A DNA stretch of 64,000 nt, from positions 22,198-86,197 of the forward strand of contig JBAQFC010000008.1 in the NCBI GenBank assembly GCA_049287045.1, read 5' to 3'. Under the pieces are notes generated by a model. It was given only the letters and a program-made list of their open reading frames with translations, had not been told where the DNA came from and searched no databases. How positions within the stretch are numbered: position 1 is the stretch's first letter; every line of letters begins with the position of its first letter. The position numbers were made by a program, and so were the translations under genes. This DNA comes from Minisyncoccia bacterium (GTDB lineage: Bacteria > Patescibacteriota > Minisyncoccia > Phycocordibacterales > UBA9973). This document shows, piece by piece, positions 1-64,000 of this stretch.

Positions 1-350
1 AGAGCTATAAAAATAGAACTAAGTTGTGTATACATCACAGGATTTATTTTAAAAATTGAGTTGTTAATTAAATATGTGATATGAAACAATGATAGGAAAA
101 GAACTAATGGTAATCCTAAACTTTTATTAATTTTAAAATTAAATTCAATTTGTTTTTTTTCTAATCTATATATGTAAGTAAAAAATAAAGCTATCAAAAA
201 ATTAAATATTGGTATAAGCAATATTGCAAAAAGTTTTGATATTTCGTAAATTTTTTCACTTTCTCCGGAATGTAATGATTGTAACTTTTCCGGTAAATAT
301 GGGTAAAACACTATTGAAATTAGAAAAGAAAAAAATACTATTGCCCACAT
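1..350 (-). CDS. partial membrane protein, N-terminus (DUF1648/SdpI-like); gene runs off window start
   Basis: Minus-strand ATG at 348-350 opens a frame to position 1 (MWAIVFFSFLISIVFYPYLPEKLQSLHSGESEKIYEISK...). Hydrophobic helices and the YPxLP(D/E)xxP-like motif are typical of SdpI/YhfL N-termini. Not in the ORF track because it has no stop inside the window. Confidence 0.3.
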   Translation of the reverse strand, partial: MWAIVFFSFLISIVFYPYLPEKLQSLHSGESEKIYEISKLFAILLIPIFNFLIALFFTYIYRLEKKQIEFNFKINKSLGLPLVLFLSLFHITYLINNSIFKINPVMYTQLSSIFIA

Positions 351-383
351 TATTTGAATTGTGTAATTTTTTTTCATTTAATT

Positions 384-827
384 TTATTTTCTTTGATATC
401 TCCCCATTAATTCTGATTCAGCTAAAATGTGATTTTGCATAGCCTTGATCAATTCTTTTGAACCGGCAGTTTTTGGTAAATCTAAAACTGTATCTAAAAC
501 ATAAAGCTTGAAAAAATATCGATGAGAATTATTTGGTGGACATGGACCACTGTATTCATTTTTCGGCCAACTATTCTCCCCTTGCACTGCTCCAACTGGT
601 ACACTGTTTTCTTTTATTTCTGTAGTATCGGGTGAAATATTCCACATCACCCAATGGTCCCAAGTCACACCTCTCGAGGCATCTGGATCATCCATTATCA
701 AAGCCAAACTCTTGGCTTCTTTTGGAACATCATTGATAATAAGTGCAGGATTTGTATTCTCGCCATCACAAGTATATTGTGCTGGGATTTCCTTTCCATT
801 TTCAAATGCTAAGCTTTGAATATTCAT
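384..827 (-). CDS. YbhB/YbcL family PEBP (Raf-kinase-inhibitor-like) protein
   Basis: Motifs DDPDA...WDHWV, GxNSW, HRYFFKLYVLD are diagnostic of bacterial PEBP. Confidence 0.8.
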   Translation of the reverse strand: MNIQSLAFENGKEIPAQYTCDGENTNPALIINDVPKEAKSLALIMDDPDASRGVTWDHWVMWNISPDTTEIKENSVPVGAVQGENSWPKNEYSGPCPPNNSHRYFFKLYVLDTVLDLPKTAGSKELIKAMQNHILAESELMGRYQRK

Positions 828-1084
828 ATTTAAATTATAGGTAATATTTTTCTTTAATGCAAACCAAAATAAAATACTAGCTCGGTACTATTACTATTAG
901 TAAAGTAATTAACAAAATGTTCCCCCAGGTCCACAATTTTCAATTCTAGAATCATAATCAGGATCATATTTTTCAGCAGGGATAAGTTTAACGGAAAGAT
1001 AAATTAAAACTATAACTCCCACAGGAATCAAGAGCCACAAATAATCTTTAAATTTCATACAGTTTAAACATTTAATATTAATAA

Positions 1085-1432
1085 TTATTTTAAATAAGCA
1101 TTTCTAATTTTTATATTATCAACCTTATTATTTAAATCTTGAACCTTTAGATTTTGTTCGTAAATATCTTTTTCTAAAGCAGAATAAAATTGAGCGTCAT
1201 TTTTGTTTGAAATTAAAATAGACACTGCTGTAGAAGCTACTATAAAGACAAAAGCAAATAAAACGGTAATCATTATATTTTGGTTTCTTACTTCTTGCTT
1301 TTCGTTACGAGATTCCTGTGTATTAACTAAATTTTCTATTCTAGAAAAACGTTTAGATATATCATCAATAGAATTTGCTTGTGCTTCAACAAGTCCAACT
1401 ATTTCTTGTTTCGTGGGTATTGAATCAGCCAT
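1085..1432 (-). CDS. hypothetical membrane-anchored coiled-coil protein
   Basis: 115-aa ORF with one central TM helix flanked by charged coiled-coil-like segments; no recognisable family. Confidence 0.4.
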   Translation of the reverse strand: MADSIPTKQEIVGLVEAQANSIDDISKRFSRIENLVNTQESRNEKQEVRNQNIMITVLFAFVFIVASTAVSILISNKNDAQFYSALEKDIYEQNLKVQDLNNKVDNIKIRNAYLK

Positions 1433-1438
1433 AAAATT

Positions 1439-1663
1439 TTACTGCTGATAAAATCCTTTAATATTCAAAACTCCATCTTTTTCGTCAACTGCAATATCCC
1501 AGTATTTATAAAGATGAAAATCTATACCACCAAAAGCGACTCCTTTTTGAAAAACAACACCTGGCCCAAAACTAATACCATTGACAAATATCTGTCTTTT
1601 TGGAGTTAAAGAACCATCTGAATTTTCGGTGAAAATATCTAAAAAATTGTATCTCTTTTCCAT
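1439..1663 (-). CDS. hypothetical protein
   Basis: 74-aa ORF packed tightly between neighbouring genes; no recognisable motifs. Confidence 0.3.
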   Translation of the reverse strand: MEKRYNFLDIFTENSDGSLTPKRQIFVNGISFGPGVVFQKGVAFGGIDFHLYKYWDIAVDEKDGVLNIKGFYQQ

Positions 1664-1689
1664 ACCTTAATTATATCACAGTAATAAAC

Positions 1690-2400
1690 TTAAAAACGAC
1701 CTAAATTTTCATTATATTTTTTTACAAAAAACTTACCTTTGGGTGTAAATTCTATTTTATTACCTATTATTTTTATAAGCTCATTTGTATCTGAATATAC
1801 TAAAATATCTGTCGGTATTTTATGATTCATTCCATCATCAATAAAACCCCTACGTTCATAAATAGAATTAATTATCAAATAAAATAACTTAAAAAACATT
1901 TCATTTTTTCTAAAATCATTAAACTCTTCCTCCCATAAAATAGTGGGGTCAGTGTCTTTTATTTTTTTCTCCTGAATTACCTTTTGAGCTACTGCAGTAA
2001 TTGTTTTTAAGGCCTCTTTTTCTAAGGCAGTTTCAAGTGATTTAATTTCTTTCTCTTCTATTAATTTAATTTTTTTCTTTTCTGTTTTATATTTTTCCTC
2101 TTTTTTGTAACCAGAAATTAAAAACCAATTTGGAAACTTCCAAATAATTAACCATGTTACAAAAAATGGCATAAACCAAGAAAACCAAAAATAAGGATCA
2201 TGAATACTAAAATATTTTCCCCACAAATAATCATTTTTCAATTTATTAGTTAATTGAAAAATTTTTGTATCATCAAGTGCAAATACTGCATATAAAAAGT
2301 TCCAATGAAAAACAATCCAACACATGGTGAAAGTTCCATAGATTGAATTTGTTAATCTGCTTTTTATGGTATCTGAGATTGAATCAAAGATTTCCTTCAT
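1690..2400 (-). CDS. hypothetical membrane protein
   Basis: 236 aa, Trp/Phe-rich N-terminal TM helices plus a K/E-rich coiled region; stop abuts the atpC start. Confidence 0.4.
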   Translation of the reverse strand: MKEIFDSISDTIKSRLTNSIYGTFTMCWIVFHWNFLYAVFALDDTKIFQLTNKLKNDYLWGKYFSIHDPYFWFSWFMPFFVTWLIIWKFPNWFLISGYKKEEKYKTEKKKIKLIEEKEIKSLETALEKEALKTITAVAQKVIQEKKIKDTDPTILWEEEFNDFRKNEMFFKLFYLIINSIYERRGFIDDGMNHKIPTDILVYSDTNELIKIIGNKIEFTPKGKFFVKKYNENLGRF

Positions 2401-2401
2401 T

Positions 2402-2662
2402 TTATTTCTCGGAGATAATGTCAGCTAAAATAAGTATATTACTCTTTGTTTTTATTTCCAAAACTCCACCAGAGATGGTAAAAGTTTTCTTTTCGTTTGC
2501 GAGGGTCAAAACAATCTCACCTTTTGCAAGAGCTGAAACAAGTTGCATGTGCTCAGGAAGCACTTCGATAATTCCACTTTTTGTAGGAACGATCACAGAA
2601 ATAGCCTCACCTTGGTAGACAACTTTATCTTTAGCTATAATTGAGATTTTTAGATTAGACAT
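2402..2662 (-). CDS. atpC: F0F1 ATP synthase subunit epsilon
   Basis: 86 aa with the typical N-terminal beta-sandwich sequence (LKISIIAKDKVVYQGEA...VPTKSGIIEVLPEH), immediately downstream of atpD. Confidence 0.85.
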   Translation of the reverse strand: MSNLKISIIAKDKVVYQGEAISVIVPTKSGIIEVLPEHMQLVSALAKGEIVLTLANEKKTFTISGGVLEIKTKSNILILADIISEK

Positions 2663-2669
2663 ATTTTAA

Positions 2670-4969
<2,300 letters not shown>

Positions 4970-4983
<14 letters not shown>

Positions 4984-5179
4984 GATTATCTTTATTTTTT
5001 TTAAAATCTTTTCTAAGACTTCTAGCACACATGAATACAACAAACCCTGCTACCGCCCAGATCGGAAGAATAAAAACTCCGTTAATTGCTAAAAATGAAA
5101 GCCAAATAAATACAATAGCGCTTAACGAGCCTAAAAGAATTGCAACTATTACACTTATTGATTTTCTTATATTATCCAT
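4970..5179 (-). CDS. small two-TM membrane protein encoded between atpA and atpG
   Basis: 69-aa ORF whose ATG lies 2 nt after the atpA stop; two clean hydrophobic helices and a basic C-terminal tail (RSLRKDFKKNK). Confidence 0.3.
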
Positions 5180-5181
5180 AA

Positions 5182-6669
5182 TTACATTCCCATGAATTCT
5201 ACAATCGCATTTCGTAGGTCAGCTTCTATTTTATCATCCCAACCTGTAGTAAGCTTTGTCAGTAAATCTTTTTTGGTGCGGTCAAGATGAGCGTAAAAAC
5301 TCTCTTCCCAAGCTCTGATTTCTGTAGTTTCTAGTTCATCCAAATATCCTTCGTTTACAGCAAAGATACTTGTAACTTGTTTCGCGACAGATACAGGAGA
5401 ATATTGATTTTGTTTTAGAAGCTCAGTCACTCTCTTTCCTCTGTTGATAGCTTTTTTGGTTTCGGGATCTAGATCAGAATCAAACTGAGCAAAAGACTCT
5501 AGCTCACGGTATTGAGCCATCGCTAGTTTCATCTTACCCGCGACTTTCTTCATTGATTTTATTTGAGCAGAAGAACCGACGCGAGAAACAGAAAGACCGA
5601 CGTTGATAGCTGGGCGAAGACCTTTGTTAAAAAGACCTGTCTCTAAGAAAATCTGTCCGTCAGTGATAGAAATAACGTTGGTAGGAATATAAGCAGACAC
5701 GTCACCAGCTTGAGTCTCGATAATAGGCAAAGCAGTGATAGATCCACCACCGTAATTTTTATTCAATCGGCAAGCACGTTCCAATAAACGAGAGTGCAAA
5801 TAGAAAACGTCTCCAGGGTAAGCTTCACGACCTGGTGGACGGCGAAGAAGAAGAGAAATTTCTCGGTAAGCGACAGCGTGTTTAGAAAGATCATCGTAAA
5901 TTATTAAAACGTCTTTTCCTTTGTCCAAGAAATATTCTCCGAGTGCTGTACCAGAGTAAGGAGCAAGATATGAGAAAGCTGGACCATCAGATGCTCCGGC
6001 TGAAACAACGATAGTGTAATCCATCGCTCCTGCTTCTTTTAATTTTGAAACGATACGAGCAACTTTTGATTGCTTTTGTGAAATAGCGACATAGATACAA
6101 ATAATATCTTCGCCTTTTTGGTTGATGATAGTGTCGATAGCTATGGCAGTCTTTCCTGTTTGACGGTCACCGATGATAAGCTCGCGTTGTCCGCGACCAA
6201 TCGGAATCATGGCATCTATGGCCTTTATACCAGTCTGTACGGGTGTTTTCACAGGTTCACGAGTCATAACACCTGAAGCTACTTTTTCTACAGGATAGAC
6301 AGCATCTGACTGAATAGCTCCAGCTTCATCGATGGGTTCACCTAGAGGGTTTACCACACGTCCAATGAAACCTTTACCGACAGGGATAGAAAGAATTTTG
6401 TTTGTTCTCTTTACAGTTTCTCCTTCTTTAATTTTAGAAAAATCTCCGAGCACGATAGCTCCAACAGAATCTTCTTCCAAGTTGAGTGCGAGCCCAATAG
6501 CTCCGGAATCAAAAGAAACCATTTCTGAAGACTGACACTTTGCTAGGCCAGAAATCTTTGCGATTCCATCTGCGACAGAAAGCACTGTGCCGTATTCATA
6601 CATCTCGGCCCCTCCTTCAAAACCAGCAATTCTCTTTTTTAAATTTTCTATTGTTGCATTCGCACTCAT
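5182..6669 (-). CDS. atpA: F0F1 ATP synthase subunit alpha
   Basis: Walker A GDRQTGKT; 495 aa; alpha-specific C-terminus. Confidence 0.95.
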
Positions 6670-6682
6670 AATAATTTTTTAA

Positions 6683-7057
6683 TTAACTTGTAATAGTTTT
6701 TTCTAATTTTTTCAGACCAGTCATAATGCTCGAATCATAAATCTTTCCTCCGAACTTCGCTCTAAATCCTGCAACCAGTTCTTTTTTGATTTTTAATGAT
6801 TCAGTCAGGTGGTCAGCTTTCAGGAAACTCTTTATTTGTTTTGCAGTCTCACTCTTTATCTCATGAGCTGTTTCTATCTGGATACCCTTCTTTTCTTTAT
6901 CTTGTTCAGTGATTCTTTCTAAGTGATAAAGAACTGAGTTCATCTGTCCTTTCAAATTTCTCTTTTCAATAAAACTAAAAAACTTCTGGTCTAAGCCTTC
7001 AGTATTCTCTTCAGACAATTCGAATAAAGCCTGAGCCAGTTGTTTTGATTTAATCAT
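6683..7057 (-). CDS. atpH: F0F1 ATP synthase subunit delta (short OSCP-like)
   Basis: Sits between atpF and atpA; 124 aa with weak OSCP-like similarity; shorter than the usual ~180 aa. Confidence 0.65.
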   Translation of the reverse strand: MIKSKQLAQALFELSEENTEGLDQKFFSFIEKRNLKGQMNSVLYHLERITEQDKEKKGIQIETAHEIKSETAKQIKSFLKADHLTESLKIKKELVAGFRAKFGGKIYDSSIMTGLKKLEKTITS

Positions 7058-7059
7058 TA

Positions 7060-7587
7060 TTATTTCTTAGCCAACATTGCATTGATAATTTCATCACCTT
7101 TACCAGCAGCTACGTAGCCTTCAACCATTTTTCGTACACCGACAGAGACGAGCTCTGCAGCTTCTTTTCTGATAGCTTCGTCGCCAGTCTTCTTTTCTTT
7201 TTCTACATCAAGTCGAGCTTGTTTTAATATTTCTTCTTTTTCAAGAGTAGCTTTGTCTTTTGCCTCTTTTACTATGTCTCTACCGTCAGCTTGTGACTGA
7301 GAAATAATATTTTTTGCATTGTCCTTTGCTTCTCTTGTGATTTCTTCCTTTTTTAGACTTGCTCCTGCGAGCTCTGCTTTTGCATTTTCGGCATCAGTCA
7401 ACCCGGTCTTTATCTCATCTTCACGGTCATCCATCATCTTGCGAAGTGGTTTCGCGGCAATAAAATATAAAGCTAGAAAAACCAACGCAAAGTTGAATAG
7501 CTGTGCAAGCATTATCTTCCAATCTATGTGAAATGTTGAAATTAGTTCATTCATGATTTTAATTTTGACAAGGTTGAACCTTGTCAA
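7060..7587 (-). CDS. atpF: F0F1 ATP synthase subunit B
   Basis: N-terminal TM helix followed by a long charged helix rich in E/K/A. Confidence 0.75.
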   Translation of the reverse strand: MTRFNLVKIKIMNELISTFHIDWKIMLAQLFNFALVFLALYFIAAKPLRKMMDDREDEIKTGLTDAENAKAELAGASLKKEEITREAKDNAKNIISQSQADGRDIVKEAKDKATLEKEEILKQARLDVEKEKKTGDEAIRKEAAELVSVGVRKMVEGYVAAGKGDEIINAMLAKK

Positions 7588-7592
7588 AAAAA

Positions 7593-7841
<249 letters not shown>

Positions 7842-7888
7842 TTATATTAACCTTTTAATAAAATCGACTAACTTATAATAATAAATAA

Positions 7889-8752
7889 CTATGCATGTGC
7901 TTCACTGTGTTTCTCCTCGTGCTCAGTGTGATCCTGTGCCGCCATTGCAAAATACACAGTGGCAAGCAGACTAAATACAACAGCCTGAATCAATCCAACG
8001 AACACTTCCAAAAATAAAAATGGTGCAGGGACGAGGTATGACATAATCGCACCCATAGAAGCTAGTAACACTTCACCCGCAAAAACATTTCCGAATAGTC
8101 GGAAGGACAAGGAAGCAATTTTTGCCATCTCACCTACTAACTCAAGAACTCCAACAAAGAAATTTATAGGGGCTACAATGAGCACTGTCGGATCTTTTTT
8201 CACTTTTGTGAATACAGAACCAAGCGATATTAGATTAACATATTTATTAAAAGTTTTCCATAATCCAACCATAAATATACCAAAAATATTTGAAGCAATA
8301 ACTACAACGATAGAAAGAGCCAATGTGGTGTTTATGTCAGCTGTAGCAGATCTGAAAAGAGGCACGAAAGCAGCATTTCCTCCCTCAAAAGAGGTAAAAC
8401 CCAAAGAACCTAGAAAAGGAACAAGACCGAGCCAATTGCTGATTAAAATAAAAAAGAAAAGAGTTAAAGAAAAAGGAAATACTTTTTTGGAAATTTTTCT
8501 GTCACCTGTCACCTGATCACAAAGGGACAAAGCACCGTCCATAATGATTTCAAAAAAATTTTGGAGCTTGCCTGGAATTTTTTTTATTTTTAGACGTATA
8601 GCTAAGGCGAGGACTGTAATAACAATAAGAGTCAACCATGAAGTAATAACGGAATTAGTAACAGTAAAATTACCCACACTAAAAATAGGTTCGGCAAAGA
8701 TAGTCACTTCGTGGGACACTGCAGTATTTGTATTTTGTGTATTATTTTCCAT
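7889..8752 (-). CDS. atpB: F0F1 ATP synthase subunit A
   Basis: Polytopic membrane protein with the conserved Arg region (SLSFRLFGNVFAGE). Confidence 0.85.
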   Translation of the reverse strand: MENNTQNTNTAVSHEVTIFAEPIFSVGNFTVTNSVITSWLTLIVITVLALAIRLKIKKIPGKLQNFFEIIMDGALSLCDQVTGDRKISKKVFPFSLTLFFFILISNWLGLVPFLGSLGFTSFEGGNAAFVPLFRSATADINTTLALSIVVVIASNIFGIFMVGLWKTFNKYVNLISLGSVFTKVKKDPTVLIVAPINFFVGVLELVGEMAKIASLSFRLFGNVFAGEVLLASMGAIMSYLVPAPFLFLEVFVGLIQAVVFSLLATVYFAMAAQDHTEHEEKHSEAHA

Positions 8753-8981
8753 TACTTTCTATACTCTTTTGATAATTTTTTATTTCTTTAAAAATACCGA
8801 AACATGAAACACCGAAACTTAATCCAATCAAAATTGGAAAAACTAAATCAGAATTTATATTTAAAAAAGATTTAACAAACAAAGACAACAATGCTGGGAT
8901 GATTATCCACGCGGTAGTCTTGGCATAAAAAATCATTGCTGTCATTTTCCAATCATTCCCTTTTTTATTTAATTCTTTCAT
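8742..8981 (-). CDS. small membrane protein, AtpZ/AtpI-like
   Basis: Two-TM small ORF directly upstream of atpB. The track start at 9008 overlaps the tRNA-Ile 3' end, so the internal Met (MKELNKK) is the more plausible start. Confidence 0.35.
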   Translation of the reverse strand: MKELNKKGNDWKMTAMIFYAKTTAWIIIPALLSLFVKSFLNINSDLVFPILIGLSFGVSCFGIFKEIKNYQKSIESNGK

Positions 8982-8984
8982 TTG

Positions 8985-9056
8985 TGAGTGTGGATGGAAT
9001 CGGACCATCGACCTCTGTCTTATCAGGACAGCGTTCTACCACTGAACTACACACTC
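8985..9056 (-). tRNA. tRNA-Ile (anticodon GAT)
   Basis: Manual fold: acceptor GAGTGTG/CACACTC, D stem GTTC/GAAC, anticodon stem CTGTC/GACAG with loop CTGATAA, T stem GATGG/CCATC; no encoded CCA. Confidence 0.75.
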
Positions 9057-9099
9057 AAATCAACCCATAAAATATAACAAAAATATATAAAAAAAGAAA

Positions 9100-9131
9100 G
9101 CCCCGTTATCATTTAGGATAATGGGGCTTTT
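9100..9131. terminator. Rho-independent terminator after the 9147-9536 gene
   Basis: gccccgttatc-atttag-gataatggggc stem-loop with T-runs on both sides. Confidence 0.5.
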
Positions 9132-9146
9132 ATTTATTCAATTCTA

Positions 9147-9536
9147 TTAATCAGGTTTGTAGTTGTTATTTAATAATTTGAACTGACTGCAAGCAATATC
9201 GCTTTCTTGCTGAGCTTCGGCTGCAACTTCTTTTGCTCTTAAAATAGCATTATTTTGATCAATCATCTTATTTAGAAAGCTAATCGAGACAGTTTTACTT
9301 TTTTTAATCTGTTCAATTTCAAAATAAATTTTTTCCAGAGAGTCCAGCACAGAATATTCATAAATAACATTTTGTACGGTATTCATAAACTTATTTTCTG
9401 TTTCTATCGCTTTTTGCTTCATATAGAAATATTCATTCAAAGTAGGATTTATATCCGAGCTTTGTTTTTCTTGTGCTCTTACATTTTGAAAACAAAATAC
9501 AAGTATAAACAAAATGGTCATCAATGTTTTATTCAT
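9147..9536 (-). CDS. secreted hypothetical protein
   Basis: N-terminal signal peptide (MNKTLMTILFILVFCFQNVRA|QE), then an alpha-helical charged domain. Confidence 0.4.
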   Translation of the reverse strand: MNKTLMTILFILVFCFQNVRAQEKQSSDINPTLNEYFYMKQKAIETENKFMNTVQNVIYEYSVLDSLEKIYFEIEQIKKSKTVSISFLNKMIDQNNAILRAKEVAAEAQQESDIACSQFKLLNNNYKPD

Positions 9537-9618
9537 TTTTTCAAGGTATTAAGTTAATATTTAAATTACTTTTTCATTTTAGATAGTACAATACTATCTA
9601 AAAAAAATCAATAAAAAA

Positions 9619-9641
9619 TACCCTGACTGAAAGTCAGGGTA
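9619..9641. terminator. Rho-independent terminator downstream of the RRM gene
   Basis: taccctgactgaaagtcagggta perfect hairpin flanked by A/T runs. Confidence 0.55.
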
Positions 9642-9669
9642 TTTTTTATTTTGAGTCTCTAATAAGAGA

Positions 9670-10020
9670 TTAGTACTCTCGGCGTCCACCACTGCGATTT
9701 CCACCGCCGTATCCACCACTATTGCCTCCACTACTGTATCCACCTGCTCCACCAGTTCTTGGTGGGCGAGCTTCCATAGGGCGAGCTTCATTAACTGTAA
9801 GTTTGCGTCCTTCGAATTCCTGACCGTTAAACATTGAGACAGCACCTTGTGCTTCCTCGTCTGTTGACATTTCAACGAATCCAAAACCTTTTGAGCGACC
9901 GGACATTTTGTCCATGATAATCACAGCGGAAGTTACATTTCCTGCTTGTGCGAAAAGCTCTTTAAGAGCATCTTCTTGGGTACTGTAAGGAAGTCCCCCT
10001 ACGTATAGCTTTGTAGCCAT
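9670..10020 (-). CDS. RRM-type glycine-rich RNA-binding protein
   Basis: RNP-2 (LYVGGL) and RNP-1 (KGFGFVEM) motifs plus a C-terminal GGYGGGN-rich tail. Confidence 0.85.
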   Translation of the reverse strand: MATKLYVGGLPYSTQEDALKELFAQAGNVTSAVIIMDKMSGRSKGFGFVEMSTDEEAQGAVSMFNGQEFEGRKLTVNEARPMEARPPRTGGAGGYSSGGNSGGYGGGNRSGGRREY

Positions 10021-10224
10021 ATTATTATTTCTCCCGTTTTAAAAAATCGGGCAAAAACTAATTATAATGCGTAGATACTCTTGTCGCTCAATTGGCCTAA
10101 TTGGTGCCAAAAATTCAAAACTCACAACTCAAACAAAAAGCTATTGGAGAAACTACTGGAGCAGTATAGCACAAAAGTGAGAAAAAGCAATGAAACTATA
10201 CTGTGTGGATAAATACTATAAACA

Positions 10225-10253
10225 ATATGTCAAAGGGCATCTTTGACATATTG
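10225..10253. promoter_or_regulatory. perfect inverted repeat aatatgtcaaag-ggcat-ctttgacatatt (terminator of prfA and/or operator)
   Basis: 12-bp perfect stem just downstream of the prfA stop, inside the long leader region of the RRM gene; carries TTGACA on both strands. Confidence 0.35.
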
Positions 10254-10273
10254 TTGACATATTTAACACAAAG

Positions 10274-11245
10274 TTATTCTTCGTCTTCATCCCCCACGAC
10301 CCCGGATTCAATAGATTCTATAACCTCTCCGATTCCACCTTCCATTATTTTTGGTAGGTTATGCCATGATTTTTTAATACGGTGATCAGTCACACGGTCT
10401 TGAGGAAAATTATATGTACGAATTTTCTCACTTCTGTCCCCTGTACCAATTTGTCCTTTACGTTCACTAGAATATTTTTTTGCTTCCTCTTCATCTTTTA
10501 ATTGCTGAATTTTAGCAGTCAAAATCATCATCGCTTTTTCACGGTTTGCAAGCTGACTTCTTTCATTCGTCGAACGAACATCAAGACCTGTAGGTATGTG
10601 TATCAAACGCACAGCCGTCTCAACCTTGTTCACATTCTGTCCGCCTTTGCCCCCGGAGCGAGAATATTCCATTTCCAAATCGACTGGATTGATAACAAAA
10701 TTAACTTTTTTCTTGATAGGTAAAATAGCCACCGATGCTGTCGAAGTATGAACTCGGCCATTTTTTTCTGTTGCAGGAATTCTCTGGACACGATGCACAC
10801 CAGTTTCATAACGCATTTTTTTATAAACATCTTTTCCTTTTATTTCAAAACTCGCTTCTTTATATCCACCGATATCATTTTTGGATTCATCATTTACTTT
10901 CCACTGCCAACCCTGAACTTCAGCAAGTCTTTCATACATATGAGCAAGTTCCCAAGCAAAAAGAGCTGCTTCATCACCTCCAGCTCCAGCTCGTACCTCG
11001 AGTACGATTTCATTTGGAAATTCTTCTTCCTCTTTGTCTTTATCTAAAATTTCTTGTATCTGCTTCTCAGTACCTTCTTTTTGTTCTTGAATTGACTTAA
11101 GCTCAATTTGAGCCATTTCGTGCAAAGTATCATCACCTGCAAGCATTTCTCTTACCTCAGCCTCTTCGCGAGCTAATCGCTCTAAAATACCCGCCAAGTA
11201 GCTGGTGTTGTGATTCTTTTTAAGTTCTTCTAAATCTAAAGTCAT
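10274..11245 (-). CDS. prfA: peptide chain release factor 1
   Basis: GGQ motif (SGGKGGQNVNKVET) and the RF1-type PAT tripeptide (RIPATEKNGRVHTS). Confidence 0.85.
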   Translation of the reverse strand: MTLDLEELKKNHNTSYLAGILERLAREEAEVREMLAGDDTLHEMAQIELKSIQEQKEGTEKQIQEILDKDKEEEEFPNEIVLEVRAGAGGDEAALFAWELAHMYERLAEVQGWQWKVNDESKNDIGGYKEASFEIKGKDVYKKMRYETGVHRVQRIPATEKNGRVHTSTASVAILPIKKKVNFVINPVDLEMEYSRSGGKGGQNVNKVETAVRLIHIPTGLDVRSTNERSQLANREKAMMILTAKIQQLKDEEEAKKYSSERKGQIGTGDRSEKIRTYNFPQDRVTDHRIKKSWHNLPKIMEGGIGEVIESIESGVVGDEDEE

Positions 11246-11303
11246 AAATTTATTATATCATCAAAAACACCCTCCTTGTGTAAAGGAGGGTGTTTAGAAG
11301 AAG

Positions 11304-11516
11304 TTATTTCTTTGGAGATGCAGCTCGGCGCTTGTTGAAACGTTCTACGCGTCCAGCAGTATCCATGATCTTTTCATTACCAGTATAGAAAGGGTGACAC
11401 TGACTGCAGATTTCAACTGAAATTTCAGGCAAAGTGGAACCAACTTCAAACTCAGCCCCACACGCACAGGCGGCCTTGGTTTTTGTGCTAAATTTTGGAT
11501 GTATACCTTTTTTCAT
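11304..11516 (-). CDS. rpmE: 50S ribosomal protein L31
   Basis: 70 aa, MKKGIHPKF...CxxC...C..CHPFYTG. Confidence 0.9.
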
Positions 11517-11537
11517 ACTTAAGAGATTATCATAAAC

Positions 11538-12881
11538 CTAGTTTGAAAGCAAATCTATATCAGCTTGGATGATCCTAGCTTTTTTCATAACACCATCACC
11601 ATAGAAAGCATTAGCCTTTTTATTCCAGTTACCACCAGCATAATATTTCAAAGCAGCGGTACGTTCGGCAGTAAATCCACCTTTTGAGGCACCTAATTCT
11701 CCTAAATAAATAGAAGATGCAAAGAAAGCGTCTTTAGGCTCCCATGGATTTGGCATTCCACTTATACCAAGTGCTTTCGCAATTTTTGATGCATAAAGTT
11801 CCCACGTAGAAGGAATAAATTGTGAAGGGCCCATCGCTCCACCATAACCACCATTCCAAGGACAAGAAAGTGGAGTACCTTCTGGATTAATTCCTAAGGC
11901 CGAAGTGATTCTCTTAAATGGTTCCAAGTCACGGCTTGGTTTCATAATATTCGTCCAGTTTTTTGCAGCTGAATCAGTAACACGGTTACATGTACCAATA
12001 TTTTCGCCCAAATTTGTTTCTTGAGTAAGAATAGCTAGTACAAATGCTGGACGTACCCCGGTCTTTTTCTCAGCCTCTTGAGCATACTTCAAAGCTGTAC
12101 CGAAAGGAATTGCTTTAGTGTCACGCAATGCAAAAAGTGCAGAACGAATTTTGTCAGCTCTAGCTTTTTTATCAGCAGCAAGTTTTTGATAAGCAGATTC
12201 TTTTTCTTTTGAAATGGCTAATAACTTTTTCTTATCCGCTTCTGATTGAACAACTTTTTTCTGTGCACTTTGTAGTTCATCTCTAGCATCAATTTCTGCA
12301 TTTTGTTTTATCTCTAAATCTTTCTTTTGTATTTCTGTTTCTTGTTTTACTCCAGTAATTTCTTCAACGGAAGCTTTTACAGCTTGCTTGATAGAAGCAT
12401 AAGATTCTAAATCGCTATAAAAATCTGAAACGGATTGATCAGAAAGAATCAAATGTATCATATTTTCATTATCAAACTCATTTGTATTACGTAAAAGCTG
12501 AGCAAGAGATTCATGCTCACGATCTATCTTATCTGAAAGAGTCCCTATTGTTTTTACTTTTTCATTAATAGAAACTTTTAATTGTGCAATGACTAACGCA
12601 CGGGCTTTGATTTTGGTTTTTAAAGCATTAATCTGGCTAGTCAAATAATTAACATCACCTTTCAGTGTACCAGTCTGTTTCTGTTGTTCTTTTTGTTTTG
12701 CTAAGAGCTCAGTCAGCTGTTGCTCAATTTGACTTAATTCACTACGACAGTAATCCTTGTCTGTCTGAGAAGAGGAAATAGAAAGTGTTAAACAATCAAA
12801 AACAGCGAATGTTTTATTCACCGAAAAACTTGAAAATAAAAATATAGCAAAAATAAAAGCCATGACCATTTTCCGTATCAT
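11538..12881 (-). CDS. coiled-coil protein with C-terminal lytic transglycosylase (SLT/MltB-like) domain
   Basis: Signal/TM at the internal Met, long Q/K/E coiled coil, C-terminal ILTQETNLGE...GPSQFIPSTW resembling MltB-type transglycosylases. The track start at 12959 overlaps rplY. Confidence 0.5.
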   Translation of the reverse strand: MIRKMVMAFIFAIFLFSSFSVNKTFAVFDCLTLSISSSQTDKDYCRSELSQIEQQLTELLAKQKEQQKQTGTLKGDVNYLTSQINALKTKIKARALVIAQLKVSINEKVKTIGTLSDKIDREHESLAQLLRNTNEFDNENMIHLILSDQSVSDFYSDLESYASIKQAVKASVEEITGVKQETEIQKKDLEIKQNAEIDARDELQSAQKKVVQSEADKKKLLAISKEKESAYQKLAADKKARADKIRSALFALRDTKAIPFGTALKYAQEAEKKTGVRPAFVLAILTQETNLGENIGTCNRVTDSAAKNWTNIMKPSRDLEPFKRITSALGINPEGTPLSCPWNGGYGGAMGPSQFIPSTWELYASKIAKALGISGMPNPWEPKDAFFASSIYLGELGASKGGFTAERTAALKYYAGGNWNKKANAFYGDGVMKKARIIQADIDLLSN

Positions 12882-12912
12882 AGCTTCTATTATAACATAA
12901 TTTGAATTATTT

Positions 12913-13551
12913 TTATTCTGCAGGAGTAGCTTCCTCTTCTTTCTTTCCTTTCTTTTCAACTTCGATAGCGGATAGATCTACTGGGGAAGCTTCTTCTTCT
13001 ACTTCTTCTACTTGAACAGCAATAGAAGCAATAACTTCATCAGCTTCACCAAGAATTGTAACTCCGGCTGGGACTTTCAAATCTGAAATAAGAACCTGGT
13101 CGTGTAAAGTTTTAAGTTTAGAAATATCAACGACGATATTGTGTGGAAGATCTTTTGGAAGAGCTTCAACTTCGATTTCGTGTGCTACTTTAACAAGAGT
13201 TCCTGTTCCATTTTTAACAACTTCAGAAACACCTTCGAATTCAAGAGGAACACTGACAGTGATCTTCTTGTTCATATCAATAGCCAAGAAATCAATGTGT
13301 ATAGGTTCATCTGTAACAGGGTCAACTTGAACATCATGGATTAGAACATTTACTTTTCCTTCTGGAGTTGTAATTTCAACTGTAGAAGATTCTCCAGCTT
13401 TCAACCAAACTTTTTTAAATTCTATTTTTGATACTGAGATGGAGGTAGTTTTCTTATCTGCTCCATAAAATACAGCGGGTAATTCACCTGCTTTTCGCAT
13501 TTCTTTTAAGTCTTCTTTAATATCTCTACTTTTCGCTGTTAATTTAAGCAT
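12913..13551 (-). CDS. rplY: 50S ribosomal protein L25 / general stress protein Ctc
   Basis: L25 beta-barrel N-terminus (LKLTAKSRD...ELPAVFYG) plus the Ctc-type C-terminal extension. Confidence 0.85.
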   Translation of the reverse strand: MLKLTAKSRDIKEDLKEMRKAGELPAVFYGADKKTTSISVSKIEFKKVWLKAGESSTVEITTPEGKVNVLIHDVQVDPVTDEPIHIDFLAIDMNKKITVSVPLEFEGVSEVVKNGTGTLVKVAHEIEVEALPKDLPHNIVVDISKLKTLHDQVLISDLKVPAGVTILGEADEVIASIAVQVEEVEEEASPVDLSAIEVEKKGKKEEEATPAE

Positions 13552-13624
13552 GAAGACATTATATACAAAATTTTAAAAAAGGCAAATTATTGTATATAAA
13601 ATGAGCTAACTTGATAATTTCCTA

Positions 13625-14278
13625 CTAAATTCCCTCTTTTTTCAACTCTTCTAGAAGCTCACGGGCTTTCTTGGAAATCTTACTTGGTATTTTTATTGTA
13701 ATAAGAATATACAAATCTCCGGGTTTTCCATTTTTTATTTGCTCTCCACCACCAGTCATTTTTATGGTCTGACCACTCTGAATTCCAGCTGGAATTTTTA
13801 TTACAATATCGTCATGTCCACTAATGGATATTTTTTTATCTGAACCTAAAATAGAATCAACAAGAGAAATAGATAATTCAGTCTTCATATCTCTTCCACG
13901 TGGAGTTCTCTGAGTACGAAAACCACCACCAAAAAATTCACCAAAAATATCATTTAAATCAAAATCTGCACTTCCTCCATTTTGGAAACCAGAAAAATCG
14001 AAACCTTCAAACCCTCCACCGAAACCACCTTGCTGGTATCCACCTTGTCCTCCACCACCTTGCATATTTTCAAAACCGGGACCATATTGATCGTATTTTG
14101 AACGCTTGGAATCATCAGAAAGAGTCTGGTAAGCTTCATTTACCTCCTTGAATTTAGCTTCATCGCCCTCTTTTTTATCAGGATGATATTTGTGAGCCAA
14201 CTTATGAAAAGCTTTTTTGATCTCTTCTTTTGACGCGCCTTTTTCTACCCCTAAAGTTTTGTAATAATCTTTTTTCAT
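13625..14278 (-). CDS. DnaJ-like J-domain chaperone (J + G/F + one CTD; no zinc finger)
   Basis: DYYKTLGV...HKYHPDKK J domain with HPD, a G/F-rich linker, and a DnaJ C-terminal beta domain. Confidence 0.7.
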
Positions 14279-14335
14279 TTAGTTTATGCAATATAACATA
14301 TATTATATTATTTATATAATCATTAACAAATATAT

Positions 14336-15322
14336 TTAATTATTCTTTGAAATAAGATTCAAAATTAGTTTAACAATCTTGTCTTTATGATTTGGATCAC
14401 TTTCCGCAACAAGAACTGTAAGCGCTGTTAAGGCTGAAGGGCTTAATTTTTGTATATCGAGTATATTCGCCTGCTTCAATAACCAAACAAAAGCAAAAGC
14501 TCCTGAACGCTTATTACCATCAGTAAATGGATGGTTCTTTACCATAAAATACAAAAGATGTGCAGCCTTTTCTTCAACTGTTGGATAAAGTTCATTGCCT
14601 CCGAATGACTGCATTACATTACCAACTATTCCCGACACAGAACCAACATTTCTTTCGTGACCAAAAATATCTGTCGCTTCACCTTTTTCAATAAGAATTT
14701 TTCTAAGCTCGGATAAATCTCGTGAAATTTTTTCGGAGGTGATGTTAACTTTCTTTTTTGTAAGCTTTCCTTTCGATAAAATTTCTCGATCATAAGCATC
14801 CAAAGAAAGCCAAGTATCAGCAAAAAGTGATATAAGTTCTATAGCATCTTTTGGATTAACCGCAGATTCAGCTGGCAAAAGTTTTTTAATATCATCAACA
14901 ACATTTAAAAAATGTTCATAATTTTTAGCAATTCGGTTTTTATTTATTGCAAAACCATCTACGATATAGCTTCGTAACGTTTTTGTTGCCCACTGACGAA
15001 ATTCAATAGCCTTCTTTGAACTTGTTCTATATCCAACAGCTAAAATAACATCAAGATTATAAAATTGTACCTGATACACCTTTCCATCATCTGCAGTATG
15101 TGCAAATTTTGCACATACTGAACTAGCATTAAGTTCTTTATCATTAAGAATATTTCTTATATGCTTAGTCACAACAGATCTTTCAGTCTGAAAAACATCA
15201 GCAATCTGCGCCTGAGTAGCCCACACAGTTTCACGAGAAAAATCACCACGAAGTTCAATAGCTCCATTTTTAGCTTGGTAAATAACTACATCTTTCTTTT
15301 TTAGTGTCTTTTTTAATACCAT
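14336..15322 (-). CDS. RhuM-family N-terminal domain fused to Doc/Fic toxin-like domain
   Basis: N-terminus KNGAIELRGDFSRETVWATQAQIADVFQTERSVVTKHIRNI...FYNLDVILAVGYR matches the RhuM (SPI-3) virulence family. C-terminus HPFTDGNKRSGAFAFVWLL is the Fic/Doc HxFx(D/E)GNKR motif. Confidence 0.7.
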   Translation of the reverse strand: MVLKKTLKKKDVVIYQAKNGAIELRGDFSRETVWATQAQIADVFQTERSVVTKHIRNILNDKELNASSVCAKFAHTADDGKVYQVQFYNLDVILAVGYRTSSKKAIEFRQWATKTLRSYIVDGFAINKNRIAKNYEHFLNVVDDIKKLLPAESAVNPKDAIELISLFADTWLSLDAYDREILSKGKLTKKKVNITSEKISRDLSELRKILIEKGEATDIFGHERNVGSVSGIVGNVMQSFGGNELYPTVEEKAAHLLYFMVKNHPFTDGNKRSGAFAFVWLLKQANILDIQKLSPSALTALTVLVAESDPNHKDKIVKLILNLISKNN

Positions 15323-15330
15323 ACCGAAAT

Positions 15331-15339
15331 ATTATAACA
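15331..15339 (-). promoter_or_regulatory. extended -10 (TGTTATAAT) for the RhuM-Doc gene; transcript likely leaderless
   Basis: Minus-strand TGTTATAAT lies only 8 nt upstream of the ATG at 15322. Confidence 0.3.
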
Positions 15340-15393
15340 TTTTTATGTTTTAAAATAGATAATAATTTTTTATTTTTAGTGAAGATTGAAACT

Positions 15394-15412
15394 ACATAGG
15401 AAACTCCTATGT
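15394..15412. terminator. hairpin terminator after the coupling-protein-like ATPase
   Basis: acatagg-aaact-cctatgt 7-bp stem right after the stop at 15417. Confidence 0.4.
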
Positions 15413-15416
15413 ATAA

Positions 15417-17512
15417 CTATTCTAAAATCTTCTTTAACACATCTTCAGGCACTTCTTTTATATTTTTTGGAGGTGTTGGGACTGGAATTTCTTTTTTTAC
15501 TTCCTCATTCACCGGCTCAACTTTTTTTTCTTGTGATGCTGCTGGTACTTTTTCAAAAATAAAATTTTTAAGTTTATTCATATCTTCTGCACTTGCAGAT
15601 CTATCATTATTTATAGAGGTTGCTGATACAGGATTTGATCTTTTTAAATCACTCAATGACATTGCAGGAGGTGGTACGGGAATTTTAATTTCTTTTACTT
15701 CTGGTACTACAACCGGTTTCTCTAAAACTTTATTCTCAGACAGAGTCTTATTTAAAATATCTCTCAAAGCTGTATTTTCAATAGGCTTTACTGACATCGG
15801 TATAGAACGAACAAATGGCTTTGGAATTTCTTTTTGAACTGGAGGTTCTGAAGCAATAGGAACTTTAGGAAAAATTTTTGGTTCCACAGAACCATGTCGT
15901 GCAATGTCCACTGGACGACTAGAAATAATCGGTATAATAGGCTTCAAAACTTTTGTAAGTGTTGAAAGAATTCCTGGTTTAACAGGCTCCTCAACTTTTT
16001 TAACCTCAGGTTCTTTAACAGGAGCTGGTTGTGGAACAGGTTTTATCTCTCCGGATTTAATTTTAGCTATACAATCCTTACAATATATAGGTCTTCCTGG
16101 TTCAGGTTTAAACGGCACCGATGTTTCCTTTTTACAATTAGAACAAACAGCTGGGAATTTTTCTACATTACTGATAGGACTGGTACTGACAATATTGCCA
16201 ATAGACATACCACTCCAATCATTTATTTCTTGTTCAACAACTTCTTTGGATTTACAGTAAAGAGCACGAGACATACTAATAACTTTATCTTCTACTTGTG
16301 TATCTGGATTTTTCGCTATTGGAGGCAACGTCTTCGCAGAAAAAGGTCGTGAACCGATACCATCAATCATCAGACGAAGATAAATACGGTAGTTCGGTAA
16401 ATTCACAATATCTTGTGGAGTAAATTCTGGTTCAAATTCTTTTTCTAGGAATAATGCATCATCAGCACCCACTCGGAATACAATCATCGTACCAACGTTA
16501 CCGAAGACAGCATCACGCACAGCGGAAGACCCATCAATAACAAGCTGAGCAGTATACTGGTGTGCAACGGTTAGATTCAATCGATACTTTCGAGCTTCAG
16601 ACAAAATACTAGCAAAAGAATCGGTCACGAAGTTTTGGAACTCGTCGACATATAAATAAAAGTCTTTTCTTTCATCTTCTGGAATACGCACGCGCTCCAT
16701 CGCAGCGAGCTGGATCTTGGTAATAATCATACCTCCAAGCAATGCGGAATTATCTTCACCAATACGTCCCTTGGAAACGTTCACCAAGAAAATTTTACCT
16801 TCATTCATGATATCAAAAACATTGATGGTACTCATTGATTGACCTACAACATTTCTAATGATGGAAGAAGAAAGAAATTGTCCGACTTTGTTTTGAATCG
16901 GAGCAATAGCTTCATTTCTAAATTTTTCATTCCAAGCTTCATACTCGTGAATCCAAAAAGCTTTGATGACCGGGTCTTTCAAATTTTCAATTATTTTTTT
17001 ACGGTACTCTTTGTCCACCAACATTCTAGGAATACCAAGAAGAGTCGAACCCGGAGTATCGAGCAATGCAAGAATTGTATTATTCAAAATATATTCCATA
17101 CGAGCAGACCAAGCATTCGCCCAGATCTTGGTGAAAATTCCCATCAAACCTGAAGCAACCAAATGTTTATATTTTGGATCTAGAATTTCAATAACATTAA
17201 AGCCGATATGATAATCCGTATCGGCTGGGTTGAAATAAATAACATCTTTGATACGGTCAGTTGGAATAGATTGTAAAACACTTTCAACTAATTCTCCGTG
17301 CGGATCAACAACACAAACACCATCACCGTTTTGTATATTCTGAACAATCATATTGGAAAGAAGCACGGATTTACCGGTACCTGATTTTCCGAGAACATAT
17401 ACGTGCTGGCGTCTGTCTCTGCGCTTCATACCAAAAATCTGATTCTTATCTCGAAAGGTTGTCTGACCTATATATGTCATATCTTTATTGATTGGTATTT
17501 TAGGATTCTCCA
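15417..17512 (-). CDS. type IV secretion coupling-protein-like (TraG/TraD/VirD4 family) ATPase with C-terminal zinc ribbon and Pro/Lys/Glu-rich tail
   Basis: Walker A VLGKSGTGKS, VVDPHGEL, Walker B YVDEFQNF and a TVAHQY...QL region resemble TrwB/TraG-type NTP-binding domains. Then CSNCKK...CKDC, followed by ~230 aa of PxxPxK low-complexity. Start at the internal MENPKIP (ATG 17510-17512). Confidence 0.5.
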
Positions 17513-17562
17513 TAAATTGAATTATAGCAAAAATTAAAAATAGGTGAAAGTAAAAATCCCCT

Positions 17563-17596
17563 CCAACCAAAGTCGGAGAGGATTTTTACTTTCTGC
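17563..17596. terminator. Rho-independent terminator downstream of dnaK
   Basis: aaaatcccctcc...ggagaggattttt stem-loop followed by a T-run on the minus strand. Confidence 0.5.
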
Positions 17597-17623
17597 GGAA
17601 GACTGTCCTTCGCAATATTTATA

Positions 17624-19540
17624 TTATTTTGCAGCTTCGTCAGCGGCTGGAGTTTCACCCTCCTTAGAATCAGCTTCATGAGTAGTAGCTTCTTCTTTTG
17701 GCTCTACTGGTGGTGCACCGGCATCATCTACTTTAGAAGATGCTTTTGCCATCTCTTCACCGATCTTGGACATCTCGCTAGAAAGTTCTTCAGTAGATTT
17801 TTTAATTGCATCCAAATCTGAACCTTCTTTCACTCCACGCAATGCTGTTATTTTTTCTTCAACACCTTTCTTTGTATCTTCAGAGATTTTTCCTTCATTA
17901 TCTTTCAATGCTTTTTCTGCTGTAAAGATAGTCATGTCGGCTGTGTTTTTTGCATCAGCGACTTCTTTTTTCTTTTTATCTTCATCAGCATGAAGCTCTG
18001 CGTCTTCTTGCATTTTTTTAATATCTTCAGGTTTCAATCCAGAACTAGCTTCAATTCTGATAGTCTGAGTTTTACCACTAGTTTTTTCTTTCGCAGTAAC
18101 ATTTAAGATTCCATTGGCATCAACATCGAAAGTCACTTCAACTTGTGGCATACCACGAGGAGCTGGAGGAACACCGTCCAAGATAAATCTTCCTAGAGAT
18201 TTGTTATCAGAAGCCATTGGACGCTCTCCTTGCACGATATGAATTTCGACAGAAGTCTGATTGTCAGCTGCAGTTGAAAATGTTTGTGATTTTGAAGAAG
18301 GGATAGTTGTATTTCTTTCTACAAGTTTTGTCGCAACTCCTCCAAGTGTTTCGATACCCAAGGAAAGAGGAATAACATCAAGCAAAAGAACATCACGTAC
18401 ATCACCTTGCAATACTCCAGCTTGGACAGCAGCACCGAGAGCTACCACTTCATCAGGATTGATTGTAAGGTTTGGAGTTTTACCGAATAATTTCTTTATT
18501 TCTTCGACAATTTTTGGCATTCTGGTCTGTCCTCCGACCATTATGATTTCATTTATTTCTTCGATTTTAAATCCAGATGCTGCAACTGCACGCTTTGCAA
18601 TATCTATCGAACGAGTAATATATTCATCAGCAATAGATTCCAATTGAGCACGAGTCATTTTCAACAACAAGTGTTGAGGACCAGCTGCGGTGGAAGTTAT
18701 GAAAGGAATATTTATTTCAGTTTCAATAGCTGTTGAGAGTTCGATTTTTGCTTTTTCTGCAGCTTCATCAAGACGCTGCAATGCCAATGCATCAGTTCGT
18801 ACATCTACACCGGAAGTCTTTTTAAATTCATCAGCAATCCAATTTATAATTTTATGATCAATATCGCGTCCACCAAGGTGACTATCACCATCAGTAGATT
18901 TTACTTCAATAACATCATCACCAACTTCAAGAACAGAAATGTCAGTTGTTCCGCCTCCGAAATCGTAGACTACAATCTTTTCATTTTTCTTTGAGTTCAA
19001 ACCATAAGCCAATGCTGCAGCTGTCGGTTCATTGATAATTCTTTTTACAGTCAGGCCAGCAATTTTACCCGCATCAATAGTTGCTTGTCTTTGTGTGTCA
19101 TTAAAATATGCAGGTACAGTAATAATCGCTTCAGTGATCTTCTCACCGATCTTTGCTTCCACGTCTGTTTTTATTTTTGACAAAATCATCGCAGAAATTT
19201 CTTCTGGACGCATCCACTTGTCTCCGATTTTTACTTCAACTCCACCATTTGCGCCTTTCTGAATTTTGAAAGAAGCATTCTTTAAATCTTTCTGCACTTC
19301 CGGATCTTCAAAATTGTGACCCATAAAACGCTTGATACCATAGATGGTATTTTCAGGATTTGTAACTGCTTGTCTTTTTGCTAAAAGACCGACAAGTCTG
19401 TCTCCATTTTTTGCAACAGAAACTACCGAAGGAGTCGTACGAGCACCTTCAATATTTTCTATTATTTTTGGCGCACCACCTTCGATGATAGCGACCGCTG
19501 AGTTTGTTGTACCTAAGTCTATTCCTATTATTTTTGCCAT
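17624..19540 (-). CDS. dnaK: molecular chaperone DnaK (Hsp70)
   Basis: [18 protein letters not shown], full 638-aa Hsp70 with an acidic C-terminal tail. Confidence 0.95.
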
Positions 19541-19645
19541 AATTTTATTTTATTAAGTTTATAAGGTAAATTAAAATTAATTTTTTTAGAAAGTCTTGCA
19601 CAGGAGCTTAGAAAATAAAAATGGTATTCCATTTATTATTTTCTT

Positions 19646-19680
19646 GAGCGACGAGCAGTTCGCTGGCGAAGCTTCGCCAG
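19646..19680. promoter_or_regulatory. GC-rich tandem palindromes in the dnaK/paaX divergent intergenic region
   Basis: agcga-cgagcagt-tcgct, overlapped by the 18-nt perfect palindrome ctggcgaagcttcgccag. Further imperfect inverted repeats (tagcaagc...gcttgtca, ttgtcaaaagacaa) lie at 19747-19789. Confidence 0.3.
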
Positions 19681-19803
19681 ATAGATTGCTTTATAAAAAA
19701 AATTAATTTTAATGAACATAGACAATTATACACACCATATTATTTTTAGCAAGCTTTTCGTGGTCGCGGAATGCTTGTCAAAAGACAATATATAGGATAA
19801 TAT

Positions 19804-20343
19804 ATGAATATGTCAACTAAACCCGACTATTCCAAGAAAATACTTAAGATTTTAGGCGAAAAAACAGCTATTTCCCTGCCTGATTTAACTAATCAAGTAA
19901 ATAGTAAAGACTGCTCTCAAAGCTCCGTATACGCCATCACACGCTCATTAAAAGGGCTTCGTGAAGCTGGTCTGATAGAAAATATTTCCTCCGGGCAAAA
20001 TGATTATGCTCGCCTAACAAAAGAGGGCAAAAAGAAAATAAACAGCCTAAAGCTCGACAGTGACACCACCCTCGTTGATACTTCCTGGGACGGGTTTTGG
20101 AGAATTATTTTACTCGACTTACCAGAGACTAGAAAAAGCGAACGTGAATCTCTTCGTTATTTATTAAAAAAGGCTGGGTTCGTGTGTCTCAAAAATTCCG
20201 CATGGATCTCCCCTTACCCTTATGAACATCTTTTTGAAAACATCAAAAAAGATTTAGAGCTCACTACTGAGATGATGATAATAAAAACTCAATTCATCGA
20301 CGAAGAAACTAAAAAGTTTTTATTTGATACTTTCAAGAAATAA
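19804..20343 (+). CDS. PaaX-family transcriptional regulator (wHTH + Cas2-fold C-domain)
   Basis: C-terminal WDGFWRIILLDLPETRKSERESLRYLLKKAGFVCLKNSAWISPYP matches the PaaX_C signature (WDG.W.....IPE..R..R..LR..L...GF..L.NSVWISP). Confidence 0.6.
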   Translation: MNMSTKPDYSKKILKILGEKTAISLPDLTNQVNSKDCSQSSVYAITRSLKGLREAGLIENISSGQNDYARLTKEGKKKINSLKLDSDTTLVDTSWDGFWRIILLDLPETRKSERESLRYLLKKAGFVCLKNSAWISPYPYEHLFENIKKDLELTTEMMIIKTQFIDEETKKFLFDTFKK

Positions 20344-20370
20344 AAAATCTCACAGTGATGTGAGATTTTT
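20343..20370. terminator. bidirectional terminator between paaX-like and grpE
   Basis: aaaaatctcaca-gtga-tgtgagattttt perfect 12-bp stem with flanking A/T runs. Confidence 0.6.
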
Positions 20371-20374
20371 TATT

Positions 20375-20992
20375 TTATTCTTTATGTCCAAAAACTTTTA
20401 CTCGAGCAGCTCTTAGTACTTTGTCTTTTGTTTTGTATCCTTTTTGTAAAACCTGAGCAATAGTGTCATCTTTAGTTTGGTCAACAGTTTCTACAACCTC
20501 CACAGACTGATGAATTTCAGGATTAAATTTATCACCTACTTGCCCAATAGATTTTATACCGTATTCTTCAAAGATATTACTCATCTGAGAATAGATATAT
20601 TCCACACCAGTCCTCCATGTTGCATCTACTTTCTCCCAAGCTTCTTTGTTTGAGAAAGCCATATCGAAACTATCCATTACAGAAAGGAAATTTTCTAAAA
20701 TTCTTTCTTGAATAATATTTCTGAAATTTCTATTTCTTTCTTCTTCTTCCTTACGGTAATTCACAAAGTCCGCTCGCTCTTTCTGCCAGCCGGTTAGGTA
20801 TTCTTCCTTTTGAGCTTTGAGTTCTTTTATATCAGCCCTAAATTTCTTTAAAGTTTTCTTTAAATCTTCCTCACCGTCATCATTGAATTCAAACTCAACA
20901 ACTTCTGATTCTGGTTCTGTTGGTTCTTTAATTATTTCCCCGCCTGCATCGCTTTGCGAAGCATTGCGGGCAGGTTCATTTTCTTCACTCAT
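20375..20992 (-). CDS. grpE: nucleotide exchange factor GrpE
   Basis: Acidic N-terminus, coiled coil, and the C-terminal GrpE beta domain (FNPEIHQSVEVVET...AQVLQKGYK). Confidence 0.8.
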   Translation of the reverse strand: MSEENEPARNASQSDAGGEIIKEPTEPESEVVEFEFNDDGEEDLKKTLKKFRADIKELKAQKEEYLTGWQKERADFVNYRKEEEERNRNFRNIIQERILENFLSVMDSFDMAFSNKEAWEKVDATWRTGVEYIYSQMSNIFEEYGIKSIGQVGDKFNPEIHQSVEVVETVDQTKDDTIAQVLQKGYKTKDKVLRAARVKVFGHKE

Positions 20993-21023
20993 ATTTTTAT
21001 ATTAACATAAAAAATTTACAATA

Positions 21024-21050
21024 AAAAATCCCTCGTGAGAGGGATTTTTT
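21024..21050. terminator. bidirectional terminator between grpE and rpsI
   Basis: aatccctc-gtga-gagggatt with flanking A- and T-runs. Confidence 0.6.
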
Positions 21051-21054
21051 GAGA

Positions 21055-21465
21055 TTAACGTTTTGACCACTGTGGAGCTTTTCTGGCTTTCTTCAAACCG
21101 AATTTTCTTCTTTCTTTCGCTCTTGAATCACGCATTAGGTATCCTAATGATTTTAGTTTTCCACGAAGTTCTAAGTCAGAATCAACAAGGGCACGAGATA
21201 GACCGTGACGGACAGCCTCAGCTTGGCCATGAATTCCTCCACCGTTAACTCTTGCTTCAACAGCATACTTCATTCCAGGAGTAGCTTTGACCATAGGGTC
21301 TTGGATAAGACGTCTCTGGTCTGCAGTCTGGAAATATTCATTAGAGTCTTTCCCATTCACTACGAAACTTGATTTTGTAGCTTCAAAAATACGAACTCTG
21401 GCTGTGGAAGTTTTTCTTCTTCCTACTCCTTCAATATATATATCTTTTGTTAATGTTTTTGCCAT
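21055..21465 (-). CDS. rpsI: 30S ribosomal protein S9
   Basis: GGGIHGQAEAVRHGLSRAL and the C-terminal RDSRAKERRKFG...R. Confidence 0.9.
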   Translation of the reverse strand: MAKTLTKDIYIEGVGRRKTSTARVRIFEATKSSFVVNGKDSNEYFQTADQRRLIQDPMVKATPGMKYAVEARVNGGGIHGQAEAVRHGLSRALVDSDLELRGKLKSLGYLMRDSRAKERRKFGLKKARKAPQWSKR

Positions 21466-21470
21466 TTTAT

Positions 21471-21824
21471 TTAATCTTCGATAGTTAAGTGTTTCATCAT
21501 CTCTCTTCTTAGTTTATTTCCAGGAAGCATTTGGTAGGTCGCAAGTCTGATTAATTCTTTCAGTCCTTTTTTCTCAGCTGTCTCAGTACCTTTTGTGATA
21601 CGTAGACCGCCTGGATAACCGGAATACTTGGTGTGATAAATTTCAGCCAATTTCTTTGTAGTAATACGAAGCTTTGAGGCATTCGTGATATTTACAGGAA
21701 AACCAGAATAAACATTCCTCTCAAAGGTAGCTTTGGTCTTGCCCATTAAAGACATAGCTGCTTCTGATGCAACTCTGCCTAGTGTTCTTCCTGATGCGTC
21801 AATTGTTTTCATGTGTTTTTCCAT
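21471..21824 (-). CDS. rplM: 50S ribosomal protein L13 (short form)
   Basis: L13 N-terminus (KTIDASGRTLGRVAS) plus the conserved rpsI-rplM pairing. Confidence 0.8.
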   Translation of the reverse strand: MEKHMKTIDASGRTLGRVASEAAMSLMGKTKATFERNVYSGFPVNITNASKLRITTKKLAEIYHTKYSGYPGGLRITKGTETAEKKGLKELIRLATYQMLPGNKLRREMMKHLTIED

Positions 21825-21854
21825 ACTAAATCATTTTTAAAAAAAATACAAATA

Positions 21855-22208
21855 TTATACGAATTCTATTTGTGCCATCTTGGCACCATCAGACTTTCTA
21901 GCGCCTAATTTTAATACTCGAACGTATCCACCTTTTCTATCAGCATACTTCGGTGCAATGACATCGAACAATTTCTTTACCTCTTTACTTCTGTTTGAAA
22001 GTTTAGAAATAACCAAACGACGTGTTGCAAGGTCTCCTGCTTTTGCTTTTGTAACAAGCTTCTCAATAAAAGGTCGTAGTTCTTTTGCTTTAGGTTCAGT
22101 TGTCTTAATTTTTTCACGCACAATCAAATTGAGCGCCAATGAATTGATCAAAGCGTTTCTCTGATTTTTCTCTCTTCCAAATTTTCTTTTTGAATTACCG
22201 TGTCTCAT
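21855..22208 (-). CDS. rplQ: 50S ribosomal protein L17
   Basis: MRHGNSKRKFGR...; follows rpoA. Confidence 0.9.
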   Translation of the reverse strand: MRHGNSKRKFGREKNQRNALINSLALNLIVREKIKTTEPKAKELRPFIEKLVTKAKAGDLATRRLVISKLSNRSKEVKKLFDVIAPKYADRKGGYVRVLKLGARKSDGAKMAQIEFV

Positions 22209-22220
22209 AAATTTTTAAAA

Positions 22221-23204
22221 TTATTCTTTCAAATTAAGCCCGAATTTTCCGAGCACTTTTTTAATCTCTGTTATTCCCTTTTCACCAATACCCTCTACTT
22301 CAAGCAAATCTTCTCTTTTCTTGCGAGCAAGACCTCCAAGAGTACGAATATTTGCGGCTGTAAGAGCATTTAAGGTTCGAGTAGAAAGATCAAGAGTATC
22401 TGTGCGTGTCTTTAAAACATCAGTAAAATCATCTCCTTTTTTATCATCCTCTTCTTCAGATTCTTTTTCTTCTTCCTTTGAAGCTTTCTTTTCAATCTTA
22501 ACTTCTTCTTCAGGTTCTTTGAAATCGATAATAGCCTTAAGCTGATTGATCATGATTTCGATAGATTGTGAAAGAACTTCACGTGCAGTCAAAGTACCAT
22601 CTGTTTCGATTGAGATTCTTAGGCGATTGTGGTTTGTTCTGTCTCCGACGCGCATATTCTCAACCTCGTAAGCAACACGGCGAATAGGAGTAAAGATAGC
22701 ATCAACAGCGATTGTGCCGACATCAACTTTTTCTTTTTGTAAAACTTCTTTTGAGATAAAGCCTAAGCCTTTCTCGATTCTCATTTCAATATTTAAATTA
22801 ACCTTACCAGTAACTTCAGCAATATGAAGATCTGGGTTTAAAACTTCAACTTGTCCACTTGTTTTAATATCTGCTGCTGTGACTTCCTTTGGTCCTTTTA
22901 TGGAAAGAGTCACTGTCTGAGGTTCATCAGAAGTCATTTTAAAACGAGTCTTTTTCAAATTTAAGATCATAACAATCACATCTTCTTTAACTCCCTCAAG
23001 TGTTGAGAACTCATGAGAAACACCATCAATTTTGATTGATGTTATACTTGCGCCTGGTAGAGAAGAAAGAATAATTCTTCGTAGACTGTTACCAAGGGTA
23101 TGTCCGTACCCAGGATATAAACCGTCTATTTCAAATACTCCTTTGTTTCCTTCTTCAACAACAACGCGAGGCTTAGATGGCATGATTATTTTATATTCAG
23201 GCAT
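22221..23204 (-). CDS. rpoA: DNA-directed RNA polymerase subunit alpha
   Basis: N-terminal dimerisation domain (GYGHTLGNSLRRILLSS) and the C-terminal alphaCTD HhH. Confidence 0.95.
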   Translation of the reverse strand: MPEYKIIMPSKPRVVVEEGNKGVFEIDGLYPGYGHTLGNSLRRIILSSLPGASITSIKIDGVSHEFSTLEGVKEDVIVMILNLKKTRFKMTSDEPQTVTLSIKGPKEVTAADIKTSGQVEVLNPDLHIAEVTGKVNLNIEMRIEKGLGFISKEVLQKEKVDVGTIAVDAIFTPIRRVAYEVENMRVGDRTNHNRLRISIETDGTLTAREVLSQSIEIMINQLKAIIDFKEPEEEVKIEKKASKEEEKESEEEDDKKGDDFTDVLKTRTDTLDLSTRTLNALTAANIRTLGGLARKKREDLLEVEGIGEKGITEIKKVLGKFGLNLKE

Positions 23205-23264
23205 GTTTTTTTATAAAAAGTTATTTTTAAATTTTTAATAATAAATAAAACGAATCTAAGTGAA

Positions 23265-23867
23265 TTAACGACTGTAGAATTCAAGCACAGCATTAAGGTC
23301 AAGGAAAGTTTCTGTATTCTTTGGTTTAGCTGAAACCTTGCCTTCCATTGTTTTTGCATCGAATGCTACCCATGCTGGAGATTTATAATCTTTTAGTTTA
23401 TCAGACATACCTTCAAAAATTTTCTTTCCTTTTGAACCTTCACGGATCTTTATGATATCTCCAGGCTTCATTTCGTATGAAGGAATAGTAACTTTGTGAT
23501 CATTAACAATAAAATGTCCATGTGACACCATTTGTCTAGTTGCACGTCTTGAACTTCCAAGACCCATTCTGTAGATTACGTTATCAAGACGAGTTTCAAG
23601 TCCTTCGTAAAATTTCTCTGCTGTACCAGCACCTTTGATATGAGTAGCTTTTTTAACATAGTTTGAAAGCTGGCGTTCAGTGATTCCATAAGAAAAACGA
23701 ATTTTCTGCTTTTCAATAAGCTGAGCTCCGTATTCAGAAGGAGCCTTTGGGCGACGTGCGCCAGGTCCAGCAAACTTTGCGGAAGGCTTAAATTTAGAAG
23801 TCTGACATTTGTCATAAACTCCTGGTCCTAATCTTCGGCAAATTTTAAATTTTGGTTTAGTAATCAT
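23265..23867 (-). CDS. rpsD: 30S ribosomal protein S4
   Basis: S4 domain (RLDNVIYRMGLGSSRRATRQMVSHGHFIVN). Confidence 0.9.
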   Translation of the reverse strand: MITKPKFKICRRLGPGVYDKCQTSKFKPSAKFAGPGARRPKAPSEYGAQLIEKQKIRFSYGITERQLSNYVKKATHIKGAGTAEKFYEGLETRLDNVIYRMGLGSSRRATRQMVSHGHFIVNDHKVTIPSYEMKPGDIIKIREGSKGKKIFEGMSDKLKDYKSPAWVAFDAKTMEGKVSAKPKNTETFLDLNAVLEFYSR

Positions 23868-23888
23868 TTTTGTTTAGTAATTTATTAA

Positions 23889-24317
23889 TTAAACTCTTCT
23901 AGGCTTCTTAGCTTTGGGACCATTGTGTGGTACTGGTGTGGCATCCTTGATTGTAACTATTTCAATATTGTGAGCCATGAATGCTCTGATAGCAGGTTCA
24001 CGTCCAGAACCAACTCCTCGGACAACTACATCTGCATCTTTAACTCCAAGAGTAGCTGCTTTGTCTCCAACAATGTCTCCAACCTTAGAAGCTGCGAAAG
24101 GAGTACCCTTTTTTGCTCCACGGAAACCTAGTGAACCTGAACTTGACCAAAACAATACGTTGCCTAATTTATCAGCGAAAATAACTTTAGTATTGTTGAA
24201 AGTAGCATCAACATACAAAATTCCAGAAGTTATTTTCTTCTTTGCTGTTTTAGATGGAGCAGCTTTTACTTCTCCTTCTGTCTTTACTTCTTCTGTTGTT
24301 GTTTTTGTCTTTGCCAT
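23889..24317 (-). CDS. rpsK: 30S ribosomal protein S11
   Basis: GILYVDATFNNTKV...GSLGFRGAKKGTPFAA. Confidence 0.9.
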   Translation of the reverse strand: MAKTKTTTEEVKTEGEVKAAPSKTAKKKITSGILYVDATFNNTKVIFADKLGNVLFWSSSGSLGFRGAKKGTPFAASKVGDIVGDKAATLGVKDADVVVRGVGSGREPAIRAFMAHNIEIVTIKDATPVPHNGPKAKKPRRV

Positions 24318-24331
24318 TTTAATTAATTATC

Positions 24332-24712
24332 TTATGTCTTACTCTCTTTTCTCTTTCCAGATGCCATGGTCTTTCTTACGTTACCTCGGACAGTTCTAGA
24401 GTTGGTCTTTGTACGTTGTCCTCTGACGGGTAATCTCTTCATATGTCTGACACCTCTGTGAGTTTTGATATCTTTTAGTCTTTTGATATTTCCAGAGATT
24501 TCTCGCTTTAGATTTCCTTCGATAGTCATTACTTCAATGATTGCACGAATTTTATTTTCTTCATCAGGTGTTAAGTCTTTAGCTTTTTTTCCATGATCAA
24601 GACCAACTTGGTCTAATATCTTGCGGGCAGCTGGGATACCGATTCCAAAAAGAACGGTTAAACCGATTTCAAGTCTCTTTTCATTTGGTATTGTAATTCC
24701 GAGTATTCTCAT
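24332..24712 (-). CDS. rpsM: 30S ribosomal protein S13
   Basis: MRILGITIPNEKRLEIGLT..IFGIG. Confidence 0.9.
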   Translation of the reverse strand: MRILGITIPNEKRLEIGLTVLFGIGIPAARKILDQVGLDHGKKAKDLTPDEENKIRAIIEVMTIEGNLKREISGNIKRLKDIKTHRGVRHMKRLPVRGQRTKTNSRTVRGNVRKTMASGKRKESKT

Positions 24713-24717
24713 AAATT

Positions 24718-24828
24718 TTATTGTTTTTGTTTATGTTTAGGATTAACGCAAATAACTCTTAAATGCCTCTGGCGCTTGACCATTTTGCAATTATCACAAA
24801 TTTTTTTTACTGATGCTCTGATTTTCAT
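24718..24828 (-). CDS. rpmJ: 50S ribosomal protein L36
   Basis: Hand-translated 36-aa [39 protein letters not shown], matching the C..C...C...H L36 pattern. Below the ORF-track length cutoff; sits between rpsM and infA as expected. Confidence 0.8.
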
Positions 24829-24851
24829 ATAAATTTTGAAATTAAGATAAA

Positions 24852-24870
24852 ATAAGGGGAAAACCCTTAT
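24852..24870. terminator. hairpin (partial terminator) between infA and rpmJ
   Basis: ataaggg-gaaaa-cccttat, then TTTTAT on the minus strand. Confidence 0.4.
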
Positions 24871-24931
24871 TTTTAATAACACTTATCGTCTTCTAAAACC
24901 GTAATTACTATAATACACTATTCCAAATAAA

Positions 24932-25153
24932 TTACAACCTTTTAACGATTCTACCCTTTCCACCGTACGGATCAAGCACAACTTCAACCTGATCTCCTAT
25001 CAAAATCTTTATACGGTGCATACGCATCTTTCCAGATAAGTAAGCAAGTATTTCCTTTTGATCATCCATCATCACTCGAAATAAAGTACTAGGCAATGCC
25101 TCAGTGACAACTCCTCTCGCTGTCAAAATTTTTTCATTTCTTTGATCACTCAT
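24932..25153 (-). CDS. infA: translation initiation factor IF-1
   Basis: S1-like OB fold (GVVTEALPSTLFRV...MRMHRIKILIGDQVEV). Probable start at the internal Met (MSDQRNEK); the track start at 25195 adds 14 codons. Confidence 0.85.
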   Translation of the reverse strand: MSDQRNEKILTARGVVTEALPSTLFRVMMDDQKEILAYLSGKMRMHRIKILIGDQVEVVLDPYGGKGRIVKRL

Positions 25154-25253
25154 TTGATGTTTGGTTATTTTAACAAAATTAGATAATAAAGTCAAAATAT
25201 ATTATGTTAATAACAACATATAATACTTAACGTAAATTTCTTGGAAATATTTA

Positions 25254-26528
25254 TTATGGGTAATTCACTATAATATCTATTTTTTGTTTTTTATCAGGTA
25301 AGGAACTCTTCCATGCTGGACGTAAAACTAAGTCAGCTGAATTGATATTAGAATATTTAGAAAATATACTATTAAAATCCTTCTTCTTTGTATTTAAAAG
25401 ATCAATAACAAGCTTTTCATTTTCTACTTTCCAGACAATCTTGGTTTTACCTTTTAATGTGAAATTTATATTTTTTACATCTCCGAATGATATATTTTCC
25501 TTGTTGGTAAGAGAGAATAATAAATCTTTAATTTTGGAAACATAGACATCACTGCCATCATAATCTTCAATATTTGAAGTAGCAATTTTTTTTGTTAAAT
25601 CTTTTTCATTAAAGAAAAAACCATATAGTGTTCCTTTTACACCGATTGAAACTTGACCACTCGCAGGGATAAAATCAACTGTCGCATCTTCGTTCTTAAA
25701 AAAGACTGCATCCTTAAATAAAATATATTCACTTGGAATTTGTTCAGTGGCCTTTTTAAATAATTTTGCTTGTAAAGTAGTCTTTAAATCATTTACAATA
25801 GTTTCTTTTTCAGTGTCAGAAATCTGACCAAATTTACCTTTGAGTCCACCAGTTATTGGTGACTTTGATCTAGCATAAATTTTTGAATATTTAGAAGTTC
25901 CCTTAAAACCAAAAATCTTAAAATCAAGTGGAGCACTATTATACTCACTCCCGGCTTCTTTTCCAGAGATATTTACTTCTACACGCCCTGGAGTGCCGTC
26001 TTTAGCCATTCCTGGCACGACAATCTTGGCATCTGTTGTGTACATCTTACCGTTTGACCCTTCAAGCCGTGTATCGATACTGAGAGACTGTGGAGCAGAA
26101 CTAAAAGTATTAAAAATAGTAACAACTCCTTTAGCTTTTGCAGAAACATCTTTTTCCTCTCCACCTGGTACTATTTTAATTTCTTTGTCAGAAATTGAGA
26201 TTAACTGAAAAGATAGACCGTCTGTACTTGAATCCTTGGTGGCAGACAAAGTCTCATTTAATTCCAAATCTTTTACTTTTGGATTAACAGTAACTTTTGC
26301 CCTAGAGAACAAAAAAGAAAAAGCAAAAAGTAGAAATACAACAGAAACCAACGCAACAAACCAAAGTGCATATCTGGAATTATTATTTTCCTCTACATGA
26401 TAATTAAAATGAGATTCTTTAAATTCAGGTTTTTCTATTTTTTCTTTCTTTTCTATTTTTCTTTCTGTAAGTACATCTCTATTTATACGTTTTATTTTTA
26501 CAATATCTTGAAAAGACTTTTTGGGCAT
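25254..26528 (-). CDS. hypothetical bitopic membrane protein (cytoplasmic K/E-rich N-terminus, one TM, ~350-aa external domain)
   Basis: TM segment YALWFVALVSVVFLLFAFSFLF; sits downstream of the actin-like ATPase gene. PilN/FtsQ-like topology but no sequence call possible. Confidence 0.4.
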   Translation of the reverse strand: MPKKSFQDIVKIKRINRDVLTERKIEKKEKIEKPEFKESHFNYHVEENNNSRYALWFVALVSVVFLLFAFSFLFSRAKVTVNPKVKDLELNETLSATKDSSTDGLSFQLISISDKEIKIVPGGEEKDVSAKAKGVVTIFNTFSSAPQSLSIDTRLEGSNGKMYTTDAKIVVPGMAKDGTPGRVEVNISGKEAGSEYNSAPLDFKIFGFKGTSKYSKIYARSKSPITGGLKGKFGQISDTEKETIVNDLKTTLQAKLFKKATEQIPSEYILFKDAVFFKNEDATVDFIPASGQVSIGVKGTLYGFFFNEKDLTKKIATSNIEDYDGSDVYVSKIKDLLFSLTNKENISFGDVKNINFTLKGKTKIVWKVENEKLVIDLLNTKKKDFNSIFSKYSNINSADLVLRPAWKSSLPDKKQKIDIIVNYP

Positions 26529-26537
26529 ACTTATATT

Positions 26538-27725
26538 TTAGCGAAGAAAACTACTAATGTAAATAGATTCAATAATAAGAGAAGGATCACGAATTATATT
26601 TTTTTCTAAAACAACAAAACCATGGAGTGTTTTTGTATCGAGCAAGACAACATTAAATTTTGATTCAGTTAAAGCATACTGATTAAACTGTTCCATTTTA
26701 ATAGTTCCTGAGAAAAAATCTGCTAAATCTTGATCTGCCATCACAAAAATAGACGATGGAACAGAAATATTATTTGAAAGGTTACCAAGAGACATCTGAA
26801 AATTTTTAAGCCATTCTAATTTTAATTCATCAACAACAGGCTTGAGTTTCCTTTCAGTTTGTTCATTAGCATGACCATCTTTATAGAGAGAAACAAGAGA
26901 CTTTGCTTCATGTAACGAGGTTTTCAAAACAGATGAGGCCTTTCTTATTATAAAATTCTTACCTAATGGAAAAGAAATTGATTCACATAATATGTCATTT
27001 TTTATTAGAGAAATATCTGTGACTTCCCCACCAATATCAACCAATAAAAAATCTTTCTGGTTTATAAACATGTCACGAGTAACAACAAAGGATGCCATCG
27101 CTAATGACGAGAACTTGATACTACTTGGATAAAAATATCTACCAACAGCATGTTTAAACTTTTCCAATACAACGTCAGAGCTCATTGAAATAAAAATAGT
27201 CATTTCGAGTTCTTTGGATTTCTTACCCAAAGGGCTAGATGTTGTATAACCGTTTAGTTTGGTCTTCATATTTTTAAGTTCGATCAATTGAACTCCGGAA
27301 TTTGAGTGCTGGATAGAATGTTCTTCTTTAAATAGAGATAGCTCTCTTTGAGTTAAACTATCAGCAAGTTTCGCAGTAAAAATGAAAGGTGTATTTTTTT
27401 CTAGGTTGATGGTTCTGGTTTGAGATGTATACCAAGGAGACGAGAGGATACAAAAAATGTCCTTTGGTGCACCAAGTTTCTTTAGAAGAATTTTATTGGC
27501 AACAATTTCAAGAGATTTTGCAGTCAAAGAAAGTAGTCGATCAAAATCAACTTCTTTTTCAAGAAAAATAGGTTCACGAATAGTACAAATTATTTTAGGA
27601 ACACCGGATTTTTGCAAAAAGAAAAGTGCTGCACCGACAGACGTCGAGCCAATATCAAAAACAAGAGTTAATTCTTTTTTTTCTTTGGATTTAGAAAAAA
27701 TCTTCATGAGATAATTGTACCACAA
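26538..27725 (-). CDS. actin-fold ATPase (PilM/FtsA-like)
   Basis: Two phosphate-binding motifs, LTLVFDIGSTSVGAALF and FLLVDIGGEVTDISL, typical of the ASKHA PilM/FtsA family. Confidence 0.45.
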   Translation of the reverse strand: MWYNYLMKIFSKSKEKKELTLVFDIGSTSVGAALFFLQKSGVPKIICTIREPIFLEKEVDFDRLLSLTAKSLEIVANKILLKKLGAPKDIFCILSSPWYTSQTRTINLEKNTPFIFTAKLADSLTQRELSLFKEEHSIQHSNSGVQLIELKNMKTKLNGYTTSSPLGKKSKELEMTIFISMSSDVVLEKFKHAVGRYFYPSSIKFSSLAMASFVVTRDMFINQKDFLLVDIGGEVTDISLIKNDILCESISFPLGKNFIIRKASSVLKTSLHEAKSLVSLYKDGHANEQTERKLKPVVDELKLEWLKNFQMSLGNLSNNISVPSSIFVMADQDLADFFSGTIKMEQFNQYALTESKFNVVLLDTKTLHGFVVLEKNIIRDPSLIIESIYISSFLR

Positions 27726-27732
27726 ACAAAAA

Positions 27733-29508
27733 TTATTCTAGAGTTGCTTTGATTCTACGTATTCCCGCAGCGACGGCTTCTTCTTTTAGAATTTTGAAAT
27801 GACCTAGTTCTGAAGTATTTTCAACATGCGGACCACCACAGAATTCTTTACTAAAAGCTTGTCCTGAGCCTGCCGAAGGATCTTCAATAAAATAAACACT
27901 CACCACTTCTGGATACTTAGCACCGAATTCCATTTGTGCACCAATTTTTTCTGCTTCAACAAATGGCATCTCGCGACGGACAACATTCAAACTAGCTTTT
28001 ATTTTTTCATTTACTAAATCTTCTACTTTTTTCTTTTCTTCATCGGTCAGTTTATGATCACATAGAAAATCAATACGTAAACGCTCTTCGGTAATATTAC
28101 TGCCTCTTTGCTTGATATCTGGGTTTACGACTTCCTGTAGTGCTGCTAAGAGCATATGGTGCGCTGTGTGAAGTCTAATAGTCTTTTCGTTATGATTCGC
28201 TAGTCCACCCTTAAACATACCGGCTGAGGCTGTCTGGGATAGCTTCTGGTGTTCAGTCATTTTCTTATGAAAATCTTCAAGGTCAACTGTCTGACCTTTT
28301 TCTTTTGCCAGTTCAACAGTAAGCTCTACGGGGAAACCATAAGTAGTAGCAAGAATAAATGGATCAACTCCTTTTTCAAATTCTTTTAATCCATATCCAA
28401 GTGTCTGACGGAATTTATTTTCTTCTTTTTCAATTTCTGCAAAAATAAAATCTGATTGTGAAGATAGATTCATATAATCATTCCTGTATTTTTTTATAAA
28501 TATATCTGCAATATTTGAAATATCACCAGGATTATTTTCTTGTCCTTGTTTCAATCCTAAATTGTCAGCATGACGAACAGCACGACGAACAAGGCGACGC
28601 AAAACGTAGCCTTGGTCTTTGTTTGAAGGAATAACTCCATCAGCAATAAGCATGACTGATGTCCTGATATGGTCAGTAACTATACGAGCAGATTTTTCAT
28701 TATATTTCTCTCCAGAGATTCTTTTGATTTCATTCATTACCGGAGCGAGCAGATCAGTCTCGTAGGCAGTCTGTTTTCCTTGCATCACTGCAGTAATACG
28801 TTCAAGACCAGCGCCAGTATCTACATTTTTCTGTTTTAGTTTACCAATTACTTTTCCATCTTTCTTTTCGTACTCCATAAAAACATCATTCCAAATTTCT
28901 ATGACAGTTTCTTTTTTATTCGCATCAGCAAAACCCTCTAGATTTAGATCACCAACATTTCCAGTCATATCATAAAACATTTCACTACATGGACCACACG
29001 GGCCATTGTCTCCAGGACTCCACCAATTGTCTTCTGCAGGTAAAGGATAAATGCGATGTTCTGGGACACCCAGGCTCATCCAAATATCTTTAGCTTCTTG
29101 ATCGAAAGGTGCATTTTCATCACCCTCAAAAATCGTAAAATATAAACGATTTATATCGAGGCCAAGACCTTCTTCTTTGGAAGTTAAAAATTCATAACTC
29201 CATTTGATAGTGTCTTCTTTAAAATAATCTCCGAGAGACCAGTTACCCATCATTTCAAAAAATGAAAAATGACGACTGTCACCAATATCATCCAAATCAC
29301 CGGTACGGACACATTTCTGAATATCAGCAATGCGCTTACCCATAGGGTGTTCTTGTCCGAGTAAATACGGTACAAGAGGTTGCATGCCGGCAGTATTAAA
29401 AAGCACAGAAGGATCATTCTCCGGTACTAGTGAAGCTGAAGGAATTATTGCATGTCCTCGTTTTTCAAAAAATTTTAAAAACCTAGATCTAATTTCGCTT
29501 GATTGCAT
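27733..29508 (-). CDS. alaS: alanine--tRNA ligase (truncated; lacks C-Ala domain)
   Basis: Class II catalytic core (FNTAGMQP...WSLGDYFK) and editing-domain motifs (HTAHHML, CGGPHV); only 591 aa. Confidence 0.85.
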   Translation of the reverse strand: MQSSEIRSRFLKFFEKRGHAIIPSASLVPENDPSVLFNTAGMQPLVPYLLGQEHPMGKRIADIQKCVRTGDLDDIGDSRHFSFFEMMGNWSLGDYFKEDTIKWSYEFLTSKEEGLGLDINRLYFTIFEGDENAPFDQEAKDIWMSLGVPEHRIYPLPAEDNWWSPGDNGPCGPCSEMFYDMTGNVGDLNLEGFADANKKETVIEIWNDVFMEYEKKDGKVIGKLKQKNVDTGAGLERITAVMQGKQTAYETDLLAPVMNEIKRISGEKYNEKSARIVTDHIRTSVMLIADGVIPSNKDQGYVLRRLVRRAVRHADNLGLKQGQENNPGDISNIADIFIKKYRNDYMNLSSQSDFIFAEIEKEENKFRQTLGYGLKEFEKGVDPFILATTYGFPVELTVELAKEKGQTVDLEDFHKKMTEHQKLSQTASAGMFKGGLANHNEKTIRLHTAHHMLLAALQEVVNPDIKQRGSNITEERLRIDFLCDHKLTDEEKKKVEDLVNEKIKASLNVVRREMPFVEAEKIGAQMEFGAKYPEVVSVYFIEDPSAGSGQAFSKEFCGGPHVENTSELGHFKILKEEAVAAGIRRIKATLE

Positions 29509-29519
29509 AATTTTATATT

Positions 29520-29996
29520 TTAAGTAGTTGGTTTATCTGCTTCACCATCACCTGCCATTTTTCTAATAGGTTCTTCAAGAATATTCATTGCGATAAAAAT
29601 AAAAAGAACTAAAATAGTTGAAATAGTTGCAAGGCTAAATAAACCTAATCCAGCAGCCATACCTATACCTGCTGTTACCCAAAGACCTCCTGCGGTGGTA
29701 AGACCCTTAAGTCTAGTACCTTGTAGGATTATTGAACCGGCACCCAAGAATCCTATTCCCGTCACAATCTGAGCAGGTATCATCGTTGGATTCAAACCAT
29801 TAAGACCAGCGTATTTTTCAACCATAGATTCAGAGACCAACATAAAAAGTGCTGCTCCCATAGAAACCAAAGCATGTGTCTTCATTCCGGCTTCTTTGTG
29901 TACAAAAAGACGTTCTGCCCCAATAAGCATACCAAGTACCACTGCTAAAATTATTCTTAAAATAAAATCACCATTTTCTATAAAAAATTGAGACAT
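29520..29996 (-). CDS. MgtC/SapB family membrane protein
   Basis: ILAVVLGMLIGAER...GIGFLGAGSII...GLTTAGGLW is the MgtC signature. Likely starts at the internal Met (MSQFFIENG); the track start at 30086 is over-extended. Confidence 0.7.
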   Translation of the reverse strand: MSQFFIENGDFILRIILAVVLGMLIGAERLFVHKEAGMKTHALVSMGAALFMLVSESMVEKYAGLNGLNPTMIPAQIVTGIGFLGAGSIILQGTRLKGLTTAGGLWVTAGIGMAAGLGLFSLATISTILVLFIFIAMNILEEPIRKMAGDGEADKPTT

Positions 29997-30086
29997 GAGC
30001 TTATTATACTTCAAAAAAAAGTGAAAGCAAAATAAAAATTCCACACTGTTTTTGAAGTGTGGAATAATAAAAAAATTTAAAAACAT

Positions 30087-30674
30087 CTATTGAGCGGCGC
30101 GTATACCACTAACACAAAAAACTCCATTCAGAAGAATGCAACTAACTTCTACTCTTTCTTCAACCTTACCTTTTTTACACCAATAAATAATTGGAATAAA
30201 ACCTTCAGAATCACGAGAGCCTGAACAAATAGTCATTCCTCTTATATCAAGATGATTACCCGTTTCAGTAAGATACCTTACTCCTAAAATAATCCTTTCG
30301 AGCAAGGTAACACCTAGCTTCATATCAGGATCTGACTGTTTTGCAGATTTACCTAAAAACTCACGATCTGGTTCAACTTCATCTTGTACCCACACAGCAT
30401 AATCACAATTTGTATCACGAACATTTTTTGTTATATGCTCATTTAAATTATTATAACAATTAGTACTATTAAAAAGTTTTGAATAAACTTTAAAAGCAAG
30501 ATTTAAATTTAAACCTTTAGGAATAAAGATTAACATCCATTCACCAAATACAGGTTTAGGAGAAATCATTACCTGACTGAAATCTACTTCTAAACCAAAA
30601 AAATTAGAATAGAATTTACGCCATTCTTCACAAACCTGCAGACTTGGTTTATGGCCATTTACGATACTTATCAT
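30087..30674 (-). CDS. hypothetical protein
   Basis: 195-aa soluble Cys-containing protein with no recognisable family. Confidence 0.4.
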   Translation of the reverse strand: MISIVNGHKPSLQVCEEWRKFYSNFFGLEVDFSQVMISPKPVFGEWMLIFIPKGLNLNLAFKVYSKLFNSTNCYNNLNEHITKNVRDTNCDYAVWVQDEVEPDREFLGKSAKQSDPDMKLGVTLLERIILGVRYLTETGNHLDIRGMTICSGSRDSEGFIPIIYWCKKGKVEERVEVSCILLNGVFCVSGIRAAQ

Positions 30675-30768
30675 TTTGTCCTCCTTTTTTATTTCAAATA
30701 GCAGTATTGCTATCTCAAAAAGAGAATACGACTAAATAAACAAAAAAGCAAATTATAAAATTTACAGT

Positions 30769-31887
30769 TTATATAACGACACCACCACCGAGGCAAACAT
30801 CTTTATCATAGAAAACGATAGATTGTCCTGGAGCAACGAGTACAGGTTTTTCAAAAATCACTTTTGCGGAAGTCGGACTTCCGCAAATTACTTGGCAAGG
30901 TAAAAATTCACCATGATAACGTACTTGAGCTGTATATTCTTTATTTTCATCTGGAGTGCCTGAGATCCAATTAATGTCACTAATTCTAATTTCTTCCCCT
31001 CCTTTTTGAGGAGGGGTGCTCTTTAGAGCGGGGTGGTGATTCTTTGAATTACCACCCCCAACCCCCTCCTTATTAAGGAGGGGGGAAATCTGTGACACAA
31101 TTATGATATTTTTCTTTACATCTTTACTAACAACATAATAAGCCCCATCATTCGGACCTTTTTTGGTAATGGTAAATCCATGTCTTTCACCTAGAGTCAG
31201 AAAAACAGCTCCGTCATGATATCCAATTTCTTCTCCTACCTCATTTAAAACTTTTCCCTTTTTCTCTTTAATATAATGTTTCAAAAAATCTTTCAAATCA
31301 ATATCACCTAGGAAGCAAATTCCCTGACTATCTTTCTTTTCTGCGACAGGTAATTTATATTTCTTTGCCAATTTTCTCACCGCTGTTTTATTCAAATGCC
31401 CTACGGGAAACAAAATATGTTTTAGTTGTTCTTGTTTTAATGTCCACAAGAAATAACATTGGTCTTTGGACGGATCAATGCCTTTAACTAATTTTTTTTC
31501 TAAAACTTGTGCATAATGCCCAGTCGCTACATAATCTGCACCCATTTCTAGAGCCTTTTTCAAGAAAGCACCGAATTTCACTTCTTTGTTGCACATAACA
31601 TCTGGGTTCGGAGTACGTCCCATTTTATACTCAGCAATCATATAGTCTGCGACTTCTTTTTTGTAAACATCTGAAAGGTCAAAAGTTAAAAATGGAATAT
31701 CCAAATGAGCCGCAACGCGCATAGCGTCGCGGCGCTCATCTTCTTCATTACAAACCAAAAAATCAGGGTGCCAGGTACGAATAAAGACCCCGACGACATC
31801 ATGTCCTTGATCTTTTAAAATTGCAGCGGAAACAGAAGAATCCACTCCGCCTGACATTCCTACAAATATTGTCTTTTTCTTCTTCAT
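30769..31887 (-). CDS. mnmA: tRNA 2-thiouridine(34) synthase MnmA (carries in-frame palindromic insertions)
   Basis: PP-loop SGGVDSS, catalytic cysteines, C-terminal beta-barrel. Contains the 90-bp GC-rich element at 30996-31085 and the 25-nt palindrome at 30863-30887, both in frame. Confidence 0.85.
   Translation of the reverse strand: MKKKKTIFVGMSGGVDSSVSAAILKDQGHDVVGVFIRTWHPDFLVCNEEDERRDAMRVAAHLDIPFLTFDLSDVYKKEVADYMIAEYKMGRTPNPDVMCNKEVKFGAFLKKALEMGADYVATGHYAQVLEKKLVKGIDPSKDQCYFLWTLKQEQLKHILFPVGHLNKTAVRKLAKKYKLPVAEKKDSQGICFLGDIDLKDFLKHYIKEKKGKVLNEVGEEIGYHDGAVFLTLGERHGFTITKKGPNDGAYYVVSKDVKKNIIIVSQISPLLNKEGVGGGNSKNHHPALKSTPPQKGGEEIRISDINWISGTPDENKEYTAQVRYHGEFLPCQVICGSPTSAKVIFEKPVLVAPGQSIVFYDKDVCLGGGVVI
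30863..30887. repeat. 25-nt palindrome tttgcggaagtcggacttccgcaaa (copy 1, inside mnmA)
   Basis: Near-identical to the palindrome at 39662-39688; encodes GSPTSAKVIF in frame. Confidence 0.5.
30996..31085. repeat. GC-rich triple stem-loop element inserted in frame in mnmA
   Basis: Three consecutive hairpins: cccctcc/ggagggg (30996-31016), ggggtggt/accacccc (31030-31058), ccccctcc/ggaggggg (31062-31084). The ~65% GC contrasts with the AT-rich surroundings. Encodes ISPLLNKEGVGGGNSKNHHPALKSTPPQKGGEE without stops. Confidence 0.6.
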
Positions 31888-31897
31888 TAAAATTAGC

Positions 31898-32428
31898 TTA
31901 CAGAGACATCAGCTTTTTGTAAAGCTCGAGGGTTGCGCGTATATCTGATAGCGCAGAATGTTCATGTTCATTTTTTATATCGAAATATGCACACAATTCA
32001 TGCAGTGACAACTTCTCAATATCCTCACGGTCATGCAATTTTGCATAAGCAATTGATATGGTATCGAGTAAATGAAAATGAAAAAATTTCTTTTTTGTTT
32101 TCGTTTCAAAAAAAGCTTTATCTAAAAATGCAGCATCAAAAGAAATATTATGTCCTATCATTGTTGAATCTTCTGTTTTATCGGCGAGTATTTTTATTGC
32201 TTCTTTCAAGGTGATAGCCTCTTCCCATTTTTCTTCATCGTAATGAACTATTTTTAGAGACACAGGATCAGCCGTCTCAATGTGTATTGGTTTTATTTTT
32301 AATGCGAACTCTTCTAGAATTTCAAAAGTTGGGCTCACAACAATACAACCAATCTCGATGATCTCATGCTGCATCAAGTTGAGGCCTGTAGTTTCTATAT
32401 CTATAAATGCTAAATTATGTTTTTTCAT
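31898..32428 (-). CDS. DEDD 3'-5' exonuclease (DnaQ/epsilon-like)
   Basis: Exo I FIDIETTGL, Exo II (HNISFDAAFL), Exo III (HSALSD). Confidence 0.7.
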   Translation of the reverse strand: MKKHNLAFIDIETTGLNLMQHEIIEIGCIVVSPTFEILEEFALKIKPIHIETADPVSLKIVHYDEEKWEEAITLKEAIKILADKTEDSTMIGHNISFDAAFLDKAFFETKTKKKFFHFHLLDTISIAYAKLHDREDIEKLSLHELCAYFDIKNEHEHSALSDIRATLELYKKLMSL

Positions 32429-32449
32429 AATGTTTAAATAAATTTGTTT

Positions 32450-33394
32450 CTATTTTAAATATCTAGCTATATTTTTTTTGTGTTCTGTAAAAGTGACAGC
32501 ATAATGAATCACACCATTTTTATCATGTAGATAAAAAAGATAAGGTGAATTTTCTGGTTTTAATGCAGCATTAATAGCTTCAATACCTGGATTCGATATA
32601 GGATTCTCAGGTAATCCCTTTGTTTTATATGTGACGGGTACAGCATCCACCTGGAGCATCATTCCTTTACTCAATCTATTCCAAAGAATACCAGAGATAA
32701 CACCTCGATCTGCATCTCCTTTTGCTTCACGTTCTACAATAGATGCCATAATAATAATGTCTTTTTCACTTTTACCAGATAAATTAATTTCAGATTGGAT
32801 TGGTTTAATTTTTTTACTAAAATTATCACTCATAGCCTTTAATACATCTTCTTCGTTTGCAGTAGTAAAGAAAAAATATGTATCAGGGAAAAGATACCCT
32901 TCTTTTTTTTGTGCTTCTAATAAAAATTTTTCTTTATTAAAATTTAATAATTTAGTAGACATGATATTTGAAATATCAGAAATATTAAATCCTTCTGGTA
33001 TAGTAATTTTTACAGGAAGTAAATGATGATCCCCATATGAGACTCTTCTAGCTACTTCAAAAACAAGGGACTTATTTTCAAAAAGATAATCTCCGGGTAC
33101 TATATGTTTTTCACCTCCATAAATAATGACGAAAGTTTCAAAAGCAACTCTAGATTTTATTATATGTTTTATTTCCAAATCTTTAGAAATACTTCTGAGA
33201 CTTGTTCCTTGTTCTATATTTATTATTTGCCCAACTGGAAAATTATTTGGTGCACTTAAAAATAAAAAATAGAAAATAATTACAATAACAAATATTCCGA
33301 TAGAACCAAAAAGAACTATCTTTAAGTAAGAATTTTGTTTAAAATTACTACCTAATTTATAGGCTGAATTATCTAAAGAAGGAATATTATCCAT
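32450..33394 (-). CDS. mltG: endolytic murein transglycosylase MltG (YceG-like)
   Basis: N-terminal TM, the YceG hallmark EGYLFPDTY, and a C-terminal catalytic region. Confidence 0.8.
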   Translation of the reverse strand: MDNIPSLDNSAYKLGSNFKQNSYLKIVLFGSIGIFVIVIIFYFLFLSAPNNFPVGQIINIEQGTSLRSISKDLEIKHIIKSRVAFETFVIIYGGEKHIVPGDYLFENKSLVFEVARRVSYGDHHLLPVKITIPEGFNISDISNIMSTKLLNFNKEKFLLEAQKKEGYLFPDTYFFFTTANEEDVLKAMSDNFSKKIKPIQSEINLSGKSEKDIIIMASIVEREAKGDADRGVISGILWNRLSKGMMLQVDAVPVTYKTKGLPENPISNPGIEAINAALKPENSPYLFYLHDKNGVIHYAVTFTEHKKNIARYLK

Positions 33395-33397
33395 AAA

Positions 33398-34651
33398 TTA
33401 TATAGGCAGATTAGAAGGAGGAGCTGCCTCTTTTGATTCAATACGTTCAAGAGTAGGAACCTGTAATATCTGACCTGGAAAATGAAAAATAGTAGCCAAC
33501 TCTTCAGTGTTAAGAACCGAAATATTTGGATGACTATATTTTGGAAAAAATAATGAAACAGGAAAAGGAATTGGAATATGGTGTATAAGAGGTGGGTAAA
33601 AGAAAGCTCTCTCTCTGTACTCTTCAAGCATTCTGTCTTTAAATCTAAAAAGAGAAGTAGAAGTGTATTGCCAAAAATGACTGAAACTTGTTGTATTCAC
33701 TCTCTTAAAACTATTCAAGGATGCTGACTCATACTGGCGGAAAATTAAACGAAGATTACGCTTGGTATTGTTTTGAAAATTTTCTTTCTTTGCCACATAA
33801 CAAACTCTTATTCCTGTATCGAACCCAACCTTGGCGCTTTTTTTGGTCATACCTTCCAAGACAGGATCCAACCATTTTGGTAATAATTTAAATGAAGATT
33901 CACCCTCTCCTTTTGTATATTTTTCGGTAAGCTCTTTCATTACATGTTCTGATTCTTCAAGCCATCCATGATGTTTTGATCTTGTGCCATGAGTATGAAA
34001 TTTTTTTTGTGAAGGTGCTATAACTATTTGCATCCATACTTGTTCACCTTTTTCGATTGAACCAAAAAGTTCTATAACCGGAGAAATCGGATCAACCTTG
34101 AATTCTTCTTTAGGGTCTTTATCTAATCCAAAATCAACATAAGTTTTAATAGGATATGCATCAGGTTTTGCTAAAGTAAATTCACACCCCCAAAGATCCC
34201 ATCCGCTCTGAGGTGATATTTTATTAACAGCTAAAGTATAATCCTCTGCTACTTTTACTTGTGCTTGAGGATACTGCGCATACAATTGAGTCTCGATTAA
34301 ACTCTTCATTCGGGATGGAGCTCGAAGATAAAAATGAACCTGACCTCCAATAGAAACAATCTCAAGTGAAAACCACAACTGAACTGCTCCAAGCCAGTAT
34401 GTTTCAAGAAATCCTTTATTACTTAAAGAATAAAGTCCGTTAGTAAAAAATAATTCCATTGCCTTAGGTGATCTTAAAACATCTCGTGGAGGAACTATTT
34501 CAAGCAGAACCCAATCAATACCAGCAATGAAATCATGTTCTACATAGTGATGCCAAAAAAGCCATGCAAAATGAGCAAGGAGTGCGAACCCAACAAAGGG
34601 CCAAACTGCGGAAAAAATATACGAAGAAAAATAAACTATTGAATCAACCAT
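33398..34651 (-). CDS. hypothetical membrane protein
   Basis: 417 aa with two N-terminal TM helices and a Trp-rich soluble domain; no family assigned. Confidence 0.4.
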   Translation of the reverse strand: MVDSIVYFSSYIFSAVWPFVGFALLAHFAWLFWHHYVEHDFIAGIDWVLLEIVPPRDVLRSPKAMELFFTNGLYSLSNKGFLETYWLGAVQLWFSLEIVSIGGQVHFYLRAPSRMKSLIETQLYAQYPQAQVKVAEDYTLAVNKISPQSGWDLWGCEFTLAKPDAYPIKTYVDFGLDKDPKEEFKVDPISPVIELFGSIEKGEQVWMQIVIAPSQKKFHTHGTRSKHHGWLEESEHVMKELTEKYTKGEGESSFKLLPKWLDPVLEGMTKKSAKVGFDTGIRVCYVAKKENFQNNTKRNLRLIFRQYESASLNSFKRVNTTSFSHFWQYTSTSLFRFKDRMLEEYRERAFFYPPLIHHIPIPFPVSLFFPKYSHPNISVLNTEELATIFHFPGQILQVPTLERIESKEAAPPSNLPI

Positions 34652-34845
34652 TAGTTATATTTTAATACATAAGTGAGACAAATCAAAATAAATTGGGGAT
34701 AGATTATTACTATTGAACCTGAGATGAATCAATTTCTGAGTTAGAACCTTGTTGCACAGAAAAAAAACCTAAAAGTACCAGGATAACTAGAACACCAATT
34801 AAAATTAAAATAATGTGAGCGATACCCTTATTGTACATAATAAGA

Positions 34846-35874
34846 TTAAGCTAAAGTATAAAGTCCGTTTTTGTTCTTCTTAAAGTATTTTGGATTCTGT
34901 AGATTTACTAAAATAGTATTCTTTTTAAAATATCTTTCTTTCATTACTCTTTCTACTACATCTTCTTTTGAAAGTGGTCCTTCTCTTTTTAGAATGTCAC
35001 GGATAACTTCACGAGCGATTCCTGTCTTGTAGCCCCATTCTGCAAGAGCGTACATTCCACGTCCAACAAGGACAAAGCGAGGGTCTTTGATAAGTTCATT
35101 GTGACAAGTTGCATAGTGTGTCTTTCTTCCAAAAGTTTTAGAAATAGAATCAGCAACTTCACGGAAGTGCATAGGATTACCATGTTTTCTCATTACTAAA
35201 AAGGCATAGTCTTTTACTCCACGAGTGTGAATATTTGGTGATGTTGATTTACCCCATTCTCCAAGAGGATTCTTTGATATAGTTTTAGAAATTGTCAGCC
35301 ATCTCTTAGCCATCTCTTCATTTTTGAACTGTTCAGAAACATCTTTCATTTGATCAAAAAACTTTTTAATCATTTCAGTTTCAGGAACAAGATCTGCATC
35401 ACTCAAACTTGAATAAAGTTTTTTTAGAGAATCATGAACTTTAGAAGCCATATCATCATCAATACTCCAACGTGTTTGGAAATGATCGTCTTCACGATGT
35501 TTCTTGAAGGAATCACCTAAAACCATATAAAAATGAATGTGGTTCTGAGTAGCTTTATCTTTTGATATTGAAGGCAAAAATTCATGTTCAGCGACAATTG
35601 AACCAAGAGAATGTATCAATTGTTTTATCTCATCAAAAGTAACCTGTTCTGCTTTATAAGCATCAGATTTCTTGATTGAAGCCAAAGCGGCATCTTCAAT
35701 CTGTCGAACACGTTCTCGTGTGATACTGTATTTCTTACCGATTTCTTCTAGAGTTTTACGTTGAGCATCAGCAGTCAAACCAAAACGATTCATGATAACA
35801 TCGCTCGCACGATCCTGAAGATGTGAAGTTATTTTCTTTGTTACTTGTTTTGGTTTAAATGATATTGTTGACAT
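34846..35874 (-). CDS. DNA-binding protein with N-terminal sigma-70 region-4-like HTH and C-terminal HARE-HTH domain
   Basis: SITRERVRQIEDAAL is the sigma r4 motif. The C-terminus FREVADSI...IKDPRFVLVGRGMYALAEWGY matches the HARE-HTH pattern seen in the RNAP delta subunit. Confidence 0.5.
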   Translation of the reverse strand: MSTISFKPKQVTKKITSHLQDRASDVIMNRFGLTADAQRKTLEEIGKKYSITRERVRQIEDAALASIKKSDAYKAEQVTFDEIKQLIHSLGSIVAEHEFLPSISKDKATQNHIHFYMVLGDSFKKHREDDHFQTRWSIDDDMASKVHDSLKKLYSSLSDADLVPETEMIKKFFDQMKDVSEQFKNEEMAKRWLTISKTISKNPLGEWGKSTSPNIHTRGVKDYAFLVMRKHGNPMHFREVADSISKTFGRKTHYATCHNELIKDPRFVLVGRGMYALAEWGYKTGIAREVIRDILKREGPLSKEDVVERVMKERYFKKNTILVNLQNPKYFKKNKNGLYTLA

Positions 35875-35924
35875 AATCTTTAAAAATAATTTTTAATAAT
35901 AAATAGTATTTTGGTTACATATAC

Positions 35925-35951
35925 ATATTACACTCATTTTTAACAATGTCA
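35925..35951 (-). promoter_or_regulatory. sigma-70-like promoter (TTGACA-16-TAATAT) for the sigma-r4/HARE-HTH gene
   Basis: Minus strand ttatgtcaaggtaaaatTTGACAttgttaaaaatgagtgTAATAT. The -35 lies in an atgtcaa...ttgacat palindrome. Confidence 0.35.
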
Positions 35952-35980
35952 AATTTTACCTTGACATAAATGCAATATTT

Positions 35981-37786
35981 TTACTTTCGTAAAGCTTTGA
36001 TACGGTCTTGTTCTGTAAGGTACTTCTTGCGTAGTCTGACTGATTTTGGTGTTATTTCTAAGTACTCATCTGAATTCATAACTTCAAGAGCTCGTTCGAT
36101 GGTCAAAGTATAAACAGGCTTAAGGAATAAGGCTTCATCGGTACCAGAAGCACGCATATTTGTAAGCTGCTTACCTTTTGTAGGATTCACTGCCATATCT
36201 TCCCCTTTTAATACGTTACCAACAACCATTCCTTCGTAAACCTCAGTTCCGTGTTCAATAAAGAGAACTCCACGATCCTGCAAGTTTGCTAGAGAGAAAG
36301 CAACTGCTTTACCAGCAACCATAGAGGTCATAGCACCGTATTCTCGTCTCTTGATTTCTCCTGCATAGTCCTGGAATCCTGTTACTCGTGAGGACATAAT
36401 ACCCTCACCTTTTGTGTCCACAGTAAATTCTCCACGGTAACCCAAAAGTCCACGTGTAGGAATATCGAAAACGATTCTCGCAATACCTTCCTTTTCAGTC
36501 ATATCTTTCATGATACCGCGGCGCTTTCCCATCTTTTCAATAACAACACCGGAAGATTCCATAGGGACATCAACAACCAATTCTTCGTAAGGTTCTGTCT
36601 TTTTACCATTCACTTCTTTGATGATAACCTCGGGCTGAGATACCTGCATTTCGAATCCTTCTCGGCGCATGTATTCCAAAAGAATCGCAACGTGTAACTC
36701 ACCTCTTCCATAAATTTTAAAGAAACTAGGACCTGATTTTATTTCACCTTGATCGGGAGAAAAATCTACTTTAAGACCAACGTTAATTTCAAGTTCTTTT
36801 TCAAGTCTTTCTTTGATCTGTCTTGAAGTAACAAATTTTCCTTCTTTACCTGCGAATGGAGAATCGTTCACTAAAAGGTTCAAGGAAATTGTAGGCTCAT
36901 CAATAGCAATGTGTGGTAAAGGTTCTACACTTTCATCTCCACAAATTGTCTCACCGATATAAATATCAGGAATACCAGCAAGAAGCACGATATCACCTGA
37001 TGTCGCTTCTGTGACATCTTTTCTACTAATACCTTCAAAGGTAAATAATTTTGTAATTCTTGCTGGTCTTGTACCATTTTCTCCTTTAACAAAGAGCTGA
37101 CTATTTGGAGTTATTTTTCCGGAATAAATTCTAGCGACAGCCATTCTACCTAAAAAGTTATCATAACCAAGGTTGAAAACCTGTGCAGACATTTTTGCAT
37201 CTTCATTTACAGATGCTGCTGGAACTTTTTCTAAAATAAGATCTAGAAGTGGAGACAAATCTTTAGATTCATCATTAAGATGTCTCTTTGCTAAACCTTG
37301 ACGGCCGATAGCATAAATAGTTTCAAAGTTTGCTTGTTCATCAGTTGCACCAAGTTCAAAAAACAAACCAAGAACTTCTTCGTGTACACGATTTGGATCT
37401 GCAGCGGGCTTGTCGATCTTATTAATAACGACGATAGGTTTAAGTCCTAACTCTAGAGACTTCTTTAAAACGAATCGAGTCTGAGGCATAGGTCCTTCAA
37501 CAGCATCCACCAAAAGAAGCACGGAATCAATCGCACGCAAAACACGCTCGACTTCAGAACCGAAGTCAGCGTGTCCAGGAGTATCAACAATGTTGATCTT
37601 TGTACCTTTATAATTAATAGAAGTATTTTTAGAATAAATAGTAATACCACGCTCTTTTTCAATAGCGTTTGAGTCCATGGTCAATCCTTCATCTTGAAGG
37701 CCTCCATTTTGTTTCATTAGGGCGTCGGTCAAGGTAGTCTTGCCGTGGTCAACGTGTGCGATAATTGCGATGTTTCTGATTTCCAT
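35981..37786 (-). CDS. typA: translational GTPase TypA/BipA
   Basis: G1-G5 motifs ([18 protein letters not shown]); 601 aa; TypA-specific C-terminus. Confidence 0.9.
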
Positions 37787-37918
37787 TTTGTGTATTTTTT
37801 ATAATAATAATATTGCCTCATCGGCAATCCACCGTAGAGGCGGAATAAAACAAAAAAGCCCGAGGGCTTCATTTGAATAAATCTATAATAGCATAGTTTT
37901 TCTAAAACAGCAAATAAA

Positions 37919-37946
37919 AAACACCACATAATATCGTGGTGTTTTT
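37919..37946. terminator. Rho-independent terminator after the 550-aa secreted protein gene
   Basis: acaccac-ataatatc-gtggtgt followed by a T-run. A second hairpin, aagcccgagggctt, lies at 37852-37868. Confidence 0.5.
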
Positions 37947-37968
37947 TATTTGCTGAAAGCTTTAAAAA

Positions 37969-39621
37969 TTAATTTATATTAATAGTATTACCCAAAATTG
38001 TAGGTCCAAAACTTAACGCATTACCATTAGAATTATCAATAGCAGTAAAATTAGTAAGTTGTATCAGAACATCCCTGCCTGCAGATGTAGATGACAAATC
38101 ACCTTTAATGGTTAGTGGTATTGTTTGTCCAGCAAGAATAGTGACAGCATCATTTATACCTGTATTTATATTAACCACAACAGATGGTGAAGATACCACA
38201 GACCCTAATTGAATTGAAGAGTTGTATGCAGATACATTAGTAAGACCGTCAGAAATAGATCCTGAAATATTCAGACTTACACCCGTCAATTTTACATCAC
38301 AAGAAGATGAAGCAGTCAGATTAAAGATTGCTAAATTTGCTGCAACGGTTCCAGCTTGAATATAACCACTAGGAGAATTATTTGCTTTAGCCACAGAAAG
38401 ACCACAAGCAGTAGAAGAAGTAGAACTCGAATTTATTGTAAATAGATTATTTGATTGACCATAAATCACATTAGTACCAGAACCCCAATTACCACTAGGC
38501 TGAAGATAATGAACTGTAAGATATATATTAAAGTTTTTTCCATAACCATAAATAGAATTTCCTAGTGGAGGTAATGTAAATAATTCTATCCCATCATCAG
38601 CAGTTGTCCCTACTAATTGAGTGGTAATTTTATTCTGAGGTGTAAGAGGTGAAATAGCTCCAATTGTTCCTGTGCCATTGGGATTATTAAGCTGTGCAGT
38701 GATAGCACTACCATTTGGTAAATTACAACTCGTCCATTTAACCATCATTTGTTGACCTGCTGTATATGTCTCTCCACCGTAAGGTGAAAGGACTGTTATG
38801 CTTGGTGATGAAGTTGAAGTACAACCAACTGTTGTCTGAACAGGAGCAGCAGTAGGAAGCGGAACAGGAAGTTGAGAAGAAGTAAGAACAGGGGTGGTTG
38901 TAACTGGAACAGGAGTAGCTGTGGTTGCAGTAGTAGGTGAAACATAATTAGTTGGATATACGTTTGGAACTTCAGGAGTCATAGTTGTAGTTAATTGTAT
39001 TGTACTAGTAGTACATGGCAATCCTGTCATTGAACTAAATTTATGACCCAGTAAACAACCGTCATTATATTTTTGATCATTCATTTTTGTACCAGAAGCA
39101 TTAAAAGATGTAGTTGTGGGCATCGCTTGTGTTGTCATTACAGGTACAGCCATTGCTTTTGGAACTGTTTGTGGAATATTTGATGTTGGTGTTGTTGGTG
39201 CAGGAGCAGGAGCAGTAGCAGTGGTTGTGGAAGTTGGTTGCTGAATTGTACTAACAGGTGTTGTAGTTGTGTTGTCTGTATTTACACAATCAATTTCTTT
39301 TATCTTTGCAATAGTAAAAGAACCGACATATCCTGTAGGACTTATACCATTTGATTTTTGAAAAGTCTTAACAGCTTTCAAAGTCGCATTACCAAAATAG
39401 CCACTAGCGGTAGCAGTTAAAAACTTATTAGTATTAAGAAAATCTTGTAAAAGAGAGACGTCATCGTTAGTATTAACATCTCTACTACCTAAACGTAGGT
39501 TGTGAGTAATAACAGCGCAATTAGAATTACCTAATGGATCAACATCTGTTTGTTGAGCAAGAGATAAACTTGGAATAATAAAAAAACCAACTAGAAACAA
39601 AATTCCTATATATTTTTTCAT
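37969..39621 (-). CDS. secreted cell-surface protein with peptidoglycan-binding (PG_binding_1-like) domain and Thr/Pro-rich linkers
   Basis: Signal peptide; the segment GSRDVNTNDDVSLLQDFLN...LKAVKTFQKSNGISPTGYVG resembles the PG_binding_1 fold; long T/P/A low-complexity; beta-rich C-terminus. Confidence 0.5.
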   Translation of the reverse strand: MKKYIGILFLVGFFIIPSLSLAQQTDVDPLGNSNCAVITHNLRLGSRDVNTNDDVSLLQDFLNTNKFLTATASGYFGNATLKAVKTFQKSNGISPTGYVGSFTIAKIKEIDCVNTDNTTTTPVSTIQQPTSTTTATAPAPAPTTPTSNIPQTVPKAMAVPVMTTQAMPTTTSFNASGTKMNDQKYNDGCLLGHKFSSMTGLPCTTSTIQLTTTMTPEVPNVYPTNYVSPTTATTATPVPVTTTPVLTSSQLPVPLPTAAPVQTTVGCTSTSSPSITVLSPYGGETYTAGQQMMVKWTSCNLPNGSAITAQLNNPNGTGTIGAISPLTPQNKITTQLVGTTADDGIELFTLPPLGNSIYGYGKNFNIYLTVHYLQPSGNWGSGTNVIYGQSNNLFTINSSSTSSTACGLSVAKANNSPSGYIQAGTVAANLAIFNLTASSSCDVKLTGVSLNISGSISDGLTNVSAYNSSIQLGSVVSSPSVVVNINTGINDAVTILAGQTIPLTIKGDLSSTSAGRDVLIQLTNFTAIDNSNGNALSFGPTILGNTININ

Positions 39622-39661
39622 ACTATAAGTATATCACAACACAAAATAAGCTGGTATACTA

Positions 39662-39688
39662 GTTTGCGGAAGTCCGACTTCCGCAAAC
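39662..39688. repeat. 27-nt palindrome gtttgcggaagtccgacttccgcaaac (copy 2; also a likely terminator)
   Basis: 13-bp perfect stem abutting the znuB-like stop; near-identical to the element at 30863-30887. Confidence 0.5.
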
Positions 39689-40491
39689 TATTGACCTCTT
39701 TTAAAGAAGAAAACAATAGCGAAAATAGAAAGCATTAGTAAGACTATTGTCCCACCGGTAGAAAGATTTAAATAAAAAGAAAAAATGATTCCGGAAATTA
39801 CAGAGAAAATAGAGATAATTTCTGCATAGATGATTGTCTGTATAAAACTTTTACGTAGTTGTAATGCTGTGACCACTGGAACAACTATCAAAGCAGCAAT
39901 TAATAAAACACCTACGATTGGCATTGCAAGAGACACTGTTAGGGCTGTAAGAAAAATAAGGGTTGTATTAATAAAACGAACTGGTACACCACTAACCTTC
40001 GCGGCTTCTTCATCGAAGGTCACATATACAAGTTCTTTATAGAAAGTAAATAAAGTAATGACAACTACAATAGCTAAAAGGCTAATCATAAATACATCGT
40101 TTGCTGTAACAGTGACAATACTTCCAAATAAATAATTAAAAAGATTCGCATTCAAACCATTAGAAAGACTGAGTAAAACAATAGCCAACGCCAAACTACC
40201 AGACATAAATAAAGCTAAAGATGATTCACCATAAACTTTTTTAGAAGTACGAAGACGTTCGATTCCAAATGAAGCTAAAACAGTCGAACCCAAAGCAGTT
40301 ACCATCGGATTCAAGCCAAGAAGTAATCCGATTGAGATACCTGCCAGAGACACGTGAGAAAGAGTATCAGCAATAAGAGAGTATCTTCTAAGAACAAGAA
40401 AAATACCTATCAATGGAGCAATAATAGCCACGACTATTCCAGCTTCCAATCCCCTGACCACAAAACCATATTGTAAAATATTTTCTAACAT
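39688..40491 (-). CDS. metal (Zn/Mn) ABC transporter permease
   Basis: ZnuB/TroC-like 8-TM permease. Confidence 0.7.
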   Translation of the reverse strand: MLENILQYGFVVRGLEAGIVVAIIAPLIGIFLVLRRYSLIADTLSHVSLAGISIGLLLGLNPMVTALGSTVLASFGIERLRTSKKVYGESSLALFMSGSLALAIVLLSLSNGLNANLFNYLFGSIVTVTANDVFMISLLAIVVVITLFTFYKELVYVTFDEEAAKVSGVPVRFINTTLIFLTALTVSLAMPIVGVLLIAALIVVPVVTALQLRKSFIQTIIYAEIISIFSVISGIIFSFYLNLSTGGTIVLLMLSIFAIVFFFKRGQ

Positions 40492-40509
40492 TTTTTTATA
40501 TTATTTTTA

Positions 40510-41283
40510 TTAATTATTATGGTGATGCGAAGTGATAATTTTTACTGGTAACCCAGAAATATTTACTGCGTGACTTTCTTCTATATATTCCTCTGGAGAC
40601 ATGTGACAAACCAGAGTTTTATCTATACAAGCAATATGCATTACTTCTTTAGTAATCTTTTCTATATCATGAGAAACAAGAACTAATGTCAAAGAAAATT
40701 CCTGGTTTAATTTTCTAAGTAAACTAAAAAATTCATTTTGAGTTTTTTCATCTACACCAGAGGTAGGCTCATCCAAAAAAATAATTTCTGGTTCAGAAAC
40801 AAGAGCTCGTGCGATAAAAACACGCTGTTGTTGTCCACCAGAAAGATCTCCAATAAGTCGATCTTTATATTCCCACATATCAACTTGTTTTAAAGATTTT
40901 TCAACCAAGACTAAATCTTTTTCTGTTACTCTACGAAAAAGTCCAACACGAGCATATCTGCCCATTAACACTACTTCTTTTACTGTTGCAGGAAAATTTA
41001 TGTCAAAACTGGTCGCCTTTTGTGGTACATAACCTATTTTTTGCCAATCTTTAAAATTCTTAATATCCTGTCCAAATAATTTAACAGAACCACTACCAGC
41101 AACAAGAAGTCCTAGCATTATTTTTAATAAGGTTGTTTTACCCGCTCCGTTTGGTCCTATCATTCCTAAATAATCACCTTGATGTACATCAAAAGAAATA
41201 TCTCGAATAACCTCTTCTTTATTATAAGAAAAGAAAATATTTTTTACTTCTATAATATTTTTTGTATGATCTACTGTTTGCAT
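40510..41283 (-). CDS. metal ABC transporter ATP-binding protein
   Basis: Walker A GPNGAGKTT, signature LSGGQQQR, Walker B IFLDEP. Confidence 0.75.
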   Translation of the reverse strand: MQTVDHTKNIIEVKNIFFSYNKEEVIRDISFDVHQGDYLGMIGPNGAGKTTLLKIMLGLLVAGSGSVKLFGQDIKNFKDWQKIGYVPQKATSFDINFPATVKEVVLMGRYARVGLFRRVTEKDLVLVEKSLKQVDMWEYKDRLIGDLSGGQQQRVFIARALVSEPEIIFLDEPTSGVDEKTQNEFFSLLRKLNQEFSLTLVLVSHDIEKITKEVMHIACIDKTLVCHMSPEEYIEESHAVNISGLPVKIITSHHHNN

Positions 41284-42194
41284 TGTAATGCTATTTCTAA
41301 ATTTAATAAATTATTCTGCATTTCAGAAAAATAATCTTTGCCTTGTGTTACCTCGTCCGCAGTCAGACCTTCAAGTGGATTCAAAACCAGCGTCTGTGCA
41401 CCAATCTCATTTGCTATTGTCTCTGATAACTTTGGACTAACAAGACTCTCAAAAAATATAAATTTAACATTATTAAGTTTAGCAAATTTTACGATATCTA
41501 CCAATTGCTTAGTAGAAGGTTCCGCATCAGGTGACAATCCTGCGATTGATACTTGATTAAAACCATAAGTTGCAGCTAAATATCCAAAAGCAGTATGAGA
41601 TGTAATAATATTTTTTCCTACGCAGTTACTTAAACCTTGCTTGTAAGACAAACTAAGGTTACTCAATCTTTCTTTTAAAATATCTGCATTAGCAAGATAG
41701 TAATCTTTATTTACAAAATCAACCGATATAAAACCTTCTGTTATTTTATCCACTATTTTTATTGATACTTCTGGTGAAAGCCAAATATGTGGATCAATAC
41801 TTTCTTTTCCATTTTCTGTTATTTGTCTATTTAATAAACCATCTCCTACTGTTAGTATTTTTGTATGTTCGGGGTTTATATTTATTTCAACATTTTTACC
41901 CCAAGATTCCAAACCACCACCATTTAAAATCAATAAACTACTATTTTCTATTTTGGCCATATCTTGAGCTTTTGGTTCATAATCATGTGGTTCAATACCA
42001 GCAGGAGTAATATTTATTACTTGAGCTTTGTCTCCACCGATTTGGCTCGCAAAAAAATACAAAGGATAAAAACTGGCTACTACTTGTAATTTGTTGGATT
42101 GAGCTGGTGTTTGTTTTTGAATGCGGAATAAAAAGACCAGAAACAAAACAATAGAAATTATTAGAATGAAACCGATAATATATCTTTTATTCAT
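41271..42194 (-). CDS. metal ABC transporter substrate-binding protein (ZnuA/TroA family)
   Basis: Cluster 9 SBP fold with His/Glu metal ligands (EPHDYEP, HIW). Confidence 0.7.
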   Translation of the reverse strand: MNKRYIIGFILIISIVLFLVFLFRIQKQTPAQSNKLQVVASFYPLYFFASQIGGDKAQVINITPAGIEPHDYEPKAQDMAKIENSSLLILNGGGLESWGKNVEININPEHTKILTVGDGLLNRQITENGKESIDPHIWLSPEVSIKIVDKITEGFISVDFVNKDYYLANADILKERLSNLSLSYKQGLSNCVGKNIITSHTAFGYLAATYGFNQVSIAGLSPDAEPSTKQLVDIVKFAKLNNVKFIFFESLVSPKLSETIANEIGAQTLVLNPLEGLTADEVTQGKDYFSEMQNNLLNLEIALQCKQ

Positions 42195-42238
42195 AACATA
42201 CTTAATTTATCATCTTAAACCAATAAAGCAAACAACTC

Positions 42239-44866
42239 TTATATCCATTCATATTTTTTAATAAACCACATCTTTAGTAATTGAGTTAATATAAAGTAAA
42301 GAATAAGCCCAATAACTAAAAATATAAAATATGACACTGGTAGTGCAACGAGTTTAAAGGCTTCAGCAAATGGTGAAAATGGAAGGAAAATACCAAATGC
42401 AATTACAGACAAAGTAGAAACAATAAGAGGCCAGCTAGCCATACTCTGGAAAAATGGAATCTTACTTGTTCTAATAATATGTACAATCAAAGTCTGAGTA
42501 AGTAATGATTCAACAAACCAACCAGTCTGGAAAAGAGCAGGATTACCCCAAGCGTGAAAAACATAAAGCATTACAAAAAAAGTAGCATAATCAAACAAAG
42601 AACTTATCGGACCAAAAAACAAAATAAATCTTTTGATATTTTTGAAGTCCCATTTTTTAGGTTTCAACAAACGTTCCTCGTCCACATTATCTGTTGGAAT
42701 AGTCATTTGTGAAAAATCATACAAAATATTATTAGTTAAAATCTGAATAGGCAACATTGGCAAGAAAGGTAAAAATATACTACCTCCGACTACACTGAAC
42801 ATATTTCCAAAGTTTGAACTCGCGGCCATCTTGATATATTTGATTATATTATCAAAAATTCTTCTTCCCTCTTTAATCCCTTCTTTAAGAACAAGCAAAC
42901 TTTTTTCCAATAAGATCATATCTGAAGACTCTTTCGCTATATCGGCTGCTGTGTCGACAGATATCCCTATATCAGCAGAAATTAAAGAAAGAGAATCGTT
43001 GATACCATCTCCAAGAAAACCAACTACATGATTATTATTACGTAAAGTTTTTATTATTCTCTCTTTATCATATGGAGAAAGTTTGGCATAAACTGAAACT
43101 AGTTCAACTTCCTTGGCTAACTCCTCATCAGAAAATTTTTCAATGTCTTTACCTAAAAGTATTCTGTCTATCTGCATACCTACCTCTTCACATATTTTTC
43201 TTGTAACTATTTCATTGTCACCTGTTAAAATTTTTACACTCACACCTAGCTCTTTTAAATCTTCTATCGTTTCAGCAGCACTTTGTTTGGGTGGATCAAA
43301 AAAGGCAAGAAATCCAACAAAAATAAGATCATTTTCATGATCACTGGTAAAAATCTTTTTATCTTTATCAACCTCTTTGTATGCAATAGCGATAACACGA
43401 AAACCATCTTTGTTTAATTCCTTTTCAATTTGTATTTTTTTATCTTCGCTGAAACTACTTAAAGAAACTACTTTATTGTCAACCAACACACCACTGCAAG
43501 AATCTAAAATCTCTTCTACTGCTCCCTTGCAAACAAATAAATTTTTATCTTTATTATTTGATACTATCACCGACATTTTCCTTCTATTGTAATCAAAAGG
43601 AATTTCATCTACCTTTTGATAGTTTACTATTTCTAGTTTTTCCTTGGCTTCTTCATGTTTTAAAATAGCGTCATCAATAATATCGTTTAAACCTGTCTGA
43701 AAATAACTATTTATAAATGCACAATGTAACGCCTCAACACTTTCTTTACCATTAATATCTAAATGTTTTTCTAAGACAATTTTTCCTTCTGTTATTGTTC
43801 CCGTCTTGTCTGTACATAAAACATCCATTACTCCTAGATTCTCGATAGCATCCAGATGTTTTACAATAACTTTATTTTTGGACAAAACTAAAGCTCCCTT
43901 TGATAAATTTACAGCCACAATCGTCGGAATCATTTCTGGCGCAATACCAACAGCGACGGCAATAGCAAACAAAAAAGCTTCAAACCAATCCCCTTTAAAA
44001 AAACCATTTAACAAAAAAACAGCTGGCACCATGACTACCATAAATTTTAAGATCAAAACAACAAATCGCTTCAACTCTTTATTAAAATCAGAAACATGGT
44101 TATTTTTATTTATATCATGCGAGATATTACCTAAATAAGTTTTTCTTCCTGTACTCAAAACCAGAGCTGTAGCCACACCGCTTTCAACACTCGTACCCAA
44201 AAAACACAGATTACTAACTTCTAATACAGTTTTATCTTTTAAATCAACATCAGTAACATGTTTTTCTACTGGCATTGATTCACCAGTCAATGTCGCCTGA
44301 TTTATGAATAAATCTTTTGAAGAAATTAACCTAACATCTCCCGGAATAATCGTACCGGAATACAAAAAAACTATATCACCAGGGACAATTTCTCTTAATA
44401 AAATTTGAGATTTAATTCCACCTCTTATTACGGTAGATTTTGTATGAATTATTGATTTTAATTTATCAGCAGCTATTTCAGCTTTTGTTTCTTGATAAAA
44501 ATTCAAAACAATACTCATTAAAACCATTATCGTAATAATGGTAGCAGCTTTAGTATCACCAACAAATAAAGAAACTATAGCAAGGATAGCCAAAAGTAAA
44601 TTTAAAGGATCTTTTAAGATTTTAAATAATCTAAATAAATGATTTGTTTTTTTCTCTTCAGAGAGATCATTAAAACCAAAAATTTTAATTCTTTTTTGAG
44701 CTTCTTCTCGGTCTAAACCACTCACTCTAGATTCTAGTTTGTCTAGTGCAAAATTAGAATCATTAATAGCAAATTTTAATAAATTATCAGAAAGTTCCTT
44801 CTGCGAAGAATTATCAATTTCTTCTTCTCCTTTAATTTTTAAAAAAATATGCCTAAGCCAATTCAT
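42239..44866 (-). CDS. mgtA: Mg2+-transporting P-type ATPase (MgtA-like)
   Basis: DKTGTIT, TGDN, GDGINDS; MgtA-like N- and C-termini (NPALFQTGWFVESLLTQTLIVHIIRT). Confidence 0.75.
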   Translation of the reverse strand: MNWLRHIFLKIKGEEEIDNSSQKELSDNLLKFAINDSNFALDKLESRVSGLDREEAQKRIKIFGFNDLSEEKKTNHLFRLFKILKDPLNLLLAILAIVSLFVGDTKAATIITIMVLMSIVLNFYQETKAEIAADKLKSIIHTKSTVIRGGIKSQILLREIVPGDIVFLYSGTIIPGDVRLISSKDLFINQATLTGESMPVEKHVTDVDLKDKTVLEVSNLCFLGTSVESGVATALVLSTGRKTYLGNISHDINKNNHVSDFNKELKRFVVLILKFMVVMVPAVFLLNGFFKGDWFEAFLFAIAVAVGIAPEMIPTIVAVNLSKGALVLSKNKVIVKHLDAIENLGVMDVLCTDKTGTITEGKIVLEKHLDINGKESVEALHCAFINSYFQTGLNDIIDDAILKHEEAKEKLEIVNYQKVDEIPFDYNRRKMSVIVSNNKDKNLFVCKGAVEEILDSCSGVLVDNKVVSLSSFSEDKKIQIEKELNKDGFRVIAIAYKEVDKDKKIFTSDHENDLIFVGFLAFFDPPKQSAAETIEDLKELGVSVKILTGDNEIVTRKICEEVGMQIDRILLGKDIEKFSDEELAKEVELVSVYAKLSPYDKERIIKTLRNNNHVVGFLGDGINDSLSLISADIGISVDTAADIAKESSDMILLEKSLLVLKEGIKEGRRIFDNIIKYIKMAASSNFGNMFSVVGGSIFLPFLPMLPIQILTNNILYDFSQMTIPTDNVDEERLLKPKKWDFKNIKRFILFFGPISSLFDYATFFVMLYVFHAWGNPALFQTGWFVESLLTQTLIVHIIRTSKIPFFQSMASWPLIVSTLSVIAFGIFLPFSPFAEAFKLVALPVSYFIFLVIGLILYFILTQLLKMWFIKKYEWI

Positions 44867-44972
44867 GTTTATATTATATGTTATATATATAAATTCGCCA
44901 TCTTTAGATATAAAAATATGACCTATTACATTAACGATAGTAAAATTACTTACAAAGTCCTATAATACAGAA

Positions 44973-46874
44973 ATGTTTAAACATCTTCCACATAAACATC
45001 TCAAAAAGAAACACCACAAAAAAGGTGTGGACGAGACACAAACGGAGAAGCCGAAAGAACCAGTTCCTCCTTTTGTTGCTTTTGGGCTCTCGTTTTTTGG
45101 CTTATTATTTTTATTATTACCATTACTCATAGGAATATGGGTATTCATAGCTTTTGAAACAAAATATAACGACCGATTTTATCCAGGTGTTTTTATTGGT
45201 AGTGAATCTATTGGTGGTCAGACCTATGATGAAGCACTCGGTCATTTTAAAGAAAAAGCAGAAGAACTACAAAGGAATGGGCTGAATGCAAGCTTTGAAA
45301 CTTCCAAAGGAATTCAAAAAATAAATATACCAATATCCACAACAGGATTAACTTCAGATAATTCTGTGGAATACTTTACACTCGATGAATGGGAAAATGA
45401 TTTAAAAGAAGCTTACGCTTGGGGTCATGAAAAAAATATATTACACAGACTAAAAGAACAATTTTCTCTCTTATTTGTAAGAAAAAATTTCAAGTTTTCT
45501 ATTTCTATTCAAAAAGAAGCCGTGAACTCATTACTTGAAAATGATCTTTCTGGTTTTTTGAAGAAAAATATACCTGCTAGATTTTTATCCACTGAAAATG
45601 AAATTTCTATTTCTAAAGAAGAGACAGGAGAAATTATAAACAAAGAAGAAATTCTAAATATTTTAGAGAAAAAATTAATTCAATTTGATACGTCTCCTAC
45701 CGTTTTCAAAACAGAAACAGACATCCCCACAGTAAAACAAGATGACCTAAAACCATTTTTGATTTTTGCTGAAAACTTTTCACAAAAAACAAATTTTGTA
45801 TTTCAATATAAAGGACACAAATGGAAAATAGCAGGACCAAAGCTTGTAACATGGCTGACAATAAATAAAGAAGGCAAAATCGATATTGACAACACAAAAC
45901 TAAACGATTATTTTAGTACAACAGTTACTAAATTTATTAATAACCCACCTCAAAATAGCCGTTTTGAAATTCAAAATGGAAAACTGATTGAAATAGCTCC
46001 AGGTAAACCTGGCAACATCATAGATATAGAAAACATTGTACAAAAAATTGAAAAAATAATTCATGAATCAGAAATGAATTTAGATACCCTAAATAATATC
46101 CAATATTTACCTATTGAAACTATTAATGTTGAACCCAACATAACAAAAGAAACAATATCAAAATATCAAATAAGGGATTTAGTTGGGGAAATACGTACAA
46201 GTTTTAATGGGAGTAGTAAAGATCGAGAACATAATATAAAAATAGGAGTCGCTGCTATCAATGGAATATTAATAGCCCCAGGCGCAGAATTTTCTACTGT
46301 ATCTTCTATTGGTCCCGTTACAGGAAAAGAAGGTTATGTAAAAGAAACGGTAATCAAAGAAAATAAAACCACCAAAGAATTTGGAGGAGGTTTATGCCAA
46401 GTTGCTACTACCCTTTTTCGTTTAGCTCTTAACGCTGGATTATCTATTACAGAAAGAATGAATCACCGTTTTGTTATTGGTTATTATAATCCACCAGGAC
46501 TCGATGCAACAATCTACGGCCCTCATCCAGATCTTCGTTTTGTAAATGACACAGGTGGTTTTCTGCTCTTACAAGCAAGAGTAGAAAATAAACAAGTTAT
46601 AATGGAACTTTACGGACAAAAAGATGGCCGCTCTGTAGAGATATCAAAACCATATATACATGACAAAATTCCTGCACCAAAAACAAAATATATACAAAGC
46701 AAAGATATTCCTGTTGGAAAAACACAATGCACAGAGACACCACACGATGGTGTGACTACTGAAGTTTTATATTCTGTAAAATACCAAGACGGTACAACTA
46801 AAAAAAGAATTTTCAAAAGTATCTACCAACCTTGGCAAAAAGTATGCCTTGTTGGTACAGCCTTAACGCGCTAA
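44973..46874 (+). CDS. VanW family protein
   Basis: N-terminal TM; VanW core GGGLCQVATTLFRLALNAGL...YNPPGLDATI. Confidence 0.7.
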   Translation: MFKHLPHKHLKKKHHKKGVDETQTEKPKEPVPPFVAFGLSFFGLLFLLLPLLIGIWVFIAFETKYNDRFYPGVFIGSESIGGQTYDEALGHFKEKAEELQRNGLNASFETSKGIQKINIPISTTGLTSDNSVEYFTLDEWENDLKEAYAWGHEKNILHRLKEQFSLLFVRKNFKFSISIQKEAVNSLLENDLSGFLKKNIPARFLSTENEISISKEETGEIINKEEILNILEKKLIQFDTSPTVFKTETDIPTVKQDDLKPFLIFAENFSQKTNFVFQYKGHKWKIAGPKLVTWLTINKEGKIDIDNTKLNDYFSTTVTKFINNPPQNSRFEIQNGKLIEIAPGKPGNIIDIENIVQKIEKIIHESEMNLDTLNNIQYLPIETINVEPNITKETISKYQIRDLVGEIRTSFNGSSKDREHNIKIGVAAINGILIAPGAEFSTVSSIGPVTGKEGYVKETVIKENKTTKEFGGGLCQVATTLFRLALNAGLSITERMNHRFVIGYYNPPGLDATIYGPHPDLRFVNDTGGFLLLQARVENKQVIMELYGQKDGRSVEISKPYIHDKIPAPKTKYIQSKDIPVGKTQCTETPHDGVTTEVLYSVKYQDGTTKKRIFKSIYQPWQKVCLVGTALTR

Positions 46875-47420
46875 TGCTACTTGTATTTTTGTTTCAGGAG
46901 GTCTTACAACAATAAGTCTTTTCTTCCAACCCTTCATAAAATCTGTAACTGATACTTTTCTGATACCATCGTGTTTTCCTGGATCGTTGTAATAAATAAA
47001 ATCTTCGTCAAAACCAGTTACGACAACGAGGTGACCATAAGGACTTTTTGGATTAAAACCACGATGAATTGATGCCACAGCAGGACCCTCTTTTATAATA
47101 TCTTGAAACTCAATAAAGGCACTCTTTTTGTCTAGTTTTGAAAAATCAAAGGTTCTACCGACTAGGCCGTGTTTTACAGCCAAGGCTGCAAGCCCGTCAT
47201 GTTTCCACCCTACGTTCTTTTGGTAAGCACCTCCAGCAATACCTTCCTCAAGAACCTTTTGAACTGAGGTTGTGTTGGGTTTATAGTATTCAATTATCAT
47301 TGCAAGGTCTGCTACTCCGCAACCTTTTTGCTTCCATGCAACAGATGAAATATCACTTATTTGGGAATATAAGGGTACGTTATAAGGCATTGTAGGCGGT
47401 ATCGTTACTGGTATTATCAT
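46863..47420 (-). CDS. papain-like cysteine peptidase (C39-like domain)
   Basis: YSQ...GCGVADLAM (Cys) and GHLVVVTGFDEDFIYYNDP (His region) are typical of Peptidase_C39_2. Confidence 0.55.
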   Translation of the reverse strand: MIIPVTIPPTMPYNVPLYSQISDISSVAWKQKGCGVADLAMIIEYYKPNTTSVQKVLEEGIAGGAYQKNVGWKHDGLAALAVKHGLVGRTFDFSKLDKKSAFIEFQDIIKEGPAVASIHRGFNPKSPYGHLVVVTGFDEDFIYYNDPGKHDGIRKVSVTDFMKGWKKRLIVVRPPETKIQVALAR

Positions 47421-47457
47421 ACTACAATTCTAACATAAATTGACCCAAAGTCAATAT

Positions 47458-47826
47458 TTATAGAGTTTTATTATTCTGTTCTCTGTAGGAGTATATAATT
47501 AAAAAAACAGCGGTTGCCAAGATAGATACATCTCGAAAAATAAGATCTAACAGTTTGTAATTAAAAATCAAGATACCAACAAGCATGAACGCAGCAATTA
47601 TACTTGGAATTAAAATTTTTCTACCAATAACAAGCCATAAACCAACCGTGATTTGCAAAATTGCCCAGCCTGTAATTAGAAATCCTTGAGGTAATAAATT
47701 CGTCATAAAAGGAGGAAAAAATCCAAGCCAAAAAGAAGGATTAATCAAACTAGCAATAGCTGCATAAATAAAAGGAAAAGCTAAACCAATCCTAGCTATT
47801 AAAATTTCTATTTTATTAGTATTCAT
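47458..47826 (-). CDS. DoxX-like small membrane protein
   Basis: Four TM helices, 122 aa. Confidence 0.35.
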   Translation of the reverse strand: MNTNKIEILIARIGLAFPFIYAAIASLINPSFWLGFFPPFMTNLLPQGFLITGWAILQITVGLWLVIGRKILIPSIIAAFMLVGILIFNYKLLDLIFRDVSILATAVFLIIYSYREQNNKTL

Positions 47827-47863
47827 ATCCCCTAATTATACCAAGCCATAATTTATTTTCAAA

Positions 47864-47912
47864 ATAAAAAATCCCCAACAAAGAGTTAAGGATTTTTATG
47901 TTGTGCGTTGTA
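47864..47912. repeat. ~45-nt partial duplicate of the tRNA-Tyr 3' end plus its terminator hairpin
   Basis: ataaaaaatccccaacaaagagttaaggatttttatgttgtgcgtt aligns with ataaaaaaatcccttaacaaagttaagggattttttattgtgcgtc at 49551-49597. Confidence 0.4.
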
Positions 47913-47939
47913 ATAGAGGATGTTAGGCATTATATATTT

Positions 47940-49307
47940 TTATTTAATACAAGACCTCACCCCTTCTTTTTTGATGATATCCCTAACACTAACCTGTTTG
48001 TAAACTGATTCCATCGCCATACGTTGGGTATTTCCATCTTGGTAACTTGTCTCTTTTTGTAAAATATCAAACTTTGTATCATATTCAGCCTGTGGAAGTA
48101 GCCCCATAAAATATATGGTAAAAGGGTGATCTTTTATTAGGTTAGATGCATTATCCTCGTCATATATGTAGGCAACTGAATTATTAGAGCTTTTTTTCCA
48201 TGCTATACCACCAAGAGTATCTTTGGTGCCCGCAGGAGAGGTCAACAACATAGAATAGTGAGCTCCTGAATTTTTTACAGGAAGATCTAACCCCGTTGGG
48301 TCACTGGTATCAAGGGAATCTCCCACAAAAACTCCCCACTGGTGTGCAGTTTCATGTAGTAATGTTAGCATCCCGCAATTATTTCCTATTGTTAATAGAC
48401 CTAAATTGTTCTTTTCCTGAAGATAACAATTTTTAGTAGAATCGACATCAAGTAAATCATCTAAATAATTTATACCCTCTAATTTCCTGTTGCTTCCATA
48501 AGTTGAAGAATTATTGGAGTACGAACTAGAAAGTCCTATACCACCAATATTGTTTATTGTATTAAAATGATAATTACTTCCGGTCGTATTTGTTGTATTT
48601 GTAAAAATTGAAATAAAATCATAATTATCACCGTGTGTTTCATAAAATTTTTTTGTTATTAATGCTATATTGAAATTTTCAGGAGTTATTCCAAGGATTT
48701 TTCCATCCATAAAAACTGCGTCATCAGGTATAGACATTATGGCAAGTCCTCCAGTTGCAAAACCAAAAGACCAAGGAAAACGATTTTTCACATATGCAAG
48801 TTCATCTGTGTATCTCTGTTTTTGCGAAAGAAAAGTCGGATCATTAATGTCTCTAGCAACAAAAATCAACGCCATTGTGAAACTTTTTTGATTACAATCA
48901 TATAAGGAAGTGGGCGTATTATCAGGAATAGTAGAAAGTGTGGGTGTGTAAATAGTTACAGAGTTAGGAGTAGAGATATTTGTATTAGTAGGGTTAGGTG
49001 TAAGTGAGAAATTCATCATTGCTTTAGTATTTTTACCAATAAAACCATCAGCTTTTAACCCATGGTCATTTTGCCATTTTTTTATAACAATAATTGTTTT
49101 TGGACCCAATTTACCATCAACTATTAACCCTAGATTTAGAGTTGTATTTAAAAATCTTTGAAGCTCCATAACTGCTTCACCTCTACTCCCATTTCTAAGA
49201 GTTGTGGCACCAAAATTGTAGATTGTTGTTGCCTTAATTGTAAATGGAATGATTAAGAAACCAAAAAATAAAAATATTAGAACAACTTTATATTTTTTCA
49301 TTTTCAT
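47940..49307 (-). CDS. secreted zinc metallopeptidase-like protein with peptidoglycan-binding domain
   Basis: Signal peptide, PG_binding_1-like segment (LRNGSRGEAVMELQRFLN...ADGFIGKNT), and HETAHQWG (HExxH) near the C-terminus. Confidence 0.5.
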   Translation of the reverse strand: MKMKKYKVVLIFLFFGFLIIPFTIKATTIYNFGATTLRNGSRGEAVMELQRFLNTTLNLGLIVDGKLGPKTIIVIKKWQNDHGLKADGFIGKNTKAMMNFSLTPNPTNTNISTPNSVTIYTPTLSTIPDNTPTSLYDCNQKSFTMALIFVARDINDPTFLSQKQRYTDELAYVKNRFPWSFGFATGGLAIMSIPDDAVFMDGKILGITPENFNIALITKKFYETHGDNYDFISIFTNTTNTTGSNYHFNTINNIGGIGLSSSYSNNSSTYGSNRKLEGINYLDDLLDVDSTKNCYLQEKNNLGLLTIGNNCGMLTLLHETAHQWGVFVGDSLDTSDPTGLDLPVKNSGAHYSMLLTSPAGTKDTLGGIAWKKSSNNSVAYIYDEDNASNLIKDHPFTIYFMGLLPQAEYDTKFDILQKETSYQDGNTQRMAMESVYKQVSVRDIIKKEGVRSCIK

Positions 49308-49369
49308 ATTATACCAGTTTCAATCCAATAACAGCTAGCAAAAATAATCTTATAAAATAAGCCTGAAAA

Positions 49370-49490
49370 AAGTGTGCGTTAGGAAGGAGTTTCTCTCCTT
49401 ACAGGAGCAGTAGGCCTTTTCTAATTCTTCGGGAAGGAGTTTCTCGGCTTACAGCCGCAGTATACCTTTTGCATCCCGCAATGCGGGATA
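49370..49490. repeat. two tandem ~53-nt tRNA-Tyr-derived degenerate repeats plus a 17-nt palindrome
   Basis: Unit 1 (49372-49420) begins gtgtgcgttaggaaggag, cf. the tRNA 3' end gtgcgtcgggaaggat. Both units carry a hairpin with loop TTACA (anticodon-loop-like TGTAA on the minus strand) whose stems differ compensatorily (ctcc/ggag vs cggc/gccg). Palindrome atcccgcaatgcgggat at 49472-49488. Confidence 0.45.
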
Positions 49491-49558
49491 AGCAAAAGCT
49501 TTTCGAATCCTTCATAAGAGCAAATAAATTTGCTCTTACTCGACGACACATATAAAAA

Positions 49559-49581
49559 AATCCCTTAACAAAGTTAAGGGA
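49559..49581. terminator. terminator hairpin downstream of tRNA-Tyr
   Basis: atcccttaac-aaa-gttaagggat flanked by A/T runs. Confidence 0.55.
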
Positions 49582-49591
49582 TTTTTTATTG

Positions 49592-49674
49592 TGCGTCGGG
49601 AAGGATTCGAACCTTCGAAGCCCGAGGGCGAGAGATTTACAGTCTCTTGTGATAGACCACTCCACCACCGACGC
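49592..49674 (-). tRNA. tRNA-Tyr (anticodon GTA), type II with long variable arm
   Basis: Acceptor GCGTCGG/CCGACGC, anticodon stem AGAGA/TCTCT with loop CTGTAAA, variable arm GCCC-TCG-GGGC, T arm GAAGG-TTCGAAT-CCTTC. Confidence 0.8.
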
Positions 49675-49680
49675 ATATAT

Positions 49681-50058
49681 TTAAACTTTCTTTTTATACT
49701 TTTGATATTTTATATTATCAATAGTAATTTCATTTCTACAATCAACCTCTTTCCAAGGAATAGAATACATTTCTCCACGTTCTGTATAAACAAAAAGGAA
49801 ATCGAAGGAATTTAAATTATATTTCTTTGAATAATTAAAAGATTGATTACCGCCCGTGATTCTAAGACCTACTTTGCATTTGTCATCACTATAGATACCT
49901 GCAAATTTTACTTGGACACGATGCAGAATGTTATTTTTTTCTACTACAAAATCGTAATCTTTTTTGTCGCCTATAGGCAAGCAAACCTCGTAACCACAAG
50001 TTACATAATACCGTATTGCATTAGCAACTGCAAGGTCCCCTTTTTCTTTGGTTTTCAT
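49681..50058 (-). CDS. PD-(D/E)XK-fold nuclease-like small protein (Hjc/Mrr-like)
   Basis: GDLAVANAIRYY...GYEVCLPIGDKKDYDFVVEKNN...VQVK fits a D-x(n)-(D/E)xK restriction-endonuclease-like core; 125 aa; abuts tRNA-Tyr. Confidence 0.35.
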   Translation of the reverse strand: MKTKEKGDLAVANAIRYYVTCGYEVCLPIGDKKDYDFVVEKNNILHRVQVKFAGIYSDDKCKVGLRITGGNQSFNYSKKYNLNSFDFLFVYTERGEMYSIPWKEVDCRNEITIDNIKYQKYKKKV

Positions 50059-50143
50059 ACTGTCTATTATAACAGACTACTACACTGCTAACAACTTTTT
50101 TAACAAGGTTCAACCTTGTCATTAAAATAGAATCATAGTTTAT

Positions 50144-51007
50144 TTACTCAGGTTTATTAGCTTTAAATATAGCCTTGGGAGCAGTGTAAATAGTATCATT
50201 TTCTGTTTCAGAATAATTCATTAAAAGTTTTTCTTCTTCTGAAAGATTTTCTTTAATAAAAGAACGAAGTTGTTCTATTTTTTCTTCAGATATTTTTTCT
50301 AGTTGTTCATTGTCAGATTCTTCAAGGAAACCTTTTTCTTCTAAGATTCTCAATCTGTCAGCAGAAACAAATTCTTCTTTTCTATTACGTATTGAAAGAT
50401 TAGGAAAAACATTATGTTCAACATTTGAATTCTCAAAACCAGTATTATCAAGCAAAGAAATAACTTCTTCTTTTTTAGGGAAATATCGGTTTCTTACCAA
50501 AGAATCAAAACCAGCGAGTTCATCCTTTTTTTGAACTATTTTTGAAAAAAGTTGCTGTGATTTATCATCAAGAGCTAATTCCCAAATTATCATTTTTCCA
50601 CCTGGTTTAAGAATTCTATAAAATTCCTTCATCATTTGTTCTTGGCTTTCTTTATCTACTTCATGTAATCCCATTTTATTTACAATAGTATCAAAGTGAT
50701 TTTCTGGAAAAGGAGTTTTTATTGCATCTGAAATAACAAAATCAAGGTTTTGTCCTTGTAAACTTTCTTTGGCTCTTGATAATTGTAAATCACTACTATC
50801 AAGCAGGGTAATTTTTGTATCTAAATTTTTTAATTTTATTGTTTCTAGTAATCTCTTTGAGACAGCACCATAACCACAACAAGCATCTAAAATAACCTGC
50901 TCATTTTGTGGGTTAACAATTGAAACTAATTTTTCGAAATCACTTTCATCTATTGAGTGTATTTTCTCATATGAGACTATACGTTTTTGATATGAATTAT
51001 TTTCCAT
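50144..51007 (-). CDS. class I SAM-dependent methyltransferase
   Basis: Motif I ILDACCGYGAVS, motif post-I LLDSSD; small-molecule/rRNA-type MTase fold rather than a DNA MTase. Confidence 0.7.
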   Translation of the reverse strand: MENNSYQKRIVSYEKIHSIDESDFEKLVSIVNPQNEQVILDACCGYGAVSKRLLETIKLKNLDTKITLLDSSDLQLSRAKESLQGQNLDFVISDAIKTPFPENHFDTIVNKMGLHEVDKESQEQMMKEFYRILKPGGKMIIWELALDDKSQQLFSKIVQKKDELAGFDSLVRNRYFPKKEEVISLLDNTGFENSNVEHNVFPNLSIRNRKEEFVSADRLRILEEKGFLEESDNEQLEKISEEKIEQLRSFIKENLSEEEKLLMNYSETENDTIYTAPKAIFKANKPE

Positions 51008-51015
51008 ATTTACAA

Positions 51016-53691
51016 TTAAGCTTTCACCGAAGAATTAGTTCTCACTCTCAAAGAGCTCTTGATTTTGGCTTTCTTAGTATCAATTACAATCTCATTATCT
51101 TTCATTGAGACAAAAATAGTATCCCCTTTTTTCGCTTTAAGAGAAATAATAAAAGTAGCAACAGAATTTAAAATCTTATTTTGAATTAGACGATTTAATG
51201 GGCGTGCTCCATAAGAAGGATTGTAACCTTCTTTTGCAAGGTAAGAAAGAGTCTCGTCTGAAATTTCAAAACCAATTCCTTTTATGGATAATCTATCTTT
51301 GACAACCTTTATTCTTAGGTCAACTATTTGTCTAATAGCTGCCTCCGGCAAGATATCGAAAACTATAGTCTCATCTAATCGATTCAAGAACTCTGGGCGA
51401 AAATGATCTTTCAAAGTCTCCATGACTTTATCTTTCATGCTGTTATAGTTTTGTTGGTCGGACGCATTTGAAAATCCGATTGATTCCATTTTATTTATAA
51501 ATTGGGAACCAATGTTGGAAGTAAGAATAATAATTGTATTTTTAAAATTGACTACTCTTCCCTTTCCATCAGTCAATCTGCCATCATCAAGAACTTGCAA
51601 TAATAGATTGAAAACTTCTGGGTGTGCTTTTTCAACTTCATCAAAAAGTATCACTGCATAAGGTCGATGTCTGATTGCTTCTGTTAATTGACCAGATTCA
51701 TCATGACCGACGTATCCTGGTGGAGAACCAATAAGTTTCGAAATAGAGTGACGCTCCATGTATTCAGACATATCAACTCGAACAAGAGATTTGTCATCGT
51801 TAAACATAAATTGTGCCAAAGCTTTTGTTAGTTCTGTTTTTCCAACACCAGTGGGTCCCAAGAATATAAAGGAACCGATTGGGCGGTTTGGGTCAGAAAT
51901 ACCAGCTCGTGAACGACGTATAACGTCTGCCACGCGTTTGATTGCCTCGTCCTGCCCAATAACTCTATTACGTAATTCATCTTCCATTTTCTCTAGTTTC
52001 TCACGTTCTTCTTCAAGCATTTTAACAAGAGGAATACCTGTCCAACGAGCAACAACTTCTGCAATATCCTCAGAGGTTATTTCTTCTCTTAAAATTTTTC
52101 TAGATTTTTGTAATTTTTTCAAACGTAAAAGTTTTGTTTCGAGTTCTTTTTTTAAACTTGGAATTTTTCCATAACGTATTTCTGCGGCACGAGAAAGATC
52201 AGCTCGAGCTTCGGCATTCTCTGCTTCAAGACGAAAAATCTCAAGTTCTTTTTTGATTGAACGTATTTCTGTAACAGTTGTTTTTTCATTCTGCCATTTA
52301 AGTTCTAATTCTTTTGTTTTTTCACGCAAGTTACCAATCTCTTTATCAATATCTTTCACGCGTATCTTGGCTTCTTTATTTTCTGCAGTTTCTTTTTTCA
52401 ATGCTTCTTTTTCAATTTCAAGACGCATTATTTTTCTATGTGCTTCTTCTAAAATTGGAGGTTTATTTTCAAGTGCAATTTTTAAGGATGAAGCAGCCTC
52501 GTCAATAAGGTCTACAGCTTTATCTGGCAAAAATCTATTTGTGATATATCGAGTACTCAAATTAACAGCTGAAAGAATCGCATCATCAGTAATGCGTACA
52601 CCATGGAAAAGTTCATATTTTTCTTTAAGTCCACGTAAGATAGCTATTGCATCTTCCACAGAAGGTTCATCAATAAAAACAGGTTGAAAACGACGAGCCA
52701 AGGCTGGGTCTTTTTCTATATGCTTTTGGTATTCTTTCAAAGTGGTTGCTCCGATTGCACGAAGTTCCCCACGAGCCAAGGCAGGCTTTAACATATTTGA
52801 AGCATCCATAGTTCCCTCTGCACCTCCAGCACCGACGATGGTATGAATCTCATCAATAAAAAGAATTATTTTACCGTCAGACCTCTCTATTTCTTTCATT
52901 ATGCCTTTTAATCTTTCTTCAAATTCTCCACGATATTTGGTACCAGCAATCAATGAACCCAAATCCAAAGAAACAAGTTCTTTGTCTTTTAAAGATTCTG
53001 AAACATCGTTCTTGGCTATTCTTTGAGCTAGACCTTCTACTACAGCAGTTTTACCTGTACCTGCTTCACCTATCAATATAGGATTATTTTTAGTACGACG
53101 GGAAAGAATCTGCATTATGCGCATAATCTCACTATCACGCCCAATAACTGGATCAAGTTTATCTTCCTTGGCCAACTTGGTCATATTACGAGTATATTTG
53201 GTAAGTAAACGAAATTTTTTGGTCTCTGATGTATCGGTAATATTTTGACTACGAAGTTCTTCTAAAATTTTTATTACCACATCTTTATGAATTCTAAATC
53301 GAGCTAAAAGTTCACGCGCTTCACCTGGTATTTCCAACATCGCGATAAAAAGATGTTCTGTCGAAACAAATTCATCCTTTAATGACTCTGCTAATTTTAC
53401 TGAATGTTCTATTGTTTGTGCCAAATCAGGATTCAGATAAATCTGGAATGAAGGAGAAACAGTTGTTTGCGACTCAGGTGATTCAATTAATTCTAAAACA
53501 GAATCGGTCAAGAGCATCGTATCAATTTCCATTTTATCTAAAATAGAATTCACCATACTCTCCTCCTGGAGTAATAATGCAGCAAGTAAATGCAAAGAAG
53601 AAACGTGGTTTTGTCCACGTTCAATCGCCAGCTCGTGAGCTTTTTTTATTGCGTCTTTGGCTTTAGTTGTAAATTTATTTAATGGTGGCAT
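51016..53691 (-). CDS. clpB: ATP-dependent chaperone ClpB
   Basis: N-domain, two AAA+ modules (GEAGTGKT; GPTGVGKT), long M-domain coiled coil; 891 aa. Confidence 0.9.
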
Positions 53692-53763
53692 ATGTTTGAA
53701 TGTTATATAATAGAATAAATAAATTAAATGTCAATGCTGTCACCAATAAGTAATAAGATTAAA

Positions 53764-54552
53764 TTATTGAACTTTAGGTACTTCTGTTATTGAAACAGGA
53801 ACCGGTACTGGTTTTAATGCCTCAGTAATTACAGAAATTTGGGCAAAAGAGGAGTTATCACCTGATAAAGCAATTCCAAGAACGTTTCCATCTAGGTCAA
53901 GAACTACTCCCCCAGCATTTGATTTTGTAACATTAATTTTAAGATCTTTTGATCCATCGAACATAAAAGAAGAAATCGATCCACCTAGGACTATTATTTT
54001 CTGTCCTATTTTCATTTTAGTAAAATCTCCCCAAGTAGGTAAAGCGAAAACTAGTTTATTTTTTTCATCCAACGGTGCACCAATTTTTAAAAATGAAAAT
54101 CCATCTTTTGTAGAAACGAAATCTGCTTTAAATGTACCTGAACTATTTTTAACATAATAAGCCACACTATTATCCGGCACTAAGGCCGCATCAGTTACAA
54201 TCATACCATCGATAGATATAACAAATCCTTTCCCAGCAGAAATTTCAATGATTGCACCAAGTTCATCAACCGACTCCTTGGTAACTGAGAAAATAGCAGA
54301 TTTATTTTTAGCAATCGCATCCACTACTAAATCTTCTTCCTTAATAATAATTGTCTGCGCTGGTTTTCCCATATCTGTCGGTACTATTTTTTCAACAGTC
54401 TGCCTAATAATTCTATTAATAGGTACCGTTACAGAATCTGGAGCTTGTTGCATTAGAGCAACAGTTGTAATACCAGTAGCCAATGAAGTAACGAAACTCA
54501 AAAGTAATGCCAATAATATTAATTGTGGTTTATTTAAATCTTTGATATCCAT
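53764..54552 (-). CDS. membrane-anchored trypsin-fold (S1C/HtrA-like) domain protein, possibly catalytically inactive
   Basis: N-terminal TM; the C-terminus TKSNAGGVVLDLDGNVLGIALSG parallels GNSGGPLVNxxGxVIGI, but the nucleophile position reads Ala. Confidence 0.35.
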   Translation of the reverse strand: MDIKDLNKPQLILLALLLSFVTSLATGITTVALMQQAPDSVTVPINRIIRQTVEKIVPTDMGKPAQTIIIKEEDLVVDAIAKNKSAIFSVTKESVDELGAIIEISAGKGFVISIDGMIVTDAALVPDNSVAYYVKNSSGTFKADFVSTKDGFSFLKIGAPLDEKNKLVFALPTWGDFTKMKIGQKIIVLGGSISSFMFDGSKDLKINVTKSNAGGVVLDLDGNVLGIALSGDNSSFAQISVITEALKPVPVPVSITEVPKVQ

Positions 54553-54555
54553 TGG

Positions 54556-55923
54556 CTAATTATACCACTTTTTTAGTTTGGTCAAAATTTGAGACAAAGC
54601 CTTTAGTGTGTAGTCAATATCTGCTTTAGTTGTCTGTCTGCCAAGAGAAAATCTGATTGATCCATCAATTTCTTTATTAACCAATAACTCCCCTAACTGT
54701 GCTTCACGGATAGCTTGTATTACATGAGAAGCCTTTTCATCACCTGATTTACAAGCACTTTTGACAGAGGCCATAATTCCATGAGCAGAAAGTTCGATTA
54801 CCAAAAGATCACTTGGAATTTTTGGAATCGTGATGTTTATATTGTTAGGTAGTCTGTTTTTTAGGTCACCATTTAAAATTACTTTCCCCGAAACCAGGTT
54901 TAGGGGAAAATCCCCTAAACCTGGTTTCTGGAAATGTGTAGTGTCAAGGCTTAACCTTGACATTTTTTTAATAAAATAATCACGAAGTTTAATTAAACGT
55001 TTTACTTCTTTGTCTTTTATTTGTTCAACAGTTTTTAAAGCTTTTGCTAGTCCGACAATCCCGACAATATTTTCTGTCCCTGGTCTTAATCCAAATTCTT
55101 GGTCACCACCAAATATAATATTAGTGATAGGTGTCATTCTTTTTATATACAAAACCCCAACACCACTAGGCCCATAAATTTTTGATCCATTAAATGAAAA
55201 CAAATCAACACCAAGTTTTTCAACATTGATTGATAAATAGTTTATTGCTTGTGTGGCGTCGGTATGAAAAACTGGAAAAATACCAAGGTCGGACCTTTCT
55301 AAATTCTTAAGGTCCGACCTTTTTGCAACTTTATTTTTTCGATAATGACGAATCTCTTTTGCAATTTCTCTTATTGGTTGAATCGTACCAATCTCATTAT
55401 TTGCGTACATTACAGAAACCAAAATCGTATTTGATTTTAATGCTTTTTTAATTTTCTCGGGATCTACTATTCCATTTTCTTCTACTGGCACATAAGTCAC
55501 TTCTATTTGTTTTGTTTTTTCTAAATGTTTACACACTTCCAGAACGGAAGCATGTTCTATATTCGTGGTGATTATATGAGGAATAATTTTTCGAGTATTT
55601 TTTGAAATGCCTTGCGCAGGCTGACGAGCCGAGCAGAGCAATTTGCCAGCAGGCAAATATGTGTGCATTTGAAAAAATGACTCGTAAAATTTATTAATCA
55701 CACCAAGTAGAGCCAAATTATTACTCTCTGTTGCACCAGAGGTAAAAACCACTTCATTAGAGTGTGCACCTAAAATCTTGGCAATTTCTTCTCTTACTTC
55801 ATTCAGTTGTTTTTTCGCTTTCACACCAAAATCGTGAATTGCTCCAGGATTAGCAGGATTAGCTGAAGCACCACTGGCATAATCCATATATATATTCTTT
55901 GATTTTTTGATTGATTTAACCAT
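54556..55923 (-). CDS. cysteine desulfurase (NifS/IscS family) carrying two in-frame repeat-element insertions
   Basis: PLP-lysine region FNGSKIYGPSGVGVLY and the active-site Cys loop SVKSACKSG. Two extra segments, encoded by the repeats at 55600-55677 and 54889-54929, interrupt otherwise IscS-like sequence. Confidence 0.8.
   Translation of the reverse strand: MVKSIKKSKNIYMDYASGASANPANPGAIHDFGVKAKKQLNEVREEIAKILGAHSNEVVFTSGATESNNLALLGVINKFYESFFQMHTYLPAGKLLCSARQPAQGISKNTRKIIPHIITTNIEHASVLEVCKHLEKTKQIEVTYVPVEENGIVDPEKIKKALKSNTILVSVMYANNEIGTIQPIREIAKEIRHYRKNKVAKRSDLKNLERSDLGIFPVFHTDATQAINYLSINVEKLGVDLFSFNGSKIYGPSGVGVLYIKRMTPITNIIFGGDQEFGLRPGTENIVGIVGLAKALKTVEQIKDKEVKRLIKLRDYFIKKMSRLSLDTTHFQKPGLGDFPLNLVSGKVILNGDLKNRLPNNINITIPKIPSDLLVIELSAHGIMASVKSACKSGDEKASHVIQAIREAQLGELLVNKEIDGSIRFSLGRQTTKADIDYTLKALSQILTKLKKWYN
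54889..54929. repeat. perfect 18-bp-stem hairpin element in frame inside the cysteine desulfurase gene
   Basis: gaaaccaggtttagggg-aaaa-tcccctaaacctggtttc encodes QKPGLGDFPLNLVSG; a second small hairpin, caagg-cttaa-ccttg, follows at 54945-54959. Confidence 0.55.
55600..55677. repeat. 75-nt structured repeat, copy A (in frame within the cysteine desulfurase gene)
   Basis: aaatgccttgcgcaggctgacgagccgagcagagcaa + 18-nt hairpin + atgtgtgcattt, bounded by the inverted ends tttgaaatgc/gcatttgaaa. 49 of ~75 nt are identical to copy B at 58720-58795. Confidence 0.6.
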
Positions 55924-55947
55924 TAAAATAGTATATATTGAAAAGGC

Positions 55948-56409
55948 ATGAATATAAAGCTCGAGATCGCTTTTTTTATTTTAACTGGAATTTCCGTCAT
56001 TGTTGGCGTTATTTGGGTTATAAAAACAGAGAAAAGATTGAAAAGATTTTTTGTTGGTAAAAAAGCAAAAGATTTAGAGGATACTATCATCGCGCTAGAA
56101 AGTGACCTTGCTAACTTAATAAAAATAAAAGAGGAACACGAAAAAGAAATTATTGAGATAAATGCAAAATTAAGAAAAAGTATTCGTGGACTCGAGACTG
56201 TTCGTTTCAATCCTTTTCCAGATCAAGGTAGCAACCAAAGTTTCGCAATAGGATTATTAAATGAAGATGGAGATGGTGTCGTCCTTTCTAGTTTGTATTC
56301 CCGTGAGAGAATGAGTGTTTTTGCTAAGCCTATTAAAAAAGGAAAATCAGAATACGAATTAACAAACGAAGAAAAAGAAATACTAAAAAAAGCTGAAGTA
56401 AAACAATAA
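55948..56409 (+). CDS. hypothetical membrane-anchored coiled-coil protein
   Basis: N-terminal TM, a coiled coil, and a conserved-looking C-terminal domain (RFNPFPDQGSNQSFAIGLL...). Its stop overlaps the infB start. Confidence 0.4.
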   Translation: MNIKLEIAFFILTGISVIVGVIWVIKTEKRLKRFFVGKKAKDLEDTIIALESDLANLIKIKEEHEKEIIEINAKLRKSIRGLETVRFNPFPDQGSNQSFAIGLLNEDGDGVVLSSLYSRERMSVFAKPIKKGKSEYELTNEEKEILKKAEVKQ

Positions 56410-57905
56410 TGAAAAATAAAACAGAAAACATAATAGAACGTCCACCGATAGTAGTAGTCATGGGTCATATCGACCATGGTAAATCTACGTTGCTGGACTA
56501 TATCAGAAAGACAAATATTGTCGACCGTGAAGCTGGAGGAATTACTCAGCATATTTCTGCATATGAAGTTATTCACAAAGACGAACATGGCAAAGATAAA
56601 AAAATTACTTTCTTAGATACTCCAGGACACGAAGCTTTTTCAAAAATGCGTGAACGTGGAGCAGAGGCAGCTGATATAGCTATTCTAGTTGTTTCAGCAG
56701 AAGACGGAGTAAAGCCACAAACCATAGAAGCTTATAAAACAATCCTTGAAAGTAAGATTCCTTTTATTGTAGCTATTAATAAAATAGACCGCCCAGCTGC
56801 TAATATCGAAAAGACAAAAATGGAACTGGCTGAAAATGAAATATATGTTGAAGGATACGGAGGCAAAACACCTGTCGCTGAGATTTCTGCAAAAGTTGGT
56901 ACTGGAGTAGATAATCTTTTAACTCTAATTCTCCTTATTGCTGAGATGGAAGAATTTACAGCAAATACGGAGGAAGGAGCAACGGGATATGTTATCGAAG
57001 CAAACTTAGATCCAAAGAGAGGAATCCAAGCTACTTTAATTATTAAAAATGGAAAACTTAAAAATGGTATGACTGTGGCAGTAGAAGATGCTTTATGTTC
57101 TACCCGTATCATGGAAAACTTTTTAGGAAAAATGGTTAAGGATGCTAGTTTTTCCTCCCCTGTTCGACTAGTTGGCTTTAGTAAAGTTCCAAAAGTTGGA
57201 GCAATGTTTAAAGCTTTCGAAAAGAAAGGTGATGCTGAAGAATACGCAAAAGAAATATTAAATAAAAAAATAACCAAAAATGAAAAGAGAGAGATAAGTG
57301 ATAAAAAAATGATTCCAATAGTTTTGCGTGCAGATGTCATGGGATCTATTGAAGCAATCGAAAAAGAAATAAAAAAAATACAAAGTGAAGGTGCAGAATT
57401 CAAAATAATCCAGAAAGGTGTCGGACCTATTACTGAGTCCGATATTAAATCATCCCAGGGTTCAGAAATCATTGTAATCGGGTTTAATGTAAAAGCAGAC
57501 AGAGGTGCCAATGACTTAGCTATAAAGCAAAACATTCCAATTCTATTTTTCGATATCATTTACAAAATGACAGAATGGTTGACAGAAGAAATGGAAAAGA
57601 GACGCCCTAGAGTAGAAACAATCGAAGTTACCGGACGAGCTAAGATAATCAAAGCTTTCAGCCGTACCAAGGAACGCCAAGTTGTCGGAGGAAAAGTTAC
57701 TGAAGGAAATATCTCTCTTGGTGAAACAGTTAAAATAATTCGTCGTGAGTTTGAAATAGGTAAAGGTAGAATCGTAAACCTAGAAAAATTCAAATCAAAA
57801 ACAAACAAAGTAGAAGAAGGTTCAGAATTTGGTACTATGATCGAATCAAAGATTGAGATAGTAGCAGGAGACATTCTTGAGTCGTTTTCAATAACACAAA
57901 AATAA
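56409..57905 (+). CDS. infB: translation initiation factor IF-2 (short form without the long N-terminal region)
   Basis: G domain ([24 protein letters not shown]) plus the C-terminal beta-barrel domains; 498 aa. Confidence 0.9.
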
Positions 57906-57906
57906 T

Positions 57907-58230
57907 ATGATCCCACGAAACGAAAAAATAGCACAATTTGTAAAAGAGCTTGCTGCTCAGTTTTTGGCACGCGAGAACAATAATACCTCACTCATAACTG
58001 TTACTTCATGCAACACCTCCCCTGACATGAAACGTGCAACTATATTTATCACTGTGCTCCCTGAATCAAAAGAGAAGCTGGCATTGGAATTCGCAAAACG
58101 CAGAAGAGCAGACCTACGAGACTTCTTGAAAAAGAATATGGAAGTAAAAACAATCCCATTTATTGATATTGAGATAGATAAAGGAGAAAAAAATAGACAA
58201 AGAATTGACGAACTGCTTCGAGAAAAGTAA
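57907..58230 (+). CDS. rbfA: ribosome-binding factor A
   Basis: 107-aa KH-like protein directly downstream of infB (conserved infB-rbfA order). Confidence 0.65.
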   Translation: MIPRNEKIAQFVKELAAQFLARENNNTSLITVTSCNTSPDMKRATIFITVLPESKEKLALEFAKRRRADLRDFLKKNMEVKTIPFIDIEIDKGEKNRQRIDELLREK

Positions 58231-58258
58231 GATAGATAGGCGTTGGTTGTGCGCCTAC

Positions 58259-58330
58259 GGCCTGGTAGCCAAGTGGTAAGGCATTCCTCTGCAAAAGGAA
58301 TATACGGCGGTTCGATTCCGCCCCAGGCCT
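58259..58330 (+). tRNA. tRNA-Cys (anticodon GCA)
   Basis: Acceptor GGCCTGG/CCAGGCC, anticodon stem TTCCT/AGGAA with loop CTGCAAA, T arm GGCGG-TTCGATT-CCGCC. Confidence 0.8.
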
Positions 58331-58360
58331 CAAGTGTAATTTGAAAAAAGAATCATATTT

Positions 58361-58430
58361 GCCCGGATGGATAAAAATCAAACTGCTTTGATTTTTATCC
58401 GAACAAAGTGAGGAGGCCGTCATCCGGGCA
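58361..58430 (+). ncRNA. tRNA-like structured element sharing the tRNA-Leu acceptor stem (pseudo-tRNA or small RNA)
   Basis: 5' gcccggatgg and 3' catccgggca duplicate the acceptor/D start of tRNA-Leu(TAA) located 48 nt downstream. The interior is replaced by a perfect 14-bp hairpin, ggataaaaatcaaa-ctgc-tttgatttttatcc, plus aaagtgaggaggccgt. Confidence 0.35.
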
Positions 58431-58477
58431 ATGGTTTTGTTTACAAAATTTAAAATATGAAATATATTTTAAAAATT

Positions 58478-58559
58478 GCCCGGATGGCGGAATTGGTATA
58501 CGCGCACGACTTAAAATCGTGTCTCGCAAGGGATGTGGGTTCGACCCCCACTCCGGGCA
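58478..58559 (+). tRNA. tRNA-Leu (anticodon TAA)
   Basis: Acceptor GCCCGGA/TCCGGGC, anticodon stem CACGA/TCGTG with loop CTTAAAA, long variable arm, T arm GTGGG-TTCGACC-CCCAC. Confidence 0.8.
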
Positions 58560-58624
58560 CAAGACATATTGAAAATAAAATAAATATGTTAAAGTAGAAA
58601 GTAAGTTTTTATATTTGTTTTTAT

Positions 58625-58697
58625 GCACCCATAACTCAGCTGGTAGAGTAGCTCCCTCTTAAGGAGAATGTCGGAGGTTCGATCCCTCCTGGGTGCA
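58625..58697 (+). tRNA. tRNA-Lys (anticodon CTT)
   Basis: Acceptor GCACCCA/TGGGTGC, anticodon loop CTCTTAA, T arm GGAGG-TTCGATC-CCTCC. Confidence 0.7.
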
Positions 58698-58719
58698 CAC
58701 ACGAGAGAAAGAAAATGTT

Positions 58720-58795
58720 TTTAAAATGCCTTGCGCAGGCTGACGAGCCGAGCAGAGCAAAAATTCAGCAGAATTTTATGTGTGCATTTTAAAAA
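58720..58795. repeat. 75-nt structured repeat, copy B (intergenic, between tRNA-Lys and tRNA-Leu)
   Basis: Identical 37-nt and 12-nt blocks to copy A. The internal hairpin aaaattc-agca-gaatttt differs from copy A (atttgcc-agca-ggcaaat) by compensatory changes that keep a 7-bp stem and the AGCA loop. Perfect terminal inverted ends ttttaaaatgc/gcattttaaaa. Confidence 0.6.
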
Positions 58796-58862
58796 TTTTT
58801 TCTTACTCTCGTGTTTGATTTATTATCAAAAGAAAGCTATTCTATATAGTAATCGAAAAAAT

Positions 58863-58944
58863 GCCGGGATGGCGGAATTGGTATACGCGCTAGTCTTAGG
58901 AACTAGTGGGGCAACCCTTGGGAGTTCGAGTCTCCCTCCCGGCA
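58863..58944 (+). tRNA. tRNA-Leu (anticodon TAG)
   Basis: Acceptor GCCGGGA/TCCCGGC, anticodon stem CTAGT/ACTAG with loop CTTAGGA (G37), long variable arm, T arm. Confidence 0.75.
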
Positions 58945-58987
58945 CAATGTTTATAAGCTTTAATAGGCTTGACTTTTAAATTTATAT

Positions 58988-59752
58988 ATGGTATACTTTA
59001 TGTATATGAATAAAACAACTAACAACTTAATAATAAAGACTTTAGGAGTATTAGGTATATTTGTTTTCAGTATCCTAGTTTTGCCTGTAAAAGCTAATGC
59101 TTATGGTGGCTTTTCTTATGACGGCGGAGCTGGTAGTTACTACAATGGATATTCTTATGTAGGTGATATTAATACACCCACAACAGCAACACCCACGCCA
59201 ACAGTCAATTTAGTTCCAACCATAAATTCAATTAGTCCTGATTCTGCAGTTTCAAGTAAAGCTGCTACTGTTGTAACAATCATAGGAACCAACTTTTCAT
59301 TTGGATCAGTTGCTAAATGGAACGGTGAAGAAAGAGCAACAACTTTTGTAAACTCAAATAAAATTACAACAACCCTTACCCCATCCGACATGTCTGGATT
59401 AGGTGCTTACACAATAACAGTTTTTAATCCTCTACCAGGAGGTGGAATGTCAAATTCCGCTATATTCCAACTAAACAAAGCTTCTGTCGCAAAAGCGACA
59501 ACTACAACAACCGCAACGACTGTAACAACAGCAAAGGTGGTAAAGAAAACAACTGTTGCTAAAAATACAACTAAAACAACAGATTCTAGTAGTAGTCTTA
59601 TGGCCAACGCACTGTTTGGAACAAATGGTTTAATGCCTTCAAGTTTAATCGGATGGCTTTTGCTTTTAACTCTAGTTCTGCTAATAGTAATATTTGCTAG
59701 AAAAGCCTTTGTTAAAGAAGACAAAAAACATACTCCTTTAAAACACGCTTAA
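58988..59752 (+). CDS. secreted surface protein (IPT/TIG-like beta-sandwich, Thr-rich stalk, C-terminal TM anchor)
   Basis: Signal peptide, the segment PTINSISPDSAVSSKAATVVTIIGTNFSFGSVAKWNGEE (IPT/TIG-like), T-rich linker, C-terminal LIGWLLLLTLVLLIVIFARK. Confidence 0.45.
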   Translation: MVYFMYMNKTTNNLIIKTLGVLGIFVFSILVLPVKANAYGGFSYDGGAGSYYNGYSYVGDINTPTTATPTPTVNLVPTINSISPDSAVSSKAATVVTIIGTNFSFGSVAKWNGEERATTFVNSNKITTTLTPSDMSGLGAYTITVFNPLPGGGMSNSAIFQLNKASVAKATTTTTATTVTTAKVVKKTTVAKNTTKTTDSSSSLMANALFGTNGLMPSSLIGWLLLLTLVLLIVIFARKAFVKEDKKHTPLKHA

Positions 59753-59770
59753 TAACACTACAAATAACAC

Positions 59771-59802
59771 AAAAAAGTCAGCCCAACAGGGTTGACTTTT
59801 TT
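59771..59802 (+). terminator. Rho-independent terminator
   Basis: gtcagccc-aaca-gggttgac followed by TTTTTTG. Confidence 0.55.
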
Positions 59803-59859
59803 GCTTATATATGCTATACTTTATAAATAATAAGTTGTTTGAAAACAGGTTAGAAAAAT

Positions 59860-59921
59860 AGTTATGTTCAGCAAAGATGCTCAGTCCCCTTTTACACTGA
59901 GCCGTTTCGCTGAACATAACT
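59860..59921 (+). promoter_or_regulatory. 62-nt extended imperfect hairpin in the 5' leader of the SPFH operon
   Basis: Outer 13-bp stem agttatgttcagc/gctgaacataact and inner 7-bp stem gctcagt/actgagc, 40 nt upstream of the AGGAG RBS and ATG at 59962. Confidence 0.35.
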
Positions 59922-59961
59922 ATTAATTAAACTAATCTAAAATAAAAAGGAGAAACAAAAA

Positions 59962-61038
59962 ATGACAGCACTAATTACATTTGCCATCTTAGCGATATTA
60001 TCACTAGGTTGGTTAGGCTTTACTTTGCTTTTAAAGCAATTGGGAAAAAATGACACTCACTTTACAGAACTTACAAAAGAAACTGGTAAAGGTGTTGTAA
60101 AGGGAAAGAACGTTGTAAACTTATTATTTAATTCCAAAAATGGTTTCTATGACAAAGAAGGAAACTGGAAGGAATGCAAAGACAACGAAGGAAACTTTAT
60201 ATGCAGACCACAAAATTTAGGTTCTTTGTTTGAAAAACTTGGCATAACCTTCTTTGGGTTAAGTCCAATTAATGAAATCCTTAAATTTAAAGTTTATCAA
60301 AATGATGAACAATTTGAAGAACATACATCTTTCAAGCATCTCTATGACTTTAGAATCATAGTAAAGGAAGTTGAATTATTGGGTGGTGAAATTAAAATAG
60401 ATTTAGATCTAAAGTTTAGGTTTAAGGTAATGAATATTACCAAACTGCTCTTTCTCTCACAACCTGATGGAATCACAATCTACAAAGCTTCAGCTGACAT
60501 AGAAACAGCTGTCAACAATTTTGTGAGAAATAAAGAATGGGATGCGTTTGAAAAAGCAGACAAAACAAGTAAAGATTCTGATTTTATCAGACAAATTACT
60601 GAATCCATTAATGAAACCACATTAAGAACCCTAGGAATAGAGGTTGATAGTATGAAACTTGCAAACTATGGCATAAGCAAAGGTCCATCAAATGAAGAAG
60701 TAGATAAATCGCTTTCTGAAAATTTAATAGCGGAAAACGAAGGAAAAGCTCTGATTACGAGATCAGAGACCGCAGCCAAGGTTTTGGAAATTAAAACCAA
60801 TTCTGAAGGCAAGGCCTTAATCGACAGCGCTAAATTTGCAAAAGATGCACACATACTTACGACAGAAGCTGAAGCACACCGCTTTGGTGAGATGAGTAAA
60901 GTTGCAAAGAAAAATCCTGGGATAATCCCGTTTATGAATTTGGAACAAGTGAAAGAGACACAGATACGTGTCCTTGGAGCTAATGTAATATCCACCATTA
61001 ATGTTGATGGTGATGAAACTAAAAAGGAGGGAAAATAA
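59962..61038 (+). CDS. SPFH/Band-7 (flotillin/HflK-like) domain membrane protein
   Basis: N-terminal TM, a central SPFH-like region, and C-terminal Ala/Glu/Lys-rich helical repeats (AENEGKALITRSETAAKVLEI...). Confidence 0.5.
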   Translation: MTALITFAILAILSLGWLGFTLLLKQLGKNDTHFTELTKETGKGVVKGKNVVNLLFNSKNGFYDKEGNWKECKDNEGNFICRPQNLGSLFEKLGITFFGLSPINEILKFKVYQNDEQFEEHTSFKHLYDFRIIVKEVELLGGEIKIDLDLKFRFKVMNITKLLFLSQPDGITIYKASADIETAVNNFVRNKEWDAFEKADKTSKDSDFIRQITESINETTLRTLGIEVDSMKLANYGISKGPSNEEVDKSLSENLIAENEGKALITRSETAAKVLEIKTNSEGKALIDSAKFAKDAHILTTEAEAHRFGEMSKVAKKNPGIIPFMNLEQVKETQIRVLGANVISTINVDGDETKKEGK

Positions 61039-61655
61039 TGGAAACATTTTTAGAAATTGCCTTAGGCATAGTAGCTTTTGTTGTATTAATTTTTGTTATC
61101 TCGTTAATTAAAAAAGGTGGCAAGGTTAAAGTAAAAGTAGAATTGGGATGGTTCAAAAAAAATGGACTGTTTATAATATTCTACATACTAGGAATAATCT
61201 TCATGCAAATGCAGTGCCCTCTACTTTGGCACGTGTGGTATGATTTTCCTTTATTCTTTTGGATTACCAATGCAATTGTTTTAATTGTATTGATCTTTTT
61301 TAGAGATTTTTTGTTTTTTGCGGTTTTGATTATTATTGTATTGATTGGTTTGAATTACACAATACCCTTTTTTGCACACAGCAGTCATGGTACACCAACA
61401 ATACAAACAATAGAAAAACAAGAAGCAAAAAAAGTATTTTATAAGTTTTCTGCAAATGTAAAATGTATTTCAGTTTATTTAAAAAGTGAAACTGCATTTT
61501 ACCCTAAGGGTGGAAAAATAATTATAAAATCTCCATCAGGGACTACATGGGAATTAAAACCAGGTGAAGTCCTAGATATGGGTCGCCAACTTGCAGGCTG
61601 GTTTTCGGTCTGCCAAGGTGAACCAAGTAATTATGGAGTAGAAGTATTGAATTAA
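61038..61655 (+). CDS. polytopic membrane protein translationally coupled to the SPFH gene (possible NfeD-like partner)
   Basis: ATGA start/stop overlap; ~4 TM helices followed by a ~90-aa beta-rich soluble C-terminal domain. Confidence 0.4.
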   Translation: METFLEIALGIVAFVVLIFVISLIKKGGKVKVKVELGWFKKNGLFIIFYILGIIFMQMQCPLLWHVWYDFPLFFWITNAIVLIVLIFFRDFLFFAVLIIIVLIGLNYTIPFFAHSSHGTPTIQTIEKQEAKKVFYKFSANVKCISVYLKSETAFYPKGGKIIIKSPSGTTWELKPGEVLDMGRQLAGWFSVCQGEPSNYGVEVLN

Positions 61656-61685
61656 GGGCATAATATCGCATTGCCCAATGCAAAC

Positions 61686-61720
61686 AAAAAGCCGTTCACA
61701 AATTGTGAACGGCTTTTTTT
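61686..61720. terminator. bidirectional Rho-independent terminator
   Basis: aaaaagccgttcaca-aatt-tgtgaacggcttttt perfect 15-bp stem. Confidence 0.6.
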
Positions 61721-61728
61721 ATTTTAAT

Positions 61729-62097
61729 TTAATTTATCTTCAACTCACCACTCCCTGCCGGAGGATTGTAATTACCTAAATCAACTTTACCTGTACTAGG
61801 ATTGATCTCTGTTGTGGAGATGTTTAGAGTATTCATAACAATTGAAAGAATAGTCCAGACTCCCATCATAATCGTAATCCCTATCAACCCATAAACCATG
61901 TGACTTTTTCCTGTTGTTTTCTTTTCTTCATTGTCTTGATTAGAAATAAAGACAAATACTCCCCAAAGAAAATAAGCTAAAGCTAAAGCAAAAAGTAAAA
62001 CGATTAGCGGATTGATAATCAGGTTGTTGACGTTCTGGATAAATTTATCCAGACTCTCACCAGCGGCATAAGCGACATTTGTAAAGAAAAAATTCAT
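61729..62097 (-). CDS. VirB2/TrbC-like pilin-family small membrane protein, paralog 1
   Basis: Hydrophobic N-terminus; core PLIVLLFALALAYFLWGV - charged loop (NQDNEEKKTTGKS) - MVYGLIGITIMMGVWTIL; architecture shared with the four paralogs upstream. Confidence 0.4.
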   Translation of the reverse strand: MNFFFTNVAYAAGESLDKFIQNVNNLIINPLIVLLFALALAYFLWGVFVFISNQDNEEKKTTGKSHMVYGLIGITIMMGVWTILSIVMNTLNISTTEINPSTGKVDLGNYNPPAGSGELKIN

Positions 62098-62117
62098 TAA
62101 TTTTTTAAGTAATTAGA

Positions 62118-62480
62118 TTAACAACCGATTGTTCCTGGGATACAAGGAGCAGTAATGCCCTGTGAACCACCACCAACACCGATACCGAAAGTATTAGCGA
62201 TAATACCAACTAGACCCCACATACCAACGATAACTACTAGACCGATAAGACCGTAGATCATTTTATCTCTTCCGGCCGTTTTAGCTTCTTCTTCTTTTGC
62301 AAGAACATAAGAAACAACTCCCCAGATGAAATAAATAACGGCTAGAGTAATAAGAATAGGTACTACAGTGTTAAGAAGACCTCCGATTGTAGTAATGATA
62401 TCACCCACTGTATTTACAGCGAAAGCAAAAGGAGCTAAGACTAAACCAAAAGCGACTAATGGAATTAATTTATTTTTCAT
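62118..62480 (-). CDS. VirB2/TrbC-like pilin-family small membrane protein, paralog 2
   Basis: Sec signal (..APFAFA|VNT); LLNTVVPILITLAVIYFIWGVVSYVLAKEEEAKTAGRDKMIYGLIGLVVIVGMWGLVGIIANTFGIGVGGG parallels the VirB2 mature region. Confidence 0.45.
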   Translation of the reverse strand: MKNKLIPLVAFGLVLAPFAFAVNTVGDIITTIGGLLNTVVPILITLAVIYFIWGVVSYVLAKEEEAKTAGRDKMIYGLIGLVVIVGMWGLVGIIANTFGIGVGGGSQGITAPCIPGTIGC

Positions 62481-62590
62481 ATGATTTTAATTTTTAATTA
62501 ATAATAATTGATAATTTAAAGCGACCTTTTATAACTTTCCTAAATATTAGGGTAATTTAATTATAACAACAAAAACCTCAAAAGCAAATA

Positions 62591-62977
62591 TTAATGGGTC
62601 TGAAGTTGTGGAATGGCATTGTTTATACCAAAAGTATTTCCGATGATAGCCACAAGGCCCCATATCGAAACCATCACGGCCAAAGCAATAAGACCCCATA
62701 TCATAAACTGTCGACCTTTTGCCCTTTTTGACTCTTCTTCAGCGCCCAAAATCACATACTGAACTACTCCCCAAATGAAAGCAGCTACAGCCAAAGCAAA
62801 CACAAGAGGAATAACTGATCTAGATATATTACAAGTAACAAAATTTAATAAATCACCAAATTTAGGATTTGGTACCAAGGTACAACTGGCAACAGTTGTG
62901 GTTTGAGCAAAAGAAACAATCGGTAAAAGAAAGGAAGTGACAAAAATTATAGAAGAAAGTTTTTTAAAATTTTTCAT
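62591..62977 (-). CDS. VirB2/TrbC-like pilin-family small membrane protein, paralog 3
   Basis: Sec signal (..PIVSFA|QTT), two Cys in the mature N-terminus, then the FIWGVVQYV...EEESKRAKGRQFMIWGLIAL...NTFGI core. Confidence 0.45.
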   Translation of the reverse strand: MKNFKKLSSIIFVTSFLLPIVSFAQTTTVASCTLVPNPKFGDLLNFVTCNISRSVIPLVFALAVAAFIWGVVQYVILGAEEESKRAKGRQFMIWGLIALAVMVSIWGLVAIIGNTFGINNAIPQLQTH

Positions 62978-63024
62978 TTGGTTTAATAAAATACTGTTGA
63001 TATAAATTGATTAGCTTATAAAAA

Positions 63025-63399
63025 TTAAAGTGCCAGTATTGTATTCGTTATAATCTGAGCAATTGCCCATGCCCCTAAAAGAATTGCTGCACCTATTACT
63101 GTATAAAGTAAGGATTTTTTGGCTACTTCAATTTCTCCAGGGTTACCACGAGCTTTTACAAAAAGAAAACCACTGTATATTATAGCCAAGGCAATAATAG
63201 GAATACCTATTTTTATAGCTCCTTGAAGAAGAATTTTTATAAAATCATTTAAACTAGTAACACTAATCGGTGGGCAAATTTTACCACCAGCTGGGTCACA
63301 AATTTGAACAGTTCCTTGAGCAAAAACGGTAAAAACTGGAACAAGGAGAATAAAGGCAAATAGGGACAATTTATGTATATTTTTCTTAATAAAATTCAT
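63025..63399 (-). CDS. VirB2/TrbC-like pilin-family small membrane protein, paralog 4
   Basis: Sec signal (..FTVFA|QGT), a CDPAGGKIC pair of Cys, and the same two-helix core. Confidence 0.4.
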   Translation of the reverse strand: MNFIKKNIHKLSLFAFILLVPVFTVFAQGTVQICDPAGGKICPPISVTSLNDFIKILLQGAIKIGIPIIALAIIYSGFLFVKARGNPGEIEVAKKSLLYTVIGAAILLGAWAIAQIITNTILAL

Positions 63400-63418
63400 G
63401 TGTATATTGTAACACTAT

Positions 63419-64000
63419 TTAAAACCCAATCCAAGAACCTTCATAACCTAGAGTTGTTAATATTAGCTCAATAATCAACCAGGAACCAGCGGCCAAGGCA
63501 ATACCAATAACTGCATTAGAAAATATCTTTTTGGCTTGTTCAGACTTGTGTGCATTACCACCCGATGTCACCATTTGGAACCCAGCGTAGACAAACATCA
63601 GAGCTGCAATAGGTACAGCCAAAGCAAATAAAACAAACTTAATAACATTGTTTACAAGTTGCATTAATTCATTAAATCCGCAGCCATTGGGACAGGCAGG
63701 GATTAACCCGCCAGCTGGACTGGAAGTATCTCGGACAAAAGAACCAGTGGTTGTGCTATTAGAACCCATACTTGTACTATTGGTAGAGTTAGCGTTAAAT
63801 TCTGTTACGGTCGACGCTGTGGGAACACAAGCACTTATTACTGTATCCCATGTAAAATTAGCAGGACATGTTTGAACTGTGTTTGCATTAAAATCTGTTA
63901 CAGTCGCGGCTGTGGGGACACAAGCACTTATTACTGTATCCCATGTAAAATTAGCAGGACATGTTTGTGATGTGTTTTGTGCGAAAGAAAAAGATGGAAT
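63419..64000 (-). CDS. larger secreted protein with N-terminal Cys-containing 25-aa tandem repeats and C-terminal VirB2/TrbC-like two-TM domain (5' end beyond window)
   Basis: The frame stays open upstream of the Met at 63769 through 63770-64000, encoding ...TCPANFTWDTVISACVPTA(S/A)TVTEFNA... repeats. The C-terminal half matches paralogs 1-4. Confidence 0.4.
   Translation of the reverse strand: MPSFSFAQNTSQTCPANFTWDTVISACVPTAATVTDFNANTVQTCPANFTWDTVISACVPTASTVTEFNANSTNSTSMGSNSTTTGSFVRDTSSPAGGLIPACPNGCGFNELMQLVNNVIKFVLFALAVPIAALMFVYAGFQMVTSGGNAHKSEQAKKIFSNAVIGIALAAGSWLIIELILTTLGYEGSWIGF
63790..63941. repeat. tandem 75-bp direct repeat (two near-identical units) encoding 25-aa Cys-containing protein repeats
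   Basis: Units ...ctgttacggtcgacgctgtgggaacacaagcacttattactgtatcccatgtaaaattagcaggacatgtttg... are repeated with ~90% identity. A third partial unit appears to start at the window end. Confidence 0.6.

Follow-up and report, generated by a model that had tools for sequence, protein, structure and literature searches.

A conserved T4CP-like ATPase gene and a mobile RhuM/Doc gene, probably adjacent by chance, behind dnaK in a Minisyncoccia bacterium

The window, the whole 64,000-nucleotide stretch of DNA that we analyzed, raises the question of why a gene for a coupling-protein (T4CP)-like ATPase and a gene for a RhuM/Doc fusion lie between dnaK and a dnaJ-like gene. A preliminary description had read the pair as a minimal effector-plus-coupling-protein module or, alternatively, as a degenerate mobile or toxin island inside a heat-shock operon, whose expression would be linked to stress. 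The minus-strand order that it gave, dnaK, TrwB/VirD4-like ATPase, RhuM/Doc fusion, short dnaJ-like gene, was borne out by the ORF coordinates. The genes and signals of the locus are as follows.

20375-20992: grpE, separated from dnaK by the PaaX-like gene
19804-20343, plus strand: PaaX-like regulator (Pfam PaaX_M), divergent from dnaK, between grpE and dnaK
17624-19540, minus strand: dnaK, 638 aa (ORF list), 69-89% identical to dnaK of 65 relatives
17546-17593, minus strand: terminator-like hairpin, 20 pairs and then a T run, just 3′ of the dnaK stop codon (consensus scan)
17521-17529, minus strand: extended -10 box TGcTATAAT; the ATG of the ATPase gene follows 7 nt after its end (leaderless-like start)
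15417-17513, minus strand: T4CP-like (TrwB/VirD4/TraD-type) soluble ATPase, 698 aa (Pfam and NCBIfam profiles)
15331-15339, minus strand: extended -10 box TGtTATAAT; the ATG of RhuM/Doc follows 8 nt after its end
14336-15322, minus strand: RhuM/Doc fusion, 328 aa; Pfam Virulence_RhuM (79.6 bits) and Fic (50.3 bits), over cut-offs
13625-14278, minus strand: short dnaJ-like gene, 217 aa, with a J domain, a G/F region and one DnaJ_C domain (Pfam)

We surveyed the corresponding loci of 80 related species, all from one Nomurabacteria-like group. In 65 of the 80, dnaK precedes the ATPase gene in the same orientation; among the remaining 15 loci, the upstream sequence extends for at most 2.7 kb in 13, and 2 lack dnaK despite 4.7-7.7 kb. 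The dnaJ-like gene, whose product matched no zinc-finger domain among the Pfam profiles, is kept downstream of a variable slot in 57 relatives, and one to eight genes separate it from dnaK. Contiguous grpE-dnaK-dnaJ, which the preliminary description took as the norm, is not the rule in this clade, because the PaaX-like gene sits between grpE and dnaK, a position that it also holds in the relatives. In the window, the divergent PaaX-like gene and the hairpin after dnaK, which may function as a terminator, both intervene in what would be the canonical operon. With this hairpin, and with a -10 box before the ATG of the ATPase gene and another before that of RhuM/Doc, the proposed stress-linked expression finds no support. 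In the relatives, G+C-rich stem ends and T runs were likewise seen 5′ of the ATPase gene.

The ATPase had been described as a 717-aa NTPase, the product of an ORF (15417-17570) that begins with TTG. The family assignment holds, but the start is likely the ATG at 17513, giving 698 aa, because public record P0001 (698 aa, 100% identity), the N termini of homologues, and the -10 box agree on it. A TAnAAT hexamer begins 10-16 nt 5′ of the start codon in 56 of about 76 relatives, the remaining spacer being unconserved. In relatives, spacers of 31-150 nt between dnaK and the ATPase gene offer no space for an N-terminal extension; the gap is at most 250 nt in 35 loci. The domains that the preliminary description proposed are borne out, the TrwB_AAD_bind/T4SS-DNA_transf, Virulence_RhuM, and Fic assignments of the two products all exceeding the Pfam cut-offs. 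For the ATPase, the curated cut-offs were passed by TrwB_AAD_bind (45.9 bits, E 4.9e-12, cut-off 20.5; profile positions 10-311 of 387), T4SS-DNA_transf (28.4 bits, cut-off 20.1), TraG-D_C (24.4, cut-off 22), DUF87, and zf_Tbcl_2, and the NCBIfam equivalog cut-offs for SXT_TraD (52.4 versus 366 bits) and CD1115 VirD4-like (34.7 versus 250) were missed. Besides a Walker B motif (YLYVDE at residue 286), the protein has the following features.

17367-17390, minus strand: Walker A motif, GKSGTGKS at residue 42 (motif scan)
about 16059-16160, minus strand: zinc ribbon CxxC-x17-CxxC (zf_Tbcl_2)
15420-15998, minus strand: P/K/V/E-rich tail, ending in the conserved peptide KEVPEDVLKKILE

No membrane or hydrophobic segment was detected in the ATPase (Kyte-Doolittle 19-residue maximum of 1.2, and of 0.7 in the first 60 aa). 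A Foldseek search with its weak AlphaFold model (pLDDT 55.5) returned TrwB as the best match, followed by Cagbeta, VirB4, and HerA, and TrwB was also the closest PDB match by sequence. Because the AlphaFold models of both the ATPase and RhuM/Doc are of low confidence, we take their fold matches only as corroboration of the sequence profiles. The ATPase is 30-33% identical to T4CPs inside real (monoderm-type) conjugation clusters, for example 33% to that of an Embleya cluster with PrgI, a VirB4-like ATPase, and a relaxase. These matches, and the lack of a hydrophobic segment, argue that it belongs to the T4CP clade as a soluble member.

More than 8000 homologues of the ATPase were found, the best 120 of them full length and 62-76% identical. 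Among the relatives the protein is about 65% identical end to end, its motor domain is nearly invariant, and the neighbors at all 80 loci are chaperone and ribosomal genes. No T4SS gene (VirB4, relaxase, or other) was detected within the window among the ORFs profiled, which included all large ones. This conservation points to a vertically inherited chromosomal core gene of the Nomurabacteria-like (Paceibacteria) lineage, which, being a conserved core neighbor of dnaK in 65 of 80 species, lies outside any island.

The slot downstream of the ATPase gene varies in content. Its occupants in most relatives are tandem cysteine-rich genes plus a second paralogue of the ATPase (ATPase2; the gene behind dnaK is ATPase1), which is always directly 5′ of the dnaJ-like gene, and the interval between the two ATPases ranges from 0 to 7 kb among the 80 species. 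ATPase2 is gone from this site in five lineages, including that of the source genome, of which 64 kb was seen. Two widespread, unexplained T4CP homologues are now placed in the order dnaK, ATPase1, variable slot, ATPase2, short dnaJ. Among the 80 loci, RhuM/Doc occurs at this site only in the nearest relative, L001. With other cargo there in the relatives, it is best read as an accessory gene in the slot. The idea that the pair is an insertion, or a mobile or toxin island, survives in part: it fits RhuM/Doc and fails for the ATPase, a core gene.

A candidate partner of the ATPase is encoded elsewhere in the window.

33398-34651, minus strand: DUF8128-like membrane protein, 417 aa, with an N-terminal hydrophobic hairpin (tblastn, BLASTP)

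This ORF aligns end to end with the N-terminal extension of fused proteins. Its alignment with residues 6-420 of one of these, P0391 (29% identity, E 4e-41, BLASTP), stops exactly where the ATPase part of P0391 starts. Some 56 of the 150 top-ranking cluster representatives have 230-460 aa ahead of the motor, and the three full-length extended representatives that were inspected have membrane helices or a DUF8128-like domain. In L180, from another lineage, the fused product combines DUF8128 with TrwB_AAD_bind; a Sigma70_r4 gene lies upstream of the fused gene, as it does of the DUF8128-like ORF here, and dnaK is absent from the 7.8-kb contig that holds the fused gene. These alignments argue that the ATPase is the motor half, split off, of a T4CP homologue that occurs in nearly all Patescibacteria, and the DUF8128-like gene its detached membrane half, and the split supplies a testable partner protein for the ATPase. 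The motor and the N-terminal membrane domain of ∼400 aa (DUF8128), fused in other lineages, are here encoded in separate genes, the one for the motor lying beside dnaK and having acquired the C-terminal zinc ribbon and the disordered tail with its conserved end peptide. At the membrane, the ATPase may assemble into a hexameric ring docked on the DUF8128 protein and pump a polymer, possibly DNA or protein; it may work for a Patescibacteria T4SS whose genes lie elsewhere, or it may have been exapted to another role.

Like TrwB (R388), VirD4, and TraD, the ATPase has an FtsK/HerA-superfamily P-loop motor with Walker A and B motifs. Most T4CPs have an N-terminal transmembrane domain, whereas the ATPase polypeptide lacks this anchor, for which the separately encoded protein at 33398-34651 is a candidate; the ATPase also differs in its C-terminal zinc ribbon and long disordered tail and in its gene, which is chromosomal, core, vertically inherited, and, in the 64-kb window, without a linked relaxase or VirB4 gene. 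It appears to belong to the Patescibacteria "T4CP homologues to VirD4" of Quinonero-Coronel et al. 2025 (PMC12102498). The passages searched in that paper report 5,713 VirD4-type T4CP homologues in 2,918 Patescibacteria genomes, 148 of them near virB4; a number of about two copies per genome, almost never near virB4, fits the pattern of ATPase1 plus ATPase2. The same passages describe T4SSs elsewhere in the genome and host dependence, and consider exaptation of the T4CP homologues possible. They do not mention dnaK/dnaJ flanking (a search of the paper for "dnaK" gave 0 hits), a DUF8128 split, a zinc-ribbon/tail variant, or a variable slot between paralogues, and our data add these four features to what those passages contain. 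A T4CP-like match in Patescibacteria is no evidence by itself for local secretion or a mobile module.

The RhuM/Doc product consists of the following parts.

about 14873-15298, minus strand: RhuM winged-helix domain
about 14348-14725, minus strand: Doc domain
14507-14533, minus strand: Doc catalytic motif HPFTDGNKR, residues 264-272

H264, P265, D268, G269, N270, K271, and R272 are invariant among 50 homologues. We also considered the Fic AMPylase type and rejected it, as the motif HxFx(D/E)GNGRxxR and the inhibitory (S/T)xxxE(G/N) are both absent. In Foldseek comparisons the C-terminal domain matched P1 Doc (3K33/3DD7) with a target TM of 0.63-0.71 and an rmsd of 3.3-3.7 Å over ∼135 columns, the AlphaFold model having a pLDDT of 59.5 overall and ∼70 in this domain. 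The closest PDB match by sequence is a "death-on-curing family protein", and the NCBIfam DOC_P1 cut-off was missed (30.8 versus 38.65 bits). From the motif we assign the "Fic" domain to the Doc type; the RhuM-Doc/Fic fusion of the preliminary description thus stands as RhuM plus Doc and not as Fic. P1 Doc of the Phd/Doc pair phosphorylates the translation factor EF-Tu. RhuM/Doc shares with it the HxFx(D/N)(A/G)NKR motif and, in the model, the helical Fic/Doc fold, and differs in being fused to an N-terminal RhuM domain of ∼190 aa and in lacking a Phd-like antitoxin gene. No Phd-type gene lies beside it, the flanking gaps being 94 and 57 nt, and the search for a small antitoxin-like ORF turned up only an alternative frame within the gene itself. 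Its start was called leaderless, which is plausible given the -10 box 8 nt before the ATG, but not peculiar to this gene. Such box-adjacent starts were seen for 17 of the 63 genes in the window, a genome-wide habit.

The HMM of the PADLOC candidate defense gene PDC-S23 aligns along the whole of RhuM/Doc with E 9.5e-108, its positions 4-326 of 327 falling on residues 9-327. RhuM/Doc is identical to the PDC-S23/RhuM/Fic/DOC family in architecture, with no structural difference; its NCBI product name is "virulence protein RhuM/Fic/DOC family protein". A literature search found no paper on PDC-S23. The sole characterized RhuM+Fic fusion that we found, BifA of Streptococcus equi subsp. zooepidemicus, was compared by its described architecture: it likewise has an N-terminal RhuM and a C-terminal Fic/Doc domain with the catalytic His near residue 250, and it differs in its described role, that of a virulence factor whose target is moesin of human endothelium (PMC6529018).

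Several lines of evidence bear on the mobility of RhuM/Doc. Seven homologues, 71-90% identical, lie in other contexts, none with such an ATPase alongside, and five of the seven contexts hold DpnI, TIR, Z1, methyltransferase, SLFN-type helicase, Phd/ParE, or Bro-N genes. Nucleotide similarity to the 90%-identical homologue (L081) begins at 15344 and ends 14 nt past the stop codon; the match starts 22 nt before the ATG and therefore covers just the -10 box plus the gene. Plasmids of Vibrio, Aeromonas, Pseudomonas, and Legionella carry full-length homologues, and thousands of RhuM/Fic/DOC homologues share the architecture and length; Patescibacteria are hereby added to the hosts of this single-gene family. 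These observations argue that RhuM/Doc is a mobile accessory gene. RhuM-family genes are enriched beside type I R-M and BREX genes (PMC9881135), and by guilt by association with the neighbors in the five contexts, a role in defense may be suspected. RhuM/Doc would be a self-contained single-gene toxin inserted in the variable slot. Its Doc-type domain may phosphorylate a translation factor and arrest growth once triggered, for instance by phage, with the N-terminal winged helix as a possible sensor or regulator.

The reading that we prefer, with a probability of roughly three in four, is that the ATPase and RhuM/Doc are two functionally independent genes, a core motor and a mobile toxin, adjacent by chance. 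In the module of the preliminary description, RhuM/Doc would be a Fic/Doc effector recruited by the adjacent ATPase. Such a module could draw on a genuine T4CP-clade homologue, on T4SSs elsewhere in Patescibacteria genomes (PMC12102498), and on the reported activity of BifA on host cells (PMC6529018), but in 78 other species the ATPase gene is present and RhuM/Doc is missing from the site, the adjacency being confined to this species and its closest relative, and all seven homologues lie elsewhere without such an ATPase nearby. Each gene has a promoter-like box of its own, the window holds no VirB4, relaxase, or other T4SS gene, and Pfam recognizes no T4SS signal domain in RhuM/Doc; we regard the module as very improbable. 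The preliminary description would have given it up had relatives shown its genes as core neighbors of dnaK, conserved like housekeeping genes, and the ATPase is just that in 65 of the 80 species. RhuM/Doc could instead be a BifA-like effector, secreted or delivered by contact against the epibiont's host cell, rather than an intracellular defense or addiction toxin. For BifA, entry into host cells and increased phosphorylation of moesin have been reported (PMC6529018), Patescibacteria rely on hosts (PMC12102498), and the family's 71-90% identity across Patescibacteria lineages is unusually high. However, RhuM/Doc has no visible signal peptide or hydrophobic N terminus, the homologues' neighbors are restriction, TIR, methyltransferase, and toxin-antitoxin genes and not secretion genes, and the family, with its enrichment beside type I R-M and BREX genes (PMC9881135), is widespread in free-living bacteria and on their plasmids. 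An effector of this kind is distinctly unlikely.

Two further explanations would make the chaperone genes meaningful neighbors. Eukaryotic FICD AMPylates BiP, and the Doc/Fic domain might regulate the neighboring Hsp70 in the same manner, RhuM/Doc being two genes away from dnaK and FICD-BiP complexes being among its weak fold matches. We can hardly credit this: those matches have an rmsd of ∼20 Å and are meaningless, the motif is of the Doc (kinase) and not the Fic (AMPylase) type, and only this species pair has RhuM/Doc near dnaK. The other explanation is a chaperone-assisted translocase in which the ATPase and its paralogue would cooperate with DnaK and the short DnaJ, the gene order then reflecting function and not history; we consider it unlikely but worth keeping in mind. 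The order is preserved in most of the 80 species though the content between the ATPases varies from 0 to 7 kb, ATPase2 always lies immediately 5′ of the dnaJ-like gene, the conserved end peptide of the ATPase tail is typical of a docking motif, and the tight dnaK-ATPase-(ATPase2)-dnaJ synteny across a whole taxonomic order could mean a functional tie to the chaperones. However, one Nomurabacteria-like group supplied all 80 loci, and its members share conserved rpoA-L17-L13-S9-grpE synteny as well, so the dnaK-ATPase adjacency may be inherited order. Further, a hairpin and a separate -10 box stand between dnaK and the ATPase gene, the fused DUF8128-ATPase gene of another lineage adjoins Sigma70_r4 on its 7.8-kb contig without dnaK, and five lineages, this one included, lack ATPase2 at the site.

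Control of RhuM/Doc may be carried within the gene itself.

15094-15120, minus strand: 27-nt palindrome CAGTATGTGCAAA-A-TTTGCACATACTG, encoding S-V-C-A-K-F-A-H-T within the wing strand of the RhuM domain

No description of this palindrome was found in Rfam or the searched literature. We give even odds to its being a functional cis element within the ORF, either a hairpin in the mRNA or an operator that the encoded protein binds as a winged-helix dimer; such an element might keep the RhuM/Doc gene in check. If so, RhuM-family genes, the RhuM/Doc toxin included, would be self-contained, self-regulated cassettes able to land anywhere, and the palindrome offers a handle on the control of an antitoxin-less toxin. 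In 88 unique RhuM genes the palindrome recurs at the identical codon, the arm sequences differing among them. Across the RhuM family, in several phyla, the arms co-vary by compensatory changes, and the encoded wing peptide changes along with them. The palindrome was also found in Legionella, Phocaeicola, a Streptococcus satellite phage, and phage WO.

We examined the dnaK region of the window and its counterparts in related genomes. The order dnaK, ATPase, RhuM/Doc, dnaJ-like reported in the preliminary description was confirmed. On the minus strand, the genes run rpoA, L17, L13, S9, grpE, dnaK, ATPase, RhuM/Doc, dnaJ-like, and L25, with a PaaX-like gene on the plus strand between grpE and dnaK. 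The ATPase is a TrwB/VirD4-like soluble motor, and RhuM/Doc is a 328-aa fusion of an N-terminal RhuM winged helix with a C-terminal Doc domain. Both belong to known kinds, and the real potential for novelty lies in side products of the analysis, namely, a palindrome within the RhuM coding region, the splitting of a T4CP gene, and an uncharacterized cysteine-rich family that fills the space between the ATPase and dnaJ-like genes in relatives. The features of the region are as follows.

19804-20343, plus strand: PaaX-like regulator, winged helix plus Cas2-like PaaX_M domain, divergent from dnaK
17624-19540, minus strand: dnaK
17546-17593, minus strand: terminator-like hairpin of 20 pairs plus a T run, between dnaK and the ATPase gene
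15417-17513, minus strand: ATPase, 698 aa, most likely start ATG at 17513
14336-15322, minus strand: RhuM/Doc
15094-15120, minus strand: perfect 27-nt palindrome, CAGTATGTGCAAA-A-TTTGCACATACTG, encoding the first wing strand of the RhuM domain
13625-14278, minus strand: dnaJ-like gene, 217 aa, truncated (one C-terminal domain, zinc-finger domain absent)

The window is AT-rich (34.6% GC). Public protein records include exact matches to the ATPase and to RhuM/Doc, both from a 'Minisyncoccia bacterium' MAG, and the closest species-level locus (L001) comes from a 'Candidatus Paceibacterota' MAG. The dnaJ-like gene is the sole DnaJ gene at the window locus, and its truncated form is kept across relatives. 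The position of the PaaX-like gene between grpE and dnaK is likewise conserved, and its product may regulate the heat-shock genes in place of HrcA. An Rfam scan at the gathering threshold returned no family, and a scan at an E-value threshold gave only two chance-level matches (E 0.7 and 0.9). The former, to ohsC_RNA on the opposite strand of the hairpin at 17546-17593, reached 25.8 bits, short of the gathering score (50), and was regarded as noise.

The domain calls made earlier for the ATPase were confirmed above Pfam curated cut-offs (matches to TrwB_AAD_bind, DUF87, T4SS-DNA_transf, TraG-D_C, and a treble-clef zinc ribbon that is also the NCBIfam CxxC-x17-CxxC domain, on which we found no useful literature in this context). 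The ORF had been called at 717 aa, but the ATG at 17513 is the most likely start. TrwB was the sole PDB sequence match of the ATPase family profile and also the top Foldseek match, followed by DndH-C, Cagbeta, VirB4, and HerA, for a weak AlphaFold model (pLDDT 55.5; the models of both the ATPase and RhuM/Doc were of low confidence). The best plasmid matches showed 27-40% identity; one of them (33%) is a T4CP encoded in an Embleya conjugation cluster alongside PrgI, a VirB4-like ATPase, and a relaxase. The ATPase is a member of the T4CP clade but has no membrane anchor. A HerA/FtsK housekeeping identity was rejected, as the profiles gave better support to the TrwB/TraD clade than to HerA. A related Patescibacteria contig encodes a canonical FtsK with a 4TM domain. 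No T4SS gene was found within the 64-kb window. The ATPase tail (15420-15998, residues 506-698) is P/K/V/E-rich and disordered-looking, with short islands conserved across homologues (ALRDILNK, SLSDLK, and DRSASAEDMNKLK). It ends in an invariant-like peptide, KEVPEDVL(K/R)K(I/V)LE, whose form in the window is KEVPEDVLKKILE. The islands and terminal peptide may be docking motifs.

A protein search recovered >8000 ATPase homologues, and the best 120 were 62-76% identical over the whole length, with an almost invariant motor domain. We then compared 80 loci obtained by a scan, one genome per species, to which the window genes were mapped by tblastn. In 65 of them, a dnaK gene precedes the ATPase gene in the same orientation, and the gap is at most 250 nt in 35 loci. 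Among the 15 remaining loci, upstream sequence amounts to at most 2.7 kb in 13, and dnaK is missing from two despite 4.7-7.7 kb there. The ATPase is thus a core gene rather than cargo, and its conserved place beside dnaK and almost invariant motor are, as far as the ATPase is concerned, the outcome that the preliminary description had named as refuting its module idea.

The ATPase is probably not tied tightly to the chaperones, and a functional link to DnaK/DnaJ appears rather improbable despite this adjacency, because the terminator-like hairpin that follows dnaK and a separate promoter-like box divide the two genes. An extended -10 box ends 7 nt 5′ of the ATPase ATG and recurs at equal distance in 56 of ∼76 relatives, while the spacer sequence itself varies. 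Moreover, the 80 loci all represent a single group that has also kept its ribosomal-gene synteny, and the fused relative in another Patescibacteria locus (L180) does not adjoin dnaK, none being present on its 7.8-kb contig.

An exhaustive HMMER search with the ATPase and a cut-off of E ≤ 0.001 yielded 24,029 cluster representatives. Of the 150 best, ∼56 have 230-460 residues ahead of the motor, and the three full-length ones that we looked at have membrane helices or a ∼350-aa DUF8128-like domain. Two window genes are relevant to this extension.

33398-34651, minus strand: DUF8128-like membrane protein, 417 aa, a separate gene corresponding to the N-terminal half of fused T4CP-like proteins
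34846-35874: Sigma70_r4 gene, upstream neighbor of the preceding gene

The DUF8128-like product matches residues 6-420 of P0391, a fused DUF8128-like and motor protein of other Patescibacteria (29% identity, E 4e-41), and ends '...APPSNLPI', exactly at the start of the P0391 ATPase part. A Sigma70_r4 gene likewise lies upstream of the fused gene in L180, whose product is recorded as DUF8128 plus TrwB_AAD_bind. Since the extension of the fused proteins is separately encoded at 33398-34651, the T4CP homologue is split in this lineage by gene fission, with its motor half adjoining dnaK. In the proposed mechanism, the motor would form a hexamer docked to the DUF8128 membrane protein and would use its zinc ribbon and the conserved end peptide of its tail as binding modules. 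In a published survey (PMC12102498), t4cp is described as dispensable in Ca. Southlakia, where other T4SS genes are essential, and exaptation of Patescibacteria T4CP homologues is considered possible; a split, dnaK-adjacent homologue fits that survey. The ATPase is such a Patescibacteria T4CP homologue, here core, split from DUF8128, and flanked by dnaK and dnaJ.

A shorter paralogue, ATPase2 (∼470 aa, 44% identical, without the zinc ribbon or tail; e.g., L014:12146-13560), is present in 52 loci, invariably as the immediate 5′ neighbor of the short dnaJ-like gene. The dnaJ-like gene stands without it in five loci (L001, L049, L068, L069, and L074), and ATPase2 has been lost from this site in these loci and in the window. 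The space between the first ATPase and ATPase2 or dnaJ is a variable slot, whose contents we analyzed in 57 loci. Thirteen slots hold no ORF of ≥60 aa, and others extend to ∼7 kb. Their cargo includes one to five tandem copies of a cysteine-rich ∼555-600-aa family, with 62 such ORFs over all 57 loci. Sixteen loci have an RsmE-like methyltransferase gene in opposite orientation, 6 have an ABC exporter, 6-7 have a DUF5674 gene with a 97-aa gene, and a single one has an S8 peptidase. RhuM/Doc occupied the slot only in the window and L001 (98% identical protein) among the loci analyzed. By tblastn, the window has no ATPase2, cysteine-rich family gene, or DUF5674 pair. Its slot is not bordered by repeats and has neither an integrase nor a tRNA gene, the closest tRNA being that at 8984.

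The cysteine-rich family, with an N-terminal CxxC...CxxC followed by many CxxC repeats, fills the slot in most relatives (e.g., L002:12102-13853 and 13897-15582; five tandem copies at L037:12680-21611) and, in L020 and L029, lies between grpE and dnaK as well. Its homologues number at least 7,982, and it has no match in Pfam, NCBIfam, or PADLOC; among the best 120, all given names are 'hypothetical protein' and most are unnamed. The DUF5674 gene and its ∼97-111-aa partner (L018:16502-17152, L082:4649-5334, and five other loci) also lie two genes upstream of RhuM/Doc in L082 and L083 and could be a small toxin-antitoxin-like or defense pair.

RhuM/Doc matches Virulence_RhuM and Fic above Pfam curated cut-offs, in agreement with the earlier domain calls. 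The domain matched as Fic carries a motif of the Doc type (HPFTDGNKR, residues invariant in homologues); neither a Fic motif nor a Fic inhibitory helix is present. In the low-confidence model, the C-terminal domain superposes on P1 Doc. The leaderless look of the gene proved real: TGtTATAAT ends 8 nt 5′ of the ATG. Such starts are common here, with a TAnAAT hexamer beginning 10-16 nt before the ATG in 17 of 63 window genes and a Shine-Dalgarno-like sequence before only 5 of 63. The cognate antitoxin-like small ORF sought beside RhuM/Doc is absent, as none fits the flanking 94- and 57-nt gaps.

The protein, named 'virulence protein RhuM/Fic/DOC family protein' by NCBI, matches PADLOC candidate defense PDC-S23 end to end (E 9.5e-108); we found no literature on PDC-S23. 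More than 7000 homologues were found, many of them in other Patescibacteria groups (Taylor-, Giovannoni-, Vogel-, and Zambryskibacteria) at 68-90% identity, and plasmids from Vibrio, Aeromonas, Shewanella, Pseudomonas, Legionella, and Bacteroidales carry full-length homologues of 33-42% identity. An IMG/VR scan confirmed no relative. Seven homologues that we examined lie in seven different places, none near dnaK or a T4CP-like gene; two are among housekeeping genes, and five have the following defense or mobile-element neighbors.

SLFN-type helicase and YgjP
Phd/ParE, Bro-N, and a methyltransferase
DpnI, TIR, and SMEK
second RhuM gene, Z1, and N6_Mtase
DpnI and Peptidase_S24

DNA similarity to a 90%-identical homologue is confined to the gene itself, the 22 nt ahead of its ATG, and the 14 nt past its stop codon. 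Shared DNA thus ends at the gene borders, so the moving unit is the RhuM/Doc gene with its -10 box. Its composition is no outlier (GC 0.332 against a gene mean of 0.352 ± 0.040), and foreign composition was rejected. RhuM/Doc is a mobile, single-gene member of the known RhuM/Fic/DOC (PDC-S23) family. With a core ATPase and RhuM/Doc homologues away from T4CP-like genes, the effector-plus-coupling-protein module favored previously is not supported. The alternative of a mobile or toxin island in a heat-shock operon was half right, in that RhuM/Doc is mobile and sits in a variable slot, but the ATPase is not cargo.

P1 Doc phosphorylates EF-Tu. A Doc-type kinase in RhuM/Doc might arrest translation once released, with the RhuM winged helix acting as sensor or regulator. 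Among RhuM and Fic fusions, BifA was the only one for which we found experimental work; it is described as a virulence factor that targets the host (PMC6529018), and a similar role for RhuM/Doc is a minor alternative. Regulation of DnaK by Doc, after the manner of FICD and Hsp70, was rejected given the Doc-type motif and a dnaK vicinity confined to the window and L001.

An inverted repeat occurs at the codon position of the RhuM palindrome in 88 unique RhuM-family genes, with quite different arms. Loci that carry the element at this position are L081-L095, L096-L175, L087, L088, and L176-L179; its arms measure 10-14 bp, its spacer is odd (1-9 nt), and the arms co-vary across subfamilies and phyla. 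Arm pairs include CAGTATGTTCCA/TGGAACATACTG, AACTATCCGGAA/TTCCGGATAGTT, GCAATGTGCA/TGCACATTGC, CAGTTGTTGCA/TGCAACAACTG, and AACTTGTAAGGA/TTCTTACAAGTT (one G·T pair), and an example from another RhuM subfamily is AACTATCCGGAATTTCCGGATAGTT. As the arms differ, so do the encoded peptides (VCAKFAHT, VCSILEHT, TIRNFRIV, NVQKMHIA, VVAKNATT, and TCKEFLQV). Homologues on a Legionella plasmid and in Phocaeicola, a Streptococcus satellite phage, and Wolbachia phage WO have the element as well. In 75 of the 88 genes, it ranks as the longest perfect hairpin in the ORF, and stems of ≥10 occur in 78% of genes compared to 2.1% of synonymous-codon redraws that keep the peptide. In an ungapped alignment of 39 sequences, 92.8% of cells were paired versus 62% in shuffles (0/500), compensatory changes were seen at 10 of 11 pairs, and the covariation score was 0.763 versus 0.189 (0/500); slid controls gave 21-46%. 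As a caveat, each sequence had been centered on its own palindrome center; in 86 of the 88, this center takes either of two neighboring positions. The palindrome is absent from Rfam, and we found no literature linking RhuM with palindromes. A second half-site copy was sought in promoters and flanks, with 7 sporadic matches in 91 loci, consistent with chance. As RNA, the palindrome folds at -16.2 kcal/mol (z = -3.07), and stem mismatches comprise 5 G·T versus 3 A·C, a split that favors neither RNA nor DNA. Because complementarity reaches to within 1 nt of the center in many RhuM subfamilies and the center is A/T-rich, the pattern leans to a putative double-stranded palindromic binding site.

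What the first reader, a model, noticed from the sequence alone, without database searches (positions are those of the whole stretch)
15417..17512. Unusual architecture: soluble TraG/VirD4-like NTPase + CxxC...CxxC zinc ribbon + ~230-aa Pro/Lys/Glu/Val-rich tail
Canonical coupling proteins have N-terminal TM helices. This protein has none, and instead ends in a zinc ribbon (CSNCKKETSVPFKPEPGRPIYCKDC) and a long PxxPxK/E low-complexity region reminiscent of extended linker or cell-wall-spanning segments. It could be a cytoplasmic DNA/protein translocase adaptor or a HerA-like enzyme.
Basis: inference. Interest (0 to 1): 0.5.

Follow-up and report, generated by a model that had tools for sequence, protein, structure and literature searches.

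The report
Split coupling-protein-like ATPase of Patescibacteria
This gene encodes a real, highly conserved motor ATPase related to conjugation "coupling proteins"; it lacks a membrane anchor because in this bacterial lineage the anchor half of the protein is encoded by a separate gene 16 kb away, and nothing links it to a conjugation or secretion gene cluster.

Summary
Window 15417-17513 (-) encodes a 698-aa protein with no membrane segment. It has a TrwB/VirD4-like P-loop NTPase (res 11-435), a flexible linker, a CxxC-x17-CxxC zinc ribbon (451-487) and a ~210-aa Pro/Lys/Val/Glu-rich tail.

The tail is a variable region carrying five short conserved helix-prone motifs, including an almost invariant C-terminus (KEVPEDVLKKILE). 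It is unlikely to span the cell wall.

More than 8000 Paceibacteria/Minisyncoccia proteins share this architecture at 63-76% identity. In relatives the gene sits between dnaK and dnaJ, usually with a second soluble paralogue (38/42 loci) and arrays of Cys-rich ~570-aa proteins. This window lacks both.

Main new result: in other Patescibacteria the same motor (median 55% identity) is fused behind a membrane-anchored DUF8128 domain and preceded by a sigma70-r4/HARE-HTH gene. This window has that HTH gene (34846-35874) followed by a stand-alone DUF8128 gene (33398-34651). The DUF8128 gene stops where the fusions continue into the motor, within a few residues of where the target begins. One metagenome locus has the two halves as adjacent genes 4 nt apart, with the zinc ribbon.

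I read the target as the detached motor half of a T4SS-independent, membrane-docked translocase. Its substrate is unknown; DNA is my best guess.

The parts
15417..17513 (-). Target CDS: 698-aa soluble T4CP-like ATPase + zinc ribbon + variable low-complexity tail (NCBI MFZ2205247.1, 'CxxC-x17-CxxC domain-containing protein', Minisyncoccia bacterium)
16209..17483 (-). Folded NTPase region, res 11-435 (RecA-like core of the VirD4/VirB4/HerA clade)
17367..17390 (-). Walker A, GKSGTGKS (res 42-49)
   Evidence: G42, G45, G47 and K48 invariant across three subfamilies
16845..17177 (-). All-helical insertion between Walker A and Walker B (res ~113-223), matching the all-alpha domain of coupling proteins
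   Evidence: secondary structure of the model; Pfam TrwB_AAD_bind spans res 30-349
16638..16661 (-). Walker B, FYLYVDEF (res 285-292). The downstream motifs SEARKYRLN (305-313) and AHQYTAQL (317-324) align with TrwB's GRKAG and LQSTSQL.
16164..16208 (-). Flexible linker, res 436-450
   Evidence: pLDDT about 34
16053..16163 (-). CxxC-x17-CxxC zinc ribbon module, res 451-487 (four Cys at 457, 460, 478, 481; Cys core at nt 16071-16145)
   Evidence: PF23477 and TIGR04272 above their curated cut-offs; modelled as two short beta strands plus a helix, pLDDT about 80; present in 82/82 relatives
15420..16052 (-). Variable low-complexity tail, res 488-698, carrying conserved short motifs
   Evidence: composition; most of the tail has pLDDT below 50 in a low-confidence full-length model, with helices at 581-593, 620-623, 642-655 and 690-697; length 175-326 aa in relatives
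15945..15977 (-). Tail motif PGILSTLTKVL (res 513-523; family consensus PGIFSxIKKVF)
15729..15779 (-). Tail motif ENTALRDILNKTLSENK (res 579-595)
15642..15662 (-). Tail motif MSLSDLK (res 618-624; family consensus ISLxxLK)
15549..15605 (-). Tail motif DRSASAEDMNKLKNFIFEK (res 637-655)
15420..15458 (-). Conserved C-terminal motif KEVPEDVLKKILE-COOH (res 686-698)
   Evidence: present in 76/82 aligned relatives, and in most members of both synteny groups
17546..17593 (-). Terminator-like hairpin after dnaK (20-bp stem followed by a T-run)
17521..17548 (-). Promoter-like site, TTCACC-16-TATAAT with an upstream TG. The -10 element ends 7 nt before the ATG, so the transcript would be leaderless or nearly so.
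   Evidence: a consensus match only
33398..34651 (-). Stand-alone DUF8128-type protein, 417 aa, with an N-terminal hydrophobic anchor (res ~8-30). Inferred to be the detached membrane half, and so the docking partner, of the target.
   Evidence: BLASTP E=2e-34 over res 3-417 against res 4-384 of the fused protein P0173; P0173 and its relatives carry the precomputed tags PF26449+PF10412; hydropathy; it ends at the fusion junction
34846..35874 (-). Sigma70 region 4 + HARE-HTH protein, 342 aa. This is the gene that also precedes the fused or split DUF8128-ATPase in L085, L086, L090 and L092.
17624..19540 (-). dnaK. A conserved upstream neighbour in one clade; a functional link is not shown.
13625..14278 (-). 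Short dnaJ (217 aa). It marks the downstream end of the conserved dnaK...dnaJ interval; a functional link is not shown.

Best explanation
The gene encodes the motor half of a split protein.

In many Patescibacteria one polypeptide carries an N-terminal membrane anchor, a ~380-aa DUF8128 domain, a coupling-protein-like (TrwB/VirD4-type) ATPase and a charged tail. It is encoded directly after a sigma70-r4/HARE-HTH DNA-binding protein. In this Paceibacteria-type genome the anchor+DUF8128 half (33398-34651) stays next to the HTH gene. The ATPase half is an independent gene in the dnaK-dnaJ interval.

Shown:
- Homology, domain anatomy and intact catalytic motifs.
- Fused, split-adjacent and split-dispersed gene arrangements.
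- Strong purifying selection.
- No T4SS genes among the neighbours examined.

Inferred:
- The ATPase forms a ring, as TrwB, HerA and VirB4 do.
- It is recruited to the membrane in trans by the DUF8128 protein.
- The zinc ribbon and the short conserved motifs in its flexible tail (above all the invariant C-terminus) dock partners or substrate. Candidates are the DUF8128 protein, the HTH protein, the second ATPase paralogue and the Cys-rich ~570-aa neighbour proteins that carry the same ribbon type.
- ATP hydrolysis then moves or remodels a polymer at the membrane. DNA or nucleoprotein is the most likely substrate, given the DNA-binding partner gene, the zinc ribbons and the ancestry of the motor.

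It is a core chromosomal function, not a conjugation module.
For: Anatomy and fold:
- Pfam and NCBIfam assignments.
- Closest solved sequence is TrwB, E=9.5e-8. A family profile also reaches DotL.

Split gene:
- The 417-aa product of 33398-34651 aligns end to end with the DUF8128 region of fused proteins (E=2e-34). It stops at '...PPSNLPI', where the fusions continue into the motor.
- The target begins a few residues downstream of that point.
- The same sigma70-r4/HARE-HTH gene precedes DUF8128 in the window, L090, L092 (split) and L085, L086 (fused).
- L092 has DUF8128, a stop codon, a 4-nt gap, then an ATPase 56% identical to the target that carries TIGR04272 at 41 bits.
- The target's NTPase is 55% identical (median, n=119) to fused motors. 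The paralogue is 46%.
- Among the 150 closest cluster representatives the ribbon occurs only in forms that have no N-terminal extension: 17/86 against 0/64.

Core, non-conjugative character:
- More than 8000 homologues at 63-76% identity.
- At least 589 species genomes.
- No T4SS families in four annotated relative loci or among the window ORFs scanned, including every ORF of 550 aa or more.
- Literature: VirD4-like genes in 2918 of 3035 Patescibacteria genomes, with only 148 of 5713 near virB4. The authors raise exaptation (PMC12102498).

Tail as docking region:
- Variable length with conserved motifs and helices.
- 34/142 neighbouring Cys-rich proteins match the target's ribbon HMM at E<=1e-3. 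None of the shuffled controls do.
Against: - No experiment or complex model shows that the two halves interact. A gene fusion elsewhere is suggestive, not proof.
- The DUF8128 label rests on BLASTP to proteins carrying a precomputed PF26449 tag. The local Pfam copy lacks that model. The DUF8128 profile has no solved relative, so its fold and topology are unknown.
- The anchor's hydropathy is only moderate (1.64).
- The substrate is a guess.
- The second paralogue and the Cys-rich proteins, present near the gene in most relatives, are absent from this 64-kb window. Their role here is therefore uncertain.
- Only four relatives of the DUF8128 arrangement were examined outside the window.
- T4SS genes may lie elsewhere in the genome, so a distant functional link is not excluded.
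- The ribbon-versus-split association is not corrected for phylogeny.
Confidence: 0.55

Rival explanations
1. It is the genuine coupling protein of the Patescibacterial (monoderm-type) type IV secretion system. It would be encoded away from virB4 and recruited to the channel by protein contacts instead of its own TM helices.
For: - Sequence and fold place it in the T4CP clade.
- T4SSs are widespread and essential in cultivated Patescibacteria, and t4cp genes are often encoded far from virB4 (PMC12102498, PMC12857230).
- Flexible C-terminal tails that dock adaptors are typical of T4CPs. DotL is among the structural hits.
Against: - No T4SS or relaxase genes in the window ORFs scanned or in four annotated relative loci.
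- Only 148 of 5713 such genes lie near virB4. The homologue in Ca. Southlakia was not essential although the T4SS was.
- T4CPs with the TMD deleted are non-functional in conjugation (PMC7431656).
- The conserved partners are DUF8128 and an HTH protein, not VirB proteins.
- There are about two copies per genome, and identity is very high for a mobile-element gene.
Confidence: 0.18
2. It is an Hsp70-linked ATPase. It would be a protein unfoldase, translocase or client-delivery factor working with DnaK/DnaJ/GrpE, as its position inside the dnaK operon suggests.
For: - DnaK lies upstream within the flank in 39 of 59 informative loci, immediately upstream in 21.
- DnaJ lies downstream in 37 of 56.
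- The same order is found in the window.
Against: - A second clade keeps the ATPase pair with no DnaK within 10 kb.
- Fused and split-adjacent relatives sit elsewhere, next to the HTH gene and cell-wall genes.
- In the window a strong terminator-like hairpin and a separate promoter-like site lie between dnaK and the gene.
- ClpB, the usual DnaK-coupled disaggregase, is present at 51016-53691.
Confidence: 0.08
3. It is the motor of a defence or DNA-surveillance system, akin to DptH of Dnd restriction, mad8 of MADS, or HerA of Sir2/DUF4297-HerA systems.
For: - PADLOC mad8 E=5e-16, plus HerA models.
- Relatives outside the phylum sit in non-mobilisable plasmids, next to CHAT-domain proteins or transposases.
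- The neighbour here is a PDC-S23 candidate defence gene.
- The number of Cys-rich neighbour genes varies from locus to locus.
Against: - The gene is near-universal and very slowly evolving, in a fixed housekeeping location. Defence genes are typically patchy (PMC12102498).
- The window has no nuclease, methylase or Sir2 partner next to it.
- The PDC-S23 gene is absent from the relatives' loci.
Confidence: 0.07
4. It is a HerA-like DNA-repair helicase or translocase.
Against: - NCBIfam HerA scores 14.5 bits against a cut-off of 970.
- T4CP models and TrwB score better by sequence.
- No NurA-type or other nuclease partner turned up among the neighbours scanned.
- No HerA-type N-terminal barrel was seen: only two short strands precede the P-loop.
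Confidence: 0.04

Closest known systems
Type IV coupling proteins (TrwB of R388, VirD4, TraD, TraG, Cagbeta, DotL)
   Same: - P-loop NTPase with the same Walker A/B and the downstream RK and Q motifs.
- A helical insertion in the position of the all-alpha domain.
- Best sequence and Foldseek matches.
- A flexible C-terminal extension. In F TraD (binds TraM) and in DotL (binds adaptors) such an extension recruits partners; this point rests on my own knowledge of those systems.
   Different: - No TM domain in the polypeptide.
- No T4SS or relaxase neighbours.
- Chromosomal core gene at 63-76% identity across hundreds of species.
- Carries a CxxC-x17-CxxC ribbon.
- Partner genes are DUF8128 and a sigma70-r4/HARE-HTH protein.
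- Scores far below the curated cut-offs of every TraD/VirD4 equivalog model (for example 52.5 against 366 bits).
DUF8128 (PF26449) + TrwB_AAD_bind fusion proteins of other Patescibacteria (e.g. Berkelbacteria, CPR2), ~850-1150 aa
   Same: - The motor domain is 48-57% identical (median 55%).
- A long charged tail.
- The same upstream HTH gene.
- The window's 417-aa gene plus the target together cover the fused protein's anchor, DUF8128 and motor regions, with only a short unmatched stretch at the junction.
   Different: - Here the two halves are separate genes 16 kb apart.
- The target has a zinc ribbon, which none of the 64 representatives carrying an N-terminal extension has.
- Function is unknown for both forms. 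I found no paper on DUF8128.
VirB4 C-terminal ATPase domain and the DptH/DndH C-domain
   Different: - Sequence models for VirB4 score 10.8 bits against a cut-off of 643.
- No VirB4 N-terminal domain in the polypeptide.
- No Dnd genes nearby.
HerA / FtsK / TcpA ring translocases
   Same: Same superfamily core. They support the expectation of a hexameric, polymer-translocating ring.
   Different: Lower structural and sequence scores. No HerA-type barrel, FtsK gamma domain or NurA partner was seen.
CxxC-x17-CxxC (TIGR04272 / PF23477 zf_Tbcl_2) small proteins of Methanosarcina mazei
   Same: Same domain model, above the curated cut-offs. Two M. mazei members were shown to bind zinc by ICP-MS (PMC12704099).
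   Different: There the domain is a stand-alone small protein of unknown function. Here it is a module between an ATPase and a variable tail, and it recurs in the neighbouring Cys-rich ~570-aa proteins of relatives.

Membership tests
Type IV coupling protein (VirD4/TraD/TraG/TrwB) | Nucleotide-binding domain with Walker A/B of the TrwB type | tested here: met
   PF10412 E=4.5e-12; TrwB alignment across Walker A, Walker B, and the RK and Q motifs; Foldseek TrwB E=1.4e-14
Type IV coupling protein (VirD4/TraD/TraG/TrwB) | All-alpha domain inserted in the NBD | tested here: met
   The model shows a helical insertion at res ~113-223, between Walker A and Walker B, with block-mean pLDDT 83-94. This is taken from model topology; there was no residue-level superposition on the TrwB all-alpha domain.
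Type IV coupling protein (VirD4/TraD/TraG/TrwB) | N-terminal transmembrane domain in the same polypeptide (present in most T4CPs and required for function of TrwB, PcfC and MobB) | tested here: not met
   Highest KD19 is 1.21, and Walker A starts at res 42. A candidate anchor is encoded separately at 33398-34651. TMD deletions are non-functional (PMC7431656).
Type IV coupling protein (VirD4/TraD/TraG/TrwB) | Genomic or functional linkage to a T4SS (VirB4) and/or a relaxase | tested here: not met
   No such families among the window ORFs scanned, which include all ORFs of 550 aa or more, nor in L001, L003, L085, L086. The rest of the genome was not seen. Literature: 148 of 5713 lie near virB4.
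Type IV coupling protein (VirD4/TraD/TraG/TrwB) | Score above the curated cut-off of a TraD/VirD4 equivalog or subfamily model | tested here: not met
   SXT_TraD 52.5 bits against 366; conj_TOL_TraD 36.7 against 647; CD1115 34.8 against 250
Type IV coupling protein (VirD4/TraD/TraG/TrwB) | Delivers substrate to a secretion channel | not testable with these tools
   Needs genetics or biochemistry.
Patescibacterial DUF8128-associated T4CP-like ATPases (fused or split) | Motor domain orthologous to that of PF26449+PF10412 fusion proteins | tested here: met
   Median 55% identity to 119 fused motors, against 46% for the paralogue
Patescibacterial DUF8128-associated T4CP-like ATPases (fused or split) | A DUF8128 anchor domain encoded in the same genome, preceded by a sigma70-r4/HARE-HTH gene | tested here: met
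   Window 33398-34651 (BLASTP E=2e-34, full length) and 34846-35874. The split-adjacent form is L092.
Patescibacterial DUF8128-associated T4CP-like ATPases (fused or split) | Physical interaction between the two halves when they are split | not testable with these tools
CxxC-x17-CxxC domain (TIGR04272 / PF23477) | Four Cys with 2-17-2 spacing, and a score above the curated cut-offs | tested here: met
   51.6 bits against 36; 50.1 bits against 27
CxxC-x17-CxxC domain (TIGR04272 / PF23477) | Binds zinc | not testable with these tools
   Shown only for M. mazei small proteins (PMC12704099).
HerA helicase | HerA equivalog score, an N-terminal barrel and a NurA partner | tested here: not met
   14.5 bits against 970. 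No barrel was seen in the model. No NurA-type or other nuclease partner turned up among the neighbours scanned.
VirB4 | VirB4 family score and an N-terminal VirB4 domain | tested here: not met

The most novel reading that the evidence does not exclude
Patescibacteria possess a near-universal, T4SS-independent membrane translocase. It is built from a sigma70-r4/HARE-HTH DNA-binding protein, a DUF8128 membrane anchor and one or two coupling-protein-derived ring ATPases. In Paceibacteria these are joined by arrays of zinc-ribbon proteins that dock through the same CxxC-x17-CxxC module. Such a machine would move DNA or nucleoprotein at the membrane, for example chromosome handling at division or DNA exchange or uptake with the host. 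That would make it a previously unrecognised core cell-biology system of the Candidate Phyla Radiation, not a conjugation remnant.
Probability: 0.3. Interest if true: 0.8.

Novelty: new variant of a known kind. Interest (0 to 1): 0.55.

Why it matters
VirD4-like genes occur in about 96% of Patescibacteria genomes, roughly two per genome. They are almost never next to the type IV secretion genes, and their role is an acknowledged open question (PMC12102498).

This analysis gives that question a concrete shape:
- The motor belongs to a conserved module with a DUF8128 membrane protein and an HTH protein.
- That module exists in fused, split-adjacent and split-dispersed forms.
- In Paceibacteria it has gained a zinc ribbon and a motif-bearing flexible tail.

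It also names the partners to test, and it gives the first functional context I could find for two domains of unknown function (DUF8128 and CxxC-x17-CxxC). For annotation, it warns against reading these genes as evidence of conjugation or of a complete T4SS.

Tried and rejected
- **Tail motif against partner genes.** I tested whether the tail motif missing in this protein (KFxKPLxDLGIEFE, present in 76/82 relatives) tracks the presence of the paralogue or the Cys-rich genes. It does not. The second synteny clade lacks the motif but keeps the paralogue.
- **Replacement of ClpB.** Rejected: ClpB is in the window.
- **Partner genes elsewhere in the window.** tblastn found neither the second ATPase paralogue nor the Cys-rich ~570-aa genes.
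- **First structure model.** Full length with 82 close homologues gave pLDDT 55.8, too poor for fold search. It was replaced by a model built on three subfamilies.
- **DUF8128.** A profile against PDB sequences gave nothing. The local Pfam copy lacks PF26449, so the 417-aa protein and the control P0173 both show no DUF8128 hit there.
- **afdb50 fold library.** Unavailable.
- **Literature.** Searches for PF23477/TIGR04272, DUF8128 and dnaK-linked coupling proteins found nothing relevant.
- **Tail repeats.** No tandem repeats in the tail DNA.
- **FtsK substitute.** Weakened: FtsK is named in papers on the saccharibacterium TM7x (search hit only, papers not read).
- **Viral origin.** Only one distant 426-aa relative in IMG/VR, with neither ribbon nor tail.
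Full report
**1. Observation**

The minus-strand ORF listed mechanically as 15417-17570 starts at a TTG. That codon lies inside a 20-bp terminator-like hairpin after dnaK (17593-17546). All homologues align from the ATG at 17513. It is identical to NCBI MFZ2205247.1, a 'CxxC-x17-CxxC domain-containing protein' from a Minisyncoccia bacterium, on a 106.5-kb contig.

- There is no membrane segment. The highest 19-residue Kyte-Doolittle mean is 1.21.
- Pfam finds TrwB_AAD_bind (res 30-349, E=4.5e-12), DUF87, T4SS-DNA_transf, TraG-D_C and the zinc finger PF23477 (res 452-484, E=2e-13). NCBIfam finds TIGR04272 at 51.6 bits against a cut-off of 36.
- The quoted ribbon sequence is at res 457-481.
- The tail after the last Cys is 217 aa. 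Residues 491-698 are P 15.9, K 13.9, V 12.5 and E 10.6 %, with no tandem repeat in the DNA.

**2. Anatomy**

A full-length model built on 82 close homologues was poor, with mean pLDDT 55.8. Most of the tail fell below pLDDT 50, but the model placed short helices at 581-593, 620-623, 642-655 and 690-697.

A second model covered res 1-490, with an alignment drawn from three subfamilies. It reached mean pLDDT 86.7 and pTM 0.80. It shows:
- a RecA-like core with Walker A (42-49) and Walker B (285-292);
- a helical insertion at about 113-223;
- a floppy linker at 436-450 (pLDDT about 34);
- a small ribbon module at 451-487, with two short beta strands and a helix (pLDDT about 80).

Structural and sequence comparisons:
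- Foldseek against the PDB ranks TrwB first (E=1.4e-14, about 400-430 aligned columns). Cagbeta, HerA, DotL and the DndH C-domain follow.
- By sequence the only solved relatives are TrwB (E=9.5e-8) and, with a family profile, DotL.
- The Walker motifs, the SEARKY segment and the AHQYTAQL segment align with TrwB's catalytic motifs. Key residues in them (G42, K48, D290-E291, R308-K309, Q319, Q323) are invariant across the three subfamilies.

The enzyme therefore looks active.

**3. Family**

The 5.8-billion-protein search saturated at 8000 hits. The best 120 all have the same architecture, are 63-76% identical over the full length, and are named from Minisyncoccia, Paceibacterota or Nomurabacteria. 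At least 589 species-level genomes carry a relative. In the library of 50%-identity representatives, 6498 clusters match at E<=1e-30.

The NTPase is almost invariant among close relatives. The tail varies in length (175-326 aa) and sequence but keeps short motifs:
- PGIFSxIKKVF (here res 513-523);
- ENxALREILNKTLSENK (579-595);
- ISLxxLK (618-624);
- DRSASxEDMNKLKNLI (637-655);
- the C-terminus KEVPEDVLRKILE (686-698; 76/82 relatives).

A sixth motif, KFxKPLxDLGIEFE, is present in 76/82 relatives but missing here. All 82 relatives examined at DNA level keep the ribbon. This pattern fits a flexible linker with partner-docking motifs. It does not fit a wall-spanning segment.

**4. Neighbourhood**

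The window order is rpsI, grpE, a divergent PaaX_M-like regulator, dnaK, the target, a RhuM/Fic-DOC gene, a short dnaJ and rplY.

Across 82 relative loci:
- DnaK lies upstream within the flank in 39 of 59 informative loci.
- A second, even more conserved soluble paralogue (~500 aa, 44-45% identical to the target, 83-92% identical among 120 relatives) lies within 10 kb in 38 of 42 loci.
- One to seven copies of a Cys-rich ~570-aa protein with no Pfam, NCBIfam or PADLOC match lie in 33 of 42 loci.
- A second clade has paralogue, Cys-rich genes and target with no dnaK nearby.

The dnaK link is therefore clade-specific. In the window a terminator-like hairpin and a TG-extended -10 promoter-like site separate dnaK from the gene.

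The window lacks both the paralogue and the Cys-rich genes. A PADLOC PDC-S23 candidate gene sits there instead.

An HMM of the target's ribbon matches 34 of 142 Cys-rich proteins at E<=1e-3, at an N-proximal and a C-terminal site. It matches no shuffled control.

**5. The split gene**

Many of the closest representatives carry the motor after a 350-480-aa N-terminal extension that often begins with a hydrophobic segment. A search with one of them, P0173, returned proteins tagged PF26449 (DUF8128) + PF10412, from Berkelbacteria, CPR2 and other Patescibacteria. In two genomes such a gene directly follows a Sigma70_r4/HARE-HTH gene and lies beside the dcw cell-wall cluster, with no T4SS genes nearby.

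The window itself has a Sigma70_r4 + HARE-HTH gene at 34846-35874, followed by a 417-aa ORF at 33398-34651 with no family hit. The evidence that this ORF is the detached N-terminal half of the target:
- It aligns from residue 3 to its last residue with residues 4-384 of P0173 (E=2e-34).
- It ends '...PPSNLPI*' where P0173 continues 'PPENLPI-IIDTEENKNLSVFAATNFRHRKQKFGIK...GKTGTGKT'.
- The target begins 'MENPKIPINKDMTYIGQTTFRDKNQIFGMK...GKSGTGKS', and its MTYIG aligns about nine residues after the fused proteins' NLP motif.
- It has one N-terminal hydrophobic stretch (KD19 1.64, res 8-30), and yceG follows it immediately, so no motor remnant remains.
- Two close relatives (58-60% identity) have the same stand-alone gene in the same BipA-HTH-DUF8128-YceG order.
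- A more distant metagenome locus, L092, has the HTH gene, then DUF8128 ending in a stop codon, then 4 nt, then a 571-aa ATPase. That ATPase is 56% identical to the target and carries a TIGR04272 ribbon (41 bits) and a Lys/Glu tail.
- The target's NTPase is closer to 119 fused motors (median 55% identity) than the paralogue is (46%).
- Among the 150 nearest representatives the ribbon occurs in 17 of 86 forms that have no N-terminal extension, and in none of 64 that have one. This is not corrected for phylogeny.

I conclude that the 'soluble coupling protein' is the C-terminal half of a gene that is fused elsewhere. Its membrane anchor is encoded in trans.

**6. Mechanism**

*Shown:*
- homology to ring translocases, and intact catalytic motifs;
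- modular architecture: motor, linker, ribbon, motif-bearing tail;
- the fusion/fission series with DUF8128;
- the constant HTH partner gene.

*Inferred:*
- The protein forms a ring and docks on the DUF8128 protein at the membrane.
- The ribbon and tail motifs tether it or recruit partners: the paralogue, the Cys-rich ribbon proteins or the HTH protein.
- ATP hydrolysis moves a polymer.

I favour DNA or nucleoprotein as the substrate, for three reasons: the sigma70-r4/HARE-HTH partner, the zinc ribbons, and the DNA-handling relatives (TrwB, FtsK, HerA, DptH). This is a guess.

**7. Comparison and membership**

It works like a coupling protein and belongs to that clade by sequence. It fails three family criteria:
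- its own TM domain;
- linkage to a T4SS or relaxase;
- the curated cut-offs of every TraD/VirD4 model.

Published work shows that TMD-less TrwB, PcfC and MobB are non-functional in conjugation (PMC7431656). HerA and VirB4 membership also fail on sequence scores. Relatives at 27-40% identity exist on plasmids of Sulfitobacter, Embleya/Streptomyces, Bradyrhizobium, haloarchaea and Bacillus. The two contexts inspected held no T4SS genes.

**8. Novelty**

The protein is deposited and auto-annotated. A 2025 study counted 5713 VirD4-like genes in 2918 of 3035 Patescibacteria genomes, only 148 of them near virB4, and suggested possible exaptation (PMC12102498). That paper does not mention zinc or DnaK. 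I found no paper on the DUF8128 partnership, the zinc-ribbon/tail architecture, the paralogue pair, the Cys-rich arrays or the dnaK-interval location. I rate it a new variant of a known kind.

**9. Caveats**

- Only 64 kb of the genome was seen.
- No interaction was tested.
- The DUF8128 assignment is indirect.
- Structures are predictions.
- Promoter and terminator calls are consensus matches.
- Synteny counts come from 82 loci that are the best matches to two peptide patterns, not a random sample.

Noticed in passing
window 14336-15322 (-): A RhuM + Fic/DOC protein (328 aa) sits between the target and dnaJ. It matches the PADLOC candidate defence family PDC-S23 at E=1e-107. tblastn found it in none of the 84 relative loci searched, so it looks like a local insertion where relatives carry the paralogue and the Cys-rich genes.
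   Followed up: partly
window 13625-14278 (-): The dnaJ here is short (217 aa): J domain, Gly-rich region and part of the C-terminal domain, with no CXXCXGXG zinc-finger domain. Relatives L001 and L003 have 287-364-aa DnaJ proteins with that domain. A few other relative loci matched this short form better.
   Followed up: partly
window 19804-20343 (+): A PaaX_M-domain HTH protein is encoded divergently between grpE and dnaK. It is conserved in that position in nearly all dnaK-linked relative loci. It may be the regulator of the chaperone operon; no hrcA turned up among the neighbouring ORFs scanned.
   Followed up: partly
L001 10152-11879 and 140+ further genes in L001-L084: A family of Cys-rich ~570-aa soluble proteins with no Pfam, NCBIfam or PADLOC match, in arrays of 1-7 paralogues around the ATPase pair. 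The N-terminus reads CxxCxxxFxIxxxDxxFYEKIxVPPPTxCPxCR. A subset also carries N-proximal and C-terminal CxxC-x17-CxxC-like ribbons. Absent from this window.
   Followed up: partly
L001 13941-15446 and 120 proteins P0271-P0390: A second soluble T4CP-like paralogue (~500 aa, no ribbon, short acidic/basic tail) lies directly upstream of dnaJ in relatives. It is 83-92% identical across many genomes, so it is even more conserved than the target. Absent from this window.
   Followed up: partly
window 17513-17548 (-): A TG-extended -10 promoter-like element ends 7 nt before the ATG, with no Shine-Dalgarno sequence. The mRNA may be leaderless.
   Followed up: no
window 15409-15837, 15904-16260, 16029-16352 (+): ORFs of 100-140 aa lie antisense to the target, with Ser/Gly/Phe/Thr-rich translations. 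They mirror the low-complexity tail and are not likely to be genes.
   Followed up: no
L085 8882-9997 / 10001-12850; L086 8984-9997 / 10001-13126: In other Patescibacteria the HTH gene and the fused DUF8128-ATPase gene are separated by 3 nt. They lie next to the dcw cluster (ftsQ, murB/C/D/G, ftsW, mraY). In the window the stand-alone DUF8128 gene abuts yceG (mltG), and an FtsA-like gene lies at 26538-27725.
   Followed up: partly
L087 5001-6281 (IMG/VR UViG, 58.7-kb contig, GC 50%): A 426-aa stand-alone relative of the motor (50% identity, no ribbon, no tail) lies on a contig classed as viral, with a GC content unlike that of Paceibacteria.
   Followed up: partly
L061 12264-13868; L082 12359-13879: In the dnaK-less clade the target is followed directly by a ~510-530-aa Lamin-tail-domain (LTD) protein in both loci inspected.
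   Followed up: no
window 25254-26528, 53764-54552, 59962-61038, 1690-2400: ORFs of 236-424 aa with no significant Pfam family. The only hit is a weak, sub-threshold Trypsin_2 match for 53764-54552.
   Followed up: no

Follow-up and report, generated by a model that had tools for sequence, protein, structure and literature searches.

A candidate operator for a short PaaX-like regulator divergent from dnaK in Patescibacteria, and an unrelated structured repeat beside it

The window, by which we mean the whole 64-kb stretch of Minisyncoccia DNA that was analyzed, holds a dnaK gene on its minus strand (17624-19540; 638 aa; PF00012, E=3.5e-240; NF001413, 907 bits against a cut-off of 648). This is the presumed regulated gene. 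Downstream of it, also on the minus strand, come a gene for a TraD/VirD4-like ATPase (15417-17570), a Fic/RhuM gene (14336-15322) and a short dnaJ-like gene (13625-14278). Divergent from dnaK, on the plus strand, is the gene for a PaaX-like regulator, here called mini-PaaX (19810-20343, in an open reading frame that begins at 19804; PF20803, PaaX_M). Beyond it, again on the minus strand, comes grpE (20375-20992; 205 aa; PF01025, E=1.9e-38), directly downstream of rpsI (21055-21465). The regulator gene and grpE are convergent, and a bidirectional hairpin resembling an intrinsic terminator (20337-20376, both strands; an 18-pair stem between an A-run and a T-run) parts grpE transcription from dnaK. 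A PaaX-like gene between grpE and dnaK, on the opposite strand, had been recognized in the first-pass annotation, and both the Pfam match and the gene order bear this out; the divergent region between the regulator gene and dnaK, then put at about 260 bp, measures 263 bp (19541-19803).

The conserved start of the regulator is taken to be the second ATG, at 19810, because the string ATGTCAA is kept at a fixed register in relatives. The resulting protein has 177 aa (179 aa from 19804) and consists of a predicted winged helix followed by a PaaX middle domain, with no PaaX C-terminal domain. In the Pfam scan, PF20803 matched residues 93-170 with 72.1 bits (cut-off 24; E=4e-20), and PF07848, the PaaX N-terminal domain, gave no match; against TIGR02277, the PaaX equivalog model, the protein scored 35.8 bits, below the cut-off of 264.55. 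In the structure model (pLDDT 76), the winged helix is made up of helices at residues 9-19, 25-32 and 39-54 and then a two-strand wing. The best fold match to this model is E. coli PaaX (8a39, E=2.4e-6), and the PaaX-like structures 3l09 and 3kfw were also matched. These targets are 234-305 aa long and the regulator covers only the first two domains of each; its chain stops immediately behind the middle domain, at residue 179, and a match to the PaaX C-terminal domain was not found. The family profile had no significant match among PDB sequences, PaaX being found by the fold search only. The regulator has more than 2000 relatives, with many positions invariant among 26 aligned sequences. The wider mini-PaaX family comprises at least 733 clusters at 50% identity (E<=1e-10), with other members found in unrelated gene contexts, and in these reduced genomes it may be one of the major families of transcription factors.

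Between dnaK and the regulator gene lies a 30-bp palindrome, the candidate operator (19749-19778, no strand). It reads GCAAGCTTTTCGTG-GT-CGCGGAATGCTTGT in the window and has the consensus CAAGTATTTCGYG-RY-CRCGAAATACTTG, or, in the extended form for the operator family, tgCAAGTATTTCGyGryCrCGAAATACTTGTc. Its arms (19750-19762 and 19765-19777) are complementary at 10 of 13 positions, about a centre at 19763/19764; they are the imperfect inverted repeats near the regulator start that had been mentioned in passing. The motif is present in all 75 related dnaK-regulator intergenic regions. A position weight matrix finds exactly one operator in 79 of 80 related genome loci, with no extra site in 705 kb, and in 768 kb of unrelated Patescibacteria contigs it matches only two loci, both of which carry the dnaK/regulator pair. 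(Exact IUPAC patterns recover only 16-38 of the 75 known sites.) The window has a single operator, at 44.5 bits, and no other window site reaches 8 bits, grpE included. No operator away from dnaK/regulator loci was found in about 1.5 Mb, nor was a second target, either grpE in this clade or another gene, in a sample that did not extend to groESL and clpB loci.

What kind of element is this palindrome? In 62 of 75 regions, 39-49 nt separate its centre from the start codon assigned to the regulator, whereas its distance to dnaK varies from 41 to 1748 nt. Covariation between the arms is 0.116, compared to 0.130 in shuffles (455 of 500 shuffles were at least as high); 80% of cells in the arms pair, and several positions do so in less than half of the sequences. 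With no covariation, it is the conservation of two half-sites that makes the palindrome symmetric, which fits a dimeric protein, and together with the fixed distance to the regulator start this means that the palindrome behaves as a protein-binding site. In a generic test for the operator of a dimeric factor, it showed symmetric half-sites, a fixed promoter position and no compensatory evolution. We infer from their co-occurrence that the protein bound there would be mini-PaaX. On the other hand, the outermost invariant bases of the operator (C at -14 and G at +13) coincide with the TTG of two -35 boxes, so that the symmetry could be due in part to promoters placed back to back and not to protein contacts.

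The predicted promoters are closely interlocked with the operator. P1 is directed toward dnaK on the minus strand (19725-19752; -35 TTGCTA at 19752-19747, 16-nt spacer, -10 TATAAT at 19730-19725; 10/12 matches), and the outer end of the operator's left arm serves as its -35 box; its predicted start is near 19718. The 52 loci of the P1 class share the form TTGCWA plus a TATAAT-like -10 box, with TTG in all 52, a perfect TATAAT 15-17 nt away in 38, and a spacing of 16 or 17 nt in 48. P2, also directed toward dnaK on the minus strand (19787-19816; -35 TTGACA at 19816-19811, 18-nt spacer, -10 TATATT at 19792-19787; 11/12 matches), has a -35 box that is the reverse complement of the regulator's ATGTCAA start. 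At the same register, 66 of 74 loci have it as TTGACA-18-TATACT/TATATT (11-12 of 12 matches), and from its predicted start near 19780 the operator would span about +3 to +32. In the 23 of 75 loci where the left arm is degenerate and P1 is absent, no dnaK promoter can be defined left of the operator, and P2 on its right side fills the gap. The regulator's own promoter is on the plus strand (19775-19803; -35 TTGTCA at 19775-19780; -10 TAATAT at 19798-19803 or GATAAT at 19796-19801; 9/12 matches). Its -35 box overlaps the right arm of the operator; 58 of 75 loci have either TTGTCA or TTGTAT there, and the conserved ATGTCAA follows at +46, counted from the operator centre. Transcription is predicted to begin on or beside the ATG at 19810, so that the regulator mRNA would have little or no leader.

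All 75 related genomes with upstream DNA have the regulator gene divergent from dnaK, and a 56%-identical relative (L105) retains the same arrangement. More distant relatives show two other layouts: in L201 the divergent neighbor of the regulator gene is grpE and the operator is the same, and in L202 that neighbor is grpE-PEBP-dnaK-dnaJ and the palindrome has diverged. One locus (L017) has the regulator gene with neither dnaK nor operator.

How might the pair act on dnaK? The reading that we favor, and consider likely, is that mini-PaaX is an autoregulated repressor of the dnaK operon that works at the 30-bp palindrome, and that the GC-rich palindromes nearby belong to an unrelated dispersed repeat. 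It builds on the gene order, the conservation and specificity of the operator, the promoter geometry and the fold, all of which the analysis shows; that the protein would bind the candidate operator, that it would repress rather than activate, and above all what kind of signal it would sense, we infer. The 177-aa protein would be a dimeric winged-helix transcription factor binding the palindrome at 19749-19778, just downstream of the start of the strong predicted P2 and overlapping the -35 boxes of P1 and of the regulator promoter. From this position on P2, P1 and its own promoter, the bound protein would shut off dnaK, the genes downstream and itself. Mini-PaaX would then be a negatively autoregulated Hsp70-operon repressor, playing the role of HrcA/CIRCE or HspR/HAIR with a protein of an unrelated family and a different operator; judging from the loci compared, it and its palindrome probably replace the HrcA/CIRCE heat-shock switch at dnaK in this group of ultra-small Patescibacteria. 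Because the ligand-binding C-terminal domain of PaaX is missing, a small molecule is a less likely signal than thermolability of the regulator itself or unfolded proteins titrating DnaK.

PaaX is the phenylacetyl-CoA-responsive repressor of the paa catabolic operons. In E. coli and Pseudomonas (8a39, 3l09) it has the Cas2-like PF20803 dimerization domain, like mini-PaaX, and an N-terminal winged helix, such as the structure model shows for mini-PaaX. As a repressor PaaX competes with RNA polymerase and controls its own gene; the middle region is a dimerization motif, and the inducer binds to the C-terminus (PMC9493321). Promoter occlusion, action on divergent promoters and autorepression (PMC9493321) are also the behavior proposed here for mini-PaaX. 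However, PaaX has about 310 aa, compared to about 180 for mini-PaaX, which is without the C-terminal inducer-binding domain; the PaaX site, TGATTC-N27-GAATCA, is found neither in the window region nor in the 75 intergenic regions, whereas the candidate mini-PaaX operator is a compact 13-2-13 palindrome; and the neighbors of PaaX are paa genes, those of mini-PaaX the chaperone genes dnaK and grpE. If the repressor reading is correct, the scaffold of a ligand-controlled catabolic repressor can be reduced to a two-domain stress switch. A literature search on PaaX-like regulators of dnaK found nothing relevant.

It could be argued that the palindrome is the regulator's autoregulatory site only and that dnaK is a conserved neighbor that is not controlled. 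The operator distance is, after all, fixed to the regulator start and not to dnaK, and other mini-PaaX members adjoin unrelated genes. We nevertheless consider this unlikely. The near-consensus, dnaK-directed P2 would fire across the site in 66 of 74 loci, and P1, also directed toward dnaK, takes the left arm as its -35 box. Open reading frames inserted between operator and dnaK are nearly all co-directional with dnaK, and at two loci (L061 and L031) the operator has stayed on the dnaK side although other genes part it from the regulator. The partnership with Hsp70 genes also survives rearrangement in the distant relatives, where it involves grpE, or grpE-dnaK-dnaJ.

There is also a slim chance that mini-PaaX is an activator of dnaK, bound some 46 nt upstream of both P1 and its own start. 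The characterized relative PaaX is, however, a repressor (PMC9493321). The operator centre does lie about 45-46 nt upstream of the predicted P1 and regulator starts, a class I/II activator position, but the site is downstream of the P2 start, and P1 and P2 are already near-consensus sigma-70 promoters that need no activator. This favors a repressor, since it is repressors, not activators, that control such promoters.

Much harder to sustain is the idea that the palindrome forms an RNA hairpin in the P2 dnaK leader, as a thermometer or stability element, with the protein irrelevant. It is inside the predicted P2 transcript and could fold, but its covariation is below the shuffle mean with only 80% pairing, compared to 95% and massive covariation in the truly folded repeat that adjoins it. 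Moreover, at 41-1748 nt from the dnaK start, and far from it in most loci, the palindrome cannot mask the ribosome-binding site.

We find it just as implausible that dnaK is under a classical system (HrcA/CIRCE, HspR, CtsR or sigma-32) encoded elsewhere, and that the local palindrome is incidental. The window makes 64 kb of the genome visible, and hrcA could lie elsewhere. However, CIRCE (TTAGCACTC-N9-GAGTGCTAA), already reported missing upstream of dnaK and grpE in the first-pass annotation, is indeed absent from the 64-kb window at up to three mismatches; there is no exact match in the 80 related genome loci, and none at up to four mismatches in 1.54 Mb that includes 83 dnaK upstream regions. 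HrcA gave no Pfam match among ten window open reading frames of 267-601 aa, a scan that took in all eight unassigned ones of 300-372 aa, the size expected for HrcA, and the canonical hrcA slot upstream of grpE is filled by rpsI. A tblastn search with an HrcA query, which is a weak probe, found no match in 1.54 Mb. GroEL and GroES queries also found none in the same 1.54 Mb, a result that is uninformative for GroEL, with about two matches expected. HAIR and the CtsR box are absent from the window between 17000 and 21500; in the 75 intergenic regions each has a single match, at chance level. The literature on hrcA in the CPR yielded nothing relevant.

HrcA/CIRCE is the repressor system of hrcA-grpE-dnaK-dnaJ and groESL. 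The proposed mini-PaaX circuit resembles it in having a dedicated Hsp70-operon repressor, a long palindrome at or just downstream of a sigma-70-type promoter, and predicted autoregulation, and in L202 the regulator gene occupies the very position of hrcA in the canonical operon, immediately upstream of grpE. However, the two proteins belong to unrelated families, and their operators differ in sequence and geometry; hrcA is the first gene of its operon, whereas the mini-PaaX gene is transcribed divergently; and HrcA has a groESL target, whereas none was found for mini-PaaX in a sample with the groESL loci left out. HspR, a MerR-type protein, represses the dnaK operon of Actinobacteria and Helicobacter together with its co-repressor DnaK. 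Here the likeness is a dnaK-centred, autoregulated repressor circuit, as predicted for mini-PaaX, and the DnaK-titration feedback of HspR is the model on which the proposed signal sensing is built. HspR, on the other hand, is encoded by the last gene of the dnaK operon, and HAIR (CTTGAGT-N7-ACTCAAG) is absent at the mini-PaaX locus. If mini-PaaX is indeed a repressor, it would be the fourth unrelated family, after HrcA, HspR and CtsR, to be recruited to Hsp70 operons in this role. The earlier suggestion that the chaperone genes are under non-HrcA control thus holds in part: the regulator is tied to Hsp70 genes that lack CIRCE, but grpE in this genome has no operator and lies behind the terminator-like hairpin.

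The GC-rich palindromes (19649-19680), to which the first-pass annotation had given the emphasis, are of a different nature. They are part of a dispersed repeat, a three-way junction of 110-165 nt of which the window holds at least three copies. Copy 1 (19562-19723, plus strand; covariance-model match of 186 bits; plus-strand fold z = -6.6) is located in the dnaK leader, between promoter P1 and the dnaK ATG, and its folded strand is antisense to dnaK. The perfect 18-nt palindrome CTGGCGAAGCTTCGCCAG that had been reported is at 19663-19680 and constitutes the GC-rich hairpin of this copy, designated P3, with an AU-rich hairpin, designated P2, at about 19606-19650. The adjacent agcga...tcgct string is likewise present (19649-19666), but the covariation-supported structure has no helix there. 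The closing stem of copy 1 is a perfect 18-nt inverted repeat (19570-19587 / 19696-19713) that brackets the GC-rich palindromes and had been overlooked. Copy 2 (55577-55701, plus strand; 56.2 bits, E=1.8e-8) belongs to a diverged subfamily, with the junctions GAGCAGAGCA and TATGTGTGCATTT, and copy 3 (58697-58818, plus strand; 53.8 bits, E=6e-8), between two tRNA genes, has a long closing stem of its own, CACACGAGAG...CTCTCGTGT.

The repeat is found in only seven of the 75 orthologous dnaK intergenic regions; it is inverted in one of these (L025), and in L037 it lies downstream of the regulator gene. The metagenomes contain at least 125 copies in 120 contigs, and among the matches listed two of 125 are near dnaK, the other 123 not being near dnaK or the regulator. 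Among the same matches, 105 of 125 are intergenic, with the four neighbor orientations about equally frequent. Covariation is massive in an alignment of 100 metagenome copies, where 95% of cells pair (an alignment of six copies was also made); the junction sequences are highly conserved, and the stems vary by compensatory change. Stems whose sequence changes freely with compensation are the signature of a folded strand and not of a sequence-specific protein site, and a conserved U.G pair points to one functional strand. The palindromes are certainly conspicuous, being placed between both genes and including a perfect 18-nt palindrome, of which the 64-kb window has only two (mononucleotide shuffles have a mean of 0.5), but with so many copies elsewhere, two of them in the window, and with stems that change by compensation, they are almost certainly not the operator for PaaX-like control of dnaK. 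The repeat is unrelated to the regulator and happens to sit in the dnaK leader here, outside the conserved control region. Of the palindromes first listed, it is the GC-rich ones that fail to be conserved upstream of dnaK in relatives, and the inverted repeat noted in passing that is found in all 75 intergenic regions compared.

Gene regulation has, to our knowledge, hardly been explored in the Candidate Phyla Radiation, of which few members can be grown. In a broader and tentative picture, which we consider less likely than not, a large Patescibacteria clade (Paceibacteria, 'Nomurabacteria') may have swapped the classical heat-shock repressors for a minimal PaaX-derived factor, made up of a winged helix and a dimerization domain, that would sense proteotoxic stress without a ligand domain, via thermolability or DnaK titration, and gate dnaK via an undescribed operator. 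Independently, the GC-rich palindromes would represent an undescribed, strand-specific three-way-junction RNA (or single-stranded DNA) element with many copies in these tiny genomes. The candidate pair is concrete and cheaply testable, with a 177-aa protein, a 30-bp site and two mapped, predicted dnaK promoters, and its conservation across 83 loci, with one site in each, is strong enough to warrant direct laboratory testing of the predicted regulator and operator. The three-way-junction repeat, with its strong covariation and no Rfam family, is a separate lead for RNA or mobile-element biology.

In a search of Rfam 15, neither the window at the gathering score nor ten metagenome loci at E<=0.1 gave a match to the repeat or the operator, and the intergenic region at E<=1 gave only chance-level matches (E 0.18 and 0.34); nothing relevant to the conserved strings of the repeat was found in the literature. 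The repeat resembles REP/BIME, ERIC and Correia or MITE-like elements in being short, multi-copy and intergenic, in occurring in either orientation, and in having a long stem with inverted-repeat ends. Unlike these, it has conserved junctions, compensatory stems and the U.G pair. Its closing stems differ in sequence between copies. Reading of the flanks made no target-site duplication evident, and neither a transposase nor any other recurrent neighbor gene was found beside it. A reading of 'CUGACGAG' in the repeat as a hammerhead was rejected: the string corresponds to a covarying hairpin of 4 bp, which is a long AU hairpin in other copies.

The regulator, a PaaX-like protein, is encoded on the plus strand (19804-20343) of an AT-rich window (34.6% GC) whose source genome, judging from the names of the closest proteins, belongs to the Patescibacteria (Paceibacteria, 'Nomurabacteria'). 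Its gene is the sole plus-strand one among the 44 ORFs of at least 90 amino acids listed at 384-44866 in the ORF map. On the minus strand lie dnaK (17624-19540) on one side and grpE (20375-20992) and rpsI (21055-21465) on the other, and genes for a TraD/VirD4-like ATPase, a Fic/RhuM protein and a short DnaJ-like protein are also found around it on that strand. The first-pass annotation had described this divergent arrangement, the palindromes in the intergenic region and the lack of hrcA and of CIRCE, the HrcA operator, upstream of grpE and dnaK; all of its sequence observations were correct when checked in the window sequence. A bidirectional terminator-like hairpin (20337-20376) sets grpE apart, and no operator site of its own was found for grpE in the window. 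Directly downstream of dnaK, as in most of the related loci (L001-L080), is a gene for a TraD/VirD4/TrwB-like coupling ATPase (15417-17570, minus strand) with a CxxC-x17-CxxC treble-clef zinc finger. This ATPase is an unexpected conserved partner of dnaK, and the two may form one transcription unit.

What is conserved between dnaK and the regulator gene? Eighty genome loci encoding regulator relatives of 65-94% identity were taken, and in all 75 with upstream DNA, dnaK is divergent from and adjoins the regulator gene. Downstream of the regulator, grpE lies at a variable distance, nearly always after rpsI; only one locus, a 2.3-kb contig (L017), has the regulator gene in a different context. 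Though they span anything from 81 to 2043 bp, the 75 intergenic regions all have a single motif in common (consensus tgCAAGTATTTCGyGryCrCGAAATACTTGTc), present in the window at 19749-19778. It is this inverted repeat, and not the GC-rich palindromes singled out in the first-pass annotation, that constitutes the conserved non-coding element. Its center is 39-49 nt from the assigned start codon of the regulator in 62 of the 75 loci, and it lies anywhere between 41 and 1748 nt from dnaK. When a weight matrix built from the sites of the related loci was run over the 64-kb window, the site at 19749-19778 alone reached 8 bits. Exactly one site was found in 79 of the 80 related loci, with no second site in 705 kb, and 768 kb of unrelated Patescibacteria contigs gave sites only in two contigs with a dnaK/regulator pair. 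If the palindrome were an RNA helix, its arms would be expected to covary, but the covariation score was 0.116 against a shuffle mean of 0.130 (455 of 500 shuffles equaled or exceeded it), and its pairing in 80% of cells is what column composition alone predicts. The symmetry thus arises from two conserved half-sites, a pattern typical of dimeric protein binding rather than of RNA folding.

The outer invariant bases of this candidate operator coincide with -35 boxes, and three sigma-70-type promoters are predicted around it. P2, directed towards dnaK (19816 to 19787, minus strand, by sequence match), consists of TTGACA, an 18-nt spacer and TATACT or TATATT, with 11-12 of 12 matches and an unchanging register in 66 of 74 loci. 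The conserved ATGTCAA start of the regulator, read on the opposite strand, supplies the -35 box of P2, and the operator falls at about +3 to +32 of the predicted P2 start. P1, likewise directed towards dnaK (19752 to 19725, minus strand, by sequence match), has as its -35 box (TTGCTA, TTGCAA or TTGTCA) the outer end of the operator's left arm. Its TATAAT-like -10 box lies 15-17 nt away (16 or 17 nt in 48 of 52 loci) and is a perfect TATAAT in 38 of the 52. The right arm serves as -35 box of the regulator's own promoter (TTGTCA or TTGTAT in 58 of 75 loci), and the regulator mRNA should be leaderless or nearly so, starting at or beside the ATG at 19810. Because of this placement of the operator, a single bound dimer would block all three promoters. 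Small ORFs inserted between the operator and dnaK are nearly all co-directional with dnaK. A DnaA-box-like string, TGTGGATAA (reverse complement of TTATCCACA), occurs in the P1 spacer of four loci (L011, L069, L070 and L075) and in weaker form in two others (L025 and L058); it is absent from the window.

The regulator product matches PF20803, the Cas2-like middle domain of PaaX (E=4e-20), but has no match to the PaaX C-terminal domain and scores only 35.8 bits against the PaaX equivalog cut-off of 264.55. Its AlphaFold model (pLDDT 76) opens with a winged helix and continues into a beta-alpha-beta-beta-alpha-beta domain. The best PDB fold match is E. coli PaaX (8a39, E=2.4e-6), with the PaaX-like structures 3l09 and 3kfw also among the best, and the alignment spans only the first two domains of these structures. 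PaaX itself is a repressor that competes with RNA polymerase, also represses its own gene, binds TGATTC-N27-GAATCA and is released by phenylacetyl-CoA at its C-terminal domain (PMC9493321). The regulator retains the DNA-binding and dimerization domains but lacks the ligand domain, and its candidate operator is different and compact. From these features and the behavior of PaaX, it is proposed that the regulator would be an autoregulated repressor of the dnaK operon. We infer repression, as opposed to activation, and likewise what is sensed: activity may depend on the regulator's own folding state, as for HrcA, CtsR and RheA, or on free DnaK, as for HspR and sigma-32. The invariant helix SLRYLLKKAGF might speculatively be given the hydrophobic-core-plus-basic-flank character of DnaK-binding peptides.

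A family profile searched against 1.84 billion representatives found 2965 clusters at E<=1e-3, of which 733 reach E<=1e-10 and 20 reach E<=1e-30. Their lengths are mostly 175-200 aa. Among more distant members, P0135 (locus L201) is divergent from grpE, with an operator TTGCAAGTATTTCGCG-TA-CGCGGAATTGTTGCA and a P1-type -10 box, and P0143 (L202) is divergent from grpE-PEBP-dnaK-dnaJ, with a diverged palindrome, AAGTTTTTCACA-CC-TATGAAATATGC, read by eye from the intergenic sequence. Others adjoin unrelated genes (among them a tRNA synthetase with KsgA, an amidase, an aminotransferase and a peptidase M16). These varied contexts suggest that mini-PaaX proteins are a broad family of small transcription factors in Patescibacteria genomes, of which one conserved subfamily is, by its gene context, tied to the Hsp70 system. 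Patescibacteria contigs (L085, L088, L092, L201-L208) commonly encode such paralogues, 171-197 aa long and made up of a winged helix plus PF20803, and cytidylate kinase is also among their neighbors.

The GC-rich palindromes, in turn, sit within a segment that has the arms of a perfect 18-nt inverted repeat on either side (19570-19587 and 19696-19713), and the plus strand of this segment folds far better than shuffles (z = -6.6). This is a copy (19562-19723) of a dispersed structured repeat of 110-165 nt, in long and short forms, with at least three copies in the 64 kb; diverged ones lie at 55577-55701 and, between tRNA genes, at 58697-58818. The first-pass suggestion that the palindromes control dnaK is not borne out. 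Among the related loci, BLAST and a covariance model located the repeat between dnaK and the regulator gene in no more than six other genomes (L002, L038, L068, L044, L054 and L025, where it is inverted); L037 has it on the downstream side of the regulator gene. A metagenome scan with the conserved core AGTTCGCT-N12-18-AGAYAGATTGC gave at least 125 copies on at least 120 contigs (L081-L200), and of the 125 listed only two are near dnaK and 105 are intergenic. Among these listed copies, orientation relative to neighbors shows no preference (the four arrangements occur 24, 20, 17 and 16 times), and no neighboring gene recurs. The repeat is not a dnaK-specific control site. Where copies occupy orthologous positions, they can point either way at an equal distance from the neighboring gene.

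When 100 copies were aligned to the covariance model, 95.2% of cells in the helices paired, versus 40-50% with partners slid, and 44 of 54 pairs were changed on both sides. The covariation score of 0.351, against 0.091 in shuffles, was reached by none of 500. The repeat forms a three-way junction whose junction sequences (UUGCGCAGG, GAGCAGUUCGCU, AGAUAGAUUGC) are conserved and whose stems vary, and in which the 18-nt palindrome is hairpin P3; the previously noted agcga...tcgct pairing is absent from the covariation-supported structure. A U.G pair is kept in 92 of 96 sequences, which suggests that a single strand is functional; in the window this is the plus strand, which runs antisense to dnaK. 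No Rfam family is matched by the repeat, which may be a mobile element, a small RNA or a single-stranded-DNA signal. In a single case, a metagenome contig with tRNA genes (L099), some 80 nt separate a repeat copy from a group I intron (521-743, minus strand; RF00028, 57.7 bits).

In at least seven loci (L016, L028, L050, L054, L068, L078 and L079), a short GC-rich hairpin follows directly after the conserved ATGTCAA, about 45-100 nt downstream of the operator, and seems to represent another type of small hairpin insertion. A GTCAA direct repeat borders it on both sides, as in ATGTCAACCCCGTCGCTCGTGAGCGACGGGGTCAAGC, and it shifts the regulator's assigned start codon downstream by about 45-70 nt. 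Further GC-rich hairpins, unrelated to these, are seen repeatedly in the dnaK leaders of various relatives (L006, L019, L027 and L059; L014 and L073; L024, L046 and L047), one example being CCCGATCCGATAATCGGGG just upstream of the dnaK start, and it seems that small structured insertions often land in this leader.
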